A DNA stretch of 64,000 nt from assembly GCF_055900595.2 (NCBI RefSeq), contig NZ_CM148325.1; one strand, written 5' to 3'. Every line of letters starts with the position of its first letter. Positions within the stretch are counted from its first letter, which is position 1. The notes under the pieces were generated by a model. That model made no database searches and had not been told where the DNA came from. It worked only from the letters and a program-made list of their open reading frames with translations. The translations under genes were made by a program, and so were the position numbers. Of the stretch, positions 1 to 64,000 are shown piece by piece.

Positions 1-586
1 TGGTTCTTGATTCCTTTAATGGCGAGATCCCCTTAAACGGATTATCTGGCAGGTAACCGTTATCAACACCAAACTGGAACACGGCGTTAAGATTTGTCAT
101 GTAATTATTTACAGTTACAGCCGATCTCCCTGGTTGTGTAACAATATAGTTACTTTTGGGGATCTGGTATCCAGTCAGTAGCTCTTTACGAACCTCCAGT
201 AATTTTTCTTTATTAATCGATGAGGCAAGATTTTTTTCACCGATTATGCTCAGGATATTTTTGATGACGGCACGGTATGTGTTGAGTGATGTTTTGGCGA
301 CTTCAGTTTCTTTCAGTGCCAGAAATTTTTCAGCCAGTTCTTTTATGGTTAAATCTTGTCGGGCCTCACCAAATTTTTCCAGATTGCGTGAGGAGGGAAA
401 CTGTTTTGCATAGTCGAAAACACCAGTTTTTATTGCGTAACAAACAGAGGCGCGTAGTTCACCTGCAACGCGCCTGTTTTTTGCTGTGTCAGGAACCCCC
501 AGATTTTCCCTGACTCTTACGCCTTTATAAACAAACCAGATACGTAATTTCCCTCCATGGTTTTCCACGCCTGTCGGATATTTCAT
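1..586 (-). CDS. Phage integrase, N-terminal part (gene continues past the window start)
   Basis: Minus-strand frame open from ATG at 584-586 to the window edge; translation MKYPTGVENHGGKLRIWFVYKGVRVRENLG... resembles the arm-binding N-domain of lambdoid tyrosine integrases; adjacent to xis. Confidence 0.8.
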   Translation of the reverse strand, partial: MKYPTGVENHGGKLRIWFVYKGVRVRENLGVPDTAKNRRVAGELRASVCYAIKTGVFDYAKQFPSSRNLEKFGEARQDLTIKELAEKFLALKETEVAKTSLNTYRAVIKNILSIIGEKNLASSINKEKLLEVRKELLTGYQIPKSNYIVTQPGRSAVTVNNYMTNLNAVFQFGVDNGYLPDNPFKGISPLKESRT

Positions 587-620
587 TTCAACCTCTCTCA
601 TTAGTTAGTGTGGCTTTTAG

Positions 621-872
621 TCAAGTAAGATGACGTCTTGGTCTCGCTGATGCCTGGCGCTCAATCCAGCGATCAATTTCTTCCAGGTTGTAAAAGCATG
701 GACTGTTATCCCATGGCATACCGTCATGAGCGACATGCTTATATTCCCTTCCTTCCATAAACGATTTTTCCCGGGCCTTTTTTAACGTACCTTTTTTTAT
801 TCCTTTCAGCGCAATTAACTGCTCTTCGGATACCCATTTGCCGGGAGAGACAATCATGATTACTTCGCTCAT
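621..872 (-). CDS. Excisionase-like protein
   Basis: 83-aa ORF directly upstream of int on the same strand; small basic protein typical of prophage Xis. Confidence 0.7.
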   Translation of the reverse strand: MSEVIMIVSPGKWVSEEQLIALKGIKKGTLKKAREKSFMEGREYKHVAHDGMPWDNSPCFYNLEEIDRWIERQASARPRRHLT

Positions 873-944
873 CGATTTCTTTATCTCTTACATCAGACGA
901 GCGCCGGTTGCAGAATACCAGTCACAACCGGCGACAGTTGAACA

Positions 945-3416
945 TTAAGAATCAGCCTGACTCGGGATCAGTTTTTGCCAGATAACTGAAACGTATTTTG
1001 CCTGGTAACGGGCGTCATCAAGTGCATTATGCCGCTCACCTTCGAATGGAATAGCCGTTCTGGCATCGAAGTCTATGGCTTTCCCCAGCTCAACGATTGT
1101 GCGTACATCGCGATCGTTGTAGTAACGCCACGGGCAGGGGATCCCCTGCCGTTCGTATGAACGGCGCAAAATCGTGTTGTCGAAGTTGGCTCCATTTCCC
1201 CAGACCTGAACAAAAAATTCACCGGAGTTTTCGTCGATAAATTCCCGCAATTGTAACAGTGCATCATCTAACGGGATTTCATCGGTCATAATGGCAGACT
1301 GCGCTTCACGTGATTGCTTCAGCCACCATTTAATGACGTCACGATCAATGACTCCGCCAGCAGTATTCAGATCTATGGTCTTGCTAAATTCCGGTCCCAT
1401 ATCTCCGGTTTGTGGATCGAAAAATATTGCGCCTATTGAGATAATCGGGGCATCAGGATTTTTTCCCATGGTTTCAAGGTCGATCATTAGATGGTCACAC
1501 GTCCTGCTGGTGGATGTGATAACGTGATGACCGTTCACCGTAATTAAGGGATCTGCCGTCTCGCCAGTTTCACTATCGCTGGCGTGATCCTGAGCGCTGC
1601 CAGCATTCTCCTTGTGTGGATGTTCAGCGCCTTCCATTTTCTCCGAATCGTCTTCCTGAACTTCAACCTGGTTCTTGTCATCGAATGTTTCCTGGTATGT
1701 TGCGTCGCCCATCACCGCACCACATTCAGGGCAGTTGCCGCCGCCGGTCTGACCGTAGGCGGTGCAGATTTTTTCCGCTTCCTGTTGCGCTACTGGCTCA
1801 GGTTGTTTCGTTTCTGGCTCGTTTTGTAACGCATTTGGGCTGTTTTGTTCCGCTTTCTGGTCGTTCTGTTCCGTTTCTTGCTGGTTCTGGTTCACTGAAT
1901 CGCGGGTTTCAATCCCCTTCACCCATTTCGGATCATTCGGATCGCTAATCCCTGCAACAAATTCACCACGTGATACAGCAAGCAACTGATTGGCGTCAGG
2001 CTGGCTGATATTGGCTGCCTGCATAATTTTGTTTACTTCGTCAGCGGTAATTTTTACCGGCTCTGGTTGTGCGGTCGTGTCAGATGCACCAGTATTTTGT
2101 TGTGAACCTGAGTATGTACCGTTTTTGCGGGCGAAATATTCTTCTTTCGTGATTTCAGTAGCCCCGGCAGCCAGCGCCTTATCCAGACCAGAAAGTTTGT
2201 TTGCGCGACCGTATTTTTCGCCATCCTTGTCGGTAAAGAGGAAGTAGAACGGCCCCTCACGCTCTACAGATGGTTCGACTTCCACTTTGCATTCAGTTTT
2301 TTCGTTGCCCGGAATTGCCGTTTCCACTGCATCAGTTTCTGGTACTGGCGACGAGAGAGTATCAGTTGCGCTCTGATTTGTTCCTTCATCTTCAAACACG
2401 CCCTTTGTAGTCAGGTATTTAGTAATGTATTTGTTCAGTGCCACAGGGTCTTTGTGAATGTCGATCGGACGTTCACGGACAAGGCCAAAAATAGTCTGGC
2501 GGTCGTAGCGAAGGGCATCAGGCTGTTTGCGCATTGATGCCGAGATACGCTTCCAGTCTTCGCGGTCGTTGTCGATAACTTCATTTTTTGCCCAGCGATG
2601 GATGCTGCCGTCAATGTTTCCGGCATCCACATCACCAGGCCAGAGAGCGTAGGCCAGTTCGTCATCCAGTGTTTTCCATGTCTGCTTGTATTCGCGATGA
2701 GTGGCAGCAATGACCGGGTTGATTTTTCCTGTTGAATTTTCAGTGTGCTGTTGATTGGCTCTGGCGCGGGCGAGATCAACAACAGACGTGTATTTTCCGG
2801 TTTCCTTGCGTTCATTTTCGCGACGTTTTTTCCAGATGCGCATCTCTGCCTGAATTTCGGGCCATTTAGCTCCAGGATTACATTTATGTTTAACCCACCC
2901 GATGGCATGCAGCTTAAGCTCCGGATACATGGCGTTAACTTCTGGCATTTTCATCAACGCTTCAACGATATGTCCGTCGAATGTTGCCATGTCTTCCTGC
3001 AACAATTCCTGCGCGCTAATCACCATATCAACGGTGATGTTTTCACATGTGTCGAACTTAACCATGACAGCGTTCTGTACTTCAGGGGCCAGCTTGTCAA
3101 AAGTGACGTTCATCGGATCTGATTCAGTCTCAACCGGGACAAAGGAAGCAGACTCCTCATCCCAGCGGTTTTCCTGCATATATTCAGCATCCCAGGAATC
3201 GAGGGCAGGGCGGGGTATACCGGGTTTATCCTCGCAAACAAGAAATTTATAAGCGCAGTCCTGAGCAACCGGATAATGTTCCAGGAATTGCCAGTGAAAT
3301 TTTGCGCGGGCGCGACGTTCATCACCGGCTTCAATGGCAGTGGCTACAGCGATTGCACCTTCTTCCTTTATTGCCTGTTCGTCCGGAATGGCGGCGCAAA
3401 TAAAGACTTTACTCAT
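945..3416 (-). CDS. Exonuclease-like early protein (823 aa) with C-terminal DnaQ/DEDDh-type 3'-5' exonuclease domain
   Basis: C-terminal motifs HLMIDLETMG, GANFDNTIL and HNALDDARYQAKY; central CPECG zinc-ribbon-like motif; Q/E-rich linker; position equivalent to lambda exo region. Confidence 0.75.
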   Translation of the reverse strand: MSKVFICAAIPDEQAIKEEGAIAVATAIEAGDERRARAKFHWQFLEHYPVAQDCAYKFLVCEDKPGIPRPALDSWDAEYMQENRWDEESASFVPVETESDPMNVTFDKLAPEVQNAVMVKFDTCENITVDMVISAQELLQEDMATFDGHIVEALMKMPEVNAMYPELKLHAIGWVKHKCNPGAKWPEIQAEMRIWKKRRENERKETGKYTSVVDLARARANQQHTENSTGKINPVIAATHREYKQTWKTLDDELAYALWPGDVDAGNIDGSIHRWAKNEVIDNDREDWKRISASMRKQPDALRYDRQTIFGLVRERPIDIHKDPVALNKYITKYLTTKGVFEDEGTNQSATDTLSSPVPETDAVETAIPGNEKTECKVEVEPSVEREGPFYFLFTDKDGEKYGRANKLSGLDKALAAGATEITKEEYFARKNGTYSGSQQNTGASDTTAQPEPVKITADEVNKIMQAANISQPDANQLLAVSRGEFVAGISDPNDPKWVKGIETRDSVNQNQQETEQNDQKAEQNSPNALQNEPETKQPEPVAQQEAEKICTAYGQTGGGNCPECGAVMGDATYQETFDDKNQVEVQEDDSEKMEGAEHPHKENAGSAQDHASDSETGETADPLITVNGHHVITSTSRTCDHLMIDLETMGKNPDAPIISIGAIFFDPQTGDMGPEFSKTIDLNTAGGVIDRDVIKWWLKQSREAQSAIMTDEIPLDDALLQLREFIDENSGEFFVQVWGNGANFDNTILRRSYERQGIPCPWRYYNDRDVRTIVELGKAIDFDARTAIPFEGERHNALDDARYQAKYVSVIWQKLIPSQADS

Positions 3417-3509
3417 TTTGTTTTAACCTCATGACAGATTTAAGGGTGAACAAATCCCTGCCATTGCTGGCATATAAGAATGAAATCGGATGTTTATTAC
3501 GGAACTGTT

Positions 3510-3701
3510 TTAAAGACCTGCCGGGATTTCGTTATTATCCTGGTGAATAACTTTATCGACAGGGTAACAGTTACCGGGAATTTTCTGTTCGGTTGCTGCA
3601 GTCACACACTCCTGCATTGTCCTGTGAACACTGACTGCAATATCAACTGGTTCTCCGGAAACAAGAAAAACTGTCAGAACAAGTGCAAATGCTGTATTCA
3701 T
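3510..3701 (-). CDS. ydfD: YdfD-like small protein (Qin-type)
   Basis: 63 aa from the internal start MNTAFALVLTVFLVSGEPVD...; hydrophobic N-terminus; directly downstream of dicB. Confidence 0.6.
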   Translation of the reverse strand: MNTAFALVLTVFLVSGEPVDIAVSVHRTMQECVTAATEQKIPGNCYPVDKVIHQDNNEIPAGL

Positions 3702-3886
3702 TGCCAGCATCCTTTTTGTATCGGACGTAAACGGGCCAGCATTGAAAGAATGCATACTTTATTTAATAGCTCCCGTTCTTGTTTTCTCTTGTTAATGGCA
3801 TCTTCAGTAAATACTGGGTTACTGATAGTGACACCAATTTCAAAACAACCTTCAGACGTATTAACGTTTGGTAATAACGTTTTCAT
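3698..3886 (-). CDS. dicB: Cell division inhibitor DicB
   Basis: 62 aa MKTLLPNVNTSEGCFEIGVTISNPVFTEDAINKRKQERELL... closely matches DicB as I recall it; GAGGA RBS 7 nt upstream; downstream of DicF. Confidence 0.8.
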   Translation of the reverse strand: MKTLLPNVNTSEGCFEIGVTISNPVFTEDAINKRKQERELLNKVCILSMLARLRPIQKGCWQ

Positions 3887-4057
3887 TATCGCGTCCTCAA
3901 CAATGAATTTTGTGATGCAGTGCCTGGTGCCTCCAGGTGACGTTAACCAGTTAACAATTAACGTCGGATACAGAGAATCCACCCATAACACTGTTTTTGG
4001 TTTTAACTGTTCCGCGTGCGCTCAGCCGCATTCACCGCATCACAAAATTCACTTTAA

Positions 4058-4113
4058 AAACGGCGGCAGAGCAGTCACGGAGTAAAACTGATACCGCTAA
4101 ACGTCACCAGAAA
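4058..4113 (-). ncRNA. dicF: DicF small RNA (ftsZ-targeting sRNA of Qin-type prophages)
   Basis: Minus-strand sequence ttttctggtgacgtttagcggtatcagttttactccgtgactgctctgccgccg followed by a T-run; near-identical to DicF as I recall it. Confidence 0.8.
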
Positions 4114-4372
4114 ATTGATAACAGAGGGCGTTGCAGCGGGGTTGTCACTTAAGCGTATGGTCAACCTGACAACCCGGTGTCCTCAACGGGGAAGGAATAA
4201 CCCCGCCATACTTACCGCCGCGCCATTTCGCGGGTTGCCACAACCGGAAGCGCACGGTCGAATTAAATTTAACGACACCGTACAGTGAGACGAACTTCGC
4301 CGTGCGCTTTCGTGTTGTGTGCCTGCTTTTAACCACGTCAGGCGAGGTGGTATCCTTAAAATCACCACAGTT

Positions 4373-4948
4373 TTAAGGATTCATTAAGCAATGTCGCAAC
4401 CACCAATAAATCCGCTTAAGAACATGAAAATTGATTACTGGTATAAAGCGCTTACAGTTGTTGGCGCTGCGTTGTTTGTCTTTAATGGAACGTCTTTTTT
4501 TGACAGATATTCCGTTGTTCCATTGGGTTTTTTGTCCTCCGGCATCTTTTTTATTGGTTTGGGGGAGTGGATTAATCACCCTCTCAAAGTGAGATTTATT
4601 GGTCCTGGAGTTTGGACTCGTGGATATAATCGTTCTTCGTGCGCACTCGGTATCATCTTCGACATACTTGGTTGTTTCCTGATTGTTACAGGAGTCGTCA
4701 AGTTCTTCTGATGTAAAACCGCAAATGGGGCACGTAACGGGAATTTTGAAAAGCGTTTCTCCGGGTTCCAGAACAAAATTTTCTGCGGTCTGATTTTGCT
4801 TCTCATATTTGTGCTCCGCGTCATTGTGAGAGCACATTCTTATTCTGAGGGCCTGTTTAAACTCACTGAAGCTGAGAGCTTCTTCGCCTTCGGCAAGGCC
4901 TTCGAAGTATTCTTCGTAAGCCTTTTCCATGATTGTGTCGAAATCCAT
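4373..4948 (-). CDS. Early-left ORF, YdfB/YdfC-like region (3' boundary uncertain)
   Basis: Acidic N-terminal part MDFDTIMEKAYEEYFEGLAEGEE... looks protein-like; C-terminal half is low-complexity and overlaps the plus-strand membrane ORF. Confidence 0.35.
   Translation of the reverse strand: MDFDTIMEKAYEEYFEGLAEGEEALSFSEFKQALRIRMCSHNDAEHKYEKQNQTAENFVLEPGETLFKIPVTCPICGFTSEELDDSCNNQETTKYVEDDTECARRTIISTSPNSRTNKSHFERVINPLPQTNKKDAGGQKTQWNNGISVKKRRSIKDKQRSANNCKRFIPVINFHVLKRIYWWLRHCLMNP
4391..4711 (+). CDS. Putative small membrane protein (3 predicted TM helices), opposite strand to the early-left operon
   Basis: 106-aa ORF with AAGGA RBS about 8 nt upstream of the ATG; hydrophobic segments ALTVVGAALFVF, VVPLGFLSSGIFFIGLGEWI, ALGIIFDILGCFLIVTGVV. 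Confidence 0.45.
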   Translation: MSQPPINPLKNMKIDYWYKALTVVGAALFVFNGTSFFDRYSVVPLGFLSSGIFFIGLGEWINHPLKVRFIGPGVWTRGYNRSSCALGIIFDILGCFLIVTGVVKFF

Positions 4949-4949
4949 A

Positions 4950-5105
4950 TCACTCACCTGAGTTTCTTTCCAGCCAGCGACGGGCACCATTTTCGGTTTT
5001 AAACGTTTTGCTTTTGGTATACGTCATCGCGGTGAACGTGCCGTCCTGGTTGGGAAACACGCCGTACACCAGAGATTCGCTGTTGCCAAGATCGATAGTA
5101 TCCAT
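4950..5105 (-). CDS. ydfA: YdfA-like small protein (first gene of early-left operon)
   Basis: 51 aa MDTIDLGNSESLVYGVFPNQDGTFTAMTYTKSKTFKTENGARRWLERNSGE with GAGG RBS; size and position match Qin ydfA. Confidence 0.55.
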   Translation of the reverse strand: MDTIDLGNSESLVYGVFPNQDGTFTAMTYTKSKTFKTENGARRWLERNSGE

Positions 5106-5311
5106 GCTGACCTCATTTCCCCTTAACGCCGGGGTAGCGGAACAAAAACCTGCTGCATAGTTATTAAAGTTGAACCCTGCCGTCATGTTCTTACGCCTCG
5201 GGCTGGCTACTTAACCCCTGACCACTGCCTGGTAACTCGACGTATTGCCCTGCATTCTGTGGGGCGGGGTGAGGGAATGAATGAAGTTTAGAAAAATGAA
5301 CATTTAAGGTC

Positions 5312-5333
5312 AATGTTTTTTTATCAAAACATT
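5312..5333. promoter_or_regulatory. Candidate left operator: palindrome AATGTTTT-N6-AAAACATT
   Basis: Inverted repeat in the cI-distal intergenic region; same half-site recurs next to the cI start; an extra AACATT half-site lies at 5299-5304. Confidence 0.35.
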
Positions 5334-5397
5334 TTAAGCAGGCAGCTGTTACGCCATCACTACGATGGCATACAGTTAATCAAATAGATGAGGTTGG

Positions 5398-6036
5398 TTA
5401 AATATCTTTTTGAATTTTAAAGCATACTCCCAATATGCAAGATAGATCATCCAGCATAATTGAAGGGTAGCGAGGATTCGTGGGGACTAAAAGAATATCC
5501 GGCCCTTCTATCTCCAGTTTGCGAATGACAGGCGTTGTGGTCCCTTTGGGTAAGGCAAGGACAATATTTCCTGGTTGTACGATTCGATCGGGATCAACAA
5601 AAACTGTTGAACCATTTGGGATGGAAACTCCACCACCAGATGTCGACATACTGTCACTCTCTAGAACAACAGCAAAGGTATTGGCCGGGATTTCTCCGAC
5701 AAGCTGCACACAAGAGGTTATTGAGGAATTTTTCATATAATCACTCCAGCTTGCTGCCTGCTGAAGTGATAGTAGCGGAACCGTTTTTATCGGCGGTAAA
5801 GATAGATCAAGCGAATCACCTGTATTTAACTCTCCTCCATTAAGAAGCCAATTTTCGTTTACTTTCAATATCTTTGCCAGTGAGCTTATGTAACGCGAGG
5901 ACGGCGCTCCTCCACCGTTCATCCATTGACTTACGGAGCCTTTTGATGCGCCAGTGGCATTGACAAGGTCTTTGCCTTTCAAGTTTAGCGCATGCATACG
6001 TTGGGTTATGCGTTCAGATATTGTTTGCTTGTTCAT
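5398..6036 (-). CDS. CI-like prophage repressor (HTH plus S24 LexA-like autopeptidase domain)
   Basis: 212 aa; N-terminal HTH region (LKGKDLVNATGASKGSVSQWMNG), C-terminal S24-like region; divergent from the cro-like gene. Confidence 0.85.
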   Translation of the reverse strand: MNKQTISERITQRMHALNLKGKDLVNATGASKGSVSQWMNGGGAPSSRYISSLAKILKVNENWLLNGGELNTGDSLDLSLPPIKTVPLLSLQQAASWSDYMKNSSITSCVQLVGEIPANTFAVVLESDSMSTSGGGVSIPNGSTVFVDPDRIVQPGNIVLALPKGTTTPVIRKLEIEGPDILLVPTNPRYPSIMLDDLSCILGVCFKIQKDI

Positions 6037-6054
6037 GTTTTGATTTTAAAACAC
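6034..6054. promoter_or_regulatory. Candidate right operator: ATGTTTT-N6-AAAACA palindrome
   Basis: Same half-sites as 5312-5333, located between cI and cro. Confidence 0.3.
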
Positions 6055-6069
6055 AGATGGTTTTGTTTC

Positions 6070-6099
6070 TTGACTTTCTTTGGTTTTGATTATTAAACT
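6070..6099 (+). promoter_or_regulatory. Candidate PR promoter (-35 TTGACT, -10 TAAACT, 18-bp spacer)
   Basis: Sigma70-like hexamers upstream of the cro-like gene with GGAG RBS at 6118-6121. Confidence 0.4.
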
Positions 6100-6128
6100 T
6101 TTGGCGTTCAGTTTTATGGAGCGAATCA

Positions 6129-6370
6129 TGAAAAAATCAGAAGTATTAGGCTATTTTGGCGGAGTTGTTAAAACAGCCGCCGCTCTAGGAACGTCAAAAA
6201 CCACAGTCAGCATGTGGGGGGAAGACGTTCCGTGGAAATGGGCGTTGCTAATTCAGGCAGTCACTGCCGGGGCGCTCAAATATGAGTTACACATACCGAC
6301 GGTTGTCATTCCCGGTTCTGATCATAATCCGCCTTCTAACCAAGGGGGGATTCATGAAAATCAAGCATGA
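6129..6370 (+). CDS. Cro-like HTH regulator
   Basis: MKKSEVLGYFGGVVKTAAALGTSKTTVSMWGEDVPW... small HTH protein divergent from cI. Confidence 0.75.
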
Positions 6371-6779
6371 ACACATCCGCATGGCGATGAATGCCTGGGC
6401 ACGTCCTGATGGCGAAAAAGTTCCGGCAGCTGGAATAACCCAGGCTTATTTTGAGTTGGGTATGACGTTTCCTAAACTGTACGACGACAGCCATCCGGAA
6501 GCCCTGGCTCGCAATACCCAGAAAATTTTCCGCTGGATAGAGAAAGACACCCCTGATGCAGTTGAAAAAATTCAGGCGTTGTTACCAGCGATCGAAAAGG
6601 CAATGCCACCTTTGCTGGTGGCCAGAATGCGCAGCCACAGTTCAGCTTATTTTCGGGAGCTGGTGGAGACGCGGGAGCGACTGGTGAGAGACGCTGATGA
6701 TTTTGTCGCAGTGGCAATCGCCGGTTTCAATCAGATGAACCGTGGTGGCCCGGCTGGAAATGCTGTGGCAGTACATTGA
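6354..6779 (+). CDS. CII-like / YdaT-family regulatory protein
   Basis: 141 aa starting MKIKHEHIRMAMNAWARPDGEK with a G-rich RBS; overlaps the end of cro. Confidence 0.6.
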   Translation: MKIKHEHIRMAMNAWARPDGEKVPAAGITQAYFELGMTFPKLYDDSHPEALARNTQKIFRWIEKDTPDAVEKIQALLPAIEKAMPPLLVARMRSHSSAYFRELVETRERLVRDADDFVAVAIAGFNQMNRGGPAGNAVAVH

Positions 6780-6850
6780 CTGACAATAGCCATATCGAAT
6801 CGCTTCCGGCAACTCGTGAGTAAAAAGATTCGGTATCAGAAGAGGTGAGT

Positions 6851-7921
6851 ATGGCTAACGCCTGGCTCAGATTATGGCATGACATGCCAAATGACCCTAA
6901 GTGGCGAACAATTGCCAGGGTGTCAGGGCAGCCAATTGCAACAGTGATGGCAGTGTATATCCACCTCCTGGTGAGCGCGTCACGAAATGTCACGCGAGGT
7001 CACATTGATGTCACGACAGAAGATTTGGCAAGTGCGCTCGACGTGACAGAAGAGGTAATTGATTCAATTTTGCAGACGATGCAGGGGCGGGTACTTGATG
7101 GTGATTTAATCACTGGATGGGAAAAACGCCAGGTGCTGAAAGAGGACAACGGTAATATTTCGCAAACCGCAAAATCTCCGGCAGAGCGCAAGAGGGCGCA
7201 GCGAGAGAGGGAAAGAAAGCGGGAACAAAATGGCGATTGTCACGGCGAGTCACGAAATGTCACGCACATGTCACGACGAGTCACGACAGATAAAGATACA
7301 GATAAAGATACAGATCAAGAAGATCAAAACACTATGGTCCATGGCGTAAAAAACGCCGCGAACCAGGCAGGGGATGTTCAGACCGTCAATCTTGGTCAGC
7401 CAGCAGGCACGACACCGGAAGCCGATTCAGCGTATGCGCTGAAAGCCGATTCGGGCGCTGTGCAGCAGGTGATGACCGCAAGGCAGGAGCAATCACACCA
7501 ACTTCAGCAGCCTGAAGCCGATTCCGCCATTCAGCGGGAAGCCGATCGGGTAGTCCCGGAAAACACCGGGCAGCCTGTGGGACGAGTGGATTATCCTGAT
7601 GTGTTCGAACAGGTCTGGCGGGAATACCCGTTGCGTGCCGGGGCAAACCCGAAGAAATCCGCTTTCAGTGCCTGGAAGGCCAGATTACGCGAGGGGGTGC
7701 CACCAGAGGCCATGCTGGATGGCGTGAGGCGTTACGCAAGATACCTGGCGGCTACCGGGAAAACGGGAACGGAATTTGTTCAGCGAGCGACGACGTTTTT
7801 TGGACCGGACCGGAATTTTGAAAACCCCTGGTTGCTCCCGGTAAGCGGTACGAACAACCAGCGTTGTGTGAATCATATTTCTGAACCGGATACCGAAATT
7901 CCACCGGGCTTCAGGGGGTAA
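6851..7921 (+). CDS. Replication initiation protein (O-like, DUF1376/YdaU-type N-terminus) containing origin iterons
   Basis: N-terminal MANAWLRLWHDMPNDPKWRTIARVSG...; GAGG RBS; two clusters of GTCACG repeats inside the gene. Confidence 0.7.
   Translation: MANAWLRLWHDMPNDPKWRTIARVSGQPIATVMAVYIHLLVSASRNVTRGHIDVTTEDLASALDVTEEVIDSILQTMQGRVLDGDLITGWEKRQVLKEDNGNISQTAKSPAERKRAQRERERKREQNGDCHGESRNVTHMSRRVTTDKDTDKDTDQEDQNTMVHGVKNAANQAGDVQTVNLGQPAGTTPEADSAYALKADSGAVQQVMTARQEQSHQLQQPEADSAIQREADRVVPENTGQPVGRVDYPDVFEQVWREYPLRAGANPKKSAFSAWKARLREGVPPEAMLDGVRRYARYLAATGKTGTEFVQRATTFFGPDRNFENPWLLPVSGTNNQRCVNHISEPDTEIPPGFRG
6979..7019. repeat. Iteron cluster 1 (GTCACG-type repeats at about 10-bp phasing)
   Basis: gtcacgaaatgtcacgcgaggtcacattgatgtcacgacag. 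Confidence 0.7.
7239..7315. repeat. Iteron cluster 2 plus adjacent tandem repeat gataaagataca x2
   Basis: gtcacggcgagtcacgaaatgtcacgcacatgtcacgacgagtcacgacag, then ataaagatacagataaagatacagat; the 16-mer tcacgaaatgtcacgc is shared exactly with cluster 1. Confidence 0.7.
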
Positions 7922-7961
7922 GTGTGTATTTCAGGTCATGAGGTAATTTTCAGGAGGACTT

Positions 7962-8387
7962 GTGGCAAAAGTTTTTACACAAGAAGAGCGAGAAAAAATT
8001 AAGGGGCAGGTTGTTGAACTTGTACGTCTGAGTGGTCGCGAGACGTTACGGGCTCTGGAGGCTAAAACCGGTGCATCAAGGTATTACATAAGCACTCTCG
8101 CCAGAGAGCTGGTTGCCAGCGGCGATGTATACAACTCTGGTTACGGATTATTCCCGTCTGAACAGGCTCGTAAGGACTGGCAAAATGCCCGCAAAAAACT
8201 CTCAAGGGCAAAGCTGAAGAAAAAAACATCTGTGGTTGATCCGGACCTTATCTGGTCATTACCTGACGGAGAAATACGTCGCTACGACAGTCGTCTAAAC
8301 ATAATCTGTCGCGAGTGCCGGAAGAGCGAAGTTATGCAGCGCATACTGGCATTTTATCAGGGAAATGTTTGGTATTTATTGAAATGA
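7962..8387 (+). CDS. Hypothetical phage protein (possible HTH), replication-module position
   Basis: 141-aa ORF with GTG start 4 nt after AGGAGG; no recognisable catalytic motif. Confidence 0.5.
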   Translation: MAKVFTQEEREKIKGQVVELVRLSGRETLRALEAKTGASRYYISTLARELVASGDVYNSGYGLFPSEQARKDWQNARKKLSRAKLKKKTSVVDPDLIWSLPDGEIRRYDSRLNIICRECRKSEVMQRILAFYQGNVWYLLK

Positions 8388-8595
8388 CGAGATTAAAGAG
8401 CATTAGTTCAGATATTAATTGACACTTCGGTTGCATAAGACTAGAACTAGTGTGATTGGCATCTTTGTACCAAAAACGGACATTACAGTGTATGGTTAAT
8501 TCTGCCTGTCAAATAACTTACATTCATCAAATGATCGAAATTATGACTTAGCTCAACAATTAGGTTTAGCATGGGTCATATGACTAGAGTGTAGC

Positions 8596-8612
8596 AACTT
8601 TCTGCTATAATT
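8596..8612 (+). promoter_or_regulatory. Candidate extended -10 promoter (TGcTATAAT)
   Basis: ctgctataat upstream of the KTSC-like gene with AAGGA RBS. Confidence 0.4.
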
Positions 8613-8627
8613 TAATAAGGATAAAAA

Positions 8628-8855
8628 ATGCCAGCTTATGCTAATAAAGGCGGTAATTCGGGTATAGTGTTTTATGAGATTACTCCAGATGCTATCACAG
8701 TACAGTTTAAAGATGGATGGAAATACGTTTACGATTCTACAAAACCAGGGGCTTCAACGGTCTCTAGGATGAAAGAGTTAGCCCAGGCTGGGCATGGGCT
8801 AAATAGTTTTATTAGTAGTGTGGTTAAGAAAAATTTCTCACGTAAATACCTTTAA
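8628..8855 (+). CDS. KTSC-domain-like small protein
   Basis: 75 aa with VFYEITPDAITVQFKDGWKYVY motif; good RBS. Confidence 0.55.
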   Translation: MPAYANKGGNSGIVFYEITPDAITVQFKDGWKYVYDSTKPGASTVSRMKELAQAGHGLNSFISSVVKKNFSRKYL

Positions 8856-9008
8856 TTTTAATTGAGGGTGGGAAGGACTATCACCCTCATAATTCTTCAC
8901 CATTCAATCAAGAGCAATTCAAGGTGATTTGCTCTGTACATAGTCGGTTAGTTAGCACTTCGTAATTTATTGAATAGAAGGCTTTTGGAACAGTATCTTC
9001 ACTCGTGC

Positions 9009-9257
9009 TTATCGCCCAGCAGATTTAGCAAGAATAGTCTCGAGCATTTCTGGTACGTTGCCTTTAGCATTGATAGTTGCTGTTCGGTAAGCTAGTTGAT
9101 TTTTTGAGAGATTGATTCCTGTAAGTGCTTCAATTTCGTTGCAGGCCTTACCCCATTCTACCCAGTTTTCAGACAAAAAAGATTCAAGATGATCCGCAAA
9201 TATAGCAATATCATTAGTAACTGTTGCAGCTGGAATATAGACTATGCGAAAAGCCAT
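9009..9257 (-). CDS. Hypothetical protein (82 aa), possibly Rem-like
   Basis: Clean 82-aa ORF convergent with the KTSC gene; size and position near hok recall Qin rem; no motif recognised. Confidence 0.4.
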   Translation of the reverse strand: MAFRIVYIPAATVTNDIAIFADHLESFLSENWVEWGKACNEIEALTGINLSKNQLAYRTATINAKGNVPEMLETILAKSAGR

Positions 9258-9579
9258 TGGTTGACTACTTCAATGTATCCTGTATCAACAATGAAAATGT
9301 CCGTTCTTCGCTCACAGAATTAGTGCGACAGCTTCGCACCAAGAGCTGACATTGTAATATCCGACAGGCTATTGCCTGTCAGTTAACAGTTACGTGTTAT
9401 AAAAGGTCAGGCGGGATCCTGACTAGGTGTGTTTAAAGAAGTGCTGGTGGTGAGCGGGTGTTGTGTCCAATTTCCACAGAAAAAAATCTGAGAAACTATA
9501 CCCAATAGTTGTATTGAATCACTGACGAGACAGCCTCATATTTATCAGGACTGGTGTACTTCCAATTCAGGAGGTTGTC

Positions 9580-9669
9580 GTGCTGGTTCTCAAATGTGCG
9601 CTAGCTATTGCGGCTGTAATGGCAATTTATTGTCTTGCTGTTGTTCTTACGGATCGCCTTTCTGATTGA
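9580..9669 (+). CDS. Candidate small hydrophobic peptide (29 aa, GTG start)
   Basis: AGGAGG at 9569-9574, 5 nt before GTG; encodes VLVLKCALAIAAVMAIYCLAVVLTDRLSD; absent from the ORF track because of size and GTG start. Confidence 0.35.
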   Translation: MLVLKCALAIAAVMAIYCLAVVLTDRLSD

Positions 9670-9823
9670 TTTTATATTGGCGAGGTGACGTGAGTTAAGT
9701 AGAATTGCTGCGGGTGCTTGAGGCTATCTGCCTCAGGCATGAACACCAACGGCAGATAGAGAAAAGCCCCAGTTAACATTACGCGTCCTGCAAGACGCTT
9801 AACATTAATCTGAGGCCAATTTC

Positions 9824-10036
9824 ATGCTAGACACATGTAGGTTAGCCTCTTACGTGCCGGAAGGCAAGGAGAAGCAGGCTATGAAGCAGCAAAAGGCGAT
9901 GTTAATCGCCCTGATCGTCATCTGTTTAACCGTCATAGTGACGGCACTGGTAACGAGGAAAGACCTCTGCGAGGTACGAATCCGAACCGGCCAGACGGAG
10001 GTCGCTGTCTTCACAGCTTACGAACCTGAGGAGTAA
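9824..10036 (+). CDS. mok: mok-like reading frame overlapping hok
   Basis: 70-aa frame that starts upstream of and reads through hok, as in hok/sok loci. Confidence 0.5.
   Translation: MLDTCRLASYVPEGKEKQAMKQQKAMLIALIVICLTVIVTALVTRKDLCEVRIRTGQTEVAVFTAYEPEE
9881..10036 (+). CDS. hok: Hok/Gef-family type I toxin
   Basis: 51 aa MKQQKAMLIALIVICLTVIVTALVTRKDLCEVRIRTGQTEVAVFTAYEPEE, Hok family (HokD/RelF-like as I recall it). Confidence 0.85.
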   Translation: MKQQKAMLIALIVICLTVIVTALVTRKDLCEVRIRTGQTEVAVFTAYEPEE

Positions 10037-10106
10037 GAGACTAAGCGGGGGAGAAATCCCTCGCCACCTCTGATGAGTCAGGCATCCTCAATGCACCCGC
10101 GCTTAA

Positions 10107-10125
10107 CCCGCTTCGGCGGGTTTTT
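10107..10125 (+). terminator. Rho-independent terminator after hok
   Basis: cccgcttcggcgggttttt. Confidence 0.7.
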
Positions 10126-10140
10126 CTAGCATCTACCTGG

Positions 10141-10170
10141 TTGACAAAGTCGATGTTAAATGGAAATATG
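10141..10170 (+). promoter_or_regulatory. Candidate promoter of the 10203-11959 cassette (TTGACA-N17-AAATAT)
   Basis: Perfect -35 hexamer at 10141-10146, weak -10; a second TTGACA at 10172-10177. Confidence 0.3.
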
Positions 10171-10202
10171 GTTGACACCAAAACAACAAGGATATTACGG
10201 TC

Positions 10203-10817
10203 ATGCAGAATTTATCTCAACAGTTGTTAGAAGCATATGACAAGGAGTGCCGCAAAGAGCTTTCGATCGCGTTAGCACAGGCTTATCTTCATTCGCATAT
10301 GAAGGCAAAAGAGTTTGGTTCTTTTTGGGCTCAAGCACAGTCATATTTGCGCTGGTTTTATGCCGATGCATTGCTTGAGAATGCGGCTAAGCGTGTGGGG
10401 CTGGATTTTGAAGTCGGTAGCAATGCTGCTAAAAATTGTAAACACATTGCGATTCACTCGAACAACTGGAAAATGACGGCACATCATTTATCGGGTAATG
10501 CGCCACTTCCTAAGCAGGCATTGTATAGAGCTGTTTACGCTAATCAAAATTATGAATTGAATTTTGGGGATGAAAATGCCGACTCCCTGGATGGGAGAGC
10601 GTCTGGTGGACATGTTTATATGTTACATGATGGCAGTAATCAGCACTTGTCCAAACTGAATTTAACTGTTCCTTCTTCGGATAATTACGGGATTCTTTAT
10701 ACTGAGTCTTTACCAATTATGACGATGGTAGAAGTTGAAGCAGAAAATGTGGATTCTGAGATTGAAGATAAAATCAAGATTCTTACCGAACAAATAATTA
10801 AATCACAGCAATCATGA
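10203..10817 (+). CDS. Hypothetical protein (204 aa), first gene of a two-gene accessory cassette
   Basis: ORF with AAGGA RBS; no recognisable domain; stop overlaps the start of the next gene (ATGA). Confidence 0.6.
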   Translation: MQNLSQQLLEAYDKECRKELSIALAQAYLHSHMKAKEFGSFWAQAQSYLRWFYADALLENAAKRVGLDFEVGSNAAKNCKHIAIHSNNWKMTAHHLSGNAPLPKQALYRAVYANQNYELNFGDENADSLDGRASGGHVYMLHDGSNQHLSKLNLTVPSSDNYGILYTESLPIMTMVEVEAENVDSEIEDKIKILTEQIIKSQQS

Positions 10818-11959
10818 GCATGAATATCGCACAAACACCATTTACTGATAAATCGTTTAATCCTCGTCGCCTTGAGGAGGCAAGAGAGGCAAAAGGGTTG
10901 ACGATGGCTGAACTTGCCAGAGTGCTCAATATTTCAAGACAAGCTATTTCGTCATTTGAGAAGGGGTTGAAGTCTCCCTCTGCTGATACACTTTCTGCAA
11001 TAGCCAAGGTGTTAGGATTTCCAGAACGATTTTTCTTAGCCTCCAGTGCTTCTCCATCTCTGGAGGGGGCGATTCATTTTAGAAGTCGTTCAACTGCGAC
11101 CAAAAAGGCTCGAGTTACAGGGAAAACACGTGGGCGTTGGGCGGCATTAATATTGGATGAATGTCTAAAATATGCTCAATTACCAGATGTGGTTCTGCCT
11201 GAATTCGATATTATTGATTTTGAGGTTCTGTCTCTATCTGATATTGAGGATATGTCCACCCAATTAAGGCGTTTTTGGGGGTTAGGTGATGGTCCAATAC
11301 TCAATTTAACTAGACTTGTTGAAAATAAAGGAATCGTGGTTTCTCATTTACCTTCTGGTGAGAAAGTTGATGCCTTTTCGTTCTGGCATAATGGGCGGCC
11401 TTTAATTATGTTAGATAGCTCGAAGACGGCTGTTCGCATGCGATTTAGTCTTGCTCATGAACTTGGCCATTTAATTATGCATAGGGCAGTGGAGGATGAC
11501 TACCTGAATGATAAAGAATTATTCGACCTGGTGGAGTTGCAGGCCGATTATTTTGCCTCCAGCTTTTTAATGCCAGCCACCACTTTCGGGCGTGAATTTT
11601 ATAGTCCAAATTTATCAGCGTTAGAACGATTAAAACTACGTTGGATTACATCTATCGGTAGTATTGCCATGAGGAGTCATAGCCTTAAGTTAATCAGCGA
11701 TAATCAGAAAAGCTATATATTTAAGCAATTAGCGCCATTCCATCGTAGGGAGCCGTTAGATGATGCAATCCCAAAAGAAGAGCCTGAGTTACTTAATAAG
11801 TTACTTTTACTTCTTGATAAGCATTCAATCATAAAGGTAACTGAGTTAACTGATATCTTTGCTCTTCCCTTAAATGAGTTATCTGCAATTACACGATTTA
11901 AAGAATCAGATATGATTCATTCTGACAATGTTATTTCATTTACCATAAAACAAAAATAA
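10814..11959 (+). CDS. HTH_XRE - ImmA/IrrE (COG2856, M78-like) zinc metallopeptidase fusion protein
   Basis: N-terminal XRE HTH (LTMAELARVLNISRQAISSFEKG); HEXXH motif HELGHLIMH at 11456-11470 followed by ELQADYFASSFLMP, typical of ImmA/IrrE. Confidence 0.8.
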   Translation: MSMNIAQTPFTDKSFNPRRLEEAREAKGLTMAELARVLNISRQAISSFEKGLKSPSADTLSAIAKVLGFPERFFLASSASPSLEGAIHFRSRSTATKKARVTGKTRGRWAALILDECLKYAQLPDVVLPEFDIIDFEVLSLSDIEDMSTQLRRFWGLGDGPILNLTRLVENKGIVVSHLPSGEKVDAFSFWHNGRPLIMLDSSKTAVRMRFSLAHELGHLIMHRAVEDDYLNDKELFDLVELQADYFASSFLMPATTFGREFYSPNLSALERLKLRWITSIGSIAMRSHSLKLISDNQKSYIFKQLAPFHRREPLDDAIPKEEPELLNKLLLLLDKHSIIKVTELTDIFALPLNELSAITRFKESDMIHSDNVISFTIKQK

Positions 11960-11971
11960 TTCTCATTCATA

Positions 11972-11994
11972 CCCGCCTCGGCGGGTTTTTGTTT
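11972..11994 (+). terminator. Rho-independent terminator after the cassette
   Basis: cccgcctcggcgggtttttgtttt. Confidence 0.7.
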
Positions 11995-12065
11995 TACGTA
12001 TTCTGGTTTACAATCCACAGGCCAGCCTGAACAACTGGCACCTGCTGCGCCAGCAGAGACAACCG

Positions 12066-12344
12066 ATGGCGCACGATACCAAATTACACAATTCTGATGA
12101 TTCTGCCGTCTTTGCCAGCAGGCACGGGCGGCGCTCTCACGCATTTAAATCTGATTGGTACCAGCATCCCCCATGCACTGAAGAACAGGCCGAATGGCTG
12201 ATTCATTCTTACCGCAGGCGCGGGTTCGAGGTTAAGAAAGCTCTCAGTCTCGACTATCGGCACTGGATAATCTCTGTCAGGCTGCCTTATTCCGAACGCC
12301 CACCACGTGCGTCCCGCACTTTCCAGCAACGGATCTGGAGGTAA
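12066..12344 (+). CDS. Hypothetical protein (92 aa), possibly a frame-separated N-terminal piece of the DUF968 gene
   Basis: Protein-like ORF whose 3' end overlaps the DUF968 ORF in another frame. Confidence 0.35.
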   Translation: MAHDTKLHNSDDSAVFASRHGRRSHAFKSDWYQHPPCTEEQAEWLIHSYRRRGFEVKKALSLDYRHWIISVRLPYSERPPRASRTFQQRIWR

Positions 12345-13395
12345 CGTGCGGGTATTACTTAGACCTGTTCTGGTGCCAGAGCTTGGGCTGGTGGTCCTTA
12401 AACTAGGCCGTGAATCCATGCCGGTATTCCACAATACCCGGGTACTGGTGGAGCCGGAACCGAAAAGCATGCGTAATCTGCCGTCCGGGGTCGTTCCTGC
12501 CGTTCGCCAGCCGCTGGTGGAAGACAAAACATTGCTGCCGTTTTTCAGTAACGCACGGGTGATTCGTGCTGCTGGTGGTGCTGGTGCATTGTCTGACTGG
12601 CTGTTGCGCCATATTAAATCCTGCCAGTGGCCGCACGGCGATTATCATCACAGCGAAACCGTCATTCACCGTTATGGTACCGGCGCAATGGTGTTGTGCT
12701 GGCACTGCGACAACCAACTGCGTGACCAGACATCCGAATCACTCGAGCAACTTGCTCATCAAAACCTGTCAGCATGGATGATTGACGTCATCGGTCACGC
12801 AATAAGCGGTACGCAGGAGCGTGAATTATCTCTGGCTGAATTATCCTGGTGGGCGCTCCGCAATCAGGTGGCGGACGCGCTACCGGAAGCGGTATTACGT
12901 CGTTCGCTGGGATTACCAGCGGAAAAAATCTGCTCGGTGTACCGCGAGAGCGACATCGTACCGGGAGAGCAGACCGCCACCAGCATATTGAAACAACGCA
13001 CAAAAAATCTTGCACCGTTGCCTTACGCCCACCAGCAACAAAAACCACCACAGGAAAAGACGGTGGTAAGCATCACCGTTGATCCAGAGTCTCCGGAATC
13101 TTTCATGAAGCTGCCTAAACGTCACCGTTGGGTTAAGGAGAAATACACACGCTGGGTTAAGACACAGCCGTGTGCTTGCTGCGGGATGCCAGCCGACGAT
13201 CCGCATCATCTGATTGGTCACGGGCAGGGCGGAATGGGAACCAAAGCACATGATCTCTTTGTGTTGCCTTTGTGCAGAAAGCATCACGACGAGTTGCATA
13301 CGGATACCGTGGTATTTGAAGAGAAGTATGGCTCCCAACTGGAGCTGATTTTTCGATTTATCGATCGCGCGCTGGCAATTGGTGTGCTGGCCTAA
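12307..13395 (+). CDS. DUF968-family protein with C-terminal HNH-like motif (YdfU-like); start uncertain
   Basis: C-terminal [17 protein letters not shown]...HHDELH zinc-finger/HNH-like motif; located just upstream of Q. Confidence 0.65.
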
Positions 13396-13412
13396 TTTTG
13401 TGGAGTAAGTTG

Positions 13413-13790
13413 ATGCGTGATATTCAGATGGTTCTTGAGCGTTGGGGGGCATGGGCGGCTAATAATCATGAAGATGTGACCTGGTCGTCCATTGCCGCTG
13501 GTTTTAAGGGATTAATTCCTTCAAAAGTAAGATCTCGTCCGCAATGCTGTGACGATGACGCGATGATCATTTGTGAATGTATGGCTCGCCTGAGAAAAAA
13601 CAACAGCGATTTACATGGTTTATTGGTGGACTATTATGTCGGCGGCATGACTTTTATGGCGCTTGCACGTAAGCATGGGCGATCTGATTGTTGGGTTGGC
13701 AGGATGCTCCAGAAAGCTGAGGGCGTAGTGGAGGGCATGCTGATGGTATTGGATCTCCGATTGGAGATGGATGCTGATTGTTCGAAATAA
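13413..13790 (+). CDS. Late antiterminator Q (phage 82/21 QuuD type)
   Basis: [31 protein letters not shown]...[16 protein letters not shown] matches the QuuD-like Q family. Confidence 0.85.
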
Positions 13791-13889
13791 TTAAAGGAAA
13801 AGTTGCTGTCTGATTGTCATTAGTCTAACATTTTAAATGTTGGAATCGCAACGTAGTTATTATCATATAACAGCTTGTTTCCTGATTTA

Positions 13890-13918
13890 GCCAGCCTCCC
13901 CAAAGGCTGGTTTTTTTC
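13890..13918 (+). terminator. Candidate tR' terminator downstream of Q
   Basis: agccagcctccccaaaggctggttttttt. Confidence 0.6.
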
Positions 13919-13945
13919 TAATAAGTATCATTTCGGGTAGGGATT

Positions 13946-14476
13946 TTATTGTTTAACCCATAATAATTCATTGACATTGAATCCCAACTTTTGAGCGGTT
14001 CGCACATAGTCTGCTTTTACTTTATCTGGAATAGTTGGGGTCCTTGCCAGAATCCATAGGTATTCTCTGTTCGAACCACTAACAAGAGCATACTTATACT
14101 CATCATCCAGTTTGATTACATTATAGCCACCATAGAAGGGGCCAAAAAACGAAACCTTCAACGCTGCAGTTTTAGTATCTCCAGTAAAGTATGCTTTACC
14201 TTCGCTCTCGCTCCATTTATTTTTCGTTGGATCGTATCCACGGTTAAGTACACGAATCCCTCCGTCGTTCCGTTTTCCATAAGTAGCGCTGACCTGCTCC
14301 AGACCACGTTCGAACCGGTTCTCGAGGCGAGCTATTTCATACCATTTTCCGAGGTAGCGGTTGGCGTCAAAATTTGTAATCGGCTGCACACCTTTAGGTG
14401 GTGTCGGGGCCTTACATGCTATAAGAGTGAAAGAGAGTGCAATGCCAGTCAACACAGGCCATAACTTCATAATCAA
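13946..14476 (-). CDS. blc: Bacterial lipocalin Blc-like outer-membrane lipoprotein (moron)
   Basis: Lipobox LIAC; KWYEIARLENRFERGLEQV and FFGPFYGGYNVI motifs match Blc. Confidence 0.85.
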   Translation of the reverse strand: MIMKLWPVLTGIALSFTLIACKAPTPPKGVQPITNFDANRYLGKWYEIARLENRFERGLEQVSATYGKRNDGGIRVLNRGYDPTKNKWSESEGKAYFTGDTKTAALKVSFFGPFYGGYNVIKLDDEYKYALVSGSNREYLWILARTPTIPDKVKADYVRTAQKLGFNVNELLWVKQ

Positions 14477-14662
14477 TCCTGTACTTTTGATAGTTGAGAG
14501 TAAGTATGAAAGATAGATGATTACGACCGATCACTTAAAGAACTTTCATACTATATTAGGAATAGTCCATAACAGAAAAATTGTCAGTGATGACGTCAGA
14601 AAGGCAATTTATTCCGTGCACTACACAGTTTATGTGTTAATGAATTAGTCAAGGGGGAGGAT

Positions 14663-15622
14663 ATGATAAAAAAACCTGTGATTGGAATCAGCGGTTGTTT
14701 GGCCGGTTCTGCTGTTCGTTTTGATGGTGGTCACAAAAGAGCTGACTTTTTAATGGACAAATTAGTGGAATGGGTAACATTCAGACCAGTATGTCCGGAA
14801 ATGGCTATAGGGCTGCCAGTTCCGCGTCCTGCTCTACGTCTTGTGCGCTCGAAGCAAGGAAATATACGGATGTGTTTCAGCCACGACCAGAATGAGGATG
14901 TGACAGAGAGAATGACAGAGTTTAGTCGTTCTTATATGCACAAATTAAAGGATGTATCGGGGTTTGTGGTTTGTGCTAAATCTCCCAGCTGTGGCATGGA
15001 GCGCGTGCGTGTCTATGATGAAAATGGTAATCGAGGTCGTAAAGATGGAGTGGGACTATTTACGAGCACTTTGATGGAAAAGTTTTCCTGGCTACCGGTT
15101 GAAGAGGATGGGCGATTACATGATCCAGTGCTTCGTGAGAATTTTGTTGAAAGAGTTTTTGCTTTGCATGAGCTCAATCACCTTTACAAGGAGAAATTAT
15201 CAAGAAGAGAGTTATTAGCTTTTCATAGTCGTTATAAGCTTCAGTTGTTGGCGCATAGTCAGGCAGGCTATAAAGATATGGGACCATTTGTGGCTGCAAT
15301 ACACGAGTGGGCGGACCTTGAATCATACTTTGAGGTGTATCGTGATAAGCTGATGGCGATTCTCAGAAAACCTGCATCACGTAAAAATCACACGAATGTG
15401 CTGATGCATATACAGGGGTATTTTAGTAATTACTTAAGTACACGCCAGCGTAAAGAGTTGACCGAGGTTATACTTAACTATCGCTTTGGCACATTGCCTC
15501 TTCTTGCGCCGTTGACTCTGCTGAAGCATTATCTGGGTGAGTATCCTAATGATTACTTGCTTACACAGAATTACTTCGATCCCTATCCGGAAGAACTGGC
15601 TCTAAGACTGATGGTGAATTAA
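14663..15622 (+). CDS. DUF523 (TudS-like) / DUF1722 two-domain protein (YbgA family)
   Basis: N-terminal GISGCLAG with further conserved Cys; C-terminal DUF1722-like half. Confidence 0.65.
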   Translation: MIKKPVIGISGCLAGSAVRFDGGHKRADFLMDKLVEWVTFRPVCPEMAIGLPVPRPALRLVRSKQGNIRMCFSHDQNEDVTERMTEFSRSYMHKLKDVSGFVVCAKSPSCGMERVRVYDENGNRGRKDGVGLFTSTLMEKFSWLPVEEDGRLHDPVLRENFVERVFALHELNHLYKEKLSRRELLAFHSRYKLQLLAHSQAGYKDMGPFVAAIHEWADLESYFEVYRDKLMAILRKPASRKNHTNVLMHIQGYFSNYLSTRQRKELTEVILNYRFGTLPLLAPLTLLKHYLGEYPNDYLLTQNYFDPYPEELALRLMVN

Positions 15623-16019
15623 CTGTATGCGATATCATCTGAAAGTGATGAGTTCCTGTATGCAGGATATTTACAATCGTAAAAACTACACTATGATACC
15701 CATAGTGTCAGTTTGTATAAAAATCCTGTTCACGCTGAAGAAAACATTGAGATGCAATTTAATGTTGGTAAACATACCAGCCCCAAAAGATTTTATTCAA
15801 TCTGTTTTTATATGAAGATATTTCAAGTGAATATTAAGAGTATATAATATTATTATTGCACGCAGCTATTATAATATAACAGATTAGTTTAATGATTTGT
15901 TTTTTGTGAGTTAAACACATGGTTTTATAGTTGTGATGCAATGAGATTTTCCTTATTGTTGAACTGGCGAATATTGATTTTCCACCTATACTTACCTGGT
16001 GTAACCCCAGTGATATCAG

Positions 16020-16742
16020 GTGGATAATATGCCATACATATGTTCTGTCATTTTGGTGTTGAACTCGTTTGGTGTCCGAATTGGTAAAGAAGATATTTTG
16101 TTTAAAAAAGGAAGTGCTGTCCTCATCGAATACAATTTAAAAGATCTTTTTTCGTCAAATACAGATCATCTAATGATCGTAGATGTTGAGGAGAAAACAG
16201 TTAATGATTTCTTTAAAAACTACACACTCTCACCTTTTTCTGTAAGAAGGTTTTATCCGTCATACTTGATAGTAGAATGTGAAGATTTTTCATTGTTAAG
16301 GAACTTGGTTGCATGCTTGAATTGTGATAGCAAAACCGTGGATGTAGTTAGAAATCAAATATCACTTGCATGTCTTGCTGTCTTATCTTCAGAGAAAATA
16401 GTGCAAAGTTTTTTGTTCGGAAGTCTTAATAGCTTAGGTTGTAAAGTTAAGGCTATTATTCACTCGGATATCTCAGCGTCATGGAGACTTTGTGATATAT
16501 CTTCAAGATTATATATGAGCGAGAGTTTGTTAAAAAGAAAATTAAAAGACGAAGGATTATCGTTTAGTAAATTAATTCTTGAAGAACGAATGATGATGGC
16601 GCAAAGATTATTGATCTACAGTAACCATACTGTCGGCAAGGTGGCGGGAATATGCGGGTATGACAATGCATCATATTTTGTAAGTGTTTTTAGAGGATAT
16701 TTTGGTGTGCCTCCGCACCAATATTTATCAAGATTTTCTTAG
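16020..16742 (+). CDS. AraC-family transcriptional regulator (AppY/YbcM-like moron)
   Basis: C-terminal AraC HTH (ICGYDNASYFVSVFRGYFGVPPHQY); AT-rich flanks. Confidence 0.8.
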   Translation: MDNMPYICSVILVLNSFGVRIGKEDILFKKGSAVLIEYNLKDLFSSNTDHLMIVDVEEKTVNDFFKNYTLSPFSVRRFYPSYLIVECEDFSLLRNLVACLNCDSKTVDVVRNQISLACLAVLSSEKIVQSFLFGSLNSLGCKVKAIIHSDISASWRLCDISSRLYMSESLLKRKLKDEGLSFSKLILEERMMMAQRLLIYSNHTVGKVAGICGYDNASYFVSVFRGYFGVPPHQYLSRFS

Positions 16743-16932
16743 AAGATATGATGTGATGGCATTTTATAAAGTTATTTTTTGAAGTGTAAGATTATACGAT
16801 ATTTTTAGCTACGCCAGAATAATTGCTGGCGTTTTTCTTTTTGAATAGATGTTCGGGCCTTACGCTAATGTAACTTCTTTCCTTCTTCGAACCAAACCGT
16901 GTACACCATCCGTTATCTGCGGAGGTGAGGCT

Positions 16933-17148
16933 ATGAAATCCATGGATAAGTTAACAACGGGCATCGCCTACAGCACCTCTGCAGGCAGTGCTGGCTACTG
17001 GTTTTTACAGTTGCTCGATAAAGTCACGCCCTCACAGTGGGCGGCAATAGGTGTATTGGGTAGTCTGGTATTTGGCATGCTGACGTATCTGACAAACCTT
17101 TATTTCAAGATTAAAGAAGACAGGCGTAAGGTTGCGAGAAGAGAGTAA
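16933..17148 (+). CDS. Phage 21 S21-type pinholin with dual-start motif
   Basis: [31 protein letters not shown]...IKEDRRK close to S21/EssD; strong RBS GGAGGTGAGG; second ATG at 16942. Confidence 0.85.
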
Positions 17149-17152
17149 TCCA

Positions 17153-17704
17153 ATGACTCAAGACTATGAACTGGTTGTGAAAGGAGTTCGCAATTTTGAG
17201 AATAAAGTGGCGGTAACTGTAGCCTTACGGGACAAAAAACACTTTGACGGTGAAATTTTTGACCTGGACATCTCGCTGGACCGTGTTGAAGGTGCCGCGC
17301 TGGAGTTTTATGAGGCAGCAGCCAGAAGGAGCATCAGACAGGTCTTCCTGGATGTTGCTGCCGGGTTATGTGAAGGGGATGAGCAGTCGCCGGAAAAGCG
17401 CCCCATAATTTTAGAGGCGCAGAATGTGTGGATAACCTACAAAGGAAAGCTACCGGGAAGAATTACTGGTTCTCTGAAGACGCCACCGACGGCATTGCGG
17501 TCAGAAAAAGATGATATTGAATCGCCCATTGAAAAACTGGAGGGCAGCGTCGCTGATCTGAATAAAAAATTGTCGGTGCTGATTCCTTCTGAAGATGAAA
17601 AAAAACGCCGCGATGAGCAGTTTGCGGCGTTTTACGATTATTGCATTGAAGTTACTCGCAGGAATTTTGTGAAGATTTTTGAGGAGGGTAAATCTCTTCA
17701 GTAA
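17153..17704 (+). CDS. YdfR-like (DUF1327) protein with long C-terminal extension
   Basis: MTQDYELVVKGVRNFENKV... matches the YdfR N-terminus as I recall it; about 183 aa here. Confidence 0.6.
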   Translation: MTQDYELVVKGVRNFENKVAVTVALRDKKHFDGEIFDLDISLDRVEGAALEFYEAAARRSIRQVFLDVAAGLCEGDEQSPEKRPIILEAQNVWITYKGKLPGRITGSLKTPPTALRSEKDDIESPIEKLEGSVADLNKKLSVLIPSEDEKKRRDEQFAAFYDYCIEVTRRNFVKIFEEGKSLQ

Positions 17705-17912
17705 GCTTATTGGCGGACGCTGCAATTAATTCAGGAAGGTCCGCAAGGTCATCTGTCAGTGGATATGATGAAAAATCGGCGGCAGTTCTGTTAAGAAGCG
17801 CTTTAACTAATTCCTTTTCCTTCTCCGGCAACAAGTTGATTAGAGCTACGACTGCTTGCCTGAGTGCGATTAAATCAGCAAAAGTTTGTTTAGGTAGATT
17901 TGTGTAATCCAT
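17652..17912 (-). CDS. Hypothetical protein (86 aa) antisense inside the lysis cassette
   Basis: ORF with GAGG RBS 6 nt upstream of its ATG; non-repetitive sequence; 3' end overlaps the ydfR-like gene convergently. Confidence 0.45.
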   Translation of the reverse strand: MDYTNLPKQTFADLIALRQAVVALINLLPEKEKELVKALLNRTAADFSSYPLTDDLADLPELIAASANKLTEEIYPPQKSSQNSCE

Positions 17913-18025
17913 AGTCGCCTCTGTGTTTATCAGATTGACATCCTCCTCCCGCCAGTGCCCATCACTGGTGAGGTAAGATTTAACATATCCGGGGATTTGA
18001 AGCCGATAAATCCTGATAAATATCC

Positions 18026-19053
<1,028 letters not shown>

Positions 19054-19416
19054 ATTAATATTAAATCGGATTATTTTTAGCGCTGAATGTGAAATTTAAA
19101 TAAAAAGGACTCTTCCATGAGTCAAAATCCTTGAAATCTTAAGGGTAAGATAAAAGGTCATTAGACAGAATGACACGTTTTATTAATAAATAAAGCTATT
19201 GTTTCATTCGTGTGTTTTTCTTTACAAAAGTAATCCTTGCTATGGTTGGTTAATCATGCGTTAATGGTGTTCTGGTTTGTTACAAAATTATCTGAAGCAG
19301 TCATTGTTATAATTTTATTATTTGTACCTCTTGAGATTTCCTTGTTGGTTTTTCTCTCTGATATTTTTTTTCGGACCATTCTGCCCAAGGGCTAACTTCT
19401 TCAAAAGGTAATAATG

Positions 19417-19629
19417 ATGTCTAACAAAATGACTGGTTTAGTGAAATGGTTTAACCCTGAAAAAGGTTTTGGTTTCATCACGCCGAAAGATGGTAGCAAA
19501 GATGTGTTTGTCCATTTCTCAGCTATTCAGAGCAACGATTTCAAAACGTTAACTGAGAATCAGGAAGTCGAATTTGGTATTGAGAACGGACCTAAAGGCC
19601 CCGCGGCTGTTCATGTTGTGGCACTTTGA
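19417..19629 (+). CDS. cspI: Cold shock protein (CspI-like)
   Basis: [38 protein letters not shown]... cold-shock domain. Confidence 0.9.
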
Positions 19630-19828
19630 GGTAGATAATATTACAAACCATATTCACTTTAGATGCCCGTGTTGCCATGGTTCTCAGTATAGAACATCAT
19701 CTTTTGATGTTTCTGACAGGAATCCTTTCGGGGCAAAATGTATCTTTTGTAAATCAATGATGATTACATTTGATAATATTTCACAATACTTAAATGTTAG
19801 CCGTCTATCGTTAGATTTAAGAAAGTGA
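19613..19828 (+). CDS. Possible small Cys4 zinc-ribbon protein
   Basis: [10 protein letters not shown]...CIFCKS motif; weak RBS; start overlaps the csp stop. Confidence 0.3.
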
Positions 19829-19900
19829 AAATGAAGGCTCCTTCGGGAGCTTTTTTTCTTAGTGTCTAGTCGATGGATACTCACATAATACGGTAACATT

Positions 19901-20131
19901 ATGAAAAAAATAATAGTTTTTTTTAACTCTGAACCAGCAATGGTAGTGCCAGTGATGACCGGAGTTAACACCATCATGCGTGAATATCCAAATGGCGAAA
20001 CAACACACCTCACTGTAATGGCTGCAGGGTTTCCATCTCTGACCGGAGATCATAAAATCATTTATGTAGCAGCGGATCGACATGTAACTTCAGAAGAAAT
20101 TCTGGAAGCAGCAATGAGACTCTTGAATTGA
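19901..20131 (+). CDS. Hypothetical protein (76 aa)
   Basis: Clean ORF in the cold-shock moron cluster. Confidence 0.45.
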   Translation: MKKIIVFFNSEPAMVVPVMTGVNTIMREYPNGETTHLTVMAAGFPSLTGDHKIIYVAADRHVTSEEILEAAMRLLN

Positions 20132-20303
20132 TTTGATTCTAATGCATTGATAATAAATGATAATCATCTTTATCTGTTTGTGTGAAATTTAGACCGTCGT
20201 ATGTTGATTATTGCGATGTTTCATCTTATCTTTTATACGTTTGCTCCATATAATTGACACTACTGTGTACCAGGAAAGTCATAACAGACTAAAAGAGGAA
20301 ATG

Positions 20304-20477
20304 ATGAACATTGAAGAGTTAAAAACAAAAACAGAAGCAGATATTTCTGAATATATAACAAAAAAAATCATTGAGCTTAAGAAAAAGACCGGGAAAGAAG
20401 TTACCAGTATCCAGTTTACTGCACGGGAAAAAATGACTGGTCTTGAAAGCTATGATATCAAGATTGATTTAATCTAG
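20304..20477 (+). CDS. gnsB: GnsA/GnsB-family protein
   Basis: MNIEELKTKTEADISEYITKKIIELKKKTGKEVTSIQFTAREKMTGLESYDIKIDLI; AGAGGAA RBS. Confidence 0.8.
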   Translation: MNIEELKTKTEADISEYITKKIIELKKKTGKEVTSIQFTAREKMTGLESYDIKIDLI

Positions 20478-20770
20478 TCTGTTTAGTATTAGCATCAATT
20501 TCTCATCAGATGCTATTCAACAATACAAATTACCCATAAACCTCGTTTTTACGGGGTTTTGTTATATTTAAACATTACCGAATAGGTATAAATCTCGATT
20601 GTCGATGGTATTGGTTGTGTGACAATACCTAGTCTTTCCGGTATGCCTGATGAGAATACAAACGACAGATTATGTAAGGGAAACGCGCTGAATCTTTAAC
20701 TCTTTCATGCTGAGTGATTTGACGTTATATTTTTAGCCGTAAGTGAAGAGCAAACGCATGGAGCGACAAA

Positions 20771-20977
20771 ATGCATAAAGATCAATACACTGATGCCCCC
20801 TCCCAGGAGCAGGTTCGTGTAAAAACTATGCTTAATAGCACCATTTCGATGGGTTACCCGGATGTTGTAATTGCATGTATAGAACATCAAGTGTCTCTGG
20901 AAGCATTCAGGGCAATTGAGGCCGCGTTAGTAAAGCACGATAAGAATACGAAGGATTATTCCCTGGTGGTTGACTGA
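20771..20977 (+). CDS. Hypothetical protein (68 aa)
   Basis: ORF upstream of the terminase region. Confidence 0.4.
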
Positions 20978-21299
20978 TCACCATAACTGCTAACCATTCT
21001 GACCATTTCACAAGTGACAGAGTCAATATCGTATTCTGTCACTGTCAGGCTAATACAGCAATGCAATTCAACTACAGCAATGCCTCGTATTTAGGTGAAT
21101 TTACAATATCGTCCAGTTCGGATGCCGGCTGCATTTCTGAAGATAAGGCATTTCGGTTCTCGTATTTTCCCCTCATGCTCGTCAGTCCTGCGCGTAGTAA
21201 GAAACAGGACACTCACACTAATTTGTGTGGGCATGCTGTGATGTCCTTCTGAATTATCCCCATGCCATTATGTAAAGCTCTGTTACAGATGCTCGTCAC

Positions 21300-21400
21300 G
21301 GTTGTCAGGCTGTCGGGTCCTCCCAGTGGGGGGCCCTGCCACGGGGCGGGAGCGTCGCGGAAAAAGGCTAGTTTTTGCATTTCCATGGCGGCGGCAGCAT
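21300..21400. other. Candidate cos / packaging-site region
   Basis: GC-rich island (cacggggcgggagcgtcgcgg, ggcggcggcagc) in an AT-rich intergenic region just upstream of the small terminase gene. Confidence 0.3.
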
Positions 21401-21527
21401 GTTTGGTAATTTATTGATAATTAAAAGTTATTTCCCTTTTCACCTGTACAATATTTTTTTCTTCCTGTCATTAGACCAGTTTGCAATTAATTGAAATATA
21501 TAAATAAACCTGATTTTCACCTGCCAG

Positions 21528-22067
21528 ATGGAGTTGCTTATGTCAAATGTGAGCGGGATCGGTGATGCTTATTACTGGAGTGTTTTTAAAATCGCCGAGG
21601 CCTTTGGGCTTCACCGGGACACAGTAAAAAAACGGCTCCTCGCGGCCAACACTCCTGTGGCTGCGACTGTCAGGGGGAACCCCGTTTACGCCCTGCAGCA
21701 TGTCGGGCCCGCCCTGTTTAGTGTGAAGCATGAGGCAGCAGACTCTGTTCATGATCCATCCCGTATGGAGCCGAAAGAGAGAAAGGACTGGTACCAGTCT
21801 GAAAATGAAAGGATCAAGCTGGAAAAGGAGCAGCGAAAACTCATCCCAGTTGATGAAGTAGTCATCGTCTATTCGTCCATGAGAAAGGCTGTCGTCCAGG
21901 TTCTGGAGACAATTCCGGATGTTCTTGAACGCGATTGCGCTCTGACTCCTCAGGCCGTCGGCGTTGTACAGCAGGCCATTGATGACCTGCGATACACTCT
22001 TCAGGAAAAATCCTACGAGGCTTGTGCTGCTGAATTAATTCCTGATGAGGAAGGAGAGAGTCTCTAG
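21528..22067 (+). CDS. Terminase small subunit (Nu1-like); start may be 21540
   Basis: Position and size; immediately upstream of the large terminase. Confidence 0.75.
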   Translation: MELLMSNVSGIGDAYYWSVFKIAEAFGLHRDTVKKRLLAANTPVAATVRGNPVYALQHVGPALFSVKHEAADSVHDPSRMEPKERKDWYQSENERIKLEKEQRKLIPVDEVVIVYSSMRKAVVQVLETIPDVLERDCALTPQAVGVVQQAIDDLRYTLQEKSYEACAAELIPDEEGESL

Positions 22068-22075
22068 GAGGAATA

Positions 22076-24175
22076 ATGGGTTTTTCATCAGCCCGAAATT
22101 TGGGAAGGGACATATCGGCAGGATTTTCCCCACCACGTCGCATGCCGATTTCGGAGGCTGTTAAAAAATTCATGCGTGTTCCCAAGGGGGCTGGTAACTC
22201 GGTGCCATGGGATCCTGAACTGACACCCTACATCATTGAGCCCATGAACTGCCTGGCATCGCGTGAATACGATGCGGTGATTTTTGTTGGTCCTGCGCGA
22301 ACAGGGAAGACCATTGGTCTGATCGATGGATGGATTGTCTATACCATCGTTTGCGATCCTTCGGACATGCTCGTTGTGCAGATGACCGAAGATAAGGCCC
22401 GCGAGCATTCTAAAAAGCGCCTCGACAGAACGTTCAGAAGCAGTGCGGCGGTAAAGAAAAGAATGAGTCCACGTCGTAACGACAATAATGTCCATGATAA
22501 GACGTTCAGGGATGGCTCGTTCCTTAAAATTGGTTGGCCCTCGGTCAACATTATGTCGTCGTCGGATTACCGGTTTGTCGCCTTAACCGATTACGACCGT
22601 TTTCCGGAGAATATCGACAGCGAGGGTGATGGTTTCTCCCTGGCCTCAAAACGTACCACCACATTTATGTCCGCCGGGATGACTCTGGTGGAGAGCTCGC
22701 CGGGACGTGACATCTGCGACAGCAAATGGCGACGTAAGTCGCCTCATGAAGCGCCACCGACGACTGGTATTCTTTCCCTTTACAATCGTGGTGACCGCCG
22801 CCGCTGGTACTGGCCATGTCCGCACTGCGGTGAATATTTTCAGCCAGCTATGGATGCCATGACCGGCTACCGTAATGAACCGGATCCCTTTAAAGCCAGT
22901 GAGGCGGCGTATCTACTTTGCCCGCACTGCAGCGGCATTATCACTGCGGAGAAAAAGCGTGAGCTCAATAGTGCAGGAGTCTGGTTGCGTGAAGGTCAGG
23001 TCATTGATCGTAACGGCAACGTTTCCGGTGAACCGCGCCGCTCCCGTATCGCCAGTTTCTGGATGGAAGGGCCAGCTGCTGCGTATCAGACCTGGGCGCA
23101 ACTGGTTTACAAATTACTGACTGCAGAACAGGAGTATGAAGCGACAGGAAGCGAAGAAACACTCAGGGCGGTTATCAACACCGACTGGGGATTGCCTTAT
23201 CTTCCTCGTGCCAGCATGGAGCAACGAAAAAGTGAACTGCTTGAGCAGCGGGCAGAGCCAGTTCCTTCCTGCAGTGTGCCGGATGGCGTTAATTTCCTTG
23301 TGGCGACAGTGGATGTGCAGGCGGGACGTCATCGCCGTTTTGTGGTTCAGGTAACTGGCTATGGCAGTCGTGGCGAACGCTGGATTATTGATCGTTACAA
23401 TATCACGCAGTCATTGCGCAGTGACTGCGACGGGGAGAGCCAGCGAATTGATCCGGCCAGCTATCCGGAAGACTGGGATGTCCTGCTGACGGATGTTTTT
23501 CATAAAAGCTGGCCGCTGGCCTCCGATCCTTCTCAACAAATGCGACTGATGGCAATGGCGGTGGACTCCGGCGGTGAAGACGGGGTCACTGATAATGCCT
23601 ATAAATTCTGGCGTCGTTGCCGTCGTGATGGCCTTGGTAAACGTATTTACCTGTTTAAGGGCGACAGCATCCGGCGCGCAAAACTGATCACCCGTACATT
23701 CCCTGATAACACCGGACGAACGGGCCGACGGGCGCAGGCCGCAGGTGATGTGCCGCTCTGGCTTCTTCAGACGGATGCACTGAAAGACCGGGTGAATAAC
23801 GCGTTATGGCGTGACTCGCCAGGTCCCGGCTATGTGCATTTCCCTGACTGGCTGGGGAGCTGGTTTTACGACGAACTGACGTATGAAGAGCGGAGCAGTG
23901 ACGGGAAATGGAGTAAGCCGGGTCGCGGTGCCAACGAAGCTTTTGACCTGATGGTGTATGCCGAGGCTCTGGTCATTCTGCATGGATACGAAAAGATCCG
24001 CTGGCCGGATGCACCGGAGTGGGCGAGCCGGGAAACCTGGCTGGAGTGTGTCCCGGACAGTACCGAACCGTCACCCTCACCGGAACCGGTATCCACGCCT
24101 GTTAAAAAACAAAAACGGAAGAAAACAGTAACTGACGATGTTAACCCCTGGCTGACTTCCGGAGGATGGTTATGA
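22076..24175 (+). CDS. Terminase large subunit (lambda gpA-like)
   Basis: 699 aa with Walker A (GPARTGKT) and C-terminal nuclease-type regions. Confidence 0.9.
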   Translation: MGFSSARNLGRDISAGFSPPRRMPISEAVKKFMRVPKGAGNSVPWDPELTPYIIEPMNCLASREYDAVIFVGPARTGKTIGLIDGWIVYTIVCDPSDMLVVQMTEDKAREHSKKRLDRTFRSSAAVKKRMSPRRNDNNVHDKTFRDGSFLKIGWPSVNIMSSSDYRFVALTDYDRFPENIDSEGDGFSLASKRTTTFMSAGMTLVESSPGRDICDSKWRRKSPHEAPPTTGILSLYNRGDRRRWYWPCPHCGEYFQPAMDAMTGYRNEPDPFKASEAAYLLCPHCSGIITAEKKRELNSAGVWLREGQVIDRNGNVSGEPRRSRIASFWMEGPAAAYQTWAQLVYKLLTAEQEYEATGSEETLRAVINTDWGLPYLPRASMEQRKSELLEQRAEPVPSCSVPDGVNFLVATVDVQAGRHRRFVVQVTGYGSRGERWIIDRYNITQSLRSDCDGESQRIDPASYPEDWDVLLTDVFHKSWPLASDPSQQMRLMAMAVDSGGEDGVTDNAYKFWRRCRRDGLGKRIYLFKGDSIRRAKLITRTFPDNTGRTGRRAQAAGDVPLWLLQTDALKDRVNNALWRDSPGPGYVHFPDWLGSWFYDELTYEERSSDGKWSKPGRGANEAFDLMVYAEALVILHGYEKIRWPDAPEWASRETWLECVPDSTEPSPSPEPVSTPVKKQKRKKTVTDDVNPWLTSGGWL

Positions 24176-24384
24176 ACCAGAATGATATCGAAGCCATGAT
24201 TCAGCGTTATACGGAAGCTGAAATGGCGGTGCTGGACGGAAAATCCGTCACCTTTAATGGTCAGCAGATGACCATGGAAAACTTATCTGAGATCCGGCAG
24301 GGACGGCAGGAGTGGGAGCGCCGCCTTGCGGCTCTGATTACACGACGACGGGGGCATCCCGGGTACCGGCTGGCGAGGTTCTGA
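24166..24384 (+). CDS. Head-tail joining protein (gpW-like)
   Basis: Small ORF between terminase and portal, overlapping both. Confidence 0.7.
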   Translation: MVMNQNDIEAMIQRYTEAEMAVLDGKSVTFNGQQMTMENLSEIRQGRQEWERRLAALITRRRGHPGYRLARF

Positions 24385-25892
24385 TGGCAATTCTTGATGA
24401 TGTGATTGGCGTTTTTTCACCAGGATGGAAAGCGGCAAGGCTGCGTTCCCGGGCGGTGATCCAGGCTTATGAGGCCGTAAAAACGACGCGGACACACAAA
24501 GCCCGGCGGGAAAACCGAACTGCCGACCAGTTAAGCCTCTACGGGGCCGTGTCGTTACGTGAGCAGGCCCGTTACCTTGATAACAACCACGATCTGGTCA
24601 TTGGTGTATTTGACAAGCTGGAAGAACGGGTGGTGGGGAAAAACGGGATTATTGTCGAGCCACATCCGGTATTACGCAATGGGGCCATTGCCCGTGATCT
24701 GGCAGCGGAGATACGCACCCGATGGAGTGAATGGTCTGTCAGTCCGGAAGTTACCGGGCAGTTTACCCGTCCGATGCTGGAACGTCTGATGCTGCGTACC
24801 TGGCTGCGCGATGGTGAGGTGTTTGCCCAGATGGTTTCCGGGCGCATAAACAGCCTGACGCCTTCTGCCGGTGTTCATTTCTGGCTGGAGGCACTCGAGC
24901 CAGACTTTATTCCCATGACCAGTGATGAGAGCAACAGGCTGAATCAGGGCGTGTTTGTTGATGACTGGGGGCGTCCCGAAAAATATCTGGTGTATAAAAG
25001 TCGTCCTGTATCCGGACGGCAGATGGAAACCAAAGAAGTGGATGCAGAGCGAATGCTGCATCTTAAATTTGTTCGCCGTCTGCACCAGATGCGCGGGACG
25101 TCTTTATTGTCCGGTGTGCTGATCCGCCTCAGTGCCCTGAAAGAATATGAAGATTCTGAGCTGACTGCAGCAAGGATCGCTGCTGCTCTGGGGATGTACA
25201 TCCGCAAAGGCGACGGACAGAGCTATGAAACGGATGGTAATGACAGCAAGGAGAATGAACGCGAGCTTACCATTCAGCCAGGCATTATTTACGACGATCT
25301 GAAACCCGGCGAAGAAATCGGAATGGTGAAGTCGGATCGCCCCAATCCTAACCTTGAAACTTTTCGTAATGGTCAGTTGCGTGCCGTGGCGGCGGGCAGT
25401 CGTCTGAGTTTTTCCAGTACAGCGCGCAACTATAACGGCACTTACAGCGCCCAGCGTCAGGAGCTGGTTGAATCCACTGATGGCTACCTGATCCTGCAGG
25501 ACTGGTTTATTGGTGCCGTCACCCGCCCGATGTATCGTGCCTGGCTGAAACAGGCTGTGGCATCCGGTGTTATCAGGCTACCCCGCGATCTTGACCGTTC
25601 TTCACTGTATACCGCGGTGTATTCCGGACCGGTGATGCCGTGGATTGACCCTGTTAAGGAGGCTGAGGCCTGGAAAATTCAGATTCGTGGTGGAGCGGCG
25701 ACAGAATCAGACTGGGTACGTGCAGGTGGTCGTAATCCGGATGATGTCAAACGTCGGCGCAAGGCAGAAATTGATGAAAACCGCAAGCTGGATCTGGTAT
25801 TTGATACCGATCCGGCCAGTGATAAAGGAGGCAGCAGTGCCGCAACGAAACGACAGGAGCCGCAGCACACCGACGACCAGTCCGAAGAATAA
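24384..25892 (+). CDS. Portal protein (lambda gpB-like)
   Basis: About 500 aa starting MAILDDVIG; ATG overlaps the W stop (TGATG). Confidence 0.85.
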   Translation: MAILDDVIGVFSPGWKAARLRSRAVIQAYEAVKTTRTHKARRENRTADQLSLYGAVSLREQARYLDNNHDLVIGVFDKLEERVVGKNGIIVEPHPVLRNGAIARDLAAEIRTRWSEWSVSPEVTGQFTRPMLERLMLRTWLRDGEVFAQMVSGRINSLTPSAGVHFWLEALEPDFIPMTSDESNRLNQGVFVDDWGRPEKYLVYKSRPVSGRQMETKEVDAERMLHLKFVRRLHQMRGTSLLSGVLIRLSALKEYEDSELTAARIAAALGMYIRKGDGQSYETDGNDSKENERELTIQPGIIYDDLKPGEEIGMVKSDRPNPNLETFRNGQLRAVAAGSRLSFSSTARNYNGTYSAQRQELVESTDGYLILQDWFIGAVTRPMYRAWLKQAVASGVIRLPRDLDRSSLYTAVYSGPVMPWIDPVKEAEAWKIQIRGGAATESDWVRAGGRNPDDVKRRRKAEIDENRKLDLVFDTDPASDKGGSSAATKRQEPQHTDDQSEE

Positions 25893-25905
25893 TTCCTGGT
25901 TCAGG

Positions 25906-27864
25906 ATGCAGGCTGGTCACCAGAGTGACGCGGATATTTATATTTATGACGAGATTGGTTTCTGGGGTGTTACAGCGAAGCAGTTTATCAGTGATCTGAA
26001 TGCACTGGGCGATATCACCCACATTAATCTCCATATCAATTCACCGGGTGGCGATGTCTTTGAAGGCATCGCCATTTTTAATGCGCTGAAAACACATGGT
26101 GCGTCCATTACCGTTTATGTCGACGGTGTGGCGGCGTCAATGGCGTCGGTCATTGCGATGGTGGGAAACCCGGTCATTATGCCGGAAAACACCTTCATGA
26201 TGATTCATAAACCATTTGGCTTTACGGGCGGTGATGCGGAGGACATGCGCACCTATGCCGACCTGCTCGATAAGGTTGAGGCGGTTCTGTTACCCGCTTA
26301 TGCACAGAAAACCGGGAAAACCACCGATGAAATTGCTGCCATGCTGGCGGATGAGACCTGGATGTCCGGTGCCGAATGTCTGGCACATGGATTTGCTGAT
26401 CAGGTGACGCCAGCCGTTAAGGCAATGGCATGTATTCAGTCAAAACGTACAGAGGAATTTAAAAAGATGCCGGAATCCATTCGAAACATGATTACTCCGC
26501 CACGCAACAGTGCTCCACGCGTACAGGATGATGAACCTGCAGCCTCCCGGACGCCAGTGCAGGCAGCAGCACCCGTGGTGGATGAAAACAGTATCCGTGC
26601 GCAGGTACTGGCAGAGCAAAAAGCGCGTGTAAACGGTATTAATGATCTGTTTGCCATGTTTGGCGGGCGTTATCAGACGCTGCAGGCTCAGTGTCTTGCC
26701 GATCCTGAGTGTTCGCTGGAGCAGGCCCGCGAAAAGCTGTTGAACGAGATGGGGCGCGAGTCCACGCCATCCAATAAAAATACACCGGCTCATATTTATG
26801 CTGGTAACGGTAATTTTGTGGGGGACGGGATCCGCCAGGCGCTGATGGCGCGTGCCGGATTTGAAAAAACCGAACGTGATAATGTCTACAACGGGATGAC
26901 CCTGCGTGAATATGCCCGTATGTCACTGACTGAACGGGGTATTGGGGTTTCCGGTTATAACCCGATGCAGATGGTCGGTGCGGCGTTCACCCACAGTACG
27001 TCTGACTTCGGTAATATTCTGCTGGATGTTGCGAACAAAGCCATTCTGCAGGGCTGGGAAGATGCTCCTGAAACCTATGAACAATGGACGCGGAAAGGTC
27101 AGTTGTCTGATTTTAAAATTGCCCATCGTGTGGGTATGGGGGGCTTCAGTGCTCTGCGTCAGGTGCGTGAAGGGGCGGAATATAAATACGTCACCACCGG
27201 AGATAAACAGGCCACTATTGCACTGGCGACCTATGGCGAGCTGTTCAGTATCACCCGTCAGGCCATTATCAATGATGATCTGAATATGCTGACCGATGTC
27301 CCGATGAAACTGGGCCGTGCGGCGAAATCCACTATTGCCGATCTGGTTTATGCCATTCTGACGTCTAACCCGAAAATCTCCACAGATAATGTAAGTCTGT
27401 TCGATAAAGCGAAACATGCAAACGTACTGGAGAGCGCTGCAATGGACGTGGCATCGCTGGATAAAGCCCGCCAGTTGATGCGCGTTCAGAAAGAGGGGGA
27501 GCGTCATCTGAATATTCGTCCTGCGTTCGTACTGGTACCGACGGCGATGGAGTCTGTTGCTAACCAGGTCATTCGCTCCTCAAGTGTCAAGGGGGCTGAC
27601 ATTAACGCCGGTATTATTAACCCGGTGAAAGATTTTGCGACCGTTATTGCAGAGCCTCGTCTTGATGATAACAGCCAGACCACCTTCTACCTGGCTGCGT
27701 CAAAAGGCTCCGATACGATTGAAGTGGCTTATCTCAACGGTGTGGATACGCCATATATTGATCAGATGGAGGGCTTCAGTGTGGATGGCGTGACAACGAA
27801 AGTGCGTATTGACGCCGGTGTCGCGCCAGTTGATCACCGCGGTCTGGTGAAATGTACGGCGTAA
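25906..27864 (+). CDS. Head maturation protease (ClpP/S49-like) fused to major capsid domain; start uncertain
   Basis: N-terminal ClpP-like region (DEIGFWGV...HINSPGGDVFEG...MIHKP); C-terminal capsid-like domain. Confidence 0.75.
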   Translation: MQAGHQSDADIYIYDEIGFWGVTAKQFISDLNALGDITHINLHINSPGGDVFEGIAIFNALKTHGASITVYVDGVAASMASVIAMVGNPVIMPENTFMMIHKPFGFTGGDAEDMRTYADLLDKVEAVLLPAYAQKTGKTTDEIAAMLADETWMSGAECLAHGFADQVTPAVKAMACIQSKRTEEFKKMPESIRNMITPPRNSAPRVQDDEPAASRTPVQAAAPVVDENSIRAQVLAEQKARVNGINDLFAMFGGRYQTLQAQCLADPECSLEQAREKLLNEMGRESTPSNKNTPAHIYAGNGNFVGDGIRQALMARAGFEKTERDNVYNGMTLREYARMSLTERGIGVSGYNPMQMVGAAFTHSTSDFGNILLDVANKAILQGWEDAPETYEQWTRKGQLSDFKIAHRVGMGGFSALRQVREGAEYKYVTTGDKQATIALATYGELFSITRQAIINDDLNMLTDVPMKLGRAAKSTIADLVYAILTSNPKISTDNVSLFDKAKHANVLESAAMDVASLDKARQLMRVQKEGERHLNIRPAFVLVPTAMESVANQVIRSSSVKGADINAGIINPVKDFATVIAEPRLDDNSQTTFYLAASKGSDTIEVAYLNGVDTPYIDQMEGFSVDGVTTKVRIDAGVAPVDHRGLVKCTA

Positions 27865-27950
27865 ACGTCGCAGACAACAACTCTGATGGCCCGTAAGGGC
27901 TTTTTTTGTACCTGAAATCAGCCCCTGAACGGGGCTGTGCGGAGACAGTT

Positions 27951-28274
27951 ATGGCAAAGAATTTTGTAGAAGAAGGAAAAACGGTGGCGATTGTTGCCAG
28001 TGCAGCCATCAGCAGCGGAGAGCTGGTGCAGGTGGGTGATGTTTTTGCGGTGGCGCTGACCGATATTCCACAGGGTGAAACAGGCGACGGCATGACCGAA
28101 GGTGTGTTTATGCTGCCTAAGCTGAAAACGGATGACATGAAAACGGGTAAGAAGGTTTATCTGAAGTCCGGAAAAGTTCAGCTGACTAACAGCGGCTCTG
28201 ATCCGCTGGTCGGGGTTGTCTGGGCAGATGCCGGAACCAGTGCAGAAGAAGTGCCGGTAAAACTCAATGTCTGA
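27951..28274 (+). CDS. Head protein (lambda Fi position)
   Basis: 107 aa with GGAG RBS between the capsid and FII-like genes. Confidence 0.5.
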   Translation: MAKNFVEEGKTVAIVASAAISSGELVQVGDVFAVALTDIPQGETGDGMTEGVFMLPKLKTDDMKTGKKVYLKSGKVQLTNSGSDPLVGVVWADAGTSAEEVPVKLNV

Positions 28275-28542
28275 TCCCTTTTCCCGGCTGGCAGCGCGTA
28301 TGGATGCGATCACGGTCAGAAAGATGGGAAAGACAGCCTCGATTAATGATGTCGATATGACTGTGATCCCGGGAGAAACACTGGCAGAGCTGAATGCTCT
28401 GTCCGGACCTGCGGTCTCTCTGGTGGTGTTTTCTTCGGGATACCGCCCACGGCGCGGGGATCGCGTTGTTTATGACGGACAACAATGGACGGTCACACGG
28501 CATGAACGCTTTAACGGTAAGCCAATGATCTTTATTGAGTAA
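28267..28542 (+). CDS. Head-tail joining protein (FII-like)
   Basis: RRGDRVVYDGQQWTVTRHERF resembles the lambda FII C-terminus. Confidence 0.65.
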   Translation: MSDPFSRLAARMDAITVRKMGKTASINDVDMTVIPGETLAELNALSGPAVSLVVFSSGYRPRRGDRVVYDGQQWTVTRHERFNGKPMIFIE

Positions 28543-28553
28543 AGAGGTGTGGG

Positions 28554-29144
28554 ATGAAGGGGCTTGAGAATGCCATCCGCAATCTGAACAGCCTTGATAC
28601 CCGTATGGTGCCACAGGCCAGCGCATGGGCGATAAACCGTGTGGCACAGAAAGCGGTCTCGGTTGCCACCCGGCAGGTTGCCGGGAATACCGTTGCGGGA
28701 GATAACCAGGTGAAAGGGATCCCCCTGAAACTGGTACGTCAGCGTGTCCGGGTGTTTAAAGCCAGTCCGTCAGGAAAAATGACGGCCAGGATCCGCGTTA
28801 ACCGGGGCAATCTGCCCGCCATCAAACTGAACACAACACGGCGGCGTGCTGGTGAAGGACTGAGAGTGGGAAAATACTTTTTCCGGGGGGCATTTGTTCA
28901 GCAACTGGCGAATGGCCGCTGGCATGTTCTGAGGCGTCTTCCTGAAGCGCGTTTTGCAACAGGGCATGACCATCAGGGCAGGCCAAGAAAAAATCGTCTT
29001 CCTGTGGAGGTAGTGAAAATCCCGCTGTCCGGACCGCTGACACAGGCATTTGAAGATGCCCGCGACCACATCATTGCTGCGGAAATGCCGAAACAGCTGG
29101 GGTATGCACTGAAACAACAACTGAGGTTATGGCTGACCCGATGA
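28554..29144 (+). CDS. Tail completion protein (Z-like)
   Basis: Position between FII and U. Confidence 0.65.
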   Translation: MKGLENAIRNLNSLDTRMVPQASAWAINRVAQKAVSVATRQVAGNTVAGDNQVKGIPLKLVRQRVRVFKASPSGKMTARIRVNRGNLPAIKLNTTRRRAGEGLRVGKYFFRGAFVQQLANGRWHVLRRLPEARFATGHDHQGRPRKNRLPVEVVKIPLSGPLTQAFEDARDHIIAAEMPKQLGYALKQQLRLWLTR

Positions 29145-29542
29145 ACCGACATACACAAATCCGCCAGGTCGTACTGGCACGCCTTCGGGAACAGTGTGGA
29201 GACAGCGCCACGTTTTTTGACGGGCTTCCGGCATTTATTGATGCGCAGGAACTGCCTGCCGTGGCGGTGTGGCTGAGTGATGCTCAGTACACCGGAAAAA
29301 TGACGGATGAAGATGACTGGCAGGCTGTTCTGCATATTGCCGTCTTCATCCGGGCACAGGCACCGGATTCAGAGCTGGATATGTGGATGGAGAGCACCAT
29401 TTTCCCGGCCCTGAATGATGTACCGGCACTTTCCGGACTCATCGACACCCTGAACCCACTCGGTTTTAACTATCAACGTGATAATGAGATGGCCACCTGG
29501 GCGATGGCGGAAATCACGTACCAGATCACGTACACGAATTAA
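29129..29542 (+). CDS. Tail terminator protein (gpU-like)
   Basis: ATFFDGLPAFIDAQELPAVAVWLSDAQYTG...DSELDMWMES matches lambda U. Confidence 0.9.
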   Translation: MADPMNRHTQIRQVVLARLREQCGDSATFFDGLPAFIDAQELPAVAVWLSDAQYTGKMTDEDDWQAVLHIAVFIRAQAPDSELDMWMESTIFPALNDVPALSGLIDTLNPLGFNYQRDNEMATWAMAEITYQITYTN

Positions 29543-29552
29543 GGAGGTGGTA

Positions 29553-30296
29553 ATGACCACACCAAATCCACTGGCAAAGACGAAAGGTGCGGGGACGACG
29601 TTCTGGATGTATACCGGCAACGGCGATGCGTTTGCGAACCCTTTGTCGGACACTGACTGGCTGCGTCTTGCGATGGTGAAGGATCTGCAACCTGGCGAAA
29701 TGACCGCTGATGCAGAAGATGACACTTATCTCGATGATGAAGATGCAGACTGGAAAACGACAACCCAGGGGCAGAAATCCGTTGGTGATACTTCGGCGAC
29801 GCTGGCCTGGCGTCCGGGTGACAGCGGGCAGAAAAAACTGGTTCAGTTGTTCGACTCCGGTGAAGTCTGCGCGTTTCGTATCAAATATCCCAACGGCACT
29901 GTTGATGTTTTCCGTGGCTGGCTGAGCTCACTGGGTAAAACCATTGCCTCAAAAGACGTGATGACCCGCACTGTGAAAATCAGCGGTGTGGGGCGTCCGT
30001 ATCTGGCAGAGGAAGGCACTGAAACCGTGAGCGTTACCGGGCTGACAGTATCACCGGCGTCTGCCAGTGTAAAAGTGGGAGCAACCACCACGCTGACCTT
30101 TACAGTAAAACCTGACGGAGCCAGTGACAAAGCGATCAGTGTGCATTCGTCAGATCCACAGACTGCCACGGTTACCCTGAACGGACTTGTGGCCACGGTA
30201 AAAGGCGTGAAGCAGGGCAGTGTCAGCATTGTGGGCATGACCGCTGACGGGAATTTTGTGGCTGTGACTGCGGTGACTGTCAGCGCAGCAGGTTAA
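29553..30296 (+). CDS. Major tail protein (gpV-like) with C-terminal Ig-like domain
   Basis: MTTPNPLAKTKGAGTTFWMYTG...LDDEDADWKTT matches lambda V. Confidence 0.9.
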   Translation: MTTPNPLAKTKGAGTTFWMYTGNGDAFANPLSDTDWLRLAMVKDLQPGEMTADAEDDTYLDDEDADWKTTTQGQKSVGDTSATLAWRPGDSGQKKLVQLFDSGEVCAFRIKYPNGTVDVFRGWLSSLGKTIASKDVMTRTVKISGVGRPYLAEEGTETVSVTGLTVSPASASVKVGATTTLTFTVKPDGASDKAISVHSSDPQTATVTLNGLVATVKGVKQGSVSIVGMTADGNFVAVTAVTVSAAG

Positions 30297-30316
30297 CAGG
30301 ACGATACTCATCATTT

Positions 30317-30340
30317 GCCCCGGTTATGCGGGGCTTTTTT
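30317..30340 (+). terminator. Intrinsic terminator-like hairpin between V and G
   Basis: gccccggttatgcggggc followed by tttttt. Confidence 0.55.
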
Positions 30341-30356
30341 GCAGGTGGAGAACATG

Positions 30357-30743
30357 ATGTTTCTGAAACAGGACACGTTTAATTATGAAAAACAGTCCGT
30401 GGTGCTCAGTGAGCTGTCCGGGCTGCAGAGAATTGAATATCTGACGTTTGTTCAGCAGCGAACGGCAAAGTTTGATGCCGTGGAGGGAGAACTGCCGGAG
30501 GCTGAACGACAGATTGCTTTTCTGCGGATGGGGATGGATATCAATGCCTGGCTGGTTTCCCGCTCACTGTGGAATGCGGATCAGTCTAAGGATGTAGAGA
30601 CGCTTTGCGCATCCGTTATTACAACATGGTCGTATGATGCCCTGGGTGCGGGGGCGGAGATGGTTCTGTCGCTGAGCGGTATGGGGGCCATTGATAATGC
30701 CGTGGATGATGAGCATGAGGCGCTGACGCCGGAAAAGTCCTGA
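30357..30743 (+). CDS. Tail assembly chaperone G
   Basis: MFLKQDTFNYEKQSVVLSELSGLQRIEYL matches lambda G. Confidence 0.85.
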   Translation: MFLKQDTFNYEKQSVVLSELSGLQRIEYLTFVQQRTAKFDAVEGELPEAERQIAFLRMGMDINAWLVSRSLWNADQSKDVETLCASVITTWSYDALGAGAEMVLSLSGMGAIDNAVDDEHEALTPEKS

Positions 30744-31081
30744 CGCGGGAAATGCAGTTTGTCATGCGGCTTGCCCGGGAGTTCCGGCGGGCAGACTGGC
30801 GGCGGATGCTGTCGGAAATGTCGGCCACTGAGCTTGGTGAGTGGGGCGATTATTTCCGGATGCAGAGCTTCAGTGATGTGTGGATGGATGCGCAGTTTGC
30901 CTCGCTGAAGGCATTGATCGTGAGAATGGTGTCCGGCAGCAGTGATGCTGCGGTGGCTGATTTCAGCCTTTTACCGGAAGAGAACGGGATACCGGAGCGA
31001 ACGGACGAAGAACTGATGCATCTTGGGGAAGGTATTTCCGGAGGTGTGCGTTATGGACCAGATAGCCAACCTGGTCATTGA
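30677..31081 (+). CDS. Tail assembly protein T segment (expected as G-T fusion via -1 frameshift)
   Basis: -1 frame is open from 30677 across the G stop into the T-like ORF. Confidence 0.7.
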
Positions 31082-34000
31082 TTTGGGGATTGATGCGGCA
31101 GAGTTTAAAAATGAAATTCCCCGTATCAAAAACCTTCTGAATGGTGCAGCCAGCGATGCAGAACGGTCTTCTGCCCGTATGCAGCGTTTTATGGAGCGTC
31201 AGACTCAGGCCGCCCGGCAGACAACGCAGGCAGCTTCTTCGGCTGCAACAGCCGCATCCGTCCATGCGCAGACGGTGGAGAAGAACGCACAGGCTCATGA
31301 ACGCATGGCCCGCGAGGTGGAGAAAACCCGCCAGCGCATGGAGGCACTGAGCCAGAAAATGCGCGAGGAACAGGCGCAGGCCATCGCTCTGGCGGAGGCT
31401 CAGGATAAAGCGGCTGCTGCGTTTTATCGTCAGATTGACAGTGTGAAACAGGCCAGTGCGGGGCTGCAGGAATTACAGCGTATTCAGCAGCAGATCCGAC
31501 AGGCCAGAAACAGTGGCGGGATTGGTCAGCAGGATTATCTGGCGCTGATTTCTGAGGTTACGGCGAAAACCCGTGTTCTTACGCAGGCTGAGGCAGAGGC
31601 TACCCGACAGAAAGTGGCGTTTATCCGTCAGCTTAAAGAGCAGGCAACCCGCCAGAATCTTTCTTCTTCTGAGTTGCTTCGTGCCAGGGCTGCCCAGCTG
31701 GGGGTAAGCAGTGCTGCAGAAGTGTATATCCGCAAAATGGAGCGGGCAGGAAAAGCCACGCATTCGCTGGGTCTGAAAAGTGCAGCGGCCCGCCAGGAGA
31801 TAGGCGTTCTGATAGGTGAACTGGCCCGCGGCAATTTAGGGGCGCTGAGGGGATCCGGGATAACGCTGGCTAACCGTGCCGGATGGATAGACACACTGAT
31901 GTCACCGAAAGGCATGATGCTGGGCGGGGTTATTGGCGGTATTACCGCGGCCGTCTATGGTCTGGGTAAAGCCTGGTATGACGGTCAGAAGGAGGGGGAA
32001 GAATTTAACCGCCAGCTGTCGCTGACGGGGCATTATGCCGGAGTCACTGCCGGGCAGCTGTGGACGCTCAGTCGTGCTATTTCCGGGAATGGTATCACGC
32101 AACATGCTGCAGCCGGTGCGCTGGCTCAGGTGGTGGGGAGTGGTGCATTTCGTGGAAACGATATCGGTATGGTGGCGAGAGCTGCCGCACAGATGGAGCG
32201 ATCGGTTGGCCAGTCGGTCAGCGATACCATAAATCAGTTTAAGCGGCTGAAGGATGATCCTGTAAATGCCGCGAAGTCTCTGGACAATGAGCTGCATTTT
32301 CTTACTGCCACTCAGCTTGAGCAGATACGCGTCCTTGGAGAGCAGGGGCGGTCCAGTGATGCGGCACGGATAGCCATGTCTGCACTGGCAGAGGAAACCG
32401 GTCGGCGTACTGCGGATATTGATAATAACCTCAATGCGCTGGGCAGTACGCTGCAAACTTTGTCTGACTGGTGGAAGCAGTTCTGGGATGCGGCCATGAA
32501 TATTGGTCGTGAAGATTCGCTGGATGCGCAGATTGCCACTTTGCAGGAGAAAGTGTCGCGGGCGAAAAGACTCCCCTGGACGGCATCATCTTCTCAGGTT
32601 GAATACGATCAGCAGCGTCTTAACGATCTTCAGGAGAAAAAACGCCAGAAGGATTTGCAGGATGCAAAAGAGCAGGCAGAGCGGAATTATCAGGAGCAAC
32701 AGAAACGCCGTAATGCTGAAAATGCTGCACTGAACCGGATGAATGAAACGGAAGCTGCACGACATCAGCGTGAAATTGCGCGTATTAATGCCATGCAGTA
32801 CGCCGATCAGGCTGTCAGGGATGCGGCGATACAACGTGAAAATGAACGTTACGAGAAAGCCCTGGCATCCGGTAAGAAAAAAACACGCGAAACCCGTAAT
32901 GATGAGGCCACCCGGTTATTGCTGCAGTACAGTCAGCAACAGGCACAGGTGGAAGGACAGATTGCTGCTGCCAGACAGTCAGCAGGCATTGCCACGGAAA
33001 GGATGACAGAAGCGCATAAACAGCTCCTGGCTCTGCAGCAGCGCATCAGCGACCTGGACGGGAAAAAACTGACGGCAGATGAAAAGAGTGTGCTGGCCCG
33101 TAAAGATGAACTGATTCAGGCACTGACGCTGCTGGATGTAAAACAGCAGGAGCTTCAGAAACAGACGGCACTCAACGAGCTGAAGAAAAAACAATTCAGC
33201 TGACCAGTCAACTGGCTGAAGAAGAGCGCGCTCAGCGTCAGCAACATGACCTGGATATCGCCACGGTGGGTATGGGTGATCAGCAGCGACAGCGATATCA
33301 GGTACAACTGAGTCTTCGCCAGAAATACCAGCAACAGCTGGAGCAGTTGAGGCGGGATAGTGAGCAGAAAGGGACATATAACACGGATGACTACAGAAAG
33401 GCCGAGCAGGCGCTGACGGAGAGCCTGAACCGACAACTGAATGAGAATCGCCGTTACTGGCAACAGCTTGAAGTTGTGCAGGGTAACTGGAAAAACGGAG
33501 TCCTGCGTGCATTTCAGGATTTTACCGTGGATGCAGATAATACGGCAGAAACAGCAGAACAGGTGTTCTCGTCAGCCTTCAGCAACATGGGAAATGGCCT
33601 GGCAACTTTTGTCACTACCGGCAAACTCAATTTCAAATCCTTCACCTCTTCTGTGCTGTCAGATATGGCGAAAATCCTGGCGCAGGCAACCATGATGAAA
33701 TCGATAAAAGGGATTGGCAGTGTACTGGGATTTGATCTCAGCAGCCTTTCCCTGAATGCCAATGGGGGGATTTATCAGTCTGCTGATTTGAGTCGTTACA
33801 GTGGCACGGTGGTTAACCGTCCGACGTTTTTTGCTTTTGCAAAAGGCGCGGGTGTGATGGGGGAAGCGGGACCTGAAGCCATTCTGCCATTGCGTCGTGG
33901 TGCTGACGGTAAGCTGGGGGTTGTGGCGGATATTGGGGGTTCAGGTATGGCGATGTTTTCCCCGCAGTACAACATCGAGATCAATAACGATGGCACGAAC

Positions 34001-34117
34001 GGGCAGATAGGTCCGGCTGCCCTGAAGGCGGTTTATGACCTCGGGAAAAAAGCGGCAGCGGACTTTATGCAACAGCAGGCCCGTGATGGTGGTCGGTTAA
34101 GTGGAGCATATCGGTAA
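31053..34117 (+). CDS. Tail tape measure protein (gpH-like), interrupted by an apparent frameshift near 33186-33203
   Basis: Two consecutive ORFs (frame 0 to 33203, -1 frame open from 33110) both with tape-measure character; GGAGGTG RBS before ATG 31053. Confidence 0.8.
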
Positions 34118-34446
34118 TGGAGACGTTTCACTGGAAAGTGCGCCCGGATATGAATGTGGTATCAGAGCCGAAAGTGGTGACAGTGAAGCTGGGCGATGGT
34201 TATGAACAGCGTCGTGCGGCGGGACTGAATAACCAGTTGTCGACTTACAGCGTGACGATACGTGTTCGTAAATGTGAACACCCATCTTTAAAAGCCTTTC
34301 TGGAACGGCACGGTGGCGTCCGTGCATTTCAGTGGACGCCACCTTATGACTGGAAACCGATCAGGGTGGTTTGTCGTAAATGGTCGGCAAGCGTGGGGGC
34401 GCTGTGGGTAACCATAACGGCAGATTTTGAACAGGTCGTGGCATAG
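34117..34446 (+). CDS. Minor tail protein M
   Basis: METFHWKVRPDMNVVSEP... matches lambda M. Confidence 0.9.
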   Translation: METFHWKVRPDMNVVSEPKVVTVKLGDGYEQRRAAGLNNQLSTYSVTIRVRKCEHPSLKAFLERHGGVRAFQWTPPYDWKPIRVVCRKWSASVGALWVTITADFEQVVA

Positions 34447-34455
34447 GAGGCTCTG

Positions 34456-35154
34456 ATGCAGGATATTCCACAGGAAACACATCATGAGACGACACGCCTC
34501 ACTCAGTCAGCCCAGGTGGTGCTCTGGGAAATCGATCTGACAGAGGTCGGTGGTGAACGTTATTTTTTCTGTAATGAGCAGAACGAAAAAGGTGAGCCGG
34601 TTACCTGGCAGGGGCGGCAGTATCAGGCATACCCCATTCAGGGGACGGGATTTGAACTGAACGGCAAGGGCAGTGCTGCCCGTCCGACACTGACGGTTTC
34701 TAACCTGCACGGAATGGTCACCGGGATGGCGGAAGACCTGCAGAGTCTGGTCGGCGGAACGGTGGTCAGGCGTAAGGTTTACGCCCGTTTTCTGGATGCG
34801 GTGAACTTCGTCAACGGAAACAGTGACGCCGATCCGGAGCAGGAGGTGATCAGCCGCTGGCGCATCGAGCAGTGCAGCGAACTGAGCGCGGTCAGTGCCT
34901 CTTTTGTACTGTCCACGCCGACGGAAACGGACGGTGCTGTTTTTCCGGGACGTATTATGCTGGCCAACACCTGCACCTGGACCTATCGCGGCGATGAGTG
35001 CGGTTATAGCGGTCCGGCGGTCGCGGATGAATATGATCAGCCGACGTCCGATATCACGAAGGATAAATGCAGCAAATGCCTGAGCGGCTGTAAGTTCCGC
35101 AATAACGTCGGCAACTTTGGCGGTTTTCTTTCCATTCACAAACTTTCGCAGTAA
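34456..35154 (+). CDS. Minor tail protein L
   Basis: Lambda L-like, conserved Cys cluster at the C-terminus. Confidence 0.9.
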   Translation: MQDIPQETHHETTRLTQSAQVVLWEIDLTEVGGERYFFCNEQNEKGEPVTWQGRQYQAYPIQGTGFELNGKGSAARPTLTVSNLHGMVTGMAEDLQSLVGGTVVRRKVYARFLDAVNFVNGNSDADPEQEVISRWRIEQCSELSAVSASFVLSTPTETDGAVFPGRIMLANTCTWTYRGDECGYSGPAVADEYDQPTSDITKDKCSKCLSGCKFRNNVGNFGGFLSIHKLSQ

Positions 35155-35158
35155 TTCC

Positions 35159-35902
35159 ATGACAGAGACAGAATCAGCGATTCTGGCGCACGCCCGGCGA
35201 TGTGCGCCAGCGGAGTCGTGCGGCTTCGTGGTGAGAGCGCCGGAGGGGGAAAGATATTTCCCCTGCGTGAATATCTCCGGTGAGCCGGAGGCGTATTTCC
35301 GGATGTCGCCGGAGGACTGGCTGCAGGCAGAGATGCAGGGTGAGATTGTGGCACTGGTCCACAGTCACCCCGGTGGTCTGCCCTGGCTGAGTGAGGCCGA
35401 CCGGCGGCTGCAGGTGCAGAGTGATTTGCCGTGGTGGCTGGTTTGCCGGGGAGCGATTCACAAGTTCCGCTGTGTGCCACATCTTTCCGGGCGGCGCTTT
35501 GAGCACGGGGTGACGGACTGTTACACGCTGTTCCGGGATGCTTACCATCTGGCGGGGATTGAGATGCCGGATTTTCATCGCGAGGATGACTGGTGGCGTA
35601 ACGGTCAGAATCTCTATCTGGATAATCTGGAGGCCACAGGGCTGTATCAGGTGCCGTTGTCAGCGGCGCAGCCGGGCGATGTGCTGCTGTGCTGTTTTGG
35701 TTCATCGGTGCCGAATCATGCCGCCATTTACTGTGGTGACAGCGAGCTGCTGCACCATATTCCTGAACAACTGAGCAAACGAGAGAGGTACACCGACAAA
35801 TGGCAGCGACGCACACACTCCCTCTGGCGTCACCGGGCATGGCACGCATCTGCCTTTACGGGGATTTACAACGATTTGGCCGCCGCATCGACCTTCGAGT
35901 GA
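35159..35902 (+). CDS. Tail assembly protein K (MPN/JAB plus NlpC/P60-like)
   Basis: VALVHSHPGG motif; lambda K-like. Confidence 0.9.
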   Translation: MTETESAILAHARRCAPAESCGFVVRAPEGERYFPCVNISGEPEAYFRMSPEDWLQAEMQGEIVALVHSHPGGLPWLSEADRRLQVQSDLPWWLVCRGAIHKFRCVPHLSGRRFEHGVTDCYTLFRDAYHLAGIEMPDFHREDDWWRNGQNLYLDNLEATGLYQVPLSAAQPGDVLLCCFGSSVPNHAAIYCGDSELLHHIPEQLSKRERYTDKWQRRTHSLWRHRAWHASAFTGIYNDLAAASTFE

Positions 35903-36447
35903 AAACGGGGTCCGAAGCCATCCGGGCGCTGGCCATGCAGATCCCGGCGTTTCGTCAGAAACTGAGCGACGGCTGGTACCAGGTACGCATTGCCGGGCGT
36001 GATGCCGGTGAAACCGAATTGTCTGCCCGTCTTAATGAGCCGCTGGCAAATGGTGCCGTGATCCACATCGTGCCGCGTCTGGCGGGAGCTAAAAGTGGCG
36101 GTGTGTTTCAGGTGGTGCTGGGGGCGGCGCTGATTGCGGTGGCATGGTGGAACCCTGTGGGCTGGCTGGGAGCCGCGGCTGTATCGGGTATGTATGCGGC
36201 AGGGGCCAGTATGATCCTGGGCGGAGTGGCGCAGATGCTGGCACCGAAAGCCAGGACGCCCACGGCAGCAAGTACAGATAACGGCAAACAGAACACCTAT
36301 TTCTCCTCACTGGATAACATGGTTGCCCAGGGCAATGTTCTGCCCGTTCTGTACGGTGAAATGCGCGTGGGGTCGCGGGTGGTCTCTCAGGAGATCAGCA
36401 CGGCAGACGAAGGGGATGGTGGTCAGGTTGTGGTGATTGGTCGCTGA
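35800..36447 (+). CDS. Tail assembly protein I
   Basis: MAATHTLPLASPGMARICLYGDLQRFG... matches lambda I; overlaps K. Confidence 0.9.
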   Translation: MAATHTLPLASPGMARICLYGDLQRFGRRIDLRVKTGSEAIRALAMQIPAFRQKLSDGWYQVRIAGRDAGETELSARLNEPLANGAVIHIVPRLAGAKSGGVFQVVLGAALIAVAWWNPVGWLGAAAVSGMYAAGASMILGGVAQMLAPKARTPTAASTDNGKQNTYFSSLDNMVAQGNVLPVLYGEMRVGSRVVSQEISTADEGDGGQVVVIGR

Positions 36448-36507
36448 TGAAAAACGTTTTATGTGAAACCGCCTCCGGGCGGTTTTGTCGTTTATGGAGC
36501 GTTAGGA

Positions 36508-39500
36508 ATGGGTAAAGGCAGCAGTAAGGGGCATACTCCGCGCGAAGCGAAGGACAACCTGAAGTCCACGCAGTTGCTGAGTGTGATCGATGCCATCAGC
36601 GAAGGGCCGGTTGAAGGTCCGGTAGATGGATTAAAAAGCGTGCTGCTGAACAGTACGCCAGTGCTGGACATTGAGGGGAATACCAACATCTCCGGCGTCA
36701 CGGTGGTGTTCCGGGCCGGTGAGCAGGAGCAAACACCGCCGGAGGGATTTGAATCCTCCGGCTCCGAGACGGTGCTGGGTACGGAAGTGAAATACGACAC
36801 GCCGATCACCCGGACCATCACGTCGGCAAACATTGACCGACTGCGTTTTACCTTCGGCGTGCAGGCACTGGTGGAAACCACCTCAAAGGGGGACAGGAAT
36901 CCGTCGGAAGTCCGCCTGCTGGTTCAGATACAACGTAACGGTGGCTGGGTGACGGAAAAAGACATCACCATTAAAGGCAAAACCACCTCACAGTATCTGG
37001 CCTCGGTGGTGGTGGGTAACCTGCCGCCGCGCCCGTTCAATATCCGGATGCGCAGGATGACGCCGGACAGCACCACAGACCAACTGCAGAACAAAACGCT
37101 CTGGTCGTCATACACCGAAATCATCGATGTGAAACAGTGCTACCCGAACACGGCACTGGTTGGCGTGCAGGTGGACTCGGAGCAGTTCGGCAGCCAGCAG
37201 GTGAGCCGTAATTATCATCTTCGCGGGCGCATTCTGCAGGTGCCGTCGAACTATAACCCGCAGACGCGGCAATACAGCGGTATCTGGGACGGAACGTTAA
37301 AACCGGCATACAGCAACAACATGGCCTGGTGTCTGTGGGATATGCTGACCCACCCGCGCTACGGCATGGGGAAACGTCTTGGTGCGGCAGATGTGGATAA
37401 ATGGGCGCTGTATGTCATCGGCCAGAATTGCGACCAGTCGGTGCCGGACGGCTTTGGCGGTACGGAGCCGCGCATCACCTGTAACGCTTACCTGACCACA
37501 CAACGTAAGGCGTGGGATGTGCTCAGTGATTTCTGCTCGGCGATGCGCTGTATGCCGGTATGGAGCGGGCAGACGCTGACGTTCGTGCAGGACCGACCGT
37601 CGGATAAGGTGTGGACCTATAACCGCAGTAATGTGGTGATGCCGGATGATGGCGCGCCGTTCCGCTACAGCTTCAGCGCCCTGAAAGACCGCCATAATGC
37701 CGTTGAGGTGAACTGGATTGACCCGGATAACGGCTGGGAGACGGCAACAGAGCTTGTGGAGGACTCGCAGGCCATTGCCCGTTACGGTCGTAACGTCACG
37801 AAGATGGATGCCTTTGGCTGTACCAGCCGGGGGCAGGCACACCGCGCCGGGCTGTGGCTGATTAAAACGGAGCTGCTGGAAACGCAGACGGTGGACTTCA
37901 GCGTGGGTGCCGAAGGGCTTCGCCATGTGCCGGGCGATGTTATTGAAATCTGCGATGATGACTATGCCGGTATCAGCATCGGTGGTCGCGTGCTGGCGGT
38001 GAACAGCCAGACCCGGACGCTGACGCTCGACCGTGAAATCACGCTGCCATCCTCCGGCACCACGCTGATAAGCCTGGTTGACGGTGAGGGTAATCCGGTC
38101 AGCGTGGAGGTCCAGTCCGTCACCGACGGCGTGAAGGTGAAAGTGAGCCGTGTTCCTGACGGCGTTGCTGAATACAGCGTGTGGGGGCTGAAGTTGCCGA
38201 CGTTGCGCCAGCGCCTGTTCCGCTGCGTGAGTATCCGTGAGAACGACGACGGCACGTATGCCATCACTGCCGTGCAGCATGTACCGGAGAAAGAGGCCAT
38301 CGTGGATAACGGGGCGCACTTTGACGGTGACCAGAGCGGCACGGTGAATGGTGTCACGCCGCCAGCAGTGCAGCACCTGACCGCAGAAGTCACTGCAGAC
38401 AGCGGGGAATATCAGGTGCTGGCGCGATGGGACACACCGAAGGTGGTGAAGGGCGTGAGCTTCCTGCTTCGCCTGACCGTGGCAGCGGATGACGGCAGTG
38501 AGCGGCTGGTCAGCACGGCCCGGACGACGGAAACCACTTACCGCTTCACACAACTGGCTCTGGGGAACTACAGGCTGACAGTCCGGGCAGTAAATGCGTG
38601 GGGGCAGCAGGGCGATCCGGCGTCGGTATCGTTCCGGATTGCCGCACCGGCAGCGCCGTCGCGGATTGAGCTGACGCCGGGCTATTTTCAGATAACCGCC
38701 ACGCCGCATCTTGCGGTTTATGATCCGACGGTACAGTTTGAGGTCTGGTTCTCGGAAAAACGGATTGCTGATATCAGGCAGGTTGAAACCAGCGCGCGTT
38801 ATCTTGGTACGGCGCTGTACTGGATAGCCGCCAGTATCAATATCAAACCGGGTCGTGATTATTACTTTTATATCCGCAGTGTGAACACCGTCGGCAAATC
38901 GGCATTCGTGGAGGCTGTTGGTCGGGCGAGCGATGATGCGGAAGGTTACCTGGATTTTTTCAAAGGCCAGATAACCGAATCCCATCTCGGCAAGGAGCTG
39001 CTGGAAAAAGTCGAGCTGACGGAGGATAACGCCAGCAGACTGGAGGAGTTTTCGAAAGAGTGGAAGGACGCCAGTGATAAGTGGAATGCCATGTGGGGCG
39101 TCAAAATTGAGCAGACCAAAGACGGCAAACATTATGTCGCGGGTATTGGCCTCAGTATGGAGGATACAGAGGAAGGCAAACTGAGTCAGTTTCTGGTTGC
39201 CGCCAATCGTATCGCGTTTATTGACCCGGCAAACGGGAATGAAACGCCGATGTTTGTGGCGCAGGGCAACCAGATATTCATGAACGACGTGTTCCTGAAA
39301 CGCCTGACGGCCCCCACCATTACCAGCGGCGGTAATCCTCCGGCATTTTCCCTGACACCGGATGGGCGGCTGACGGCGAAAAATGCCGATATCAGCGGTA
39401 ACGTGAATGCGAACTCCGGGACGCTCAACAACGTCACGATTAACGAGAACTGTCGGGTTCTGGGAAAACTGTCCGCGAACCAGATTGAAGGCGATCTCGT

Positions 39501-39903
39501 TAAAACAGTGGGCAAAGCTTTCCCCCGGGACTCCCGTGCACCGGAGCGGTGGCCATCAGGGACCATTACCGTCAGGGTTTATGACGATCAGCCGTTTGAC
39601 CGGCAGATTGTTATTCCGGCGGTGGCATTCAGCGGCGCTAAACATGAGAGAGAGCATACTGATATTTACTCCTCATGCCGTCTGATAGTGCGGAAAAACG
39701 GTGCTGAAATTTATAACCGTACCGCGCTGGATAATACGCTGATTTACAGTGGCGTTATTGATATGCCTGCCGGTCACGGTCACATGACGCTGGAGTTTTC
39801 GGTGTCAGCATGGCTGGTAAATGACTGGTATCCCACAGCAAGTATCAGCGATTTGCTGGTTGTGGTGATGAAGAAAGCCACCGCAGGCATCAGTATCAGC
39901 TGA
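36508..39903 (+). CDS. Host specificity protein J (central tail fibre)
   Basis: Near-identical to lambda J over most of its length as I recall it; C-terminal about 150 aa diverge. Confidence 0.9.
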
Positions 39904-39922
39904 ATTTTATAACCCATATACG

Positions 39923-39946
39923 GGCGCCAGAAATGGCGCCTTTTTT
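39923..39946 (+). terminator. Rho-independent terminator after J
   Basis: gggcgccagaaatggcgcctttttt. Confidence 0.7.
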
Positions 39947-39970
39947 ATTGCAGAAAAGCGAGAGGTAATT

Positions 39971-40570
39971 ATGCGTAAAGTTTGTGCAGCCATTTTGTCC
40001 GCAGCCATCTGTCTGTCCGTATCCGGTGCGCCTGCATGGGCATCTGAACATCAGTCCACGCTGAGCGCGGGGTATCTTCATGCCTCGACGAACGTTCCCG
40101 GCAGCGATGATCTTAACGGGATTAACATGAAATACCGTTATGAGTTTACGGACACACTGGGGCTGGTGACGTCATTCAGCTATGCAGGAGACAAGAATCG
40201 CCAGCTTACCCGTTACAGCAATACCCGCTGGCATGAAGATTCCGTGCGTAACCGCTGGTTCAGCGTGATGGTGGGGCCGTCTGTGCGCGTGAATGAATGG
40301 TTCAGCGCGTATGCGATGGCGGGTATGGCTTACAGCCGTGTGTCGACTTTTTCCGGGGATTATCTCCGCGTAACTGACAATAAGGGGAAAACGCACGATG
40401 TGCTGACCGGAAGTGATGACGGTCGCCACAGCAACACGTCTCTGGCGTGGGGAGCTGGCGTGCAGTTTAACCCGACCGAATCCGTGGCCATTGATATTGC
40501 TTATGAAGGCTCCGGCAGTGGTGACTGGCGCACTGACGGTTTCATCGTGGGTGTCGGTTATAAATTCTGA
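39971..40570 (+). CDS. lom: Lom-like outer-membrane protein (Ail/Lom family)
   Basis: Signal peptide plus beta-barrel, ends with aromatic residue; lambda Lom-like. Confidence 0.85.
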
Positions 40571-40596
40571 TTAGCCAGGTAACACAGTGTTATGAC

Positions 40597-40623
40597 AGCC
40601 CGCCGGTTCAGGCGGGCTTTTTG
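40597..40623 (+). terminator. Rho-independent terminator after lom
   Basis: agcccgccggttcaggcgggcttttt. Confidence 0.7.
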
Positions 40624-41330
40624 TGCACAGAAAACCCCCAGCTAGGCTGGGGGTTCCGGAAAGCTTTCAGCTTTGAGCCAGTTATTAAAACCCCTTTTGA
40701 TTTGTTAAAACACCTTGCGGTCTGGCAACTGCAAGTGTCAAACAAGAAATCAAAAGGGGGTCCCAATGGGGGACGAAAAGAGCTTAGCGCACACCCGCTG
40801 GAACTGTAAATATCACATAGTTTTTGCGCCGAAATACCGAAGACTGGCGTTTTACGGAGAGAAGCGTAGGGCGATAGGCAGTATTTTGAGAAAGCTGTGT
40901 GAGTGGAAAAGCGTACGGATTCTGGAAGCAGAGTGCTGCGCAGATCATATCCATATGCTTGTGGAAATCCCACCCAAAATGAGCGTATCCGGCTTTATGG
41001 GATATCTGAAAGGGAAAAGCAGTCTGATGCTTTACGAGCAGTTTGGGGATTTGAAATTCAAATACAGAAACAGGGAGTTCTGGTGCCGAGGGTACTATGT
41101 CGATACGGTGGGTAAGAACACGGCGAAGATACAGGACTACATAAAGCACCAGCTTGAAGAGGATAAAATGGGGGAGCAGTTATCGATTCCATATCCGGGC
41201 AGCCCGTTTACGGGCCGTAAGTAACGAAGTTGAATGCAAATGTCAGATCGTATGCGCCTGTTAGGGCGCGGCTGGTAACAGAGCCTTACAGGCGCATTTG
41301 AAAAACCTCCGGCTATGCCGGAGGATATTT
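40621..41330 (+). mobile_element. IS200-family insertion sequence (about 710 bp, boundaries approximate)
   Basis: Left-end hairpin cccccagctaggctggggg, second stem-loop over the RBS, tnpA, right-end hairpin cctccggctatgccggagg. Confidence 0.8.
40766..41224 (+). CDS. tnpA: IS200 transposase TnpA (HUH Y1 transposase)
   Basis: MGDEKSLAHTRWNCKYHIVFAPKYRR...HIHMLVEIPPKMSVS matches IS200 TnpA. Confidence 0.9.
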   Translation: MGDEKSLAHTRWNCKYHIVFAPKYRRLAFYGEKRRAIGSILRKLCEWKSVRILEAECCADHIHMLVEIPPKMSVSGFMGYLKGKSSLMLYEQFGDLKFKYRNREFWCRGYYVDTVGKNTAKIQDYIKHQLEEDKMGEQLSIPYPGSPFTGRK

Positions 41331-41345
41331 ATTTGTGGAGTGGAT

Positions 41346-43751
41346 ATGGCAGCAGTAAAAATCTCAGGTGTGCTGAAAGATGGTGCGGGAAAACCAATAC
41401 AGAACTGCACTATTCAACTGAAGGCAAAGCGTAACAGCACCACGGTACTGGTGAACACGGTGGCTTCTGAAAATCCGGATGAAGCCGGACGTTACAGCAT
41501 GGATGTTGAGTATGGCCAGTACAGCGTCACCCTGCTGGTTGAAGGTTTTCCGCCTTCACATGCCGGGACCATTACCGTCTATGAAGGCTCCAGACCAGGT
41601 ACGCTGAATGATTTTCTCGGTGCCATGACGGAAGATGATGTCATGCCGGAGGCATTGCGTCGTTTTGAGGCAATGGTGGAAGAAGTGGCACGCAACGCCG
41701 AAGCCGCCTCTCAGAGCGCAGCGGCGGCAAAGAAATCCGAAACTGCAGCGGCATCATCAAAGAACGCGGCGAAAACCTCAGAAACGAATGCAGCTAATAG
41801 TGCACAGGCGGCAGCGACCTCAAAGACTGCATCGGCAAACTCCGCGACAGCAGCCAAAAAATCAGAAACCAACGCGAAAAATAGCGAGACAGCCGCAAAG
41901 ACGAGCGAAACCAACGCAAAGTCCAGCCAGACGGCAGCGAAAACCAGCGAAACGAATGCCAAAGCCAGTGAAACTGCGGCAAAAAACAGCCAGGTTGCAG
42001 CAGCCCAAAGCGAGAGCGCGGCAGCCGGTTCTGCGACTTCAGCAGCTGGATCAGCAACTGCTGCGGCTAACAGCCAGAAAGCTGCGAAGACGAGTGAAAC
42101 TAACGCAAAGTCCAGCCAGACGGCAGCGAAGACCAGCGAAACGAATGCCAAAACCAGCGAAACTGCGGCGAAAAACAGTCAGGATGCAGCAGCCCAAAGC
42201 GAGAGTGCTGCAGCTGGTTCTGCAAGCGCGGCGGCTGCTTCTGCCACTGCATCAGCTAACAGTCAAAAAGCAGCAAAAACCAGTGAAACCAACGCAAAGG
42301 CGAGCGAGACTGCGGCGGCGAACTCGGCGCAAGCATCGGCAGCAAGCCAGACAGCAGCTAAAGCAAGTGAAGACGCAGCCAGAGAGTATGCAAGCCAGGC
42401 AGCGGAGCCGTATAAACAAGTTTTGCAGCCGTTGCCCGATGTGTGGATACCGTTTAATGATTCACTGGATATGATTACGGGCTTTTCGCCATCATATAAA
42501 AAAATTGTTATTGGCGACGATGAAATAACAATGCCTGGCGACAAGATTGTAAAGTTTAAACGCGCATCGAAAGCAACTTACATTAATAAATCTGGTGTGC
42601 TGACAGAGGCTGCCATTGACGAGCCACGATTTGAACGTGATGGCCTGCTTATTGAGGGGCAAAGAACTAACCTGCTAATCAATTCAACAAATCCGACTAA
42701 ATGGAACAAGTCGTCAAATATGATCTTAAGTGCATCAGGTGTAGATGATTTCGGATTCCAGTACGCAAAATTTACATTAAAACCAGAAATGGTAGGGCAA
42801 ATTTCAGCGATTAACATAGTAACCGTTTCCGGCAGTAAAGGTTTTGATGTAACAGGCGGAGAAAAGTATGTAACCATATCATGCAGGGTGCAAAGTGGCA
42901 CTCCAAATTTAAGATGCCGATTACGATTTGAAAACTATGATGGTTCTACCTACACATTCTTAGGTGACGCTTACTTAAATACGACAGATTTATCTATTGA
43001 TAAGACGGGTGGTGCCGCTAATCGCATTACTGCAAGGGCTGTTAAAGATGAAGCAAGCAAATGGATCTTTTTTGAGGCGACAATTAAGGCACTTGATACA
43101 GAAAATATGATAGGTGGAATGGTTCAGTATGCCCCGGCAAAAGGAGTGGGCACTGGCGCGGATGATTATATTTATATTGCGACCCCTCAAGTTGAAGGTG
43201 GGGCGTGCGCTTCATCGTTTATTATAACAGGCGCATCCCCTGTAACACGCGCCAGCGATATTGTGACGGTCCCCATTTCTCTAAATTGGTGCAATCCCGC
43301 TATTAGTTCATTAGCAGAAGTTAATACCAATTGGGATGAATCGCCAAACAAAGAAGGTAGCGCACGTATTCTTAATATTTCCACTACGGGAGATACAACT
43401 GAAATTGCAGATGAAAGTTATATGTATTTGGGGTATACATCTTTGGGAGCACGCGCAATCATTACAAATGGTAAAGGCACTAAAATAGAATATAAAAGCG
43501 TTATAGAACGACCAGAGAGAAAAAGCATTATCGGCTTTAGATTCACAGAAAGTCGAGAATTGTGTGTTGTGGTTAACGGTAATATTGGTGCTAAGGTAGT
43601 TTCTCCTTATAAAAAACACAAATATACAGGAGGCTTCATTAATATTGGTGGTCAATCATCATCCGGCAACCGTCACCTATTTGGACACGTTCGAAATCTG
43701 CGTATTTGGCACAAGGCATTGACTGATGCTCAGATGGGGGAGTCAATCTAA
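41346..43751 (+). CDS. Side tail fibre protein (Stf-like)
   Basis: N-terminus MAAVKISGVLKDGAGKPIQNCTIQLKAKRNSTTV matches Stf; Ala/Ser/Thr-rich repeats; divergent C-terminal domain. Confidence 0.85.
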   Translation: MAAVKISGVLKDGAGKPIQNCTIQLKAKRNSTTVLVNTVASENPDEAGRYSMDVEYGQYSVTLLVEGFPPSHAGTITVYEGSRPGTLNDFLGAMTEDDVMPEALRRFEAMVEEVARNAEAASQSAAAAKKSETAAASSKNAAKTSETNAANSAQAAATSKTASANSATAAKKSETNAKNSETAAKTSETNAKSSQTAAKTSETNAKASETAAKNSQVAAAQSESAAAGSATSAAGSATAAANSQKAAKTSETNAKSSQTAAKTSETNAKTSETAAKNSQDAAAQSESAAAGSASAAAASATASANSQKAAKTSETNAKASETAAANSAQASAASQTAAKASEDAAREYASQAAEPYKQVLQPLPDVWIPFNDSLDMITGFSPSYKKIVIGDDEITMPGDKIVKFKRASKATYINKSGVLTEAAIDEPRFERDGLLIEGQRTNLLINSTNPTKWNKSSNMILSASGVDDFGFQYAKFTLKPEMVGQISAINIVTVSGSKGFDVTGGEKYVTISCRVQSGTPNLRCRLRFENYDGSTYTFLGDAYLNTTDLSIDKTGGAANRITARAVKDEASKWIFFEATIKALDTENMIGGMVQYAPAKGVGTGADDYIYIATPQVEGGACASSFIITGASPVTRASDIVTVPISLNWCNPAISSLAEVNTNWDESPNKEGSARILNISTTGDTTEIADESYMYLGYTSLGARAIITNGKGTKIEYKSVIERPERKSIIGFRFTESRELCVVVNGNIGAKVVSPYKKHKYTGGFINIGGQSSSGNRHLFGHVRNLRIWHKALTDAQMGESI
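41901..42278 (+). repeat. Tandem direct repeat (about 189 bp x2) inside stf
   Basis: acgagcgaaaccaacgcaaagtccagccagacggcagcgaaaaccagcgaaacgaatgcc... repeated with few substitutions. Confidence 0.75.
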
Positions 43752-44032
43752 TGAAAGATTTAACACTCAAATTTGCCGACAGGGCCGACTTTTCGGCTTT
43801 TATGGGAAGTATTGGCTATTATAATGACGAGTCGATGCAGGATGATATTCTGATTGATGTGATAGGTAACGTGTACAAAGAAACCGGAGAGCTGACTGAA
43901 GATGGCGAACCGGTATGTGTTAAGGAAGATGGATATTTTGTAAACGTGCGCATCATTAAGGATACGCAAATATCGTCATTATTCGATGAATACGCGGTTG
44001 CTGTTGAGCATCAACTTCGTGGCTGGATGTGA
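43751..44032 (+). CDS. Hypothetical tail-fibre-associated protein (93 aa)
   Basis: ORF starting at the stf stop. Confidence 0.5.
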   Translation: MKDLTLKFADRADFSAFMGSIGYYNDESMQDDILIDVIGNVYKETGELTEDGEPVCVKEDGYFVNVRIIKDTQISSLFDEYAVAVEHQLRGWM

Positions 44033-44041
44033 GGTAGAGAA

Positions 44042-44746
44042 ATGGCTACATCAACAGTAATTCCGGGAGACATCACCACGCTGAAGGGAGATGTTAGTAA
44101 AGCAAAGGAAGATATTTCCTCTATTAACGGAAAAGTATCAACGCTTCAGACTGATATGGCCAGTGCAAAGCAGGATATCAGCACCAGATACACAAAAACT
44201 GAAGTTGATAATAAGCTGAAAAACAAAGTGGAAGTGAACGATCTGGAAAGTGGTCGTTATGGCGGAGATTTTTACCCGCTGACTGGCCGTGAAGCGTTTT
44301 ATTTATGGGGATTGGGCACAACTACAGCGGCGGCAAATCTTTATCTTAATCCTGACCCTGCAATTTCGTCTGTGCTGCGGTCAACATCGTCTATCCGCTA
44401 TAAACATTCAGTAGAGACGATAGATTCAGAGCACGCCGATCTCATTTTCAGGATGCGCCCTGTGTGGTACAGGTCGCAATGCGAAAATGACAGGCGTGAC
44501 TGGGGATTCTATGGATTGATTGCCGAGGAAGTTGGAGAAATTGCCCCTCAGTTTGTTCACTGGCGACCAGCCAACGAAGATGATGCACCGGAAACCATTT
44601 CCAGCAATGGCCTTGTTGCCGAAGGTGTAATGTACGAACGTCTGGTTGTTCCACTGATTCACCATATCCAGAAGCTGACTGAAAGAGTTGATGAACTTGA
44701 GTCAGAATTAAAGTTGTTATCCGTTTCCCGAAGCGATATCGGATAA
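44042..44746 (+). CDS. Tail-fibre-related protein with C-terminal chaperone-like (S74-type) domain
   Basis: N-terminal coiled-coil; C-terminal GFYGLIAEEVGEIAPQFVHWRP resembles the intramolecular chaperone domain of fibre/spike proteins. Confidence 0.5.
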   Translation: MATSTVIPGDITTLKGDVSKAKEDISSINGKVSTLQTDMASAKQDISTRYTKTEVDNKLKNKVEVNDLESGRYGGDFYPLTGREAFYLWGLGTTTAAANLYLNPDPAISSVLRSTSSIRYKHSVETIDSEHADLIFRMRPVWYRSQCENDRRDWGFYGLIAEEVGEIAPQFVHWRPANEDDAPETISSNGLVAEGVMYERLVVPLIHHIQKLTERVDELESELKLLSVSRSDIG

Positions 44747-44756
44747 AGGAGGCGTA

Positions 44757-45050
44757 ATGGATATAACACCTTTCCTTCATGCACTTTGTGCTGTGGCTGC
44801 GCAGGTACTGGTTGGTCTTTTTACCGGAAACTGGGCTTACGGGGCGATAGCTGGTTGTACGTTCTTCATTGCGCGTGAACATACCCAGGCAGAATATCGC
44901 TGGATTGAAATGTTCGGGCATGGCAAGCGTATGAATATGCCGTGGTGGGGCGGTTTTGATCCGCGTGCGTGGGATGTGGCAAGCCTGATGGATTTTGCTG
45001 TGCCGGTGGTGGCGTGTCTGCTGGTCTGGCTGTTGGTTAATCGTGGGTGA
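44757..45050 (+). CDS. Small membrane protein (97 aa, 2 TM)
   Basis: RBS AAGGAGG before the ATG; two hydrophobic helices. Confidence 0.5.
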   Translation: MDITPFLHALCAVAAQVLVGLFTGNWAYGAIAGCTFFIAREHTQAEYRWIEMFGHGKRMNMPWWGGFDPRAWDVASLMDFAVPVVACLLVWLLVNRG

Positions 45051-45064
45051 AAAAAGGTGAGCTG

Positions 45065-45178
45065 TATATGCAACGGAGGAAGAAACCTCGTTGCGGGAAG
45101 CCTTGAAGAAGTATCGGGTGTTGCTGAACCGTGTTGATACGTCAACTGCACAGGATATTGAATGGCCAGCACTGCCGT
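45065..45178 (+). pseudogene. Remnant of a tail fibre assembly gene (Tfa C-terminus only)
   Basis: Translation [34 protein letters not shown] matches the conserved Tfa C-terminus; no N-terminal part. Confidence 0.65.
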
Positions 45179-45277
45179 AGGGTAAAACATATAAATTCTA
45201 TAATTAGATGTATCTTTCCATTTACGGCAAGGAAGGGGGCTTGGAAGACGTAAGGCATCTCACACCGAGATTATTTT

Positions 45278-45868
45278 TTATATGTCAGGTGTCTGAAGTT
45301 TTGCTTTGGCTCTTAAAATGGTTTGCCGCGAGGTTTTGAATTCCCGGGCAATGGCACTTATACTTACACCTGACTTAATCCGTTCGAATACCACCTGTTT
45401 CTGTTCTTCATTTAACACAGGTGGTCGACCAAAACGTTTCCCTGCGCCCCGGGCTCTTACTATCCCGGAATGAGTGCGTTCAAGTAAAAGGTCTCGTTCA
45501 AATTCAGCGACTGCTGAAATTACTTGCATCATCATTTTTCCTGTTGGACTGGTCAGGTCAATGCCCCCCAATGCTAAGCAATGCACTCTGATACCTGTTT
45601 CGGTCAGTTGTTCCACTGTTTTCCTGATATCCATTGCATTACAACCAAGGCGATCCAGTTTTGTCACAATCAATTGATCACCACATTTCAGGCGAGCAAG
45701 CAACCGGTTAAAACCAGGACGCTCACTGGTTGCTGCTGAGCCGCTAATGTGTTCTTCGATTATTTGCTGAGGTTTGATTTTAAAACCTGCACTTTCGATT
45801 TCCCGGCGTTGATTTTCGGTGGTCTGATCCAGCGTTGATATCCGACAGTAAGCAAAAATTCGAGACAT
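45278..45868 (-). CDS. pin: Pin-type serine DNA invertase
   Basis: [29 protein letters not shown]... matches PinQ/PinR as I recall them. Confidence 0.9.
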
Positions 45869-46184
45869 AGTGAGACTCTATACGAAATTGGTGTTCATAT
45901 CATAATGCATCTCAGAAAATAATTTTGATTATTTTTGTGCATGTTTGTATGTACACGTTCGAAAATAAACGAATGCGTATGCAACCCCGTAATTTTGGTG
46001 AGACCCAAAATCGATTTTGTGAAAAATGGCTTTAACTCGGTTTGTTTTTCGAGTTCCGGGCGGACTCAAGGAAGAAGAATAGTGTTGCGTGTTATTTTAA
46101 CCAGATTTCAAGTTGTTTGGTCGTGGAAAAGTGGAGCAAAATGTTGTTAAAGTGGAAAAATGATAAAAAAGTAAGTTTATTATA

Positions 46185-46418
46185 TTACATTTTACCATTT
46201 AAATTTTGGTTGTCTTTAAGAACTGATATCGCTGTTTGTAATAATTCTTTGTTATCCAGCCATGATTTTTTCTTTATGTTTCCTTCAATGTAATCAAGCA
46301 ATGTTCTGGTATTGATAGGTCTTCCCTGTTTTGCTACTTCCACTACAGCATCCCCTAGGATAATTCTGACTTCAGGAAGCTGCGCAGGGAACCACTTTAG
46401 GGTGTCTTTTGATTTCAT
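46185..46418 (-). CDS. ydfK: YdfK-like cold-shock-associated protein
   Basis: 77 aa MKSKDTLKWFPAQLPEVRIILGDAVVEVAKQGRPINTRTLLDYIEG... matches YdfK/YnaE. Confidence 0.8.
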   Translation of the reverse strand: MKSKDTLKWFPAQLPEVRIILGDAVVEVAKQGRPINTRTLLDYIEGNIKKKSWLDNKELLQTAISVLKDNQNLNGKM

Positions 46419-47203
46419 GAATATATTCCTTAAAATATTATTGATTTTCATTGCGATATTGTATGTCTGATTCAGGATATGTTGACTTATACATCGGTTT
46501 TGTCTGGGTTATTGGATATGCCAATCCCTAATTTTATTAGAGCATGACTAAAAATGCTGAATATGATAAGGAGCGAAGTGATTATCAGTATGCTGTTCAT
46601 ATAGCCTCGAATTATTAATGTGTTATATATGATATAGTTGACAATTTTTATCCTGGGTGTTCTTAAAGTTCGTAGATAAACATTGTCGTTTCAGGTATAC
46701 AGGAATGCTAACAGATGGCGGCAAAAATCAGGCGGTTTATGGCGCAAGCTGAAGTGGCAACTGCAAACTATCTTATGCAGAGACTCTACACGGATTGGGT
46801 TTAAAAGTATACATAGATAACAGTTTTTATCTGAAGAAGAAAAATATCAAGGTGATATAGCCTATATGCCTTTGATGCGGAGGAATGAATGTGATGGGAG
46901 TGATGTATCTGAATAGTTGAAAAACCGCAGACACGCCTTATGCAAGAACGTGCTGCGGTTGGCTGGTAAATTTTTCGATAGTGCGAGTATTGAATGATTT
47001 CCAGCCGTTATTGATTTTACGCGTAACTCCATGAAAAAACTACTTATCTGTTGAGGAGTTTTTTTGGGGCATATATGGGACAGAAATAGGCCCCAGATAG
47101 ACACTGAGATCGAACTTAGGATGCTTTTTAAAAAATGCAACTATCTGAAAAAACCTAGAAAACGCCAAGGAAACCACAGGATGGGAAAAAACACCTGTGA
47201 ATC

Positions 47204-48487
47204 ATGGATTTCCAGTTATATTCGCTCGGCGCAGCGTTAGTGTTTCATGAAATATTTTTTCCTGAATCATCAACGGCAATGGCGTTAATTCTGGCAATGG
47301 GAACCTACGGTGCAGGTTATGTGGCGCGTATTGTCGGAGCATTTATTTTCGGCAAAATGGGCGACAGAATCGGGCGTAAAAAAGTGCTCTTTATTACCAT
47401 CACTATGATGGGGATCTGTACCACCTTAATTGGTGTGCTGCCGACCTATGCACAAATTGGTGTGTTTGCGCCAATTTTGCTGGTGACGCTGCGTATTATT
47501 CAGGGGCTGGGGGCAGGCGCGGAAATTTCCGGTGCCGGTACGATGCTGGCGGAATATGCGCCAAAAGGTAAGCGCGGAATTATCTCCTCATTTGTTGCTA
47601 TGGGGACTAACTGCGGAACCTTGAGCGCAACGGCAATCTGGGCCTTTATGTTCTTCATTCTCAGTAAAGAGGAACTGTTGGCGTGGGGATGGCGTATACC
47701 GTTCCTGGCGAGCGTTGTCGTGATGGTCTTTGCTATCTGGTTGCGTATGAATCTGAAAGAAAGCCCGGTCTTTGAGAAGGTTAACGACAGCAACCAACCG
47801 ACAGCAAAACCTGCACCTGCTGGTAGCATGTTCCAGAGCAAATCCTTCTGGCTGGCAACAGGGCTGCGTTTTGGTCAGGCTGGTAACTCAGGTTTAATTC
47901 AGACTTTCCTTGCAGGCTATTTAGTGCAGACGTTATTGTTTAACAAAGCAATTCCAACAGATGCATTGATGATCAGTTCGATTCTCGGCTTTATGACCAT
48001 TCCGTTCCTTGGTTGGTTATCCGATAAAATTGGTCGCCGGATCCCGTATATTATTATGAATACCTCTGCGATTGTGCTGGCGTGGCCAATGCTTTCTATC
48101 ATCGTAGATAAAAGCTATGCCCCGAGCACCATTATGGTTGCACTGATTGTGATTCATAACTGTGCGGTGCTGGGATTATTTGCTCTGGAAAACATTACCA
48201 TGGCAGAAATGTTCGGCTGTAAAAACCGCTTTACCCGGATGGCCATTTCTAAAGAAATTGGTGGTCTTATCGCTTCCGGTTTTGGTCCTATCCTGGCGGG
48301 TATTTTCTGCACCATGACGGAATCCTGGTATCCGATCGCCATTATGATCATGGCATATTCAGTGATTGGTTTAATCTCTGCGCTGAAAATGCCAGAAGTG
48401 AAAGACCGTGATTTAAGTGCACTGGAAGATGCCGCGGAAGATCAACCGCGTGTTGTAACAGCTGCGCAACCTTCAAGAAGTCTGTAA
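47204..48487 (+). CDS. ydfJ: MFS transporter YdfJ, 5'-truncated by the prophage insertion
   Basis: 427-aa MFS ORF starting at the prophage/host junction; matches the ydfJ C-terminal fragment. Confidence 0.8.
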   Translation: MDFQLYSLGAALVFHEIFFPESSTAMALILAMGTYGAGYVARIVGAFIFGKMGDRIGRKKVLFITITMMGICTTLIGVLPTYAQIGVFAPILLVTLRIIQGLGAGAEISGAGTMLAEYAPKGKRGIISSFVAMGTNCGTLSATAIWAFMFFILSKEELLAWGWRIPFLASVVVMVFAIWLRMNLKESPVFEKVNDSNQPTAKPAPAGSMFQSKSFWLATGLRFGQAGNSGLIQTFLAGYLVQTLLFNKAIPTDALMISSILGFMTIPFLGWLSDKIGRRIPYIIMNTSAIVLAWPMLSIIVDKSYAPSTIMVALIVIHNCAVLGLFALENITMAEMFGCKNRFTRMAISKEIGGLIASGFGPILAGIFCTMTESWYPIAIMIMAYSVIGLISALKMPEVKDRDLSALEDAAEDQPRVVTAAQPSRSL

Positions 48488-48576
48488 ATCCTCCATCCCT
48501 TCTCTTACCGGAGAGGGGATTTTTTATTCATATAACAAAACATGCAGCTTGCCATATTTAAATTTAAGGAATTGTT

Positions 48577-50037
48577 ATGGGAAATAATTTGTTATCAGCA
48601 AAAGCGACGCTCCCTGTTTATGATCGTAATAACCTGGCCCCAAGAATTGTTCATTTAGGCTTTGGTGCATTTCACCGTGCGCATCAGGGCGTGTATGCCG
48701 ATATTCTTGCTACGGAACATTTCAGTGACTGGGGATATTATGAGGTCAATTTAATCGGCGGCGAACAGCAAATTGCCGATTTACAACAGCAAGATAATCT
48801 TTATACCGTTGCGGAAATGTCGGCCGATGCGTGGACGGCTCGCGTCGTTGGCGTCGTTAAAAAAGCCTTGCACATACAAATAGATGGCTTAGAAACCGTG
48901 CTGGCTGCGATGTGTGAACCGCAAATCGCGATTGTCTCTCTGACAATCACCGAAAAAGGGTATTTCCACTCTCCGGCGACCGGACAGTTAATGCTCGATC
49001 ACCCGATGGTCGTTGCCGACGTGCAAAATCCCCACCAGCCGAAAACTGCAACAGGGGTGATTGTTGAGGCGCTGGCTCGCCGTAAAGCGGCAGGACTTCC
49101 CGCATTTACCGTCATGTCATGTGACAACATGCCAGAAAACGGTCATGTTATGCGTGACGTTGTCACTTCCTACGCGCAAGCTGTTGATGTAAAACTGGCA
49201 CAATGGATCGAAGAAAACGTGACTTTCCCATCAACAATGGTGGACCGTATTGTGCCCGCAGTGACGGAGGATACGCTGGCGAAAATCGAACAACTTACCG
49301 GTGTGCGCGATCCTGCTGGCGTTGCCTGTGAACCTTTCCGCCAGTGGGTAATAGAAGATAACTTTGTTGCCGGACGTCCGGAATGGGAAAAAGCGGGAGC
49401 CGAACTGGTTAGTGATGTGCTGCCTTATGAAGAGATGAAGTTGCGCATGCTCAACGGCAGTCATTCATTCCTGGCGTATCTGGGGTATCTTGCCGGATAT
49501 CAGCACATTAATGACTGCATGGAAGATGAACATTATCATCATGCAGCGTATGCCTTGATGTTGCAGGAACAAGCGCCCACGCTGAAAGTGCAGGGCGTTG
49601 ATTTGCAAGATTACGCTAACCGATTAATTGAACGCTATAGCAACCCGGCGCTACGTCATCGAACCTGGCAGATTGCGATGGATGGCAGCCAGAAATTGCC
49701 ACAGCGGATGTTGGATTCTGTTCGCTGGCATCTGGCGCATGACAGCAAGTTCGATCTGCTGGCGCTGGGCGTCGCGGGTTGGATGCGTTATGTCGGTGGT
49801 GTTGATGAACAGGGAAATCAGATAGAAATCAGTGACCCACTGTTACCTGTTATTCAGAAGGCAGTACAAAGTAGTGCTGAAGGGAAAGCGCGCGTCCAGT
49901 CATTGCTGGCGATTAAGGCGATCTTTGGTGATGATTTACCGGGCAATAGCTTGTTTACTGCAAAAGTGACGGAAGCGTACTTGTCTTTATTAGCGCATGG
50001 CGCAAAAGCGACCGTGGCGAAATATTCCGTGAAGTAA
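48577..50037 (+). CDS. ydfI: Mannitol/mannonate dehydrogenase family oxidoreductase
   Basis: 486 aa with N-terminal Rossmann motif [11 protein letters not shown]. Confidence 0.85.
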
Positions 50038-50072
50038 AAAAAGCAATGCCGCCATCGGCGGCATTCACACGC

Positions 50073-50276
50073 TTAGTTCATGCCGAGACGAATCAGGTCC
50101 AGAGGTGCCAGTTTCTCTTCACAACCTTCAACAACTACGGTTTTTCCGCGGCGGATTTGCTCAGCGGTCAGACCTTCAGTATCAATCGACAGGATCTTGC
50201 CAGTGTGACCGGTGCCGCTAACCATAACACGGCTGCCAGTGGTGATTGCGTTACGGTTACGATCGTAGGTCGTCAT
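50073..50276 (-). CDS. ydfZ: Small protein YdfZ
   Basis: 67-aa [32 protein letters not shown]... Confidence 0.75.
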
Positions 50277-50452
50277 AGGTGTTTTCTCCTTTCTGATTTA
50301 CAGTCGAAGCCCACGTAACGGGCGCAATATAAATACTCCTGTCGAGTGAAATATTTTTTGTTTTTGATCAAGCTCACATCTTTTTTGATGCATGCATGAG
50401 CCATATGACGGAGGGAAAAACTCTCACCCCGGATGGGATGAGAGGAAATGAA

Positions 50453-51139
50453 TTACTCTTCGCTAAACCAGTCGCTGTTTTCCTGGCGGATCTGGCGCAC
50501 GGATTCGCTGATTTCCTGCAAATGTTGCGTCATTGCACGTTCTACCGCATCGCCATCACGTTTTTGCAGGGCAGAGAAAATATCAAGATGCTGGCGTAAC
50601 AGCATTTCTGGTGGAGAAACGTGGTCGAAACTCATATAGCGCACGCGATCAACGGTCGCTTTCAGGTTCTCAATGGTATCCCACGCCAGTTGACAGTCGG
50701 CAATCTGCGTCAGGAGTTGATGGAAGTTGTCATCAAGTTCAAAAAAATCATCCAGTTGCTTGCGCTCAATGGCAATGCGTTGCTGGTGAAGATTTTGTTC
50801 CAGTTGGTAGCACTGGCTTTCGGTAATCATGCTCGCCGCCCGACGCGCCACCGCGCACTCAATGGCCTGACGGATAAAACTGCAGTTGCGCACCTGGGCC
50901 ATGGAAATTTTGTTGACGTAGCTGCCACGCTGCGGACGAATTTGAATCAGGCCGTTTTCCGCCAGTTTAATAAAGGCTTCACGAACCGGCTGGCGTGACA
51001 CATTGAAACGAACAGAAACTTCTTTTTCCGACAACGGTGTGCCTGGTGCAATCAGGCAATGGACAATGTCGCGGCGAAGAATACGATAAATCTGCTGATT
51101 GACAGGCTGTGTGGGATTAAGTTGCGTTTCGACGGTCAT
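50453..51139 (-). CDS. rspR: GntR/FadR-family transcriptional regulator
   Basis: N-terminal GntR HTH, FadR-like C-domain; ydfH/rspR position. Confidence 0.8.
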
Positions 51140-51227
51140 TCGTTCTTGCTTGTGAGTGAGTTAACTGCATGAGTCTACCACTTTTTTGTGACAAGCAATA
51201 ACCCGGCAGTTACGCCGGGTATAAAAA

Positions 51228-51974
51228 TTACTGACGGTGGACATTCAGTCCGGCATAGCTTTGGGTAACCGGCATCATTTCCAGGGTATTGATATTGACG
51301 TGAGCAGGCAGCGTTGACACCCACCAGACGGCTTCGCTGACATCTTCTGGCGTCAATGCAACTGTGTTTTGATAGGTTTTTTCCGCTTTACCGTCATCAC
51401 CTTTAAAGCGGACATTGGAAAACTCGGTGCCACCCACCAGTCCCGGTTCGATGTCTGTGACACGTACTGCCGTACCGTGCAGATCTGTGCGTAGATTAAG
51501 GCTGAACTGACGAACAAACGCTTTCGTCGCACCATAAACGTTACCACCAGCATACGGCCAGCTGCCTGCCGTGGAGCCAATGTTAATGATATGACCATGA
51601 TTACGTTCAACCATACCCGGTAAGACGGCCCGCGTCATATATACCAGGCCTTTGTTGTTGGTATCAATCATCGTTTCCCAGTCTTCAACGCTGGCTTTAT
51701 GCGCAGGCTCCATGCCCAGCGCCAGACCGGCATTGTTTACCAGGATATCAATATTGCACCACTCGGCAGGAAGCGATGCCAGCATCTCTTCAATAGCGGC
51801 GCGATTACGAACGTCCAGTTGGGCGATATACAGATTATCACCCAGTTCGTCTTTTAACTCCTGCAACCGCTCCTGGCGACGGCCAGTGGCGATAACTTTA
51901 TGCCCTTGTTGAATAAAACGACGAGTAATGCATTCACCAAAACCTGCCGTTGCTCCAGTTACTAAAACGATCAT
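51228..51974 (-). CDS. ydfG: NADP-dependent short-chain dehydrogenase (3-hydroxy acid dehydrogenase)
   Basis: MIVLVTGATAGFG Rossmann motif; SDR family. Confidence 0.85.
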   Translation of the reverse strand: MIVLVTGATAGFGECITRRFIQQGHKVIATGRRQERLQELKDELGDNLYIAQLDVRNRAAIEEMLASLPAEWCNIDILVNNAGLALGMEPAHKASVEDWETMIDTNNKGLVYMTRAVLPGMVERNHGHIINIGSTAGSWPYAGGNVYGATKAFVRQFSLNLRTDLHGTAVRVTDIEPGLVGGTEFSNVRFKGDDGKAEKTYQNTVALTPEDVSEAVWWVSTLPAHVNINTLEMMPVTQSYAGLNVHRQ

Positions 51975-52110
51975 CTCACTGTTCCTCAACGCTTTTGTGT
52001 GTCAATAACATAGCACGTGATGCTTAAGAGCGGGTAATACTGGTTTGCAAGATTGCACTCCGTTATCAGTAAGCCTACGCTATGGAACACCTCGCGTTCA
52101 GGAGAAGAAA

Positions 52111-54156
52111 ATGACAACAATGAATCCTTTCCTTGTGCAAAGCACACTGCCGTATCTGGCTCCCCATTTTGATCAAATTGCCAATCATCACTATCGACCG
52201 GCATTTGATGAGGGAATGCAGCAAAAGCGGGCCGAAATTGCCGCCATTGAGCTCAACCCGCAAACACCTGATTTCAACAATACTATTCTGGCACTGGAGC
52301 AGAGTGGGGAACTGCTGACCCGCGTCACCAGCGTTTTTTTTGCGATGACTGCGGCGCATACCAATGATGAATTACAGCGTCTTGATGAGCAGTTTTCCGC
52401 TGAACTGGCAGAACTGGCTAATGATATCTATCTGAACGGTGAATTATTCGCGCGAGTAGATGCTGTCTGGCAGCGCCGTGAATCCGAGGGGCTTGATAGT
52501 GAATCCATTCGCCTGGTGGAGGTTATTCATCAACGTTTTGTCCTTGCCGGAGCCAAACTTGCACAAGCTGATAAAGCAAAATTAAAAGTTCTTAATACAG
52601 AAGCTGCGACCCTGACCAGCCAGTTTAACCAGCGGTTACTTGCGGCAAATAAATCCGGCGGTCTGGTTCTGGACGATATTGCGCAACTGGCTGGGATGAG
52701 CGAGCAGGAGATTGCGCTGGCGGCAGAGGCGGCTCGCGAGAAAGGTCTGGATAACAAATGGCTTATTCCGCTGCTGAATACCACCCAGCAACCGGCGCTT
52801 GCTGAACTGCGCGATCGCGCGACGCGTGAAAAACTATTCACTGCGGGCTGGACTCGGGCAGAAAAAAATGACGCTAACGATACCCGTGCCATTATTCAAC
52901 GGCTGGTGGAGATCCGCGCGCAGCAGGCAAAACTGCTTGGTTTCCCTCATTATGCTGCATGGAAAATCGCCGATCAGATGGCAAAAACGCCTGAAGCAGC
53001 ACTCAACTTTATGCGGGAAATTGTCCCGGCCGCGCGTAAGCGAGCAGACGATGAACTTGCGTCTATTCAGACGGTTATTGAAAAGCAGCAAGGCGGATTT
53101 ATCGCCCAGCCTTGGGACTGGGCATTTTATGCCGAACAGGTACGGCGAGAGAAATTTGATCTTGATGAGGCGCAGCTCAAGCCATATTTTGAATTAAACA
53201 CGGTATTGAATGAAGGTGTATTCTGGACCGCGAATCAGCTCTTCGGTATTAAGTTTGTCGAACGTTTTGATATTCCTGTCTACCATCCTGACGTTCGTGT
53301 GTGGGAAATTTTTGATCATAATGGCGTGGGGCTGGCGTTATTTTACGGTGATTTCTTCGCCCGTGATTCAAAAAGCGGCGGTGCATGGATGGGCAATTTT
53401 GTTGAGCAATCAACGCTGAATGAAACGCATCCGGTAATTTATAACGTCTGCAATTATCAGAAACCCGCTGCCGGTGAACCTGCGTTGTTACTCTGGGATG
53501 ATGTGATAACCTTATTCCATGAATTTGGTCATACGCTGCACGGCCTTTTTGCCCGCCAGCGTTATACCACGCTTTCCGGTACCAACACGCCGCGTGATTT
53601 TGTCGAATTTCCATCGCAAATCAACGAACACTGGGCAACGTATCCGCAGGTATTCGCTCGCTACGCCCGGCATTATCAGAGCGGGGCAGCAATGCCTGAC
53701 GAACTGCAACAGAAAATGCGTAAAGCCAGCCTGTTCAACAAAGGGTATGAGATGAGCGAACTGCTTAGCGCCGCACTTCTCGATATGCGCTGGCATTGCC
53801 TGGAAGAAAACGAAGCAATACAGGATGTCGATGATTTCGAATTGCGGGCGCTGGTGGCGGAAAATATGGATCTTCCTGCTATACCGCCACGCTATCGCAG
53901 CAGTTATTTCGCCCATATTTTTGGTGGCGGATATGCCGCAGGTTATTACGCTTATCTGTGGACGCAAATGTTGGCCGATGATGGTTACCAGTGGTTTGTT
54001 GAGCAGGGCGGATTAACGCGTGAAAATGGGAGGCGTTTTCGCGAGGCGATCCTTTCCAGAGGTAACAGCGAAGATCTGGAACGCCTGTATCGACAATGGC
54101 GCGGTAAGGCTCCTCAGATTATGCCGATGCTGCAACATCGTGGCTTGAACGTATAA
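52111..54156 (+). CDS. dcp: Dipeptidyl carboxypeptidase Dcp (M3 metallopeptidase)
   Basis: MTTMNPFLVQSTLPYLAPHFDQIANHHYRP...; HEFGHTLH zinc motif. Confidence 0.9.
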   Translation: MTTMNPFLVQSTLPYLAPHFDQIANHHYRPAFDEGMQQKRAEIAAIELNPQTPDFNNTILALEQSGELLTRVTSVFFAMTAAHTNDELQRLDEQFSAELAELANDIYLNGELFARVDAVWQRRESEGLDSESIRLVEVIHQRFVLAGAKLAQADKAKLKVLNTEAATLTSQFNQRLLAANKSGGLVLDDIAQLAGMSEQEIALAAEAAREKGLDNKWLIPLLNTTQQPALAELRDRATREKLFTAGWTRAEKNDANDTRAIIQRLVEIRAQQAKLLGFPHYAAWKIADQMAKTPEAALNFMREIVPAARKRADDELASIQTVIEKQQGGFIAQPWDWAFYAEQVRREKFDLDEAQLKPYFELNTVLNEGVFWTANQLFGIKFVERFDIPVYHPDVRVWEIFDHNGVGLALFYGDFFARDSKSGGAWMGNFVEQSTLNETHPVIYNVCNYQKPAAGEPALLLWDDVITLFHEFGHTLHGLFARQRYTTLSGTNTPRDFVEFPSQINEHWATYPQVFARYARHYQSGAAMPDELQQKMRKASLFNKGYEMSELLSAALLDMRWHCLEENEAIQDVDDFELRALVAENMDLPAIPPRYRSSYFAHIFGGGYAAGYYAYLWTQMLADDGYQWFVEQGGLTRENGRRFREAILSRGNSEDLERLYRQWRGKAPQIMPMLQHRGLNV

Positions 54157-54200
54157 ACACAACCAATGGCTGTCCTGGAGATATCGCCAGGCCAGCCTGG

Positions 54201-54719
54201 TTATAGCAGTAATTGCAGCAGCTGGGCGAGGGCAAACCTCACCGCTAAAGCTAATACCGTTTCGCAGTCGCCAGCAAAATGCATAACCGCAGTGTAGTTC
54301 TGGCCTTTAATATGCCACGCGAACCAGACGGTACCCGCTGGCGTACCATCTTCACCGCCCTCCGGTCCGCCGTAGCCGGTAATGGCAATACTGACATCAG
54401 CATCCGCACGCTCTATGGCACCGGTTGCCATTTCTGCTGCCACTTTCTCACTCACCGCAGAATATCGTTCAAGAGATTGCTGGCTTACGCTGAGGATTTT
54501 CATCTTTGCCTGATCGGTGAAAGTAACAAAGCCTGCACCGTAAAATTTGGGTGTATCTTCAGCTGCACACAGGGCGCTAGCCAACTTACCGCCGGTGCAT
54601 GATTCGGCGGTAGTTAAGCGTAATTGATCCGCGATAAGTCTTTGACTCAACGCGGATGTCAGGTTTTCAATAGTGTCGGTATCTGCGAGTTGTACAATTT
54701 TATCTTTATTAATGTTCAC
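54201..54719 (-). CDS. ydeJ: CinA-like C-terminal domain protein
   Basis: 172-aa ORF matching YdeJ. Confidence 0.8.
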   Translation of the reverse strand: MNINKDKIVQLADTDTIENLTSALSQRLIADQLRLTTAESCTGGKLASALCAAEDTPKFYGAGFVTFTDQAKMKILSVSQQSLERYSAVSEKVAAEMATGAIERADADVSIAITGYGGPEGGEDGTPAGTVWFAWHIKGQNYTAVMHFAGDCETVLALAVRFALAQLLQLLL

Positions 54720-54994
54720 TGTTTTTTGTCCACGCTATTATATGTAAAGGTGATTTGCTTTTTCTGTATGCTCGTCCAATATAATAATTTTCAAACATAT
54801 AAATCCGATTATTCTGAAAATATGTTTAAGACTCTTCAATCTTCTTAACTTTAGTGAGTTAAATTCTCTGAATATTTGACAGCTAGTTGGCTGATTTTAA
54901 ATGCCTTATAACAATTGGCAGTATTCTTATTTGGCAATTATAAAAATAGCAACCAGACTTAATAAGTCAAACCAAACGCAATTAAGGAGTTAGT

Positions 54995-55387
54995 ATGAAA
55001 TTTCAGGCCATTGTATTAGCAAGTTTTCTTGTCATGCCTTATGCGTTGGCAGATGACCAGGGCGGTTTAAAACAGGATGCAGCGCCACCACCGCCTCATG
55101 CAATAGAAGATGGCTATCGCGGAACCGATGATGCAAAAAAAATGACCGTTGATTTCGCAAAAACCATGCACGATGGCGCTTCGGTTTCACTACGCGGTAA
55201 TTTGATTTCTCACAAAGGAGAGGACCGTTACGTTTTTCGCGATAAGAGCGGTGAAATTAATGTTGTTATTCCTGCGGCAGTCTTTGATGGACGAGAAGTT
55301 CAGCCGGACCAGATGATCAACATTAGCGGCAGTCTGGATAAGAAAAGCGCGCCGGCCGTCGTTCGGGTCACTCATTTGCAGAAATAA
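54995..55387 (+). CDS. ydeI: Periplasmic OB-fold (BOF) protein YdeI
   Basis: Signal peptide plus YdeI-like sequence. Confidence 0.85.
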
Positions 55388-55641
55388 AAATAAATTAGCC
55401 TGATGGCCTGAACTACTGGGCCATTAGGGTATTGGGTTATGCTATTTGTCATCCTTTTAATTGCGATAATGCAGAGTTAATTTATAGAATTAAACACTTT
55501 TTTATCTGCTGATTTTGTTTTAAATCACAATGTTATCTCAGAGATGGCTCATAACTTCGGATTTCTATGAAAATATTGACGTAATTTTGCTTTTCTCTCG
55601 TTAGAATAGCGCGCACAAGGAACTGTGAAAAAGGAGTGGCA

Positions 55642-56532
55642 ATGATCAAGAAGACAACGGAAATTGATGCCATCTTGTTAAATCTCAATAAGGCTATCGA
55701 TGCCCACTACCAGTGGCTGGTAAGTATGTTTCACAGCGTGGTCGCGAGAGATGCCAGTAAGCCAGAAATAACGGATAACCATTCTTATGGACTGTGCCAG
55801 TTTGGTCGGTGGATTGATCATCTGGGGCCACTCGATAACGATGAATTACCTTACGTTCGGCTAATGGATTCTGCCCATCAACATATGCATAACTGTGGTC
55901 GGGAATTAATGCTGGCTATTGTTGAAAATCACTGGCAGGACGCGCATTTCGACGCCTTTCAGGAAGGGTTGCTTTCTTTTACTGCGGCATTAACCGATTA
56001 CAAAATTTATTTGCTGACGATCCGTAGCAATATGGATGTTTTGACGGGTTTGCCGGGTCGTCGGGTTCTTGATGAATCCTTTGATCATCAGTTACGCAAC
56101 GCTGAACCTCTGAATCTTTATTTAATGTTGTTGGATATTGACCGATTTAAATTGGTTAATGATACCTACGGGCATTTAATCGGCGATGTAGTATTACGCA
56201 CCCTGGCAACTTACTTAGCCAGTTGGACGCGCGATTACGAAACGGTTTATCGCTACGGTGGCGAAGAATTTATCATTATTGTGAAAGCGGCTAATGATGA
56301 AGAAGCATGTCGTGCAGGTGTCAGAATTTGCCAGTTAGTCGATAACCATGCCATCACACATTCTGAAGGGCATATCAACATTACCGTGACTGCTGGTGTG
56401 AGTCGTGCATTTCCTGAAGAGCCTCTGGATGTGGTCATTGGAAAAGCGGACCGGGCAATGTATGAGGGTAAGCAAACCGGAAGAAATCGCTGTATGTTTA
56501 TTGACGAACAAAACGTGATTAACCGAGTTTAA
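55642..56532 (+). CDS. dgcZ: Diguanylate cyclase DgcZ (zinc-sensing domain plus GGDEF)
   Basis: MIKKTTEIDAILLNLNKAIDAHYQWL...; RYGGEEF GGDEF motif. Confidence 0.9.
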   Translation: MIKKTTEIDAILLNLNKAIDAHYQWLVSMFHSVVARDASKPEITDNHSYGLCQFGRWIDHLGPLDNDELPYVRLMDSAHQHMHNCGRELMLAIVENHWQDAHFDAFQEGLLSFTAALTDYKIYLLTIRSNMDVLTGLPGRRVLDESFDHQLRNAEPLNLYLMLLDIDRFKLVNDTYGHLIGDVVLRTLATYLASWTRDYETVYRYGGEEFIIIVKAANDEEACRAGVRICQLVDNHAITHSEGHINITVTAGVSRAFPEEPLDVVIGKADRAMYEGKQTGRNRCMFIDEQNVINRV

Positions 56533-56577
56533 GCTCCGTTTAACATTCATTGAGAAAACTGATGCTACTGTGTCAAC

Positions 56578-56677
56578 GATCCGTTATCAGTGCAGGAAAA
56601 TGCCTGTTAGCGTAAAAGCAAAACACAAATCTATCCATGCAAGCATTCACCGCCGGTTTACTGGCGGTTTTTTTTCG
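56578..56677 (+). ncRNA. mgrR: Candidate MgrR small RNA (boundaries approximate)
   Basis: Intergenic position between dgcZ and mgtS; ends at intrinsic terminator ccgccggtttactggcggtttttttt. Confidence 0.45.
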
Positions 56678-56750
56678 CCGTCATAAAAATCAGGCCCCTT
56701 GTACACAGTTGTAACAAGGGGCCGGTTAGGTGAGGGATTATCTCCGTTCA

Positions 56751-56846
56751 TTAGTCATCCCATTTGTGGCTGAAATACGCGGCCAGAAAACCAGAAAATA
56801 AAATTATTCCCAGTACGGCCATAAAAACATTCATATTACCCAGCAT
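56751..56846 (-). CDS. mgtS: Small membrane protein MgtS (YneM), 31 aa
   Basis: Minus-strand MLGNMNVFMAVLGIILFSGFLAAYFSHKWDD; not in the ORF track because of size. Confidence 0.8.
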   Translation of the reverse strand: MLGNMNVFMAVLGIILFSGFLAAYFSHKWDD

Positions 56847-56972
56847 TATTTGCCTCCGTTTATGGTGTGGTGTGTTTCCTCGCTTACCTTAATTTTCATC
56901 TCAATGAGAAAGATATTAGCAGAGGTAACCTAAACGAAGGCTGAATTAAATTTTTATTGTGTTCGACTTAAA

Positions 56973-58160
56973 TCAACAAAGCGCGGGCTGCCCCCACGGT
57001 CTTGCACGAATCCCTTTTAACATCAGCACCCACGCAGCAATGATCACCAACGCTAAGATGATAAACAGCGAGGAAGGCGGCAGGCTGGTTAGCACTACGC
57101 CACTCACTAATGGGTTAATCGCCGCACCAAGCCAGCCTAAAGACTGAGCGGAAAAATAGCTGGCTTTCATTCCTGCCGGCGCAATATGGTCAATCAACAT
57201 ATACTCGCCCGGCGCATAAATGATTTCACCGACAGTAAATACCGCAGCTGACATACCCCACAATAGCAGGCTGTTGCCGGAAAAAATAAAACCGACCAGC
57301 CCAATGACGAAACAGAGGGTGCCTGCTGTCATCAGCGCGCGGATGTTAGCCGGGTTAAGGCGGCGGCCCACGGAATATTGCAACGTAACCACCATGGCAG
57401 CATTCACCGGAAGAACAACCGCGACCACCTTTTCGGCAAAATCCCCATCAGCAATCACCATCACATATTGTGAAATGCATGAAGCAAATGCGCCGCTAAC
57501 AAAAGAAGCCAGAAAACCAGAGCAGGTAAACCACAACAGTGCTTTATCTTGTAATAAAACTTTCGGCGACCAGACACTGCCTGTTTCCGTGGCGATGATT
57601 TTCTCGCTGCGCTTTACCCAAATTTGAATGAAAAGCATGGGAAACGCGGAACAGATAGCTGCCAGCCAAAAGGGCAGATTGATGCTCTGCATCACCAACA
57701 GCGTGCCGAGCGGCGGACCGATGGTCCAGCCAATGTTGAGCATGGTGTAGTTGATTGAGAAGATTTTCGTTTTGCTGGTGGACGAAAGATTGTCGGCAAA
57801 CCAGGCTTTCAACACGGTAGCAAAAACGGAATAGGCGCAGTTAATAAGGGCAAAAAAGAGCACCACCAGCGTCACGTTATTCACTAAAGGAATGGCAATA
57901 AAACCGCTAGCGAAGGCGGTAATTGCCAGTAACATATAGCGTTTCTTGTCGAACTTATCCGCCAGGATACCAAAACCGAGGCTAAAAACGACGCCAATAG
58001 TGAGCGCAATTGTCATCGCATAACCGATTAGATCGACACTCAGGCTGTACTGGCGACTCAAGTAAATGGTCATAAATGGCAGCGTAGCGCCGCGTCCGAT
58101 GGTTAATAACAACGACGAGGCAAGAAGGGCGCTGGTAGAGCGTCGTAGGGATAAGTTCAT
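56973..58160 (-). CDS. ydeE: MFS transporter YdeE
   Basis: 395 aa, 12-TM MFS. Confidence 0.85.
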   Translation of the reverse strand: MNLSLRRSTSALLASSLLLTIGRGATLPFMTIYLSRQYSLSVDLIGYAMTIALTIGVVFSLGFGILADKFDKKRYMLLAITAFASGFIAIPLVNNVTLVVLFFALINCAYSVFATVLKAWFADNLSSTSKTKIFSINYTMLNIGWTIGPPLGTLLVMQSINLPFWLAAICSAFPMLFIQIWVKRSEKIIATETGSVWSPKVLLQDKALLWFTCSGFLASFVSGAFASCISQYVMVIADGDFAEKVVAVVLPVNAAMVVTLQYSVGRRLNPANIRALMTAGTLCFVIGLVGFIFSGNSLLLWGMSAAVFTVGEIIYAPGEYMLIDHIAPAGMKASYFSAQSLGWLGAAINPLVSGVVLTSLPPSSLFIILALVIIAAWVLMLKGIRARPWGQPALC

Positions 58161-58354
58161 TTGTCTGTCCGGCAGTGCGTTTCGTTATGTTTTGTTTTAG
58201 AGATGTAAAGAAATAGCATGGCAAAAATCCGAAGTATAGCGACTTATTTGCGCATTAATGCCGTCGTAACCGGCGACTAACGAATCAACTGTTAAAGAAA
58301 AGTAAATTCAGCTAAGTTGATTGCTTACAAAAGATGAAATTCAGAGGCGGTAGA

Positions 58355-59254
58355 ATGTCGCGAAAAGATGGGGTGTTGGCGCTACTGGTAGTGGTCGTAT
58401 GGGGGCTAAATTTTGTGGTCATCAAAGTGGGGCTTCATAACATGCCACCGCTGATGCTGGCCGGTTTGCGCTTTATGCTAGTCGCTTTTCCGGCCATCTT
58501 TTTTGTCGCACGACCGAAAGTACCACTGAATTTGCTGCTGGGGTATGGATTAACCATCAGTTTTGCGCAGTTTGCCTTTCTGTTCTGTGCCATAAATTTT
58601 GGTATGCCTGCTGGGCTGGCCTCACTGGTATTACAGGCTCAGGCGTTTTTTACTATTGTGCTCGGTGCGTTTACTTTTGGCGAACGGCTGCACGGTAAGC
58701 AACTGGCGGGGATCGCGTTAGCGATTTTTGGCGTACTGGTGTTAATCGAAGATAGTTTTAACGGTCAGCATGTGGCGATGCTCGGCTTTATGTTGACCCT
58801 GGCGGCAGCATTTAGTTGGGCGTGCGGCAATATCTTCAATAAAAAAATAATGTCACACTCAACGCGTCCGGCAGTGATGTCGCTGGTCATCTGGAGCGCA
58901 TTAATCCCGATCATTCCTTTCTTTGTTGCCTCGCTGATTCTCGATGGTTCCGCAACCATGATTCACAGCCTGGTCACTATCGATATGACCACCATCTTGT
59001 CTCTGATGTATCTGGCGTTTGTGGCGACAATTGTTGGTTATGGGATCTGGGGGACGTTACTGGGACGCTATGAAACCTGGCGGGTTGCACCGTTATCGTT
59101 ACTGGTGCCCGTAGTAGGACTGGCAAGTGCAGCACTATTATTGGATGAACGCTTAACGGGTCTGCAATTCTTTGGTGCGGTGCTCATTATGACCGGGCTA
59201 TATATCAATGTGTTTGGTATGCGGTGGCGTAAAACCGTGAAAGTGAGAGGCTAA
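58355..59254 (+). CDS. eamA: Cysteine/O-acetylserine exporter EamA
   Basis: MSRKDGVLALLVVVVWGLNFVVIKVGL...; EamA/DMT family. Confidence 0.85.
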   Translation: MSRKDGVLALLVVVVWGLNFVVIKVGLHNMPPLMLAGLRFMLVAFPAIFFVARPKVPLNLLLGYGLTISFAQFAFLFCAINFGMPAGLASLVLQAQAFFTIVLGAFTFGERLHGKQLAGIALAIFGVLVLIEDSFNGQHVAMLGFMLTLAAAFSWACGNIFNKKIMSHSTRPAVMSLVIWSALIPIIPFFVASLILDGSATMIHSLVTIDMTTILSLMYLAFVATIVGYGIWGTLLGRYETWRVAPLSLLVPVVGLASAALLLDERLTGLQFFGAVLIMTGLYINVFGMRWRKTVKVRG

Positions 59255-59284
59255 AAGGCCCCGAGATGTCGGGGCCAGAATAAA

Positions 59285-59503
59285 TTACATAGCGTGTTGA
59301 TTATAATAGGGCACGCCGAGCGCATCCGACTTATCACTGCCAGTACCCATGTGATTTAAATCAAACGGTGGTTGTTCCTGCGATGGGGGAACAACCACCA
59401 CATTGCCACAGGAAGTAACAACCGGCTGCGTGGTTTGTTCCGCAAAGCTCTGCGCAGAGAAGAGAATAAGCGCAGTTACCATTGCGGATAAAAGTGGTTT
59501 CAT
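59285..59503 (-). CDS. marB: MarB periplasmic protein
   Basis: 72 aa with signal peptide; downstream of marA. Confidence 0.85.
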   Translation of the reverse strand: MKPLLSAMVTALILFSAQSFAEQTTQPVVTSCGNVVVVPPSQEQPPFDLNHMGTGSDKSDALGVPYYNQHAM

Positions 59504-59534
59504 GATTGCCTCAGTGACGTTGTCACGTTATCAA

Positions 59535-59918
59535 CTAGCTGTTGTAATGATTTAATGGATGTAAAAAGCGCGATTCGCCCTGCATATTGGTCATCCGGTA
59601 TTTATGTGGCGGAACATCAAAGTAATTTTTGAAGGTTCGGGTCAGAGTTTGTTGCGACTCGAAGCCATATCGTTCTGCCAGATAGAGTATCGGCTCGTTA
59701 CTTTCCTTCAGCTTTTGCGCGATTTCCGTCATCTTACGGCTGCGGATGTATTGGCCTAATGAATGACCGGTTTCTTTTTTAAACATCCGTTGCAGGTGCC
59801 ATTTGGAGTAACCCGAACGCTCTGACACTTTCTCCAGTGACAGTGGCGATTCCAGGTTATCCTCGATCCAGTCCAAAATGCTATGAATGGTAATAGCGTC
59901 AGTATTGCGTCTGGACAT
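59535..59918 (-). CDS. marA: Multiple antibiotic resistance activator MarA (AraC family)
   Basis: [52 protein letters not shown]... Confidence 0.9.
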
Positions 59919-59937
59919 CGTCATACCTCTTTTTTGT

Positions 59938-60372
59938 TTACGGCAGGACTTTCTTAAGCAAATGCTCAAGTGTTGCCACTTCGTCCGCCGTCAGGTTTTT
60001 TGTTAATTCTTGATGCAGGTCCTGGCCAACTAATTGATGGCATTGTTCACATATTGCCGCGCCGCTGGTGGTAAGTTTTACCAGTACGCCGCGCTTATCA
60101 TTCGGGTTCGGCAACCTTTCCACCCAGCCTTTACAAACCAGGCGATCCAGCATACGGGTCAGCGCTCCCAGGTCGACCGACAACACTTTTTTCAGTTCAA
60201 CCGGAGTAATACACGACGCGCAGCGGATAGAGCAGAGCACCTTAAACTGTGCCGCGGTAATATCCAGCGGAGACAGATACTCGTTAAGCAGGCGATCTTT
60301 CTTCTGATTAACCATATGGATTAAGCGACCCAATGGAATAATTTCATTGAACAGATCGCTGGTACTTTTCAC
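59938..60372 (-). CDS. marR: Repressor MarR
   Basis: [51 protein letters not shown]... Confidence 0.9.
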
Positions 60373-60377
60373 ATTAG

Positions 60378-60424
60378 TTGCCCTGGCAAGTAATTAGTTG
60401 CAGGGGATAATATTGCCCAGGCAA
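60378..60424. promoter_or_regulatory. marO operator region with two MarR-type palindromes
   Basis: TTGCCCTGGCAA at 60378-60389 and TTGCCCAGGCAA at 60413-60424, directly upstream of marR. Confidence 0.7.
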
Positions 60425-60583
60425 GTATAAGTCAAATGAATGAATTGACCGATGCCACGTTTTGCTAAATCGGTTCAAGTTTTGGTCAATGCGATTCAAG
60501 GCTAGCTAAAGAGTGACACTTTATCGTTGTTTACCCCTTATACTTTTCGCTGATAACCCAGATACACAGGATAACAACCACTA

Positions 60584-61249
60584 ATGTTAGATTTGTTTAA
60601 AGCAATAGGCCTGGGGCTGGTGGTGTTACTGCCGTTAGCTAACCCATTAACAACTGTCGCGTTATTTCTTGGTCTGGCAGGCAACATGAACAGTGCCGAA
60701 CGTAATCGTCAGTCGTTGATGGCCTCGGTGTACGTCTTTGCCATCATGATGGTGGCGTATTACGCCGGGCAACTGGTGATGGATACATTTGGCATTTCGA
60801 TTCCCGGTCTGCGAATTGCAGGCGGCTTAATCGTCGCGTTTATCGGTTTTCGGATGCTCTTTCCGCAACAGAAAGCGATTGATTCACCGGAAGCGAAAAG
60901 CAAGTCGGAAGAGCTGGAAGATGAACCCAGCGCCAATATTGCCTTTGTACCTCTGGCAATGCCTAGTACCGCCGGTCCGGGAACCATTGCGATGATTATT
61001 AGCTCGGCGTCCACTGTGCGTCAGAGTTCAACCTTCGCTGATTGGGTACTGATGGCTGCGCCGCCGCTGATCTTTTTCCTGGTGGCGGTTATTTTGTGGG
61101 GAAGCCTACGCAGCTCTGGCGCAATTATGCGGCTGGTGGGCAAGGGGGGAATTGAAGCGATCTCCCGTCTGATGGGATTCCTGCTGGTATGTATGGGTGT
61201 GCAGTTTATTATTAACGGCATCCTGGAAATCATTAAAACGTATCATTAA
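60584..61249 (+). CDS. marC: MarC-family inner membrane protein
   Basis: 221-aa membrane protein divergent from marRAB. Confidence 0.85.
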
Positions 61250-61273
61250 AAAAGGCCCGAATGGGCCTTTCAA

Positions 61274-62464
61274 CTATTGCGTCTGTTCTTCGAGTGTCAC
61301 TGGCCAGCGGCGAAAAATGATGATTGACCATATTAACGCGGCAAAAGCAGGCACCGCGCCCACATAACCAATCATCGACATTGACCAGTGCAGACTGACC
61401 TGATTACCTACCAACGCGCCAGCGCCGATTCCAATATTAAATATTCCCGAGAATAGCGCCATCGCGACGTCGGTGGCATCTGGTGCCAGCGCCAGCACTT
61501 TAACCTGCATACCAAGCCCGATGATCATCATCGCGATCCCCCAGAAAATACTCAGCACCCCGAGGTGTATTTCACTGTTCGCCGCAGGTAGCAGCAGTGC
61601 GAGGCACACCAGCAACAACGCAATCGCCGTACTCACCAACGCAGACGCATACTGATTACCCAGTTTACCGAAAATCACGCTGCCAATAATGCCCGCACCA
61701 CCGAGTAATAACAGTAATGCCGTGGCAAAGTTGGCGCTGAATCCCGCAATGTTTTGCACAAAAGGCTCGATATAGCTGTATGCCGTGTAATGGGCGGTGA
61801 CAACCACCACAGTTAACAAATAAATGCTCATCAATGCCGGGCGGCGGAACAATAGCGGAAGGCTTTTCAACGACCCTGAATGCTCGCTGGGGAGTAAGGG
61901 AAGTAACTTAATCAGGCACAGAAGGGTGATAAATGCCCCGATACCGATCGCGAAGAAGGTCATACGCCAACCGAAATACTGCCCCACAATGCGCCCGAGA
62001 GGTAAACCTAATACCATCGCCAGAGCTGTACCGGTGGCAATTAAACTCAATGCCTGTGCTCGCTTTCCGGCCGGAGCCATACGGATCGCCAGAGACGCCG
62101 TAATCGACCAGAAAATCGCATGTGCAAAAGCTACACCAATGCGACTGATCACCAGAACGGTAAAGCTCCACGACAAAAAAGACAGTACATGGCTGGCAAT
62201 AAACACCACAAACAGGCAGATCAGTAATTTGCGGCGTTCAACCTGGCTTGTCATTAGCATAAAAGGCAATGACATTAGCGCCACTACCCATGCATAAATG
62301 GTTAACATGATACCGACTTGAGCGGTTTGCATATGGAAACTTTGTGCGATGTCAGAAAGCAGGCCAACAGGGACAAATTCGGTAGTATTGAAGATGAAAG
62401 CGGCGACTGCCAGCGTAACGACCCGTAGCCACGCCACTTTGCGGGAAACAGTGTTTGTTGTCAT
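61274..62464 (-). CDS. sotB: MFS sugar efflux transporter (SotB/YdeA)
   Basis: 396-aa MFS protein. Confidence 0.85.
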
Positions 62465-62611
62465 AACAGATTATCGGGTGAGTTGCGAAAAGTAATGAAA
62501 TGATCTTAAAACGGTTAATGATGTGAATACAATGCATTTGTGATCTGGATCGCATTTCCATCTCTCTGACGGTTGTTCTGTCACGCGTCAGAGAGTTGTT
62601 AACATCACATT

Positions 62612-63727
62612 TTAATGACGATCAGGAAGGTCTGGCGTTTTGGTGGCTGATGGTAAAGGTGGCCTCACAGGGGAACGAGGCCTGTTGTCCAGTAGTTCTT
62701 CGTTACTAATTTTGGGCGGAATTTCATTTTTTACAAAAAGTTTTAAAATCTTGCGTGCCATACGATGGATACTTTTATCTTCACTTAATAATGCCGGTAT
62801 CAACACATCATTCAGGTCATTTTCATTAGGTTTCATAAAAATTTGAAAGTGCAATAACATATTTGTAAAAAATAAGAATAGACTCTGAAAGTGAGGTATT
62901 TCTTTGTTTGATAAAAGCGATAAAAAGCAGATACAAACTTCAGGTAGTACTTGTTTGTTAGAACCTAATGAATCCATGAGGTTTTGTAATAACTCCTCTT
63001 TTAATGGGTTATCCTTTATGTCGTAGATGGCGGTGATTAAGTTTGGGTTTTTATTCGCGAACCACCTGTGGACCTGCGGCTTATTCCATAGTCGTGGGAG
63101 TATGACAAAATTACCACGAGAGATAAAGTTCAGTACGAATAAATCAAACTGACGTAAGTAATCTGCAGCGGTATGATGCTCAGGAGGAAGAGGTTCAATA
63201 TGTGGAGTATGAGACCTTTTGATGGGGACGCCGGGGCTGATCATTGGAAATTGTTCAATAAAGTCATTAAGAAACAGAAAGAGCACACGCTCGACGCCGG
63301 TCTGAAAGGCCCGACCCATAGTGACAGGCTTTGGGTCGGGAGCACAATAAATATTAATTTCCCCATCGTGGCGAAAATTATCTAAATAAATAGGGCTTAA
63401 ATTTATTACTACCTGAAATTCAATGTTTTCTTTATGTCTTCCATTCTTAACAGGATAAGTGAGTTTAAATTGAACCTTTTCATTGTATAGCGTGTCGTTA
63501 TCTCGGAAAGTTGTCCTCTGTATATAAGATAGGTTATCAAGATTATTGAATATCTTTTTGGTGTTTGAATTGATGTTTAAAGACGTACGCCACTCCTCAT
63601 CACATATTATAATGCTGAGCGCATCAATAAAATCCTTCAAAACTTCTTTTACCTGAGGTGCAATATTGCGAACGGGAAAATCATCAGGAAGTGAGATGAA
63701 ATTGCTGATGCTTACTGGCGTAACCAT
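62612..63727 (-). CDS. yneK: Uncharacterised protein (YneK-like)
   Basis: 371-aa ORF in AT-rich DNA; position next to ydeA matches yneK. Confidence 0.7.
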   Translation of the reverse strand: MVTPVSISNFISLPDDFPVRNIAPQVKEVLKDFIDALSIIICDEEWRTSLNINSNTKKIFNNLDNLSYIQRTTFRDNDTLYNEKVQFKLTYPVKNGRHKENIEFQVVINLSPIYLDNFRHDGEINIYCAPDPKPVTMGRAFQTGVERVLFLFLNDFIEQFPMISPGVPIKRSHTPHIEPLPPEHHTAADYLRQFDLFVLNFISRGNFVILPRLWNKPQVHRWFANKNPNLITAIYDIKDNPLKEELLQNLMDSLGSNKQVLPEVCICFLSLLSNKEIPHFQSLFLFFTNMLLHFQIFMKPNENDLNDVLIPALLSEDKSIHRMARKILKLFVKNEIPPKISNEELLDNRPRSPVRPPLPSATKTPDLPDRH

Positions 63728-63804
63728 ATTTGCCCCATATAGTCATAAGTCATCGGAACATCACTATATAGAGCATATGAGCTGCAAGAACTATCAAAAA
63801 TAGC

Positions 63805-64000
63805 TCATTGGGAAGACTGTTTTGCTGAGTCAGGCACATCGAGCAGTTGAATAAACGCTTCAAGAGGACGCGTTTTCGCACCGCGACGCCAGACCAGCCA
63901 GGTTGTTAACCAACGCCATTGCTCAGCCAACGGCCACGCTTCAACCTGGTGATGCCCCGGCATACTTTCCAGCATTGAGCGTGGGATAAGTGCAATGCCC
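63805..64000 (-). CDS. yneJ: LysR-family regulator, C-terminal part (gene starts beyond the window end)
   Basis: Minus-strand frame open to the window edge, ending ...[27 protein letters not shown]. Confidence 0.6.

Follow-up and report, generated by a model that had tools for sequence, protein, structure and literature searches.

The J gene of the E. coli prophage in the window, by which we mean the whole 64,000-nucleotide stretch of DNA that was analysed (contig NZ_CM148325.1 of NCBI RefSeq assembly GCF_055900595.2), encodes a lambda-type body that carries a widespread receptor-binding domain (RBD) of the 1A2 type. With high confidence, we propose that this RBD is OmpC-binding and not LamB-binding.

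J lies in the tail gene cluster at the position of a gpJ gene, 3' of homologues of H, M, L, K and I and 5' of lom and the side-tail-fibre gene (stf). The gene order around J is identical in an annotated homologous prophage. The DNA is collinear with lambda over nt 33979-39453, and with phages 434 and 2G7b on through lom and stf. In the mechanical ORF list the J frame opens at GTG 36463 (36463..39903, + strand, ~3.4 kb). From ATG 36508 the product has 1131 aa with the N-terminus MGKGSSKG and ends at the stop codon 39901-39903. The Pfam domains FNIII-A_GpJ, Phage-tail_3, Ig_J, Ig_J_second, Phage_Tail_Tip and Ig_GpJ_C follow each other in this order, every one above its cut-off. With the full domain series at full length, collinear with lambda J, the product is a lambda-type gpJ. 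Other ORFs overlap this region (39186..39566, - strand; 39407..39685, + strand; 37297..39132, - strand). These were set aside because the codons of the J frame are conserved one for one in many phage homologues. The parts of the gene are:

36508..39903, + strand: gene J (tip attachment or central tail fibre protein), from the ORF list and its translation, collinear with lambda J
36508..39387, + strand: lambda-type J body, residues 1-960 (hub, FNIII/Ig domains, helical shaft and beta-prism fibre), from protein and DNA identity
39388..39453, + strand: conserved linker, residues 961-982, holding the putative recombination junction, from identity across six J proteins and the DNA change point
39454..39900, + strand: RBD of the 1A2 type, residues 983-1131, from identities, PF12421, phmmer and the 1A2 codons

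The real lambda J was fetched from GenBank OM418625 (locus L001:3046-6444) and aligned globally with the window's J. The two proteins, of 1132 and 1131 aa, align with one 1-aa gap overall. Identity is 97.6% over residues 1-982 (958/982) and falls to 42% from residue 983 to the end (63/150; Fisher p = 5e-66). On the DNA level, the J body is ~95% identical to lambda and the megablast match stops at nt 39453. The maximum-likelihood DNA change point was found at nt ~39428, with 95.4% identity to lambda on its left and 58.7% on its right (Fisher p = 8e-99). The break between the lambda-like and the divergent part of J is sharp and lies at nt ~39428-39453. An earlier note on this DNA had claimed that J tracks lambda J and diverges over the last ~150 aa. 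The global alignment bears this out, and the coordinates given there for the divergent part (39460-39903) are right to ~10 codons on the 5' side and exact on the 3' side. While the C-terminus is not lambda-like, it is not unrelated either: it is a homologue of the lambda domain, aligning with it end to end.

The divergent J end is the gpJ C-terminal RBD, an Ig-like beta-sandwich as in lambda and A8 gpJ. PF12421 (Ig_GpJ_C) matches J residues 1001-1131 over the whole profile (positions 1-135 of 135) with 128.1 bits against a cut-off of 26.2. In a phmmer search of the PDB sequences, the whole 200 residues aligned with A8 gpJ 713 (9wca/9wcb, E = 1e-82) and lambda gpJ (8xcj/8xck, E = 7e-62). J residues 932-1131 were modelled with AlphaFold2 as a monomer, on an alignment of 7 sequences. 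The model has a mean pLDDT of 71 and carries no interface information; over the beta-sandwich its pLDDT is 80-95. The upstream fibre part, which folds only as a trimer, was modelled with low confidence. With the RBD model as query, the top four Foldseek matches in the PDB were 9wca, 8xck, 8xcj and 9wcb (E 1e-17 to 1e-19; query-normalised TM-score 0.60-0.63). A non-homologous foreign domain at the J C-terminus is ruled out by the Pfam, PDB and fold evidence. The divergent stretch coincides with residues 960-1132 of lambda J, the known specificity region (PMC6646904).

Comparison with further phages revealed a mosaic pattern. Identities to the window's J over body (1-960), linker (961-982) and RBD (983-1131) are as follows:

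lambda: body 97-98%, linker 86%, RBD 42%
434: body 96-98%, linker 91%, RBD 42%
2G7b: body 96-98%, linker 100%, RBD 99%
Stx2a_1447 (O157): body 56-82%, linker 100%, RBD 99%
phi330: body 34-82%, linker 95%, RBD 61%

The RBD thus behaves as an exchangeable cassette, since it is 99% identical on the divergent Stx2a body, while lambda and 434 share the body (96-98%) and not the RBD. Across the six J proteins compared, linker identity stays at 86-100% regardless of the type of body or RBD. The graft point chosen by Brödel et al., lambda residue 964, falls within this conserved stretch (PMC11338833).

Very many E. coli prophages carry this RBD version. A tblastn search of a phage collection with the last 166 aa of J found copies with 1-2 aa differences in 2G7b, PhiR55_1 (1 difference), PhiR5_1 and many O157 lambda-like Stx1a/Stx2a phages. 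Of 5426 complete E. coli genomes searched with nt 39454-39903 by megablast, 3396 gave matches (median copy number 2). In 833 records the identity was at least 99%, and some were exact. The phage phi330 was considered as a carrier of the same RBD version and rejected, its RBD being of the A8 type and 59% identical.

The window's RBD is the version that Brödel et al. (Nature 2024) named 1A2 gpJ. Two C-termini of natural prophage origin, "A8" and "1A2", were joined in that study to lambda gpJ at residue 964, and the chimeras were tested (PMC11338833). The published GpJ 1A2 DNA was taken from the text of the supplement PDF, which is machine-read and contains 11 frameshift errors, and was therefore compared by a custom frameshift-aware protein-to-DNA alignment. 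The exact DNA and protein strings of the window were not found in the supplements of Brödel et al., where the 1A2 tail has different codons and machine-read indels. Plain tblastn against the 1A2 text gave only fragmented hits, split over two frames. Counted from residue 941 to the C-terminus, the window and 1A2 agree at 174 of the 183 readable codons (95%). In the same alignment the window was 70% identical to A8, and lambda 52% identical to 1A2. Several of the 9 mismatches between the window and 1A2 adjoin reading errors. The true identity lies within 95-99%, and a few of the substitutions are real.

In MG1655 lacking both lamB and ompC, delivery by the 1A2 chimera depends on plasmid-borne OmpC (PMC11338833). 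At the top MOI, delivery exceeded 76% on 20 of 23 OmpC variants and failed on G1, G2 and G40 (PMC11338833). G1 is the OmpC of MG1655, as the G1 numbers are identical to those of the MG1655 panel. Wild-type MG1655 carries LamB and K-12 OmpC; in this host 1A2 reached 5% delivery compared to 98% for wild-type lambda under the same conditions (PMC11338833), indicating that 1A2 does not use LamB. 1A2 has since been applied to target O157 strains via EDL933 OmpC. Because the window's RBD is at least 95% identical to the tested 1A2 sequence, the receptor of the window's J is likely OmpC, in particular the variant of the O157/EDL933 type, and not LamB. The suggestion in the earlier note that this phage uses a receptor other than LamB thus gains support from homology to an OmpC user. 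For natural phages with this RBD (2G7b and the PhiR phages), no receptor was found in the literature; the PhiR phages are named only once, in a preprint about the defence nuclease SNIPE, which does not give one.

The J C-termini of six phages were aligned with that of the window. The beta-strands are conserved across all seven, and substitutions and all indels fall in residues 1007-1015, 1044-1052, 1072-1078 and 1101-1110. These four segments coincide with non-strand parts of the model and with four natural indel hot spots (PMC6646904):

39526..39552, + strand: variable loop 1, R1007-W1015 (RDSRAPERW), corresponding to the hot spot at lambda residue 1012 (PMC6646904)
39637..39663, + strand: variable loop 2, A1044-D1052 (AKHEREHTD), a beta-hairpin tip corresponding to the lambda 1048/49 hot spot
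39721..39741, + strand: variable loop 3, T1072-L1078 (TALDNTL), corresponding to the lambda 1077/78 hot spot
39808..39837, + strand: variable loop 4, A1101-T1110, with the polymorphic D1106 aligned with lambda D1107

Loop 1, which in the model lies in the non-strand segment 1004-1017, has 4 residues fewer in phi330/A8 and 2 more in 434. Loop 2 of the window, a predicted hairpin with its tip at 1049-1050, is 5-6 residues shorter than in phi330/A8 and 434. Loop 3 is poorly conserved, with a predicted turn at 1074-1076 and a 1-aa insertion in 434. The 1-aa deletion relative to lambda falls in loop 4. The lambda RBD inserts four loops at its bottom into LamB (PMC11101478). For phi330, AlphaFold3 predicts that hairpin E953-S962, the equivalent of loop 2, points into the OmpC barrel, and that hairpin A1015-P1020, the equivalent of loop 4, contacts the OmpC rim (PMC12502783).

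Residue 1106 in loop 4 varies among natural copies of this RBD: the window and PhiR55_1 have D there, Stx2a_1447 and 1A2 have N, and 2G7b has G. In lambda, D1107K at the aligned position is needed for the switch to OmpF (PMC6646904); lambda residue 1107 is not mentioned in PMC10999833. As D1106 (N in 1A2) sits in a receptor-contact loop and is homologous to lambda D1107, the range of OmpC variants accepted by the window's J may differ from that of 1A2. It is conceivable, though we think it rather unlikely, that the natural D/N/G variation at residue 1106 acts as a switch for the choice of OmpC variants by this RBD. In that case the thousands of copies in E. coli prophages would make up a fine-grained specificity series and not one version.

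The fold of the window's RBD is the same as that of the lambda RBD, and would also suit a domain that still binds LamB and has diverged by neutral drift or by adaptation to LamB variants. Sequence variation in J alone is no proof of a receptor change, as phage 21, whose J has 94% nucleotide identity to lambda J, uses LamB. However, 58% of the RBD residues differ from lambda and indels fall in the receptor-contact loops, and the near-identical 1A2 enters wild-type MG1655 poorly and works in delta-lamB cells with a suitable OmpC. We consider continued LamB binding extremely improbable. The RBD could instead bind another outer-membrane protein (e.g. OmpF), or another subset of OmpC variants than 1A2 does, through few substitutions, notably D1106. 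The natural variation at residue 1106, aligned with a lambda residue critical for the OmpF switch, fits such a shift, and in phage 21 J a single mutation leads to OmpC use, so that few changes can shift specificity. This reading is nevertheless very unlikely: the copies in O157 Stx phages, 2G7b and PhiR55_1 differ from the window's RBD at no more than 1-2 residues; both characterised versions of the group, 1A2 and A8/phi330, use OmpC, and nothing ties the group to OmpF.

The features downstream of J are:

39922..39947, + strand: terminator-like hairpin and T-run just 3' of the J stop codon, GGGCGCCAGAAATGGCGCCT then TTTTTT
39971..40570, + strand: lom (Ail/Lom outer-membrane protein, 199 aa), a non-lambda version (PF06316, E = 9e-120)
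40623-41328: IS200-family element, between lom and stf

Phage 434 has an annotated terminator at the place equivalent to the hairpin. The non-lambda DNA relative to lambda spans 39454-40442 and takes in most of lom, which thus shares one non-lambda segment with the RBD; lambda similarity is back only from nt 40443. The window's Lom is 44% identical to lambda Lom and 85-97% identical to Lom of 434, phi330, Stx2a_1447 and 2G7b. The prophage lies at the Qin site and is followed by a truncated ydfJ, then ydfI, dcp and the mar operon. In K-12 this site holds a cryptic remnant. As sequenced, the tape-measure gene is broken into two ORFs because a poly-A run at 33186-33191 lacks 1 nt (A6, vs A7 in an intact homologue with 98.9% identity).

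The split tape-measure gene, the IS200-family element and the location at the Qin site are all consistent with J being the relic of a defective prophage, whose specificity would have no current function in the strain while the cassette could still be donated by recombination. J itself, however, is a full-length open frame, and the same IS200 insertion was present in 15/15 E. coli matches to the region among the best matches listed. The frameshift lies in a homopolymer and is either a real inactivating mutation or a sequencing error. If it is real, the prophage makes no tails and the specificity of J is currently moot; the J of this prophage may never serve in a virion. We regard a relic as a serious possibility, somewhat short of even. 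It is compatible with an RBD of the OmpC type and is no replacement for an explanation of what the domain binds.

For the preferred reading, an OmpC-binding RBD of the 1A2 type on a lambda-type body, the following sequence of events can be proposed. The two parts would have been joined by recombination in the linker at residues ~961-982. In the J trimer, the RBDs would present their four loops to a trimeric outer-membrane porin. If the window's RBD behaves like 1A2, it would accept most OmpC variants of E. coli, the O157/EDL933 type among them, but not that of K-12. On the model of lambda, the three RBDs would move apart upon binding, a twist would travel up the fibre, and the tail tip would open and eject the DNA.

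The exchange of J C-termini and this RBD version are both already known, and the finding, though real, is an ordinary one. That the C-terminal specificity region of J is modular and evolves fast is textbook knowledge, and the region has been studied in more than 1200 natural homologues; this RBD version has already been cloned, tested and used in engineered particles against O157 E. coli. Its use lies in annotation: the likely receptor of a prophage J can be read from its last ~150 residues by comparison with a small characterised set, in which lambda and phage 21 use LamB and 434, A8/phi330 and 1A2 use OmpC.

Compared to these systems, the window's J shares with lambda gpJ (8xcj, 8xck; PMC11101478) a body with 96-98% identity and the Ig-like RBD fold with its four bottom loops; presumably the trimeric arrangement and the opening mechanism are shared as well. 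It differs from lambda, which uses LamB, in its RBD, where the 1-aa deletion falls in the loop of residue 1107. Phage 434 carries the classical h434 host-range allele, and its receptor is reported to be OmpC. Its J body (96-98%) and lom (97%) are highly similar to those of the window, whereas its RBD is 39-42% identical (two alignments) and has longer loops 1 and 2; by sequence, the 434 RBD appears to be an independent OmpC-binding version. A8 and phi330, which carry essentially the same version, have the domain family and fold of the window's RBD and provide the closest solved structure (phmmer E = 1e-82; Foldseek E = 1e-19), PDB 9wcb being A8 gpJ in complex with EDL933 OmpC. OmpC use by phi330 was established by Keio knockout and complementation (PMC12502783). 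Their RBD is, however, only 59-61% identical to that of the window, with a loop 1 shorter by 4 residues and a second hairpin longer by 5-6, and A8 accepts K-12 OmpC, which 1A2 rejects (PMC11338833). The loop lengths of 1A2 gpJ equal those of the window's RBD. The two differ at D1106 (N in 1A2), S1129 (T) and R1048 (K), although misread letters in the machine-read text may account for some of the apparent differences. The copy in the window is natural and resides in a prophage, while the 1A2 copy was tested in engineered lambda particles (PMC11338833; bioRxiv 10.1101/2025.02.28.640725). The window's J and the engineered 1A2 chimera are alike in their construction, both having a 1A2-type RBD on a lambda-type J body.

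Comparison with strain Z1323HEC0355 assigned the end of the window to host chromosome. In the flank, a truncated ydfJ (47204-48487) is followed by ydfI, dcp and marC, in this order, and the lambda-like E. coli prophage therefore lies at the Qin (ydfJ) site. The features considered here are:

31023-34117, tape-measure gene, split into two ORFs by a frameshift at 33186-33191
39971-40570, lom (Ail/Lom outer-membrane protein gene), non-lambda version
40623-41328, inserted IS200-family element of ~706 bp, absent from this site in lambda, 434 and 2G7b
41298-45868, side-tail-fibre region
45278-45868, minus strand, 196-aa ORF, located where the homologous prophage has a recombinase-family gene
~46900-64000, host chromosome flanking the prophage

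The two tape-measure ORFs lie in different frames because a poly-A run (33186-33191) has lost one nucleotide: it is A6 in the window and A7 in an intact homologue (1021 aa; 98.9% DNA identity to the window gene). The frameshift either is an inactivating mutation, in which case the prophage would be tail-defective, or reflects a sequencing error in the homopolymer. A 611-aa ORF was also noticed antisense to the tail-tip protein gene J (37297-39132, minus strand). Since the J frame is kept codon for codon in many phage homologues, this ORF is probably not a gene; most likely it is a side effect of J codon composition.

The ~706-bp insertion codes for an IS200-family Y1 transposase (PF01797) and is located between the lom terminator and the start of the side-tail-fibre gene stf; lambda, 434 and 2G7b are all uninterrupted at this site. 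Similarity to lambda stf begins ~20 bp downstream of the element, and the insertion could uncouple stf from late transcription. All 15 top-listed E. coli matches, ST131 strains among them, carry the same IS200C insertion here. Within the side-tail-fibre region, an ORF of 817 aa begins with a prophage tail-fibre N-terminal domain and contains a direct repeat of ~250 bp (41880-42128 and 42069-42317 cross-match in blast). It is followed by several small ORFs and then the minus-strand 196-aa ORF. As judged from gene layout, this arrangement resembles that of invertible tail-fibre segments.

Non-lambda DNA (39454-40442) covers the receptor-binding domain of J and also the greater part of lom. For the J-to-lom region, the best match in the complete E. 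coli collection reached at most 96.6%, and the collection therefore does not include the strain from which the window comes. While the window Lom shares only 44% protein identity with lambda Lom, it is 85-97% identical to Lom of 434, phi330, 2G7b and an O157 Stx2a phage, so that lambda Lom is the outlier among the compared phages.

Follow-up and report, generated by a model that had tools for sequence, protein, structure and literature searches.

The window analysed here, a stretch of 64,000 nucleotides, contains a lambdoid prophage of full length, integrated at the E. coli Qin (ydfJ) locus. The prophage is related to the cryptic Qin; it carries DicF, hokD/sok, cspI and pinQ and ends with a truncated ydfJ. 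Its lom gene and its side tail fibre gene, stf, are 775 nt apart. This gap holds an intact IS200 element (IS200/IS605 family, IS200 group) and has a single noteworthy open reading frame (ORF), of 152 aa with its start at 40766. The features considered below are as follows.

13398..13790, + strand: Q-family late antiterminator (ORF; annotated 'antiterminator Q family protein' in a prophage 99.9% identical here).
39971..40570, + strand: lom, Ail/Lom family outer-membrane beta-barrel protein, 199 aa (ORF; RefSeq annotation of near-identical prophages).
40597..40622, + strand: predicted lom intrinsic terminator, stem-loop AGCCCGCC-GGTTCA-GGCGGGCT with a T-run at 40618-40622 (terminator scan, DNA fold).
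40623..41333, + strand: IS200 element, 711 bp, GTGCACAGAA...GATATTTATT (ends from about 50 complete IS200/IS1541 copies and the empty site).
40633..40655, + strand: left-end perfect hairpin AACCCCCAGC-TAG-GCTGGGGGTT, IS200 nt 12-34 (DNA fold, Rfam alignment).
40691..40759, + strand: long 5'UTR stem-loop burying the Shine-Dalgarno sequence of tnpA (DNA fold, z -5.6; Rfam STnc490).
40766..41224, + strand: tnpA, Y1 HUH transposase, 152 aa (Pfam, NCBIfam, motif positions).
41306..41333, + strand: right end, hairpin CCTCCGGC-TAT-GCCGGAGG (41306-41324) and tail ATATTTATT (fold, terminator scan).
41334..41345, + strand: stf leader TGTGGAGTGGAT, with the ribosome-binding site (RBS) GGAG at 41337-41340 (empty-site comparison).
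41346..43751, + strand: stf, prophage side tail fibre, 801 aa, intact (ORF; RefSeq annotation of relatives).

The closest relative among complete genomes is strain 300033, in which the lom-stf junction is empty. Its prophage shows 99.9% identity over window positions 1-36542 and about 99.1% identity past the start of the tail-tip gene J. A cluster of mismatches at 34950-35400 illustrates the mosaic nature of lambdoid prophages. Compared with the nearest IS-free relative, the lom product differs by 1 aa and the stf product by 3 aa, and stf has kept its RBS, its start and the spacing between them; the stf ATG at 41346 is identical to the RefSeq start in near-identical prophages. As a separate observation, the tape-measure gene appears frameshifted and split, an A-run at 33186 having lost 1 nt. 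If this frameshift is real, the prophage would be tail-defective whatever the IS does, and the question of stf would be moot.

A sequence-only reading of this DNA had proposed a complete IS200-like element inserted between lom and stf, and our searches bear out both parts of this proposal. The flanks are an Ail/Lom-family gene (39971-40570) and a tail-fibre gene (41346-43751), and the element itself is supported by protein families, by an RNA family and by its identity to copies at three other loci, with 0 differences in 711 nt. The tnpA product matches Pfam Y1_Tnp PF01797 over model positions 2-121 of 121 (E 9.1e-37) and the NCBIfam equivalog NF033573 transpos_IS200 with 144.4 bits against a cut-off of 55. 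It contains the HUH motif H61-I-H63 (residues 61-63) and the catalytic tyrosine Y125, the residue changed in the catalytic-dead TnpA mutant Y125F (PMC4513863). Additionally, positions 40633-40756 match the full length (1-124) of Rfam RF01405 STnc490, a model of both the left-end hairpin of IS200 and the stem-loop in the tnpA 5'UTR, and the score of 146.4 bits exceeds the gathering score, which is 56. The strand opposite the stem-loop (40691-40759) encodes the antisense RNA art200. Alignment with a reference IS200, which the same reading had suggested as a check, found the IS200 ends in place, at about 91% identity to a Salmonella copy.

The anatomy of the element agrees with this assignment. 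When the strand is folded as DNA, the left-end hairpin forms a perfect 10-bp stem; it is a bidirectional terminator and presumably also the hairpin bound by TnpA. The right-end hairpin has a stem of 8 bp, its tail finishes in TTATT, and in the terminator scan the right end scores as terminator-like on both strands. Read directly from the sequence, the two ends of the element are not inverted repeats. Published IS200 anatomy comprises a terminator inverted repeat at nt 12-34 and a second one at nt 69-138 in a length of 707 bp (PMC4513863), and since the folded structures match it, the window element is complete. With its ORF and ends intact and identical copies in three or more unrelated loci and strains, this copy is probably transposition-competent, judging by its sequence. 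A search of the window for a second IS200 copy found none. Several weak Rfam matches, far below their gathering scores, were dismissed, namely Ysr202 at 41301-41366, a second STnc490 at 41304-41420, ST7-AS1_2 and BASRCI337; the Ysr202 match is the right-end hairpin read as a - strand terminator.

The boundaries of the element were set by comparing copies and by the empty site. The mutual similarity of three independent E. coli copies, found after lom, rpoS and ybiJ, ends at the same two points. In one Yersinia pestis genome with about 50 complete IS1541 copies, the right side is constant to ...GGAGGATATTTATT, after which all four bases occur; the sequence of these copies is conserved through ...TATTTATT and variable beyond. 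On the left, the constant part of the aligned IS copies begins with (T)GTGC, 10-11 nt ahead of the hairpin. The empty lom-stf junction, present at a coverage of at least 80% in 4,457 of 5,426 complete E. coli genomes, reads GGCGGGC-TTTTTT-GTGGAGTGGATATG, and the window junction, with the element in brackets, reads GGCGGGC-TTTTT[GTGCACAG...GATATTTATT]T-GTGGAGTGGATATG. This comparison with the uninterrupted junction, another check that had been suggested, reveals a clean insertion into the T-run of the lom terminator, 3' of TTTTT, without target-site duplication. Our end definition, GTGC...TATT, puts into the flank one T that lies inside the element by the published numbering.

Positions 40597-40622 are host/phage sequence outside the IS, and their structure predicts a terminator, with an 8-bp stem containing 7 GC pairs and a 6-nt loop; the same hairpin is present in the empty site, followed there by T6 and in the window by T5. 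The first T of the stf leader is the final T of the original lom T-run. The span 40597-41345, given earlier for the complete element, is therefore right for the lom-stf gap as a whole but too wide for the element, which occupies only 40623-41333. More than 50 independent copies and the empty site place 26 nt on the left with the lom terminator and 12 nt on the right with the stf leader. The order of features described earlier is as we find it: the left-end hairpin (40633-40655) lies 10 nt past the terminator stem-loop and T-run, and the stf RBS (GGAG, 41337-41340) and ATG (41346) lie beyond the right-end hairpin (41306-41324).

The element is of a known kind, and RefSeq annotates it at the same junction in about 150 of the 5,426 complete E. 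coli genomes; RefSeq labels for IS200 include 'IS200/IS605 family transposase' and 'IS200C'. The window IS is identical over 711 nt to the copies that follow rpoS and ybiJ and to one at a second lom site; this last copy lies in a diverged prophage, with 82 mismatches in the 700 nt to its left. Such identity across unrelated loci indicates a recently active IS lineage, and the empty junction in strain 300033, the closest relative, indicates that the insertion is recent on the window backbone. Seven occupied junctions were examined, from three E. coli genomes and four to five IMG/VR contigs. In each of them the left side has six Ts and the right side reads ...TATTTATT-GTGGAG, and the insertion point in the window lies one base to the left of all other occupied junctions seen. 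This one-base offset lies in homopolymers, where an assembly error is conceivable, since other homopolymer indels separate the assembly from its closest relative.

Two IS variants, which differ from each other at 27-28 positions, occur at the lom site. Most of the junctions examined carry IS200C, and this variant was seen on two diverged lom backgrounds. The flanks most like those of the window, with 0/700 mismatches to the right of the element and 19/700 to its left, belong to strain XJ6.1, which carries the other IS variant, with 28 differences, at the other insertion position. In their simplest reading, these observations suggest at least two, and probably three, independent insertions into the lom terminator. 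Alternatively, a single ancestral insertion at lom might have been spread by recombination, with the offset arising as a homopolymer sequencing or slippage artefact and the variants through gene conversion. The mosaic character of lambdoid prophages, seen in the mismatch cluster described above, the other homopolymer indels in the window and the presence of IS200C on two diverged lom backgrounds would all fit such a history. However, the offset is compensated, as an insertion one base further left predicts, and would otherwise require two independent errors; a compensated pair of this kind (-1 T on the left, +1 T on the right) is unlikely. Furthermore, the closest backbone, that of XJ6.1, carries the other variant, and the prophage closest overall (99.9% upstream of J, about 99.1% onwards) has no IS. 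We thus consider a single ancestral insertion very doubtful and retain repeated insertion as the preferred reading.

The wider IS200 lineage shows what these insertions have in common. An exact-match scan with the 23-nt left-end hairpin, using one genome per species, returned at least 120 DNA stretches, and the matches listed, together with the window and E. coli loci, gave 122 distinct insertion sites. The listed sites come from Yersinia, Vibrio, Brenneria, Dickeya, Edwardsiella and Pluralibacter, and from metagenome-assembled genomes labelled Oxalobacter, Mailhella/Desulfovibrio, Bacillota, Peptococcaceae, Elusimicrobiaceae and Saccharibacteria. At nearly all 122 listed sites, a GC-rich hairpin is followed by a T tract and then by the IS. 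Among these sites, T stands at position -4 in 117, at -3 in 102, at -1 in 120 and at +1 (the base first counted as IS nt 1) in 109 of 122, and position -2 is T, A or G. The flank counts give TT(T/A)TT as the target, which agrees with the last five bases of the element, TTATT.

The association with hairpins is strong in comparison with controls from the same loci. A strict criterion was used, namely a perfect Watson-Crick hairpin with arms of at least 6 nt and at least 3 GC pairs, ending no more than 8 nt from the insertion point. Such a hairpin was found at 69 of the 122 listed sites (57%), most of the others having imperfect hairpins, as against 8 of 489 random positions (1.6%) and 22 of 642 positions after TTTT (3.4%). 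The mean fold energy of the upstream 40 nt was -18.3 kcal/mol at the listed sites versus -7.1 and -6.6 kcal/mol in the controls. A looser criterion (arms of at least 5 nt, G-T pairs, one mismatch) was dropped, as 84-88% of control positions passed it. Within the window, 22 of 654 TT[AT]TT sites follow a hairpin of the strict kind (13 hairpins), and the IS occupies one of them. In Y. pestis, head-to-tail IS1541 tandems have one copy placed after the right end of another, that is, after a hairpin and TTATT, and the hairpin-T tract rule extends to the Yersinia, Vibrio, Mailhella, Bacillota and Oxalobacter copies among the matches listed. Given that copies of this lineage are almost always found 3' of TT(T/A)TT with a terminator-like hairpin immediately upstream, the lom terminator is best understood as the target and not as a chance neighbour.

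A previous survey reported terminator-like sequences upstream of IS200/IS605 elements and interpreted them as a sign of persistence, not of targeting (bioRxiv 10.1101/2025.07.22.666184). The statistical association between IS200 and terminators has thus already been reported and is not new; our search, which was made without the older IS200/IS1541 literature, found an explicit statement of it only in that preprint (version June 2026). Following this view, IS200 would have no true target preference and would enter T-rich DNA anywhere, with harmless copies surviving, and gaps after terminators are indeed among the safest places in compact genomes. However, the insertions are more regular than this: at the sites among the matches listed, the element invariably enters the T tract, 0-8 nt from the hairpin foot, and the strand it enters is the one with the hairpin and the Ts. 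One T-run has been entered at two positions, one base apart; tandem insertions follow the TTATT at the right end of another copy; and the same rule recurs in the five groups of listed copies just named. Survival of harmless insertions could account for part of the hairpin association, and as its whole explanation we find it quite improbable. A preference for terminators, with lom among them, remains our reading.

It is possible, and we propose it tentatively as somewhat less than an even prospect, that the IS200 group recognises a structured single-stranded target, in which TT(T/A)TT follows a hairpin of the terminator type, as a mimic of the right end of the element itself (hairpin and ATATTTATT). 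If structured targeting is true, intrinsic terminators of genes co-oriented with replication would be specific landing pads, including the phage lom terminator and lambda tR2, and the repeated independent insertions into the lom terminator would be explained. As a corollary, a tnpA within an antiterminated phage operon would be highly transcribed only during lytic growth, when single-stranded replication intermediates are abundant, and transposition would be coupled to prophage induction. Should TnpA indeed recognise the hairpin, the target rule would be refined for the least understood branch of the IS200/IS605 family, the reported excess of terminators would reflect mechanism rather than selection, and IS200 landing sites could be predicted simply.

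The orientation of the insertion can be related to replication. The + strand of the window corresponds to the - strand of MG1655 at 1.63 Mb (ydfJ, ydfI, pinQ). In E. coli, oriC lies near 3.9 Mb and the terminus near 1.6 Mb. By the standard replication map, we take the + strand of the window to be the lagging-strand template at 1.63 Mb. On this template, the lom terminator hairpin and T-run would be exposed in single-stranded form, considering one copy. In IS608 and ISDra2, TnpA binds subterminal hairpins on one strand, a short guide immediately 5' of each hairpin foot selects the cleavage sites through base interactions, and a single-stranded circle is released and inserted 3' of a target resembling the right-end terminus, with the lagging-strand template preferred (PMC6006769). 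By analogy with this 'peel-and-paste' model, TnpA would excise the top strand of IS200 as a single-stranded circle and paste it into single-stranded DNA at the replication fork, and for this one copy the lom terminator would be exposed on the strand that such a model calls for. A-rich stretches occupy the guide positions of the window element (GAAAA at 40630-34 and GAAAAA at 41300-05), and such guides 5' of the end hairpins could read the T-rich cleavage and target sites. IS200 transposition is very rare (PMC4513863).

The sequence-only reading had suggested that the insertion may separate stf from its upstream transcription, and published work gives this concern a basis: IS200 was first discovered as a polar insertion in hisD (PMC4513863), and its left-end hairpin is a bidirectional terminator that stops about 85% of incoming transcripts (PMC5435999). 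At the lom-stf junction, the IS200 ends might likewise prevent late transcription from reaching stf and the fibre genes beyond it, leading to fibreless particles or gene decay. Several findings are consistent with such polarity, namely the score of the right end as a + strand terminator, an stf that is truncated or annotated as a pseudogene in two IS-bearing loci examined (L006 and L130), and the result of a search of the phage collection, in which no deposited phage genome has IS200 at the lom-stf junction. However, in the empty junction a strong predicted terminator, that of lom, already lies directly ahead of the stf RBS, so that stf must already depend on terminator read-through; its expression would thus rely on antitermination, and the prophage has a Q gene (13398-13790). 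The right end of the IS leaves a hairpin and a T-rich tail just ahead of stf, as before the insertion. Moreover, of the 6 occupied junctions in which the whole ORF could be read, 5 have a full-length stf; the window stf shows only the 3-aa difference from its IS-free relative, and stf pseudogenes also occur at empty junctions. Two phage records, described below, seem to tolerate a co-oriented IS200 in an antiterminated early operon. Polarity of this kind is therefore unlikely in our view.

We instead favour a model in which the insertion is largely neutral for stf. In the lysogen, the lom terminator and the left-end terminator of the IS would keep transcription that starts outside the element away from tnpA. 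In lytic growth, RNA polymerase modified by Q must already pass the lom terminator on its way to stf and should pass the IS hairpins too, and the insertion would lengthen the late transcript by 711 nt with little loss of stf expression. From the arrangement of these signals, an effect on stf during lytic growth is probably small; some loss of stf transcription is possible and would probably be slight. We infer that an insertion at the lom-stf site is compatible with a viable phage. An IS-borne or outward promoter driving stf was also considered and is unsupported, as 0 sigma-70-like promoters were found in 39800-41600, where 1.9 were expected by chance.

Taken together, IS200 is present here as an intact copy in the lom terminator, and it was probably targeted there and probably imposes little cost on stf. 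In itself this is an ordinary insertion, and the adjoining tail-fibre gene looks unharmed. Its position is explained by the lom terminator as a target that was apparently used more than once, as lambda tR2 was used in other phages. What goes somewhat beyond the record is the explicit rule, a hairpin and TT(T/A)TT mimicking the right end of the element, together with the repeated use of phage terminators.

The nearest known systems are the IS200 copies of Salmonella enterica and E. coli (ISfinder IS200 group), which are of the same size class, 711 bp in the window and 707 bp as published. They share the left-end hairpin, the 5'UTR stem-loop, the art200/STnc490 region, the right-end hairpin and a 152-aa TnpA with HUH and Y125. 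The window IS is 91.2% identical over 705 nt to a Salmonella houtenae copy and 96% identical to the IS200C variant, from which it differs at 27-28 nt; the TnpA of the window variant is WP_000502112.1, and there is no difference of substance from known IS200. IS1541 of Yersinia pestis and Y. pseudotuberculosis has the same architecture, an identical left-end hairpin, the right end GGAGGATATTTATT and, in about 55 copies among the matches listed, the same insertion context of a hairpin and T tract. Its first 10 nt are slightly different (GTGCCCAGAA versus GTGCACAGAA in the window), and its copy number in Yersinia is much higher.

IS608 of Helicobacter pylori and ISDra2 resemble the window IS in having a Y1 HUH transposase and subterminal hairpins, without inverted repeats or target duplication, and in inserting 3' of a short target sequence similar to the terminus of the right end, with guide bases 5' of the hairpin foot (PMC6006769); the guide/target pairing for IS200 is extrapolated from IS608. 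In contrast to IS200, these elements have a tnpB gene as well and insert at the targets TTAC and TTGAT. The target of the IS200 group appears to be TT(T/A)TT after a hairpin, whereas a hairpin is not a known requirement of IS608.

A parallel in phages is provided by two records deposited as phage genomes, those of Escherichia phages Lambda_ev058 and PhiR63_2, in which IS200 lies between ren and ninB. The insertion context is GGCCTGC...GCAGGCCTTTTTATT|TGGGGG, with TTATT as the target, and the terminator at this site is lambda tR2. In lambda, the essential Q gene is downstream of the tR2 position. A search of the literature naming the phages with IS200 at tR2 returned nothing usable on their viability. 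Their IS200 is 711 bp long, 95.6-96% identical to the window IS, co-oriented and, like the copy at lom, in a terminator T tract (CTTTTTATT|IS|TGGGGG). The phage copies occupy the early (N-antiterminated) operon, whereas the window IS occupies the late (Q-antiterminated) operon.

The closest relative prophage (strain 300033) differs from the window in a RecE-like gene of 823 aa near the start of the window, intact here and broken by IS1F in the relative (L129 1826-5074), and in the tail tape-measure gene.

945-3416, minus strand: RecE-like exonuclease gene, 823 aa, annotated '3'-5' exoribonuclease domain / exonuclease'
31023-34117: tail tape-measure gene, present as two separate ORFs (726 and 283 aa)

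The tape-measure split results from a 1-nt deletion at 33186 within an A-run (A6 in the window, A7 in the relative), and the 99.9%-identical relative carries the gene as a single ORF of 1021 aa. The deletion may be genuine, in which case the frameshift inactivates the gene, or it may be an assembly error in the homopolymer. The stretch 34950-35400, where the minor tail protein L gene meets the C40 peptidase gene, holds a cluster of about 25 mismatches plus an indel (35153) against otherwise 99.9% identity to the relative; this cluster is a short mosaic patch left by recombination. Additionally, a T-run at 19917 is one T longer in the window than in the relative. The ynfN gene is annotated as frameshifted in the relative, and the window may be the holder of its intact form.

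Four matches to Rfam RNA families, all exceeding the gathering score, were recorded in the window.

4061-4112, minus strand: DicF
9712-9886, plus strand: sok, adjoining hokD
19259-19675, plus strand: cspA-type thermoregulator leader (cspI)
56544-56757, plus strand: STnc560, within the host flank

DicF, sok and the cspI leader are consistent with a Qin-type prophage.

The N-terminal half of the side tail fibre gene, stf, contains an internal direct repeat of 249 nt (41880-42128 and 42069-42317, 83% identity), which encodes 'SETNAK...' repeats rich in alanine, serine and threonine. The region downstream of the fibre genes resembles what is left of an invertible segment for fibre switching.

44746-45868: truncated tail-fibre assembly gene and pinQ
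45278-45868, minus strand: pinQ, DNA invertase

An IS200 of 711 bp is also found between ren and ninB in two records deposited as phage genomes.

L135 1440-2240: IS200 region, Lambda_ev058
L136 1440-2240: IS200 region, PhiR63_2

In both, the element is oriented with the early operon and interrupts a T tract, reading CTTTTTATT, then the IS, then TGGGGG; the terminator hit is one that we take to be lambda tR2.

In Yersinia pestis NCTC5923, copies of IS1541, the Yersinia relative of IS200, stand in head-to-tail tandem.

L073 about 2650-3400: tandem IS1541
L075 about 12600-13340: tandem IS1541

Here copy 2 starts immediately past the right end of copy 1 (hairpin plus TTATT), so IS1541 uses its own right end as an insertion target.

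Follow-up and report, generated by a model that had tools for sequence, protein, structure and literature searches.

The side tail fibre gene and its surroundings

The window, a stretch of 64,000 nucleotides from contig NZ_CM148325.1 (assembly GCF_055900595.2), carries on the plus strand an intact prophage side tail fibre (Stf-type) gene of 801 aa at positions 41346–43751, which opens with the ATG at 41346 in the list of open reading frames. The N-terminal part of the product is a collar/attachment domain (PfN, PF08400; aa 3–132, positions 41352–41741, plus strand) that was identified by Pfam with an E-value of 5.5e-67. Residues 3–95 also match the side-fibre collar domain in the Ur-lambda structures PDB 9E7M and 9MGH (Yu et al. 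2025, PMC12617516) with an E-value of 8.4e-49, and over aa 3–117 lambda Stf and the Stf of the window share 86% identity. The position of gpJ is taken by an open reading frame of 1146 aa (36463–39903), followed by lom (39971–40570, plus strand; PF06316 Ail_Lom, E = 9.3e-120) as the upstream neighbour of stf, which starts at 41346. An IS200 element sits 12 bp upstream of stf and might interfere with late transcription reading through into it. The resulting lambda-like order J-lom-stf also occurs in the annotated E. coli Ch1 and in phage IdasGreatGrand. By N-terminal domain and gene position, the predicted product of 41346–43751 is a lambda-type side tail fibre. At least 80% of stf is covered in about 129 complete E. 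coli genomes, with 99.0–99.7% identity among the full-length matches listed.

The distal part of the protein is of a different kind. Residues 435–636 (42648–43253, plus strand) match the 'head spike fiber' type family NF048003 (GTA_spike_fiber, NCBIfam; E = 1.8e-16), and at the DNA level the tail fibre genes of several phages, tuinn, swan01, and EC195 among them, are 85–87% identical to this part. Family scans of Stf yielded this match in place of a gp37-like distal tip, and found no Tfa chaperone gene downstream of stf; of the downstream open reading frames, one encodes 93 aa without a family match and the other 234 aa that include a Peptidase_S74 chaperone domain. Given a distal part of the NF048003 type and no Tfa gene found, the kinship to lambda Stf is limited to the N-terminal half. 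The distal half of lambda gpStf, in contrast, is gp37-like and binds OmpC (PMC12617516), and that of the window Stf is unrelated to it.

A heptad-repeat shaft with a 189-bp tandem duplication

The collar is followed by an uninterrupted array of 33 heptads of the form S-x-x-A-A-x-x (aa 124–354; 41715–42407, plus strand), delimited by its heptad position profile and resembling a PCoil-type coiled-coil shaft. Serine occupies the first position in 32 of the 33 heptads and alanine the fifth in 30; the fourth is alanine in 24 and either alanine or asparagine in 31. Alanine makes up 35.7%, serine 18.3%, and threonine about 12% of aa 120–360, and the GC content of the repeat region is 56% compared to 47% for the stf gene. 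A low-confidence AF2 monomer model of aa 1–420 (mean pLDDT 53, pTM 0.24) is helical over aa 99–226 and 233–357 and folds back at the Gly-containing heptads around aa 227–232.

Proximal coiled coils (PCoil) have been described for the E. coli prophage tail fibres EPclA-D, where they are α-helical by CD, trimeric by SEC-MALLS, and differ in length by multiples of seven residues (Ghosh et al. 2012, PMC3368898). The shaft in the window shares with PCoil the position directly after PF08400 (PfN), the Ala/Ser-rich low-complexity composition, a common A-x-x-A/S-x-x-S heptad, and length differences in multiples of seven. It differs in its extent, with 231 aa of heptads compared to 116 aa for the EPclD examples listed, and in being followed by a distal part of the head-spike-fibre type rather than by collagen repeats. 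Ur-lambda gpStf consists of a collar (residues 1–91), a linker, and a proximal coiled coil (residues 102–393; PMC12617516); the window Stf has a homologous collar, followed as in Ur-lambda by a linker and what is probably a long proximal coiled coil, and a gene that likewise lies after J and lom. By analogy, the shaft is probably a trimeric PCoil.

A first-pass annotation of the window had proposed a tandem duplication of about 189 bp inside stf. The duplication was recovered at 41901–42089 and 42090–42278, with both units in frame 0 of the gene that starts at 41346. As also proposed, the units encode in-frame Ala/Ser/Thr-rich shaft repeats. Their description as near-identical holds for the protein, where 57 of 63 residues agree, and is generous for the DNA, where 160 of 189 nt (84.7%) do. 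TRF reported a period of 189 with 2.3 copies, 83% matches, no indels, and a score of 604 over 41883–42317, and an independent repeat search found a 189-nt pair at 83%. In the register starting at 41883, unit 1 spans 41883–42071 (plus strand; 189 nt, 63 aa, nine heptads; aa 180–242) and unit 2 spans 42072–42260 (plus strand; aa 243–305), with 85.2% nucleotide identity between the two. The true extent is slightly larger than the annotated 41901–42278, because unit 2 is followed by a partial third copy of the first 2.7 heptads of the unit (42261–42317, plus strand), 45 of whose 57 nt are identical to the start of unit 2.

Identity between the units is unevenly distributed, at 95 of 105 nt in the left part and 66 of 84 nt in the right part (41883 register). 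The units are most alike at 41913–41989 (plus strand), where unit 1 agrees in register with unit 2 without a mismatch over runs of 29, 21, and 11 nt; this stretch has no unit-diagnostic sites and is the likely crossover zone. TRF and repeat search further identified a 21-nt sub-repeat, the length of one heptad, that underlies the DNA of the shaft, so that the 189-nt unit equals nine 21-nt copies. Self-identity at a lag of 189 nt was 0.852; every other multiple of 21 nt gave 0.41–0.61, and no remaining lag exceeded 0.40. Shuffling the 33 heptad blocks 5000 times, which leaves the 21-nt period intact, gave best nine-heptad tandem matches with a mean of 0.544 (sd 0.036) and a maximum of 0.688. 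The duplication is thus beyond chance, even against a periodicity-preserving null. Since the unit comprises exactly nine heptads, adding or removing one leaves the gene in frame and the heptads in register.

Age, constraint, and copy number among alleles

In 88 two-unit alleles, unit 1 and unit 2 of the same allele had a mean nucleotide identity of 85%, while between alleles identity was 96.6% for unit 1 against unit 1 and 96.1% for unit 2 against unit 2. The duplication is therefore not recent: the units are 15% diverged within an allele, and each is 96–97% conserved across the 88 loci. Between unit 1 and unit 2, dS was 0.67–0.86 (about 0.7–0.9) with a dN/dS of 0.05–0.09, and in the stf frame 20–23 differences were synonymous compared to 6–8 non-synonymous ones. 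This substitution pattern indicates strong purifying selection on both units. Judged from the sequence comparisons, the two-unit form in the window represents an old, common, and stably inherited allele class rather than a fresh or unstable event. About 970 complete E. coli genomes have a match to at least 80% of the region 41600–42500, within which the two-unit shaft lies, and isolated phages, 2G7b and Tritos among them, carry the two-unit shaft as well.

As a measure of shaft length we used the spacer between two fixed anchor motifs, RRFEAMVEEVARNAE and QPLPDVWIPFNDSLDM. The frequencies of copy numbers rest on the best 120 protein clusters and on the fetched loci, and the query favoured two-unit alleles in the locus sample. 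Among these 120 clusters, 48 had a spacer of 241 aa and 50 one of 178 aa. Single-unit alleles were thus represented by 50 of the best 120 protein clusters, and in addition by phage IdasGreatGrand and loci L092–L096; a three-unit allele with a spacer of 304 aa was found in locus L072. A second IMG/VR scan with a single-unit protein as query again returned two-unit loci almost exclusively, with L083 and L084 as the informative exceptions. The expectation that the shaft repeats can expand or contract was borne out, as one-, two-, and three-unit alleles all occur, most of the single-unit ones checked at the DNA level reading as hybrids.

Further variants lacked one, two (in two separate events), four, seven, eight, or eleven heptads, and the spacer classes of 304, 241, 234, 227, 213, 192, 185, 178, and 164 aa differ by whole heptads throughout. 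Because the DNA itself repeats every 21 nt, the preponderance of whole-heptad steps is in part imposed by the sequence and alone is no proof of selection. Five variants deviated from the heptad rule (-4, -5, -12, -30, and -41 aa), each occurring once in the set examined; either the preservation of phase is not absolute, or these five are assembly errors. Long-period internal duplications in the Ala/Ser region were found in 20 of 109 distant representatives (each at least 300 aa long), with periods that were all multiples of 7 aa (21 to 140) and identities that in some cases reached 98–99%.

The junctions of the single-unit alleles were mapped with 36 diagnostic sites. Five of six such alleles (L001 and L092–L095) turn from unit-1 type to unit-2 type between 41912 and 42017, and the sixth, L096, has a different 63-aa deletion. 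The alignment gap of IdasGreatGrand relative to the window lies at 41970–42158. Most single-unit alleles checked at the DNA level thus appear to be hybrids of a unit-1 left part and a unit-2 right part. The middle unit of the three-unit allele L072 is a mosaic, 92% identical to the first unit and 87% to the third.

Copy number and C-terminal tip type were not linked in the alleles compared. One, two, and three units were found with the same tip cluster, indicating that shaft length varies independently of receptor specificity, and the two-unit shaft occurred with at least 13 tip clusters.

Origin and significance of the shaft module

Very probably, a module of nine heptads (63 residues) in the coiled-coil shaft of this lambda-type side tail fibre was duplicated in tandem and in frame long ago. 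Misalignment of the units would allow copies to be gained or lost, through either replication slippage or unequal homologous recombination, with the exchange likely occurring in the most similar stretch at approximately 41913–41989. Events that break the heptad phase would mostly be purged by selection. Based on coiled-coil geometry, each unit should add about 9 nm (63 residues at approximately 0.148 nm) to the rigid proximal shaft, and an extra unit would move the receptor-binding tip further from the tail. Copy number may in this way affect fibre length or adsorption.

A different history is possible, if doubtful: the units may never have been duplicated in place, and unequal or illegitimate recombination may have joined two diverged single-unit alleles, the common single-unit form being ancestral. 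The diagnostic sites in the right halves of single-unit alleles are all of the unit-2 type, with none intermediate, a pattern that symmetrical divergence of the two copies from a common ancestor would not predict. In the same direction, the divergence between units (15%) far exceeds that between alleles (3–4%), and mosaic exchange is rampant in stf. However, none of the alleles combined a single unit whose right half is purely of the unit-1 type with a normal right flank, and L083 and L096, which carry unit-1-type sequence, nevertheless keep pieces of unit 2, indicating that they derived from two-unit alleles. Such an origin would in any case alter only the history of the repeat, not its nature or its present changes in copy number.

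We regard as improbable a reading in which copy number acts as an adaptive ruler, setting how far the tip reaches according to how deep the host O-antigen or capsule layer is, with the polymorphism kept by selection. The free combination of one to three units with one tip cluster and of the two-unit shaft with at least 13, as well as the strong purifying selection on both copies, would fit such a role. However, neutral recombination in a tolerant spacer predicts the same pattern, and the locus sample is skewed towards two-unit alleles by the query. The more specific proposal that the number of modules, from one to three, has been selected as a 'reach' setting, matched to O-antigen or capsule thickness and evolving independently of the receptor-binding tip, appears slightly less probable still. 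If it were true, the heptad-exact architecture would be maintained for ease of length switching.

That the duplication is confined to this genome and prone to collapse, being either recent and unstable or an artefact of assembly, is scarcely credible. Assemblers frequently get tandem repeats of such length wrong, and many of the homologues in databases are 'partial' proteins from short contigs, but the units differ at 28–29 of 189 nt, depending on the register, with dS as given above; the two-unit arrangement and its unit-specific differences recur in 88 independent loci; about 970 complete genomes have the match over 41600–42500 noted above; and the isolated phages 2G7b and Tritos also carry the two-unit arrangement. 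We therefore rejected this explanation on the contrast between divergence of the units and their conservation across loci. Equally remote is a constraint by an overlapping gene or a structured RNA instead of the fibre protein, since the stop-free frames that cross the repeat (41635–42474 on the plus strand in another frame, 41711–42151 and 41794–42057 on the minus strand) are expected in GCN-rich Ala/Ser codon runs with the elevated GC content noted above, the differences between units are overwhelmingly synonymous in the stf frame and would scramble any other, on which ground a gene in another frame or strand was rejected, and an Rfam scan of the whole window gave no family match in the repeat.

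The Stokescottia tail protein and PhiR41_1 Stf, among fibres of T5-like and other phages, share SETNAK-type heptad arrays and the post-shaft sequence QPLPDVWIPFNDSLDM with the window Stf. PhiR41_1 Stf has the same two-unit arrangement with a 63-aa period and is 84% identical over aa 176–419. In contrast, both proteins have N-terminal attachment domains other than PF08400, and the Stokescottia protein has internal repeats of 21 aa and 25 aa rather than the 63-aa unit. Length change by in-frame gain or loss of repeats is familiar from deletions and duplications in the lambda gpH tape measure and from the collagen-like repeats in host-specificity proteins of Streptococcus thermophilus phages; for the tape measure the effect on length has been proven experimentally. 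These proteins and folds are unlike a side tail fibre. Heptad-stepped variation of shaft length is already known in kind, since PCoil domains whose lengths differ by multiples of seven residues were described in 2012. A 63-residue module in one, two, or three copies was not found in the portion of PMC3368898 available to us.

A repeat of this kind belongs to the ordinary make-up of the coiled-coil shaft in lambda-type side tail fibres, and the main value of the finding lies in correct annotation, as the 189-bp units and their 21-bp sub-repeats are spots where short-read assembly and automated annotation can err. The series of one, two, and three units provides natural, phase-preserving shaft lengths that could be used in adsorption tests or for engineered fibres. 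The occurrence of this shaft and tip in phages with other attachment domains illustrates modular exchange.

A nine-heptad tandem duplication in the Stf shaft

Within stf, TRF returned a single period-189 array (2.3 copies, 83% matches, zero indels) with nested 21- and 42-nt periods. Its true extent is 41883-42317, since a partial third copy lies directly 3' of unit 2 (unit 1, 41883-42071; unit 2, 42072-42260). A repeat search likewise found a 189-nt pair (83%), together with further repeat families at spacings that are multiples of 21 nt. As the entire region has 21-nt periodicity, we used a strict null in which heptad blocks were shuffled. In 5000 shuffles, the best nine-heptad tandem match was at most 0.688, compared to an identity of 0.852 at lag 189 and 0.41-0.61 at every other multiple of 21. 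The tandem duplication of about 189 bp proposed in the first-pass annotation was thus confirmed by TRF, pairwise identity, lag and shuffle tests. The segments 41901-42089 and 42090-42278 both start in stf frame 0, as had been proposed, and are identical at 57/63 residues and 160/189 nt. Their described near-identity therefore holds for the protein but less so for the DNA, where similarity is uneven (in the register from 41883, 95/105 nt in the left part and 66/84 nt in the right part). Long stop-free ORFs overlap the repeat in another frame (41635-42474, +) and on the other strand (41711-42151 and 41794-42057, -). Because the unit differences are synonymous in the stf frame, these ORFs are most simply explained by the run of GCN-rich Ala/Ser codons.

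Residues 124-354 (41715-42407) form 33 heptads without interruption, with Ser at position 1 in 32, Ala at position 5 in 30 and Ala/Asn at position 4 in 31 of them; the 189-nt unit comprises exactly nine. The Ala/Ser/Thr-rich character ascribed to the shaft was borne out by the composition of residues 120-360 (Ala 36%, Ser 18%, Thr 12%). Ghosh et al. 2012 (PMC3368898) describe the PCoil of E. coli prophage fibres as a low-complexity Ala/Ser-rich segment immediately after PfN, the PF08400 N-terminal domain, with a loose A-x-x-A/S-x-x-S heptad. By their account it is alpha-helical by CD, trimeric by SEC-MALLS and a thick rod in rotary-shadowing EM, and its length differs among proteins by multiples of seven. 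In Ur-lambda gpStf, Yu et al. 2025 (PMC12617516) assign residues 102-393 to a "proximal coiled-coil domain", which a short linker separates from the collar. At the sequence level the window shaft has the properties of a PCoil domain. A helical shaft is supported, and by analogy with the published homologues it would be trimeric. An AF2 monomer model of low confidence (mean pLDDT 53) places helix over residues 99-226 and 233-357. The helix breaks and folds back at residues 227-232 (about 42024-42041), in the Gly-containing heptads SESAAAG SATSAAG of unit 1, whose unit 2 counterparts have fewer Gly. This break may reflect modelling as a monomer or a genuinely flexible point of the shaft.

Variation in unit number and its history

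Shaft length was determined as the spacing of two fixed anchor motifs flanking the shaft. Among the best 120 protein clusters, the spacing was 241 aa (two units) in 48 and 178 aa (one unit) in 50. One unit also occurs in the isolated phage IdasGreatGrand, and the IMG/VR locus L072 has three (304 aa), the middle one 92% identical to the first and 87% to the third. The existence of one-, two- and three-unit alleles in nature therefore bears out the suggestion that the repeats expand and contract. Other length classes were -1, -2 (two separate events), -4, -7, -8 and -11 heptads. Five variants among the homologues of residues 120-360 were not multiples of a heptad: -12 (P0036), -4 (P0049), -30 (P0070), -5 (P0080) and -41 aa (P0087). 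Each occurred once in the examined set, and most are incomplete and come from short contigs; they may be tolerated coiled-coil stutters or assembly or sequencing errors. In a set of 109 distant representatives of the family, each 300 aa or longer, the Ala/Ser-rich region was absent from some and reached about 600 aa in others. Long-period internal duplications, some 98-99% identical, occur in 20 of them, and all have periods (21 to 140 aa) that are multiples of seven.

We recovered 88 two-unit alleles as DNA, including that of the window. Unit 1 and unit 2 of the same allele were on average 85.2% identical (range 79-92%), compared to means of 96.6% for unit 1 and 96.1% for unit 2 between alleles, so the two-unit arrangement predates the diversification of these alleles. 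The unit differences in the window are mostly synonymous (dS 0.67-0.86, dN/dS 0.05-0.09), which places both copies under strong purifying selection as protein. The arrangement is widespread: at least 80% of window 41600-42500 is matched in about 970 complete E. coli genomes. For the whole gene, coverage reaches 80% or more in about 129, the full-length matches listed being 99.0-99.7% identical.

Junctions were mapped in six single-unit alleles using 36 sites at which the two-unit consensus differs between unit 1 and unit 2. Five alleles carried unit-1 bases in their left part and unit-2 bases in their right part. Their switch zone at 41912 to 42017 (before 41990 in L092-L094, after it in L001 and L095) overlaps the most similar stretch of the units, with in-register exact matches of 29, 21 and 11 nt. 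The sixth, L096, has a distinct 63-residue deletion further right. Misaligned units that slip or undergo unequal homologous exchange would be expected to leave such hybrids. The pattern fits the common single-unit form as either a deletion derivative or the ancestral state, of which we consider the ancestral state unlikely.

A mosaic fibre gene in a probable lambdoid prophage

The ORF (41298-43751, +) has a likely ATG start at 41346 preceded by GGAG, giving a product of 801 aa. Pfam assigns residues 3-132 to PF08400 (prophage tail fibre N-terminal; E 5.5e-67). Residues 3-95 match a chain of PDB 9E7M/9MGH (E 8.4e-49), identified in the source paper as the Ur-lambda tail tip complex and side-tail-fibre collar domain (PMC12617516), and residues 3-117 are 86% identical to lambda Stf by tblastn. 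Upstream lie a 1146-aa ORF in the gpJ position and lom (PF06316, E 9.3e-120), in an order matching the annotated chromosome of E. coli Ch1 and phage IdasGreatGrand. Residues 435-636 carry the NCBIfam "head spike fiber" domain, and the DNA of the distal half shares 85-87% identity with the tail fibre genes of phages including tuinn, swan01 and EC195; this half is unlike lambda. The earlier designation as side tail fibre thus holds for the attachment and shaft half, whereas the tip is a different module. The protein resembles lambda-type Stf in its N-terminal half but not in the gp37-like tip/Tfa feature, so it is related to lambda Stf as a mosaic and is not its orthologue from end to end. The 99.7%-identical Ch1 gene (L002 8001-10406) is a RefSeq pseudogene 'missing C-terminus' ending at residue 668, whereas the window ORF is open through residue 801; the call looks like an annotation artefact from the mosaic C-terminus.

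An IS200 element of about 711 bp (about 40623-41333, +) separates the lom terminator hairpin from the stf ribosome-binding site, 12 bp upstream of the ATG. It carries tnpA (40766-41224; Y1 transposase, PF01797, E 7.9e-37) and STnc490 (40633-40756; Rfam IS200 5' sRNA family, 146 bits). It is absent at Ch1 and at the other related loci with gene maps viewed, where about 65 bp separate lom from the start of stf. Late transcripts reading through into stf might be stopped by the terminal hairpins of the element. Downstream (43751-45050, +) are a 93-aa ORF matching no family, a 234-aa protein with a Peptidase_S74 intramolecular-chaperone domain, possibly a second small fibre, and a 97-aa ORF; a Tfa chaperone gene is not among them. 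L092 carries a tandem double of the 93-aa/S74 pair, and in phage Stokescottia (L097) the fibre gene has a similar pair behind it, a 92-aa hypothetical and then a tail fibre gene. The intervals 4061-4112 (-), 9712-9886 (+), 19259-19675 (+), 45278-45868 (-) and 56544-56757 (+) together contain Rfam matches to DicF, sok, a cspA-type thermoregulator and STnc560 and one ORF of 196 aa. Because of these matches, the ORF's position, which is that of pinQ in Ch1, and the homologous Ch1 prophage adjoining ydfK and ydfJ, the probable home of stf is a lambdoid prophage inserted in an Escherichia chromosome at the Qin (ydfJ) site.

Probable shaft exchange and a possible role of module number

When 88 complete genes were clustered by their C-terminal 200 residues, 13 tip types emerged. 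All 13 are found on the two-unit shaft, and the largest cluster includes alleles of one, two and three units. In this sample, which was biased to two-unit alleles, shaft length is therefore not tied to receptor specificity. In phage PhiR41_1 (L098 1988-3781), a non-PF08400 N-terminus is followed by the same two-unit shaft and post-shaft sequence, homology beginning at about window residue 176, immediately before unit 1. The T5-like Stokescottia (L097 2144-4516) combines SETNAK heptad arrays with the same post-shaft sequence as the window Stf. Shaft and tip appear to travel as a cassette among attachment domains.

In these sequences, a nine-heptad module is duplicated with reading frame and heptad phase kept. 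Modules would be gained or lost by unequal recombination or replication slippage, each adding about 9 nm of shaft (63 residues x about 0.148 nm), and phase-breaking events would be purged. Module number may affect adsorption; that selection maintains it as a "reach" setting, independently of the tip, we regard as very doubtful. Whole-heptad variation in PCoil length has already been published, and the one-, two- and three-unit series of the 63-residue module is a detail within it.

Follow-up and report, generated by a model that had tools for sequence, protein, structure and literature searches.

A swapped-in tail-fibre cassette beside an orphan pin block at the right end of a Qin-type prophage

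The pin gene in the DNA analysed here (a stretch of 64,000 nucleotides, hereafter the window) adjoins a gene with a chaperone domain, a gene for a membrane protein and a remnant of tfa, which raises the question of whether an invertible fibre segment has decayed at this locus or whether this Pin has any such segment to flip. The earlier note suggested that the segment was locked or rearranged, because Pin was presumed to flip neighbouring DNA. This premise is unsupported, as genes of the PinR/PinQ type lie convergent to a single stf-tfa pair in Rac, in Qin and in three classical phages. The locus is a known and ordinary one, with the usual, previously described layout of Rac/Qin-type lambda-like prophages. 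We consider it highly probable that the right end of this full-length Qin-type prophage in ydfJ consists of two unrelated modules lying side by side, namely a fibre cassette and an orphan Pin block.

The window holds a full-length Qin-type lambdoid prophage of about 47 kb, inserted in ydfJ, and the prophage end precedes ydfJ' (47204-48487). An identical locus is annotated in strain SJC33, from which the chromosomal flank was also taken; the window is colinear with the 46-kb SJC33 prophage, and its positions 1-856 correspond to the int/xis region of phage Tritos. The order 3′ of stf is an ORF of 93 aa, an ORF of 234 aa with a Peptidase_S74 domain, an ORF of 97 aa with two TM segments, a tfa stub of 36 codons and the convergent pin. 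All ORFs from stf to pin were said to lie on the plus strand, which holds for those annotated in SJC33 or matching a protein family. K-12 Rac and Qin share 98-99% identity with the window from 45069 on (45069-46962), a stretch carrying the tfa stub, pin, ydfK and ynfT; the ydfK-like and ynfT-like small genes (46185..46600, minus strand, from the SJC33 annotation of the identical locus) make up the rest of this conserved Rac/Qin-type right-end block.

Neither crossover sites nor inversion isomers were observed, in agreement with the earlier note, which had seen no obvious invertible segment and no convincing crossover sites. No match to the consensus TTNTCNNAAACCNNGGTTTNNGANAA was found in the whole 64 kb when as many as 3 mismatches were allowed. 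A matrix of hix/gix/pix half-sites, drawn exclusively from those of Hin, Gin and PinE, gives the genuine sites behind it scores of 19-31, but the highest-scoring 26-mer of the 64-kb window reaches 13.3, the same value as the average maximum of shuffled sequence (13.3 ± 1.9). Within 45060-45290 no 26-mer scores above -1.8, and the matrix gave no degenerate pix-like pair of half-sites. Inverted repeats of at least 22 nt bracketing pin or the cassette were not found, and shorter ones occur at chance level, so that no two inverted 26-bp sites flank an adjoining segment. A weak crossover candidate had been placed at 45219-45237; its position is 45216-45234, and weak it is, since the overlapping 26-mer (start 45222) scores -4.4 and has no inverted partner. 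Among 5426 complete E. coli genomes, the native order of cassette and pin occurs in 283 and the artificially flipped order in none (0/5426), so natural isolates present one orientation. Alternative fibre C-termini with two opposed chaperone genes are likewise missing, as the fibre-related ORFs are all on the plus strand and a single tfa stub is present.

The odd genes beside pin are a swapped-in tail-fibre module that is also carried by living phages. The side tail fibre gene stf (41343..43751, plus strand) encodes 802 aa from the ATG at 41343, in an ORF that opens at TTG 41298, and matches phrog_1419 over its full length (1-793/793). Its N-terminal attachment domain is conserved (Pfam phage_tail_N, aa 4-133), it carries Ala/Ser/Thr-rich repeats with a period of 21 nt, and its distal part resembles the RcGTA head-spike fibre (NCBIfam GTA_spike_fiber at aa 436-637; PDB 6tb9 Rcc01080, E 4.9e-5). 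The stretch that differs from the classical PinQ-bearing lambdoid phages is 41699..45068 on the plus strand, and it stands where those phages have the distal ~3 kb of stf together with the greater part of tfa. Both junctions and the anatomy between them are directly visible: homology stops at 41698 and returns at 45069 when the window is compared by BLASTN with mEp460_ev081, PhiR34_1, Kati and K-12 Rac, a separate alignment agrees, and K-12 Qin homology stops and returns at the same positions. The cassette genes are real, because most pairwise comparisons give dN/dS of 0.1-0.3 (range 0-0.48), the isolated phages IdasGreatGrand, PhiR49_1 and Tritos carry the cassette, and the orf93-orf234-orf97 set is found in 722 genomes. 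In all four of four sampled E. coli genome contexts the cassette lies on the stf strand, two of them having no adjoining pin.

The roles of the three cassette genes 3′ of stf can be suggested from gene neighbourhood and domain content. The ATG of orf93 (43751-44032, plus strand) overlaps the stf stop, and its product, whose model gave no informative fold match, is conserved as a companion of such fibres and probably acts as a fibre accessory or assembly factor. The next gene, orf234 (44042-44746, plus strand), encodes a short fibre protein with a coiled-coil N-terminus, a small tip and a C-terminal S74 domain; the S74-like chaperone domain that had been noticed there was borne out by the domain search (Pfam Peptidase_S74, PF13884, aa 116-172, E 2.2e-5). 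This end matches the intramolecular-chaperone end of the T5-type L-shaped tail fibre 8hqz_d, with S116-x-x-R119-x-K121, the Ser-Lys dyad motif (S-x-x-R-x-K), aligning with "SGIEYKKDV", and the protein matches phrog_3299 at positions 1147-1384/1385, the end of long one-piece fibres. The C-terminus is, by its sequence, a self-cleaving intramolecular chaperone, the cleavage being predicted, and the N-terminal part is coiled-coil-like, resembling the repeats of the P22 gp26 needle. With a first 32 aa common to the 346-aa Tritos version, a gene missing from phage 21 and dN/dS of 0.08-0.29, orf234 is probably an optional second fibre subunit. The two-TM protein of the earlier note is orf97 (44757-45050, plus strand; phrog_1443; dN/dS 0-0.41), a small inner-membrane protein with two clear hydrophobic segments at about aa 5-24 and 75-95. 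Its homologue in phage 21, placed 3′ of stf, is annotated as "putative membrane protein" with 2 TMDs, another lies 3′ of the tailspike in the P22-like phage Gally, and others occur in Aeromonas and Halomonas phages; orf97 behaves as a moron-like gene trailing receptor-binding genes and might serve in lysogenic conversion or superinfection exclusion.

That only a 3′ stub of tfa survives next to pin had been recognized correctly; the coordinates given for it, 45065-45178, are out of frame, and the stub is 45070..45180 (plus strand), 36 codons and a stop with no start codon. It corresponds to the C-terminal end of the Tfa families (phrog_105, 167-202/239; phrog_188, 146-181/207), is annotated in RefSeq as a pseudogene "missing N-terminus", and retains just the last 36 codons of what in a full-length Tfa is ~190 aa with its own start codon. 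Homology to tfaQ and tfaR begins at 45068/9, and the stub is colinear with the 3′ end of the normal single tfaR/tfaQ, on the same strand as stf. The right junction is identical in Tritos, which has pin, and in PhiR49_1, which does not; the stub also accompanies the cassette in two pin-less prophages with a methyltransferase downstream, and phage 21, again without pin, keeps its first ~58 bp. Because the cassette and the same stub occur in phages and prophages without pin, the stub is a scar left by recombination at the right edge of the swapped cassette rather than a final remnant of some flip-flop segment; in an O158:H23 strain, a separate and independently placed tfa stub lies at the same Qin locus, 3′ of a different, one-piece S74 fibre. 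The spacer between the convergent tfa' and pin (45181..45277) is intergenic and, although the weak candidate of the earlier note lies in it, holds no crossover site; it equals K-12 Rac and Qin but for one base and Tritos exactly, its folding is not significant (z about -1.3), and no terminator-like site was found in it.

The convergent pin (45278..45868, minus strand) encodes an intact PinR/PinQ-type small serine recombinase of 196 aa without a substrate in cis. The protein is 100% identical to K-12 PinR, 99% to PinQ and 38-39% to PinE, matches the phrog_125 DNA invertases (E 6.6e-69), and can be aligned from end to end with Gin (4m6f, E 2.7e-29), γδ resolvase and PinE. It has the N-terminal catalytic domain with the nucleophilic serine (S11 in YCRISTLDQ) and the C-terminal HTH, and it keeps S11, R9, R73 and the E-helix motifs. 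At the position of Tn3/γδ R71, the window Pin as well as K-12 PinQ and PinR has Cys76 (codon TGT), where Gin, PinE, γδ resolvase and a 61%-identical Erwinia phage homologue have Arg; the active-site arginine set (Tn3/γδ R8, R68, R71) is accordingly incomplete. Near-identity to PinR/PinQ, a conserved flank, convergence to stf-tfa and a place by the prophage end together mark pin as part of an orphan block. Pin is 99-100% identical in 11 coliphage records.

Based on these observations, we propose that the first module (41699-45068) is a host-range cassette comprising a GTA head-spike-like distal Stf, orf93, orf234 and orf97, in which orf234 probably supplies an optional short fibre protein, the second of the cassette, whose folding relies on a self-cleaving S74 chaperone of its own. 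By recombination, this cassette has taken the place of the customary distal Stf and the greater part of the Tfa chaperone gene, with the left join 3′ of the conserved Stf N-terminal domain and the right join within the conserved tfa 3′ end, leaving the 111-bp stub. This fibre type presumably works without Tfa, and the stub would therefore be dead DNA. The second module, from 45069 onward, is the conserved tfa-3′/pin/ydfK/ynfT block of Rac/Qin-type phages, whose Pin has no adjoining recombination sites and does not invert neighbouring DNA. If active, this Pin would act in trans, at pix-type sites in other parts of the genome, in the way described for K-12 PinQ/PinR and the e14 P segment.

Two other explanations keep inversion at the locus itself. 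An ancestral flipped segment could have lost one half and its crossover sites, leaving the tfa stub and a stranded invertase, as might be thought from the truncated tfa adjoining pin and from the flip-flop fibre segments that adjoin the e14, Mu and P1 invertases of the same family (e14 was read here). However, a relic of a second, inverted gene set would lie on the opposite strand, whereas the stub is on the stf strand, colinear with tfaR/tfaQ, and it accompanies the cassette even where pin is missing; pin points towards the fibre operon, whereas pinE points away from its segment, and even a degenerate pix-like half-site pair is lacking. Moreover, K-12 Rac and Qin have one stf-tfa pair convergent to pin, the 3 classical phages examined have the same and Tritos the window-type cassette instead, and a second inverted gene set was found neither in Rac and Qin nor in four PinQ-carrying coliphages or the O158:H23 Qin locus, that is, in no PinQ/R-bearing phage or prophage examined. 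We give the decay of such a segment a very small probability: the single stf-tfa pair is usual and the stub travels with the cassette into pin-less contexts, which speaks against a locked or rearranged segment, the lack of inversion is the normal state of this phage type and not a decayed one, and the Pin here never had an adjoining flippable segment. The other explanation, that PinQ/R inverts the cassette or pin through flanking sites unlike hix, gix and pix, draws on the divergence of PinQ/R from the classical invertases, its 38-39% identity to PinE included, and on a matrix that rests on Hin, Gin and PinE sites. A serine invertase nevertheless needs two similar inverted sites, and no inverted repeat of good identity and at least 22 nt brackets pin or the cassette; the absence of flipped cassettes against 283 native ones compares with an e14 P segment reported inverted in 33% of deposited sequences, and PinQ/R reportedly acts at the canonical e14 pix sites (PMC12529663). 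This is the least probable of the explanations considered.

A further explanation concerns the enzyme, which might be catalytically weak or non-catalytic and be kept for DNA binding or for modulating a co-resident invertase, or merely hitch-hike in the block by attP. C76 replaces the arginine whose mutation in Tn3 resolvase (R71) lowers cleavage ~1000-fold, R71A and R71K abolishing recombination, and pinQ/R, in 2757/5426 genomes, is ~10x more widespread than the complete K-12-type e14 P segment, in only 284/5426. Against this stand the intact catalytic Ser, R9, R73 and E-helix motifs and a study (Kirigo et al. 2025, PMC12529663) that reports trans inversion of the 1797-bp e14 P segment by PinQ/PinR and no inversion within Rac or Qin, the inverted P segment rising from ~30% to 88% upon PinQ overproduction and inversion decreasing upon pinQ deletion (PMC12529663). 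In favour of a weak enzyme, in turn, deletion of pinE in a K-12 study locked the P segment with intact pinQ and pinR still present, which leaves autonomous catalysis by PinQ/R tentative. The Hin, Gin and Cin systems have their enhancer within the 5′ portion of the gene encoding the invertase. The pinE deletion probably removes this cis-acting enhancer too, and if so, that result does not separate PinE from PinQ/R. An enzyme of this weakened kind seems unlikely to us, and an orphan Pin that may act in trans is preferred. In this particular host, since e14 is absent at icd in a strain with the identical locus, the only documented Pin target, the e14 P segment, is probably absent as well.

Compared with known systems, the e14 PinE/P, Mu Gin/G, P1 Cin/C and Salmonella Hin/H systems share with the locus the recombinase superfamily, Gin being the best PDB match of Pin, and the adjoining tail-fibre genes; however, they possess two inverted 26-bp sites (TTCTCCCAAACCAAGGTTTTCGAGAG and TTCTCCCAAACCAACGTTTATGAAAA in e14), alternative fibre ends and two chaperone genes, all missing in the window, and the 5′ end of the divergent e14 pinE lies next to pixR, whereas the window pin converges with the fibre operon. 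The T5-type L-shaped or branched lateral fibres (pb1, DT57C LtfA/LtfB) have the same C-terminal S74 chaperone with Ser-x-x-Arg-x-Lys as orf234, and T5-like and small siphoviruses build lateral fibres from one long polypeptide or at least two proteins (PMC8594841), but orf234 has only 234 aa and a predicted mature part of ~115 aa. Phage 21 has homologues of orf93 (53% identity) and orf97 (97%) in the same order 3′ of stf, but neither orf234 nor pin, the sitABCD operon coming next. The isolated lambdoid coliphages Tritos, HannyBb and PhiR63_1 all have orf93, orf97 and pin, and Tritos, examined in detail, runs stf - orf93 - S74 fibre protein - orf97 - tfa stub - pin with an identical right junction and a 100% identical Pin, although its S74 protein, a variant of 346 aa, agrees with orf234 in just the initial 32 aa and the chaperone end. 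The locus also resembles K-12 Rac (stfR-tfaR-pinR-ynaE-ynaM) and Qin (stfQ-tfaQ-pinQ-ydfK-ynfT), the latter sharing the insertion site in ydfJ: the last 111 bp of tfa through ynfT are 98-99% identical, and pin is likewise convergent to a fibre operon without an invertible segment. Whereas Rac and Qin are cryptic, the prophage in the window is full length, and its distal stf and most of tfa have given way to the stf-distal/orf93/orf234/orf97 cassette.

The side tail fibre gene stf runs on the plus strand from an ATG at 41343 to 43751 and encodes an 802-aa protein with the Pfam phage_tail_N domain and a full-length match to phrog_1419. It is followed on the same strand by orf93 (43751-44032), whose start lies on the stf stop codon, orf234 (44042-44746), orf97 (44757-45050) and a 3′ fragment of tfa, and the PinR/PinQ-type invertase gene pin (45278-45868) lies on the minus strand. 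ORF calling and family matches bore out the inventory between stf and pin in the earlier note, including its S74-like chaperone domain, which the domain search assigned to Pfam Peptidase_S74 at residues 116-172 of orf234, and its two-transmembrane protein, which is orf97 with two strongly hydrophobic segments; the tfa remnant beside pin is likewise present, though at 45070-45180 (36 codons plus stop) and not at the slightly out-of-frame position assigned to it before. The same 2.5 kb was found identical in E. coli strain SJC33, where RefSeq annotates a tail-fibre-domain protein, two hypothetical proteins, a tfa pseudogene "missing N-terminus", pinQ, ydfK, ynfT and an interrupted ydfJ. This strain carries a 46-kb Qin-type lambdoid prophage that is colinear with the window, in the order int, xis, immunity, Q, lysis, terminase, head, tail, J, lom and stf, and the first 856 bases of the window are identical to the int/xis region of Tritos, an isolated phage. 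This places the locus at the right-hand end of a prophage of full length that sits in ydfJ.

An IS200/IS605-family tnpA (40715-41224, plus strand), inserted between lom (39971-40570) and stf, is missing from the otherwise identical SJC33 locus and is found at the same lom/stf junction in 153 complete genomes, ST131 strains included; it may affect read-through of the tail operon into stf. Within 5143-12049, a prophage part that differs from SJC33 and whose counterpart there holds an anti-phage dCTP deaminase, two overlapping plus-strand genes (10203-10817 and 10814-11959) match PADLOC RmrT (E 7.5e-10) and RmrA (E 5.5e-102), the RmrA gene also matching the NCBIfam spr1629-family repressor/antitoxin, and the pair is likely a prophage-borne defence or toxin-antitoxin module.

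The earlier note proposed that a fibre segment of the kind flipped by Pin may be locked or rearranged here, having located no convincing crossover sites, and this absence of sites was confirmed by consensus, half-site and matrix searches, all at chance level. The e14 crossover sites, TTCTCCCAAACCAAGGTTTTCGAGAG and TTCTCCCAAACCAACGTTTATGAAAA, were read directly from K-12 and joined with the hix and gix sequences in a matrix of 10 half-sites. The real sites from which it was built score 19-31, the best 26-mer of the window reaches 13.3, equal to the mean shuffled maximum (13.3 ± 1.9), and the top 26-mer in 45060-45290 scores -1.8. The family IUPAC consensus with up to 3 mismatches gave zero matches in the 64-kb window, the pixL half-site with 2 mismatches allowed gave nothing above chance, and no inverted repeats of useful length or identity bracket pin or the fibre cassette (41699-45068). 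The one weak candidate site put forward before really lies at 45216-45234, where it lacks an inverted partner and local matrix scores are negative; the spacer around it differs by one base from K-12 Rac and Qin and is the same in Tritos. Reading the conserved spacer 45181-45277 as a hairpin or terminator was rejected, as folding gave a z of about -1.3 for either strand and a scan for terminator-like sites found none. Another candidate within the tfa stub, GGAAGAAACCTCGTTGCGGGAA (about 45086-45107), appears gix-like by eye through its CGAGGTTT core; it was ruled out as one base out of register, without a partner and matrix-negative, and it is conserved tfa coding sequence.

Inversion isomers were sought in complete E. 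coli genomes, 5426 in all, using as queries the native 43751-45868 and an artificial construct in which 43751-45068 was reverse-complemented beside the pin block. The native order occurs as a single colinear place in 283 of these genomes and the flipped order in none; the P segment of e14, by comparison, is reported to be inverted in 33% of deposited sequences (PMC12529663). With neither sites nor isomers, and with a normal Rac/Qin layout, a locked or rearranged invertible segment is not supported, and the arrangement joins the layout already known from Rac and Qin to an ordinary mosaic exchange of the fibre cassette.

The boundaries of this swap are visible in related phages and prophages. 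Homology to the classical PinQ-type phages, of which each of the three examined has a single stf-tfa pair with pin convergent to it, ends at 41698, after about 119 stf codons, and restarts at 45069, from where on the window shares 98-99% identity with the Rac and Qin DNA of K-12; the 3.4 kb between is a different fibre module. Tritos, a pin carrier with the window's cassette type, has the same module and the same right junction, as do PhiR49_1 and two prophages, in which a methyltransferase lies downstream instead of pin. In a prophage of strain PM06121 (L012) the cassette is followed by sitABCD, and phage 21 has homologues of orf93 and orf97, lacks orf234, and continues with the first ~58 bp of the stub and then sitABCD; in every context sampled the cassette is oriented with the stf strand. 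The same Qin locus of E. coli O158:H23 (L020 7948-11724) has a third type of fibre, in which a single 1200-aa Stf with its own S74 chaperone end is followed by an independently placed tfa stub, with its junction ~15-20 nt upstream of that in the window, and then by pinQ; cassettes have thus been replaced independently more than once, each time up to the 3′ end of tfa. Therefore, given the shared or independent stubs of the sampled contexts, the conserved tfa 3′ end is a recurrent right-hand crossover point for fibre-cassette exchange, and the stub beside pin is the scar of a cassette swap, uninformative about any lost invertible segment. The fibre locus exchanges its cassettes in one piece, with the N-terminus of stf and the 3′ end of tfa as points of recombination, and tfa stubs form when Tfa-dependent fibres give way to fibres bringing their own chaperone.

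Of the genes in the cassette, orf93, orf234 and orf97 are under purifying selection (dN/dS mostly 0.1-0.3 across pairs, range 0-0.48), and all three are present in viable phages. The distal part of Stf resembles the RcGTA head-spike fibre, and a distal stretch is common to the lateral fibres of T1-like and T5-like phages. Within stf, at 41838-42317, a repeat with a 21-nt period occurs in ten copies, all in register, together with a tandem duplication of 189 nt (83% identity), and both encode an Ala/Ser/Thr/Lys-rich shaft; in several genomes the RefSeq pipeline wrongly labels stf a pseudogene that is truncated at its C-terminus, although the ORF is intact in the window. The orf93 family is small (48 clusters at 50% identity), and the gene directly upstream of its members is always that of a lateral or side fibre, a pattern that spans at least five groups of coliphages, namely lambdoid, T1-like, T5-like, Dhillonvirus and rV5-like phages. 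Its AF2 model is a confident alpha/beta sandwich (pLDDT 88), for which a structure search found no informative neighbour, and the constant position suggests a conserved fibre partner with an accessory or assembly role. The orf234 product matches the last 238 positions of the 1385-aa fibre family phrog_3299, shares its first 32 residues with a 346-aa variant in Tritos, and has the Ser-x-x-Arg-x-Lys motif as in the T5-type fibre chaperone. These phage groups are known to build lateral fibres either from one long protein or from at least two proteins (PMC8594841), and orf234 would be a second, optional subunit of the fibre, cutting off its own chaperone. For orf97, no significant Pfam match and no NCBIfam or PADLOC match was obtained; its homologues lie after stf in phage 21 and lambda-like siphoviruses and between tailspike and int in the P22-like podovirus Gally (L009 4001-4288), and the family extends to Aeromonas and Halomonas phages. 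The slot after a receptor-binding gene is the usual place of conversion or exclusion genes, and the neighbourhood of orf97, typical of such morons, would fit a role of this kind. Searching the literature by phage name (IdasGreatGrand, HannyBb, Tritos, PhiR49) returned nothing useful.

What Pin acts on is a separate matter. It is 100% identical to PinR, 99% to PinQ and only 39% to PinE, the e14 invertase, and because of its identity to PinR, action in trans is the best available explanation for it. In K-12, the 1797-bp P segment of another prophage, e14, is reported to be inverted by PinQ and PinR, which yields a chimeric StfE2 protein that blocks adsorption of phage T2 (Kirigo et al. 2025, PMC12529663); by BLAST, the same authors found inversions in e14 only and none in Qin or Rac, and they named Tritos, 2H10 and mEp460_ev081 as PinQ carriers (PMC12529663). 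However, pinQ/R is far commoner than this only documented substrate: of the 5426 complete genomes, 2757 have pinQ/R with the spacer at ≥80% coverage, with 2598 records reaching ≥99% identity, and only 284 (~5%) have a complete K-12-type P segment, and e14 is absent at icd in SJC33, which has the identical locus. Codon 76 of pin (TGT, ~45641-45643, minus strand) moreover encodes a Cys, a feature of PinR and PinQ alike, at the position of the third active-site Arg, R71 of Tn3/gamma-delta, which is Arg in Gin, in PinE and in the 61%-identical Erwinia phage homologue, the closest relative outside E. coli. In Tn3 resolvase, R71A and R71K abolish recombination (PMC2794168), and in K-12 deletion of pinE locks the P segment despite pinQ and pinR (PMC12529663), a deletion that may also remove a cis enhancer; the main text of the K-12 study describes no test of PinQ without PinE present (PMC12529663). 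Cys76, the missing P segment and the pinE-deletion lock therefore raise doubt over autonomous inversion by PinQ/R and over its targets where e14 is lacking. That PinR/PinQ is not a conventional stand-alone invertase and has an undescribed role, in acting on other targets, in modulating co-resident invertases such as PinE, or in a phage function near attP, we regard as rather unlikely. In favour of that reading, besides Cys76 and the scarce substrate, PinR/PinQ is kept at ≥99% identity by about half of complete E. coli genomes and by viable lambdoid phages. A 99-100% identical protein occurs in 11 coliphage records, representing ten distinct phages.

Based on these findings, the main use of the result is to correct annotation and scanning: where a lambdoid prophage has a Pin-like gene next to its tail-fibre genes, this should not be taken for a phase-variation switch that has broken down. 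The PinR/PinQ block, conserved and lacking a substrate, adjoins a cassette-swapping fibre locus, and the sole mildly novel thread, Cys76 together with the missing substrate, is a biochemical question. The homologue in Erwinia phage LS-2018a (61% identity) was considered as a possible ancestral arrangement; since it lies between terminase and portal and inverted repeats are absent, it is uninformative on an ancestral segment. In e14, pinE points away from the P segment and has pixR next to its 5′ end, whereas pin in the window is convergent to the fibre genes, the same convergent layout as that of stfR-tfaR-pinR-ynaE-ynaM in K-12 Rac and of stfQ-tfaQ-pinQ-ydfK-ynfT in K-12 Qin, both of which are without a second gene set. 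In the Rac/Qin phage type, it is normal for Pin to have no segment.

Follow-up and report, generated by a model that had tools for sequence, protein, structure and literature searches.

An attR junction of a lambda-like prophage at the Qin attachment site within ydfJ

Results

Positions 47204-47212 of the window (the whole stretch of 64,000 nucleotides that was analyzed) are, at a probability of roughly 0.96, the attR crossover core of a ~47.9-kb lambda-like temperate prophage that was integrated by a tyrosine integrase at codons 29 to 31 of ydfJ. Earlier publications already describe the site, the loss of 28 codons, and the att sequence; the assignment is thus correct but ordinary, with no new biology. 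Integration of Qin at the 5' end of ydfJ was previously described as removing the promoter and 28 N-terminal codons, and the Qin site was occupied in 48% of 638 strains (PMC6379469). An 18- to 19-bp att of the ydfJ prophages was set from attP, attB, attL, and attR by Nakamura et al. (2021, PMC8112680). The attP was found by PCR, and many strains, K-12 among them, were described as having phages at ydfJ (Nakamura et al. 2021, PMC8112680). The features on which the present assignment is based are as follows.

1..47203, no strand assigned: portion of the lambdoid prophage within the window; the left ~741 bp (3' part of the integrase gene plus attL) are outside
47204-47212, + strand: attR common core ATGGATTTC, the 9-bp crossover region, equal to ydfJ codons Met29-Asp30-Phe31
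47204..48487, + strand: ydfJ', a 5'-truncated gene for an MHS-family MFS transporter, codons 29-455 plus stop
48577..50037, + strand: ydfI, the host gene downstream of ydfJ, from the annotation of homologous regions

Truncation of ydfJ at position 47204

The + strand open reading frame (ORF) at 47204..48487 encodes 427 aa and begins at Met29 of intact ydfJ. In E. coli SMS-3-5, ydfJ is intact (455 codons, annotated as 1368 nt) and lies directly after rspB, and its translation opens MTIEKHERSTKDLVKAAVSGWLGTALEF-MDFQLYS.... Codons 29-455 of the SMS-3-5 gene were identical to window positions 47204-48487 at 1271 of 1284 nt, with two amino-acid differences, and directly left of 47204 the identity to the intact gene was at chance level. 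The first-pass annotation had proposed that ydfJ starts abruptly at 47204 without its N-terminal segment and had named alignment to an uninterrupted ydfJ as the way to check this; the comparison with SMS-3-5 confirmed the proposal, since the window copy lacks the first 28 codons and starts at codon 29 of 455. The in-frame codon upstream of 47204 is ATC, preceded by a TGA at 47198-47200, and therefore the ydfJ' ORF cannot be extended leftward.

The missing 84 nt (28 aa) had no match in the window when up to three mismatches were allowed, and searches of the window for the 28-codon segment with blastn-short and tblastn returned only chance-level matches. Besides codons 1-28, the window lacks the ydfJ ribosome-binding site and the promoter region on the rspAB side, and it contains no intact 455-aa YdfJ with the N-terminal half of transmembrane helix 1. 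In a Pfam search of the window ORF, the MFS_1 match of ydfJ' started only at profile position 33, which, with the helices assigned as in MHS transporters, fits the missing start of helix 1.

To the right of ydfJ', ydfI on the + strand is followed by ydfZ, rspR, and ydfG on the − strand, an arrangement that is the E. coli rsp-ydf region. The GC content was 37.7% for 46450-47203 and 36.0% for 45869-47203, 47.1% for ydfJ', and 48.2% for the whole window. An earlier description of the DNA in front of ydfJ as AT-rich prophage sequence with ydfK and pin thus agrees with these values (~37% GC) and with the genes listed further below.

The att core and comparison of four attachment sites

The sequence ATGGATTTC was the sole block identical in attB, attL, attR, and the attP of mEp460 in a four-way alignment, in which the sites read as follows.

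attB (SMS-3-5): ...CTTGAATTT ATGGATTTC CAGTTATATTCG
attL (strains 746 and Ecol_316): ...GAATTT ATGGATTTC AAGAGTCATACG
attR (window): ...CTGTGAATC ATGGATTTC CAGTTATATTCG
attP (mEp460): ...CTGTGAATT ATGGATTTC AAGAGTCATACG

The attP core of Tritos has one mismatch (ATGCATTTC), and directly left of the core (position −1) the window attR has C where K-12 and mEp460 have T; because of this mismatch and this variable base, no more than 9 bp of the exchanged segment can be fixed. An extended, imperfect 18-bp att corresponds to 47198-47215, which was the only match in the 64-kb window; no second att-like site was found there. The core att had earlier been placed outside the window. This is true of the attL copy and wrong for the attR copy, which lies at 47204-47212, inside the very interval that the first-pass annotation had described.

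A synthetic attP, made from window positions 46604-47212 and the phage side of attL taken from relatives, was present as a single contiguous piece, at 98.6 to 99.5% identity, in Tritos (OV696610.1), HannyBb (PP925841.1), PhiR42_1 (PV340562.1), and mEp460_ev081 (LR597641.1), so that these phages share the contiguity of P arm, core, and integrase with the window prophage. A synthetic attB, made by joining the rspB-side flank from a relative to the window from 47204 onward, was found unbroken in 2008 of 5426 complete E. coli genomes, the ydfJ site being empty in ~37% of the 5426, in agreement with the published occupancy. The arrangement ydfK-ynfT-arm-ydfJ' was present in 1985 genomes. Neither an RNA family (Rfam at gathering thresholds) nor a tRNA (ARAGORN) was detected at the junction, and thus the att is not of the tRNA type.

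The left end and the size of the prophage

The window opens inside an integrase gene, which is followed by a gene for an excisionase.

1..586, − strand: tyrosine integrase, codons 1-195 of 426; Pfam Arm-DNA-bind_2 (E = 1.7e-24) and Phage_int_SAM_5
621..872, − strand: excisionase; Pfam DUF1233 (putative excisionase), E = 1.6e-31; likewise annotated in relatives

Window positions 1-872 thus encode the N-terminal 195 aa of the cognate integrase and the excisionase, next to the att. The catalytic C-terminal part of the integrase lies left of the window, and the translated part is identical to the beginning of the 426-aa Ecol_316 integrase. Many genomes share window positions 1-3500 at 99.9 to 100% identity. 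Strains 746 and Ecol_316 have, in succession, rspB, ydfJ codons 1-28, ATGGATTTC, AAGAGTCATACG..., and the stop end of the integrase gene on the − strand. In both strains and in Tritos, 732 nt separate the attL core from the equivalent of window position 1, which places the core at window-equivalent positions −740..−732 (about 733 to 741 bp left of position 1, by near-identical relatives). The Tritos match to the window stops exactly at 47212 and picks up 732 nt on, at position 1. With attL positioned from the 99.9 to 100% identical genomes, the prophage would measure about 47.9 kb (~47,944 bp with one core copy). Neither rspB, nor the left host flank, nor the ydfJ 5' sequence was found anywhere in the window, and therefore no second junction lies within it. 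Two earlier statements, that the other junction is beyond the window and that the prophage exceeds 47 kb, are upheld by these data.

A far junction many kilobases to the left, and an element much larger than 48 kb, would be expected if, as happens in O157:H7 and O26:H11, the prophage were one of at least two in tandem at ydfJ. Such clusters, of two to four prophages, have been documented (PMC8112680, PMC9997748), prophages at the Qin site range from 11 to 97 kb (PMC6379469), and the region left of the integrase lies beyond the window. However, rspB and the ydfJ 5' fragment directly abut the integrase in strains 746 and Ecol_316, no second att-like site occurs in the 47 kb, and the gene order is that of one phage, colinear with Tritos. 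We consider a tandem cluster highly improbable. The PPydfJ prophages of Shiga-toxin-producing E. coli (PMC8112680) occupy the same locus and have an att that was defined alike, a likeness at the level of locus and att definition; unlike the window prophage, they often form tandem clusters with type III effector loci.

Contents of the prophage and its phage relatives

The single ~47.9-kb prophage contains full head and tail modules, a terminase, a CI-like repressor, Q, a P21-type holin, and an endolysin. Colinear megablast matches to Tritos cover 36.7 kb of 47.2 kb, including all structural genes, and window positions 21344-39453 correspond to Tritos 1-18111 at 97.9% identity. Relative to Tritos, the window prophage has mosaic replacements in the immunity, Q-to-lysis, and tail-fibre regions. 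The linear Tritos genome has its ends at the equivalent of 21343/21344, which is therefore the likely cos site of the prophage. From this cos-equivalent point, the structural genes extend to the right, the small terminase gene beginning at 21528. The prophage is Tritos/mEp460-like, probably complete, and possibly inducible.

Two further groups of genes were observed in the prophage. Cargo at 13946-16742, between the Q antiterminator gene (13398-13790) and the P21-type holin gene (16849-17148), comprises genes for a Blc-like lipocalin (− strand), a 2-thiouracil desulfurase plus DUF1722 protein, and an AraC-family regulator; its DNA has a GC content of 36 to 38% and is absent from phage Tritos. 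A two-gene cassette at 10203-11959, present in Tritos at 98.8% identity, encodes first a 204-aa protein without a Pfam match and then, in an overlapping gene, an HTH plus ImmA/IrrE (Peptidase_M78) protein. Matches to RNA families at the Rfam gathering level were as follows.

4061-4112, − strand: DicF sRNA, in the prophage
9712-9886, + strand: sok antitoxin RNA (hok/sok), in the prophage
19259-19675, + strand: cspA-type thermoregulator 5' UTR, in the prophage
40633-40756, + strand: STnc490, in the prophage
56544-56757, + strand: STnc560, in host DNA

Across window positions 40000-64000, identity at 95% coverage did not exceed ~97% for any complete E. coli genome searched, although ydfJ alone is 99.5% identical to many genomes. 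The genome collection seems to lack an exact representative of the source strain or of its variable flanking regions.

Comparison with Qin of K-12

In K-12 MG1655, the Qin feature (1632277-1652745, 20.5 kb) overlaps ydfJ (b1543, 427 aa) by the 9-bp core, and ynfP, at the opposite end of Qin (attL), is the 5' fragment of ydfJ. The attR sequences of K-12 and the window were identical across the 129 nt compared, apart from one base at −1, and the K-12 attL and attR sequences are those described here except for that one base beside the core. Since the two attachment junctions are nearly base-for-base equal to those of K-12, the junction is the Qin attachment position, as had been claimed for it, and the host sequence resumes at the same nucleotide as at K-12 Qin.

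K-12 Qin resembles the window prophage in its insertion point, its 9-bp core, the series pinQ-ydfK-ynfT-P arm, and the 427-aa truncated ydfJ ORF, and K-12 intQ is 99.4% identical to window positions 1-465. These shared parts (the site, the integrase type, and the pin-ydfK-ynfT right end), together with 97.6% identity of window positions 45069-52491 to K-12, would also fit a defective ~20-kb remnant of the K-12 type, whose left junction would be expected inside the window. The differences are, however, extensive. K-12 Qin is 20.5 kb long, has an intQ disrupted by IS2, and lacks head and tail genes, whereas the window element is ~47.9 kb long and has complete modules. Only 8.5 kb of window positions 1-47203 matched K-12 Qin at the megablast level, namely, parts of int, the exo-dicB-DicF stretch, ydfU, the lysis and csp genes, and the pin-ydfK end; head, tail, terminase, CI-like, Q, and lysis genes are present; and the window contains neither a ydfJ 5' fragment nor rspB. 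A K-12-type remnant (~20 kb, with a disrupted integrase and no morphogenesis genes) is thus not what the window holds, and we regard this reading as refuted by the extra phage modules, the 8.5-kb extent of the match, and the absence of a left junction from the window. The occupant is a full-length relative of Qin that shares the integration module and right-end cassette and is not the 20.5-kb defective Qin of K-12. That ydfJ was instead cut by a deletion or rearrangement, with the adjacent phage DNA a coincidence, would account for the bare truncation and nothing further, and it is refuted by the four-way att comparison, in which the break falls exactly at the 9-bp sequence common to attP, attB, attL, and attR and the reciprocal junction holds exactly the missing 28 codons.

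The right-end cassette

Three genes on the − strand precede the junction on the phage side.

45278..45868, − strand: pin, a PinQ-type serine DNA invertase; Pfam Resolvase plus HTH_7, E = 2.5e-36
46185..46418, − strand: ydfK, a cold-shock-inducible small protein of the YnaE family, from the RefSeq annotation of homologous sequence
46487..46600, − strand: ynfT, a 37-aa YnaM/YnfT family protein; Pfam YnaM, E = 6.5e-28; annotated in relatives

The counterpart of pin carries the name pinQ in the annotations of strain 746 and K-12, and ydfK had no Pfam family match. The first-pass annotation had left out ynfT and the ~600-bp noncoding phage arm that runs from ynfT to the junction. The PinQ-type invertase gene adjoins tail-fibre genes (41000-45868), and the annotation of the relative strain 746 has a tail-fibre-assembly remnant at the equivalent of window positions 45070-45180. 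A search of 41000-45400 for inverted repeats bounding a Pin-invertible segment gave weak pairs only, none of them convincing. K-12 PinQ was reported in 2025 to work in trans on the e14 P segment (PMC12529663).

The phage arm of attR

The following elements were recognized between ynfT and the core.

46918..46960, − strand: intrinsic-terminator-like hairpin (stem-loop 46923-46960 and U-tract 46918-46922)
46961..47203, + strand: phage arm of attR (P arm of attP), noncoding; contiguous with the core and the integrase side in four phages
46990-47004, no strand assigned: core-like pseudo-site TTGAATGATTTCCAG, which resembles the att region with a host-type right flank
47025-47040 and 47138-47152, no strand assigned: candidate arm-type repeats, AACTATCTGAAAAA-like

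The main stem of the hairpin has 11 G+C-rich pairs and is followed by UUUUU. Its predicted RNA fold had a free energy of −21.1 kcal/mol (z = −3.26), and none of 200 shuffled sequences folded as well. The stretch is identical in Tritos and mEp460 where aligned, and its right half is kept in Stx2a-phage remnants. In the circular phage, the hairpin is downstream of int across the core, 244 nt past the core; in the prophage, it is parted from int. This layout matches that of the lambda tI/sib terminator, which lies beyond att on the int transcript. By analogy, the hairpin may be a sib/tI-like element, a suggestion that we offer as a hypothesis only; if it were such a terminator, it would act in int regulation only in the excised or circular state.

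The likeness to the lambda Int/Xis/attP system extends to an integrase with an arm-binding N-terminal domain, an adjacent excisionase gene, a short core, and long attP arms. In both, int adjoins the att at one prophage end, and a hairpin past the att, a terminator in lambda and terminator-like in the window phage, is split from int by integration. The att core is 15 bp in lambda and 9 bp in the window prophage. Unlike lambda, the window phage integrates close to the 5' end of a protein-coding gene and does not repair it. Motifs resembling AACT(A/C)(T/C)NTGAAAAA flank the core on both attP arms, the integrase-side copy being outside the window; these repeats are candidate arm-type sites for the integrase.

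The pseudo-core matched the window once, against 0.01 matches expected, in a post hoc test. In Stx2a-phage records, the common sequence ...GATAGTGCGAGTATT runs straight into TATGGATTTCAAGAGTCAT, and their attP remnants, homologous in other respects, are therefore without the ~200 bp that separate the pseudo-core from the true core. In the window, the 193 bp between the two (47005-47197) contain no ORF and resemble neither ydfJ nor other host DNA. Phage 2H10, which has another integrase region, also has the pseudo-core. This pattern of sequences suggests that the attP of the Qin/Tritos type may have been rebuilt through an old nested integration or an aberrant excision, and the pseudo-core could be a secondary site for prophage-in-prophage integration. 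Taken as a whole, the idea that the arm is more than a passive junction, with a sib/tI-like terminator and the fossil pseudo-core of a rebuilt attP as a possible secondary integration site, strikes us as doubtful.

A 92-aa ORF at 46862-47140 (− strand) was rejected as a gene, its Pfam match being sub-threshold only. A promoter scan yielded no excess of promoter-like sites over shuffled sequence and found no such site on the + strand from 46436 to ydfJ'; the scan therefore lends no support to a phage-supplied promoter driving ydfJ'.

Discussion

The four attachment sites bear the classic signature of integrase-mediated site-specific integration, in which the phage attP recombined with the identical 9-bp ATGGATTTC in host ydfJ. 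Integration would cut transmembrane helix 1 of YdfJ, with loss of the start codon and the ribosome-binding site, and would put 48 kb between rspA-rspB and ydfJ-ydfI. Because of the cut helix, the lost start signals, and the separation from rspAB, ydfJ' would probably yield no working transporter in the lysogen, where it is probably silent or nonfunctional. Precise excision by Int and the adjacent excisionase would restore the 455-codon ydfJ.

For annotation, these results mean that the 427-aa "ydfJ" ORF is a prophage-truncated gene and that the edge of the prophage is defined to single-base precision, with the core at 47204-47212. The site is occupied in roughly 60% of complete E. coli genomes, and ydfJ-ydfI is therefore commonly severed from rspAB. 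Here the occupant is a probably complete Tritos/mEp460-like phage of ~47.9 kb and not the K-12 Qin remnant.
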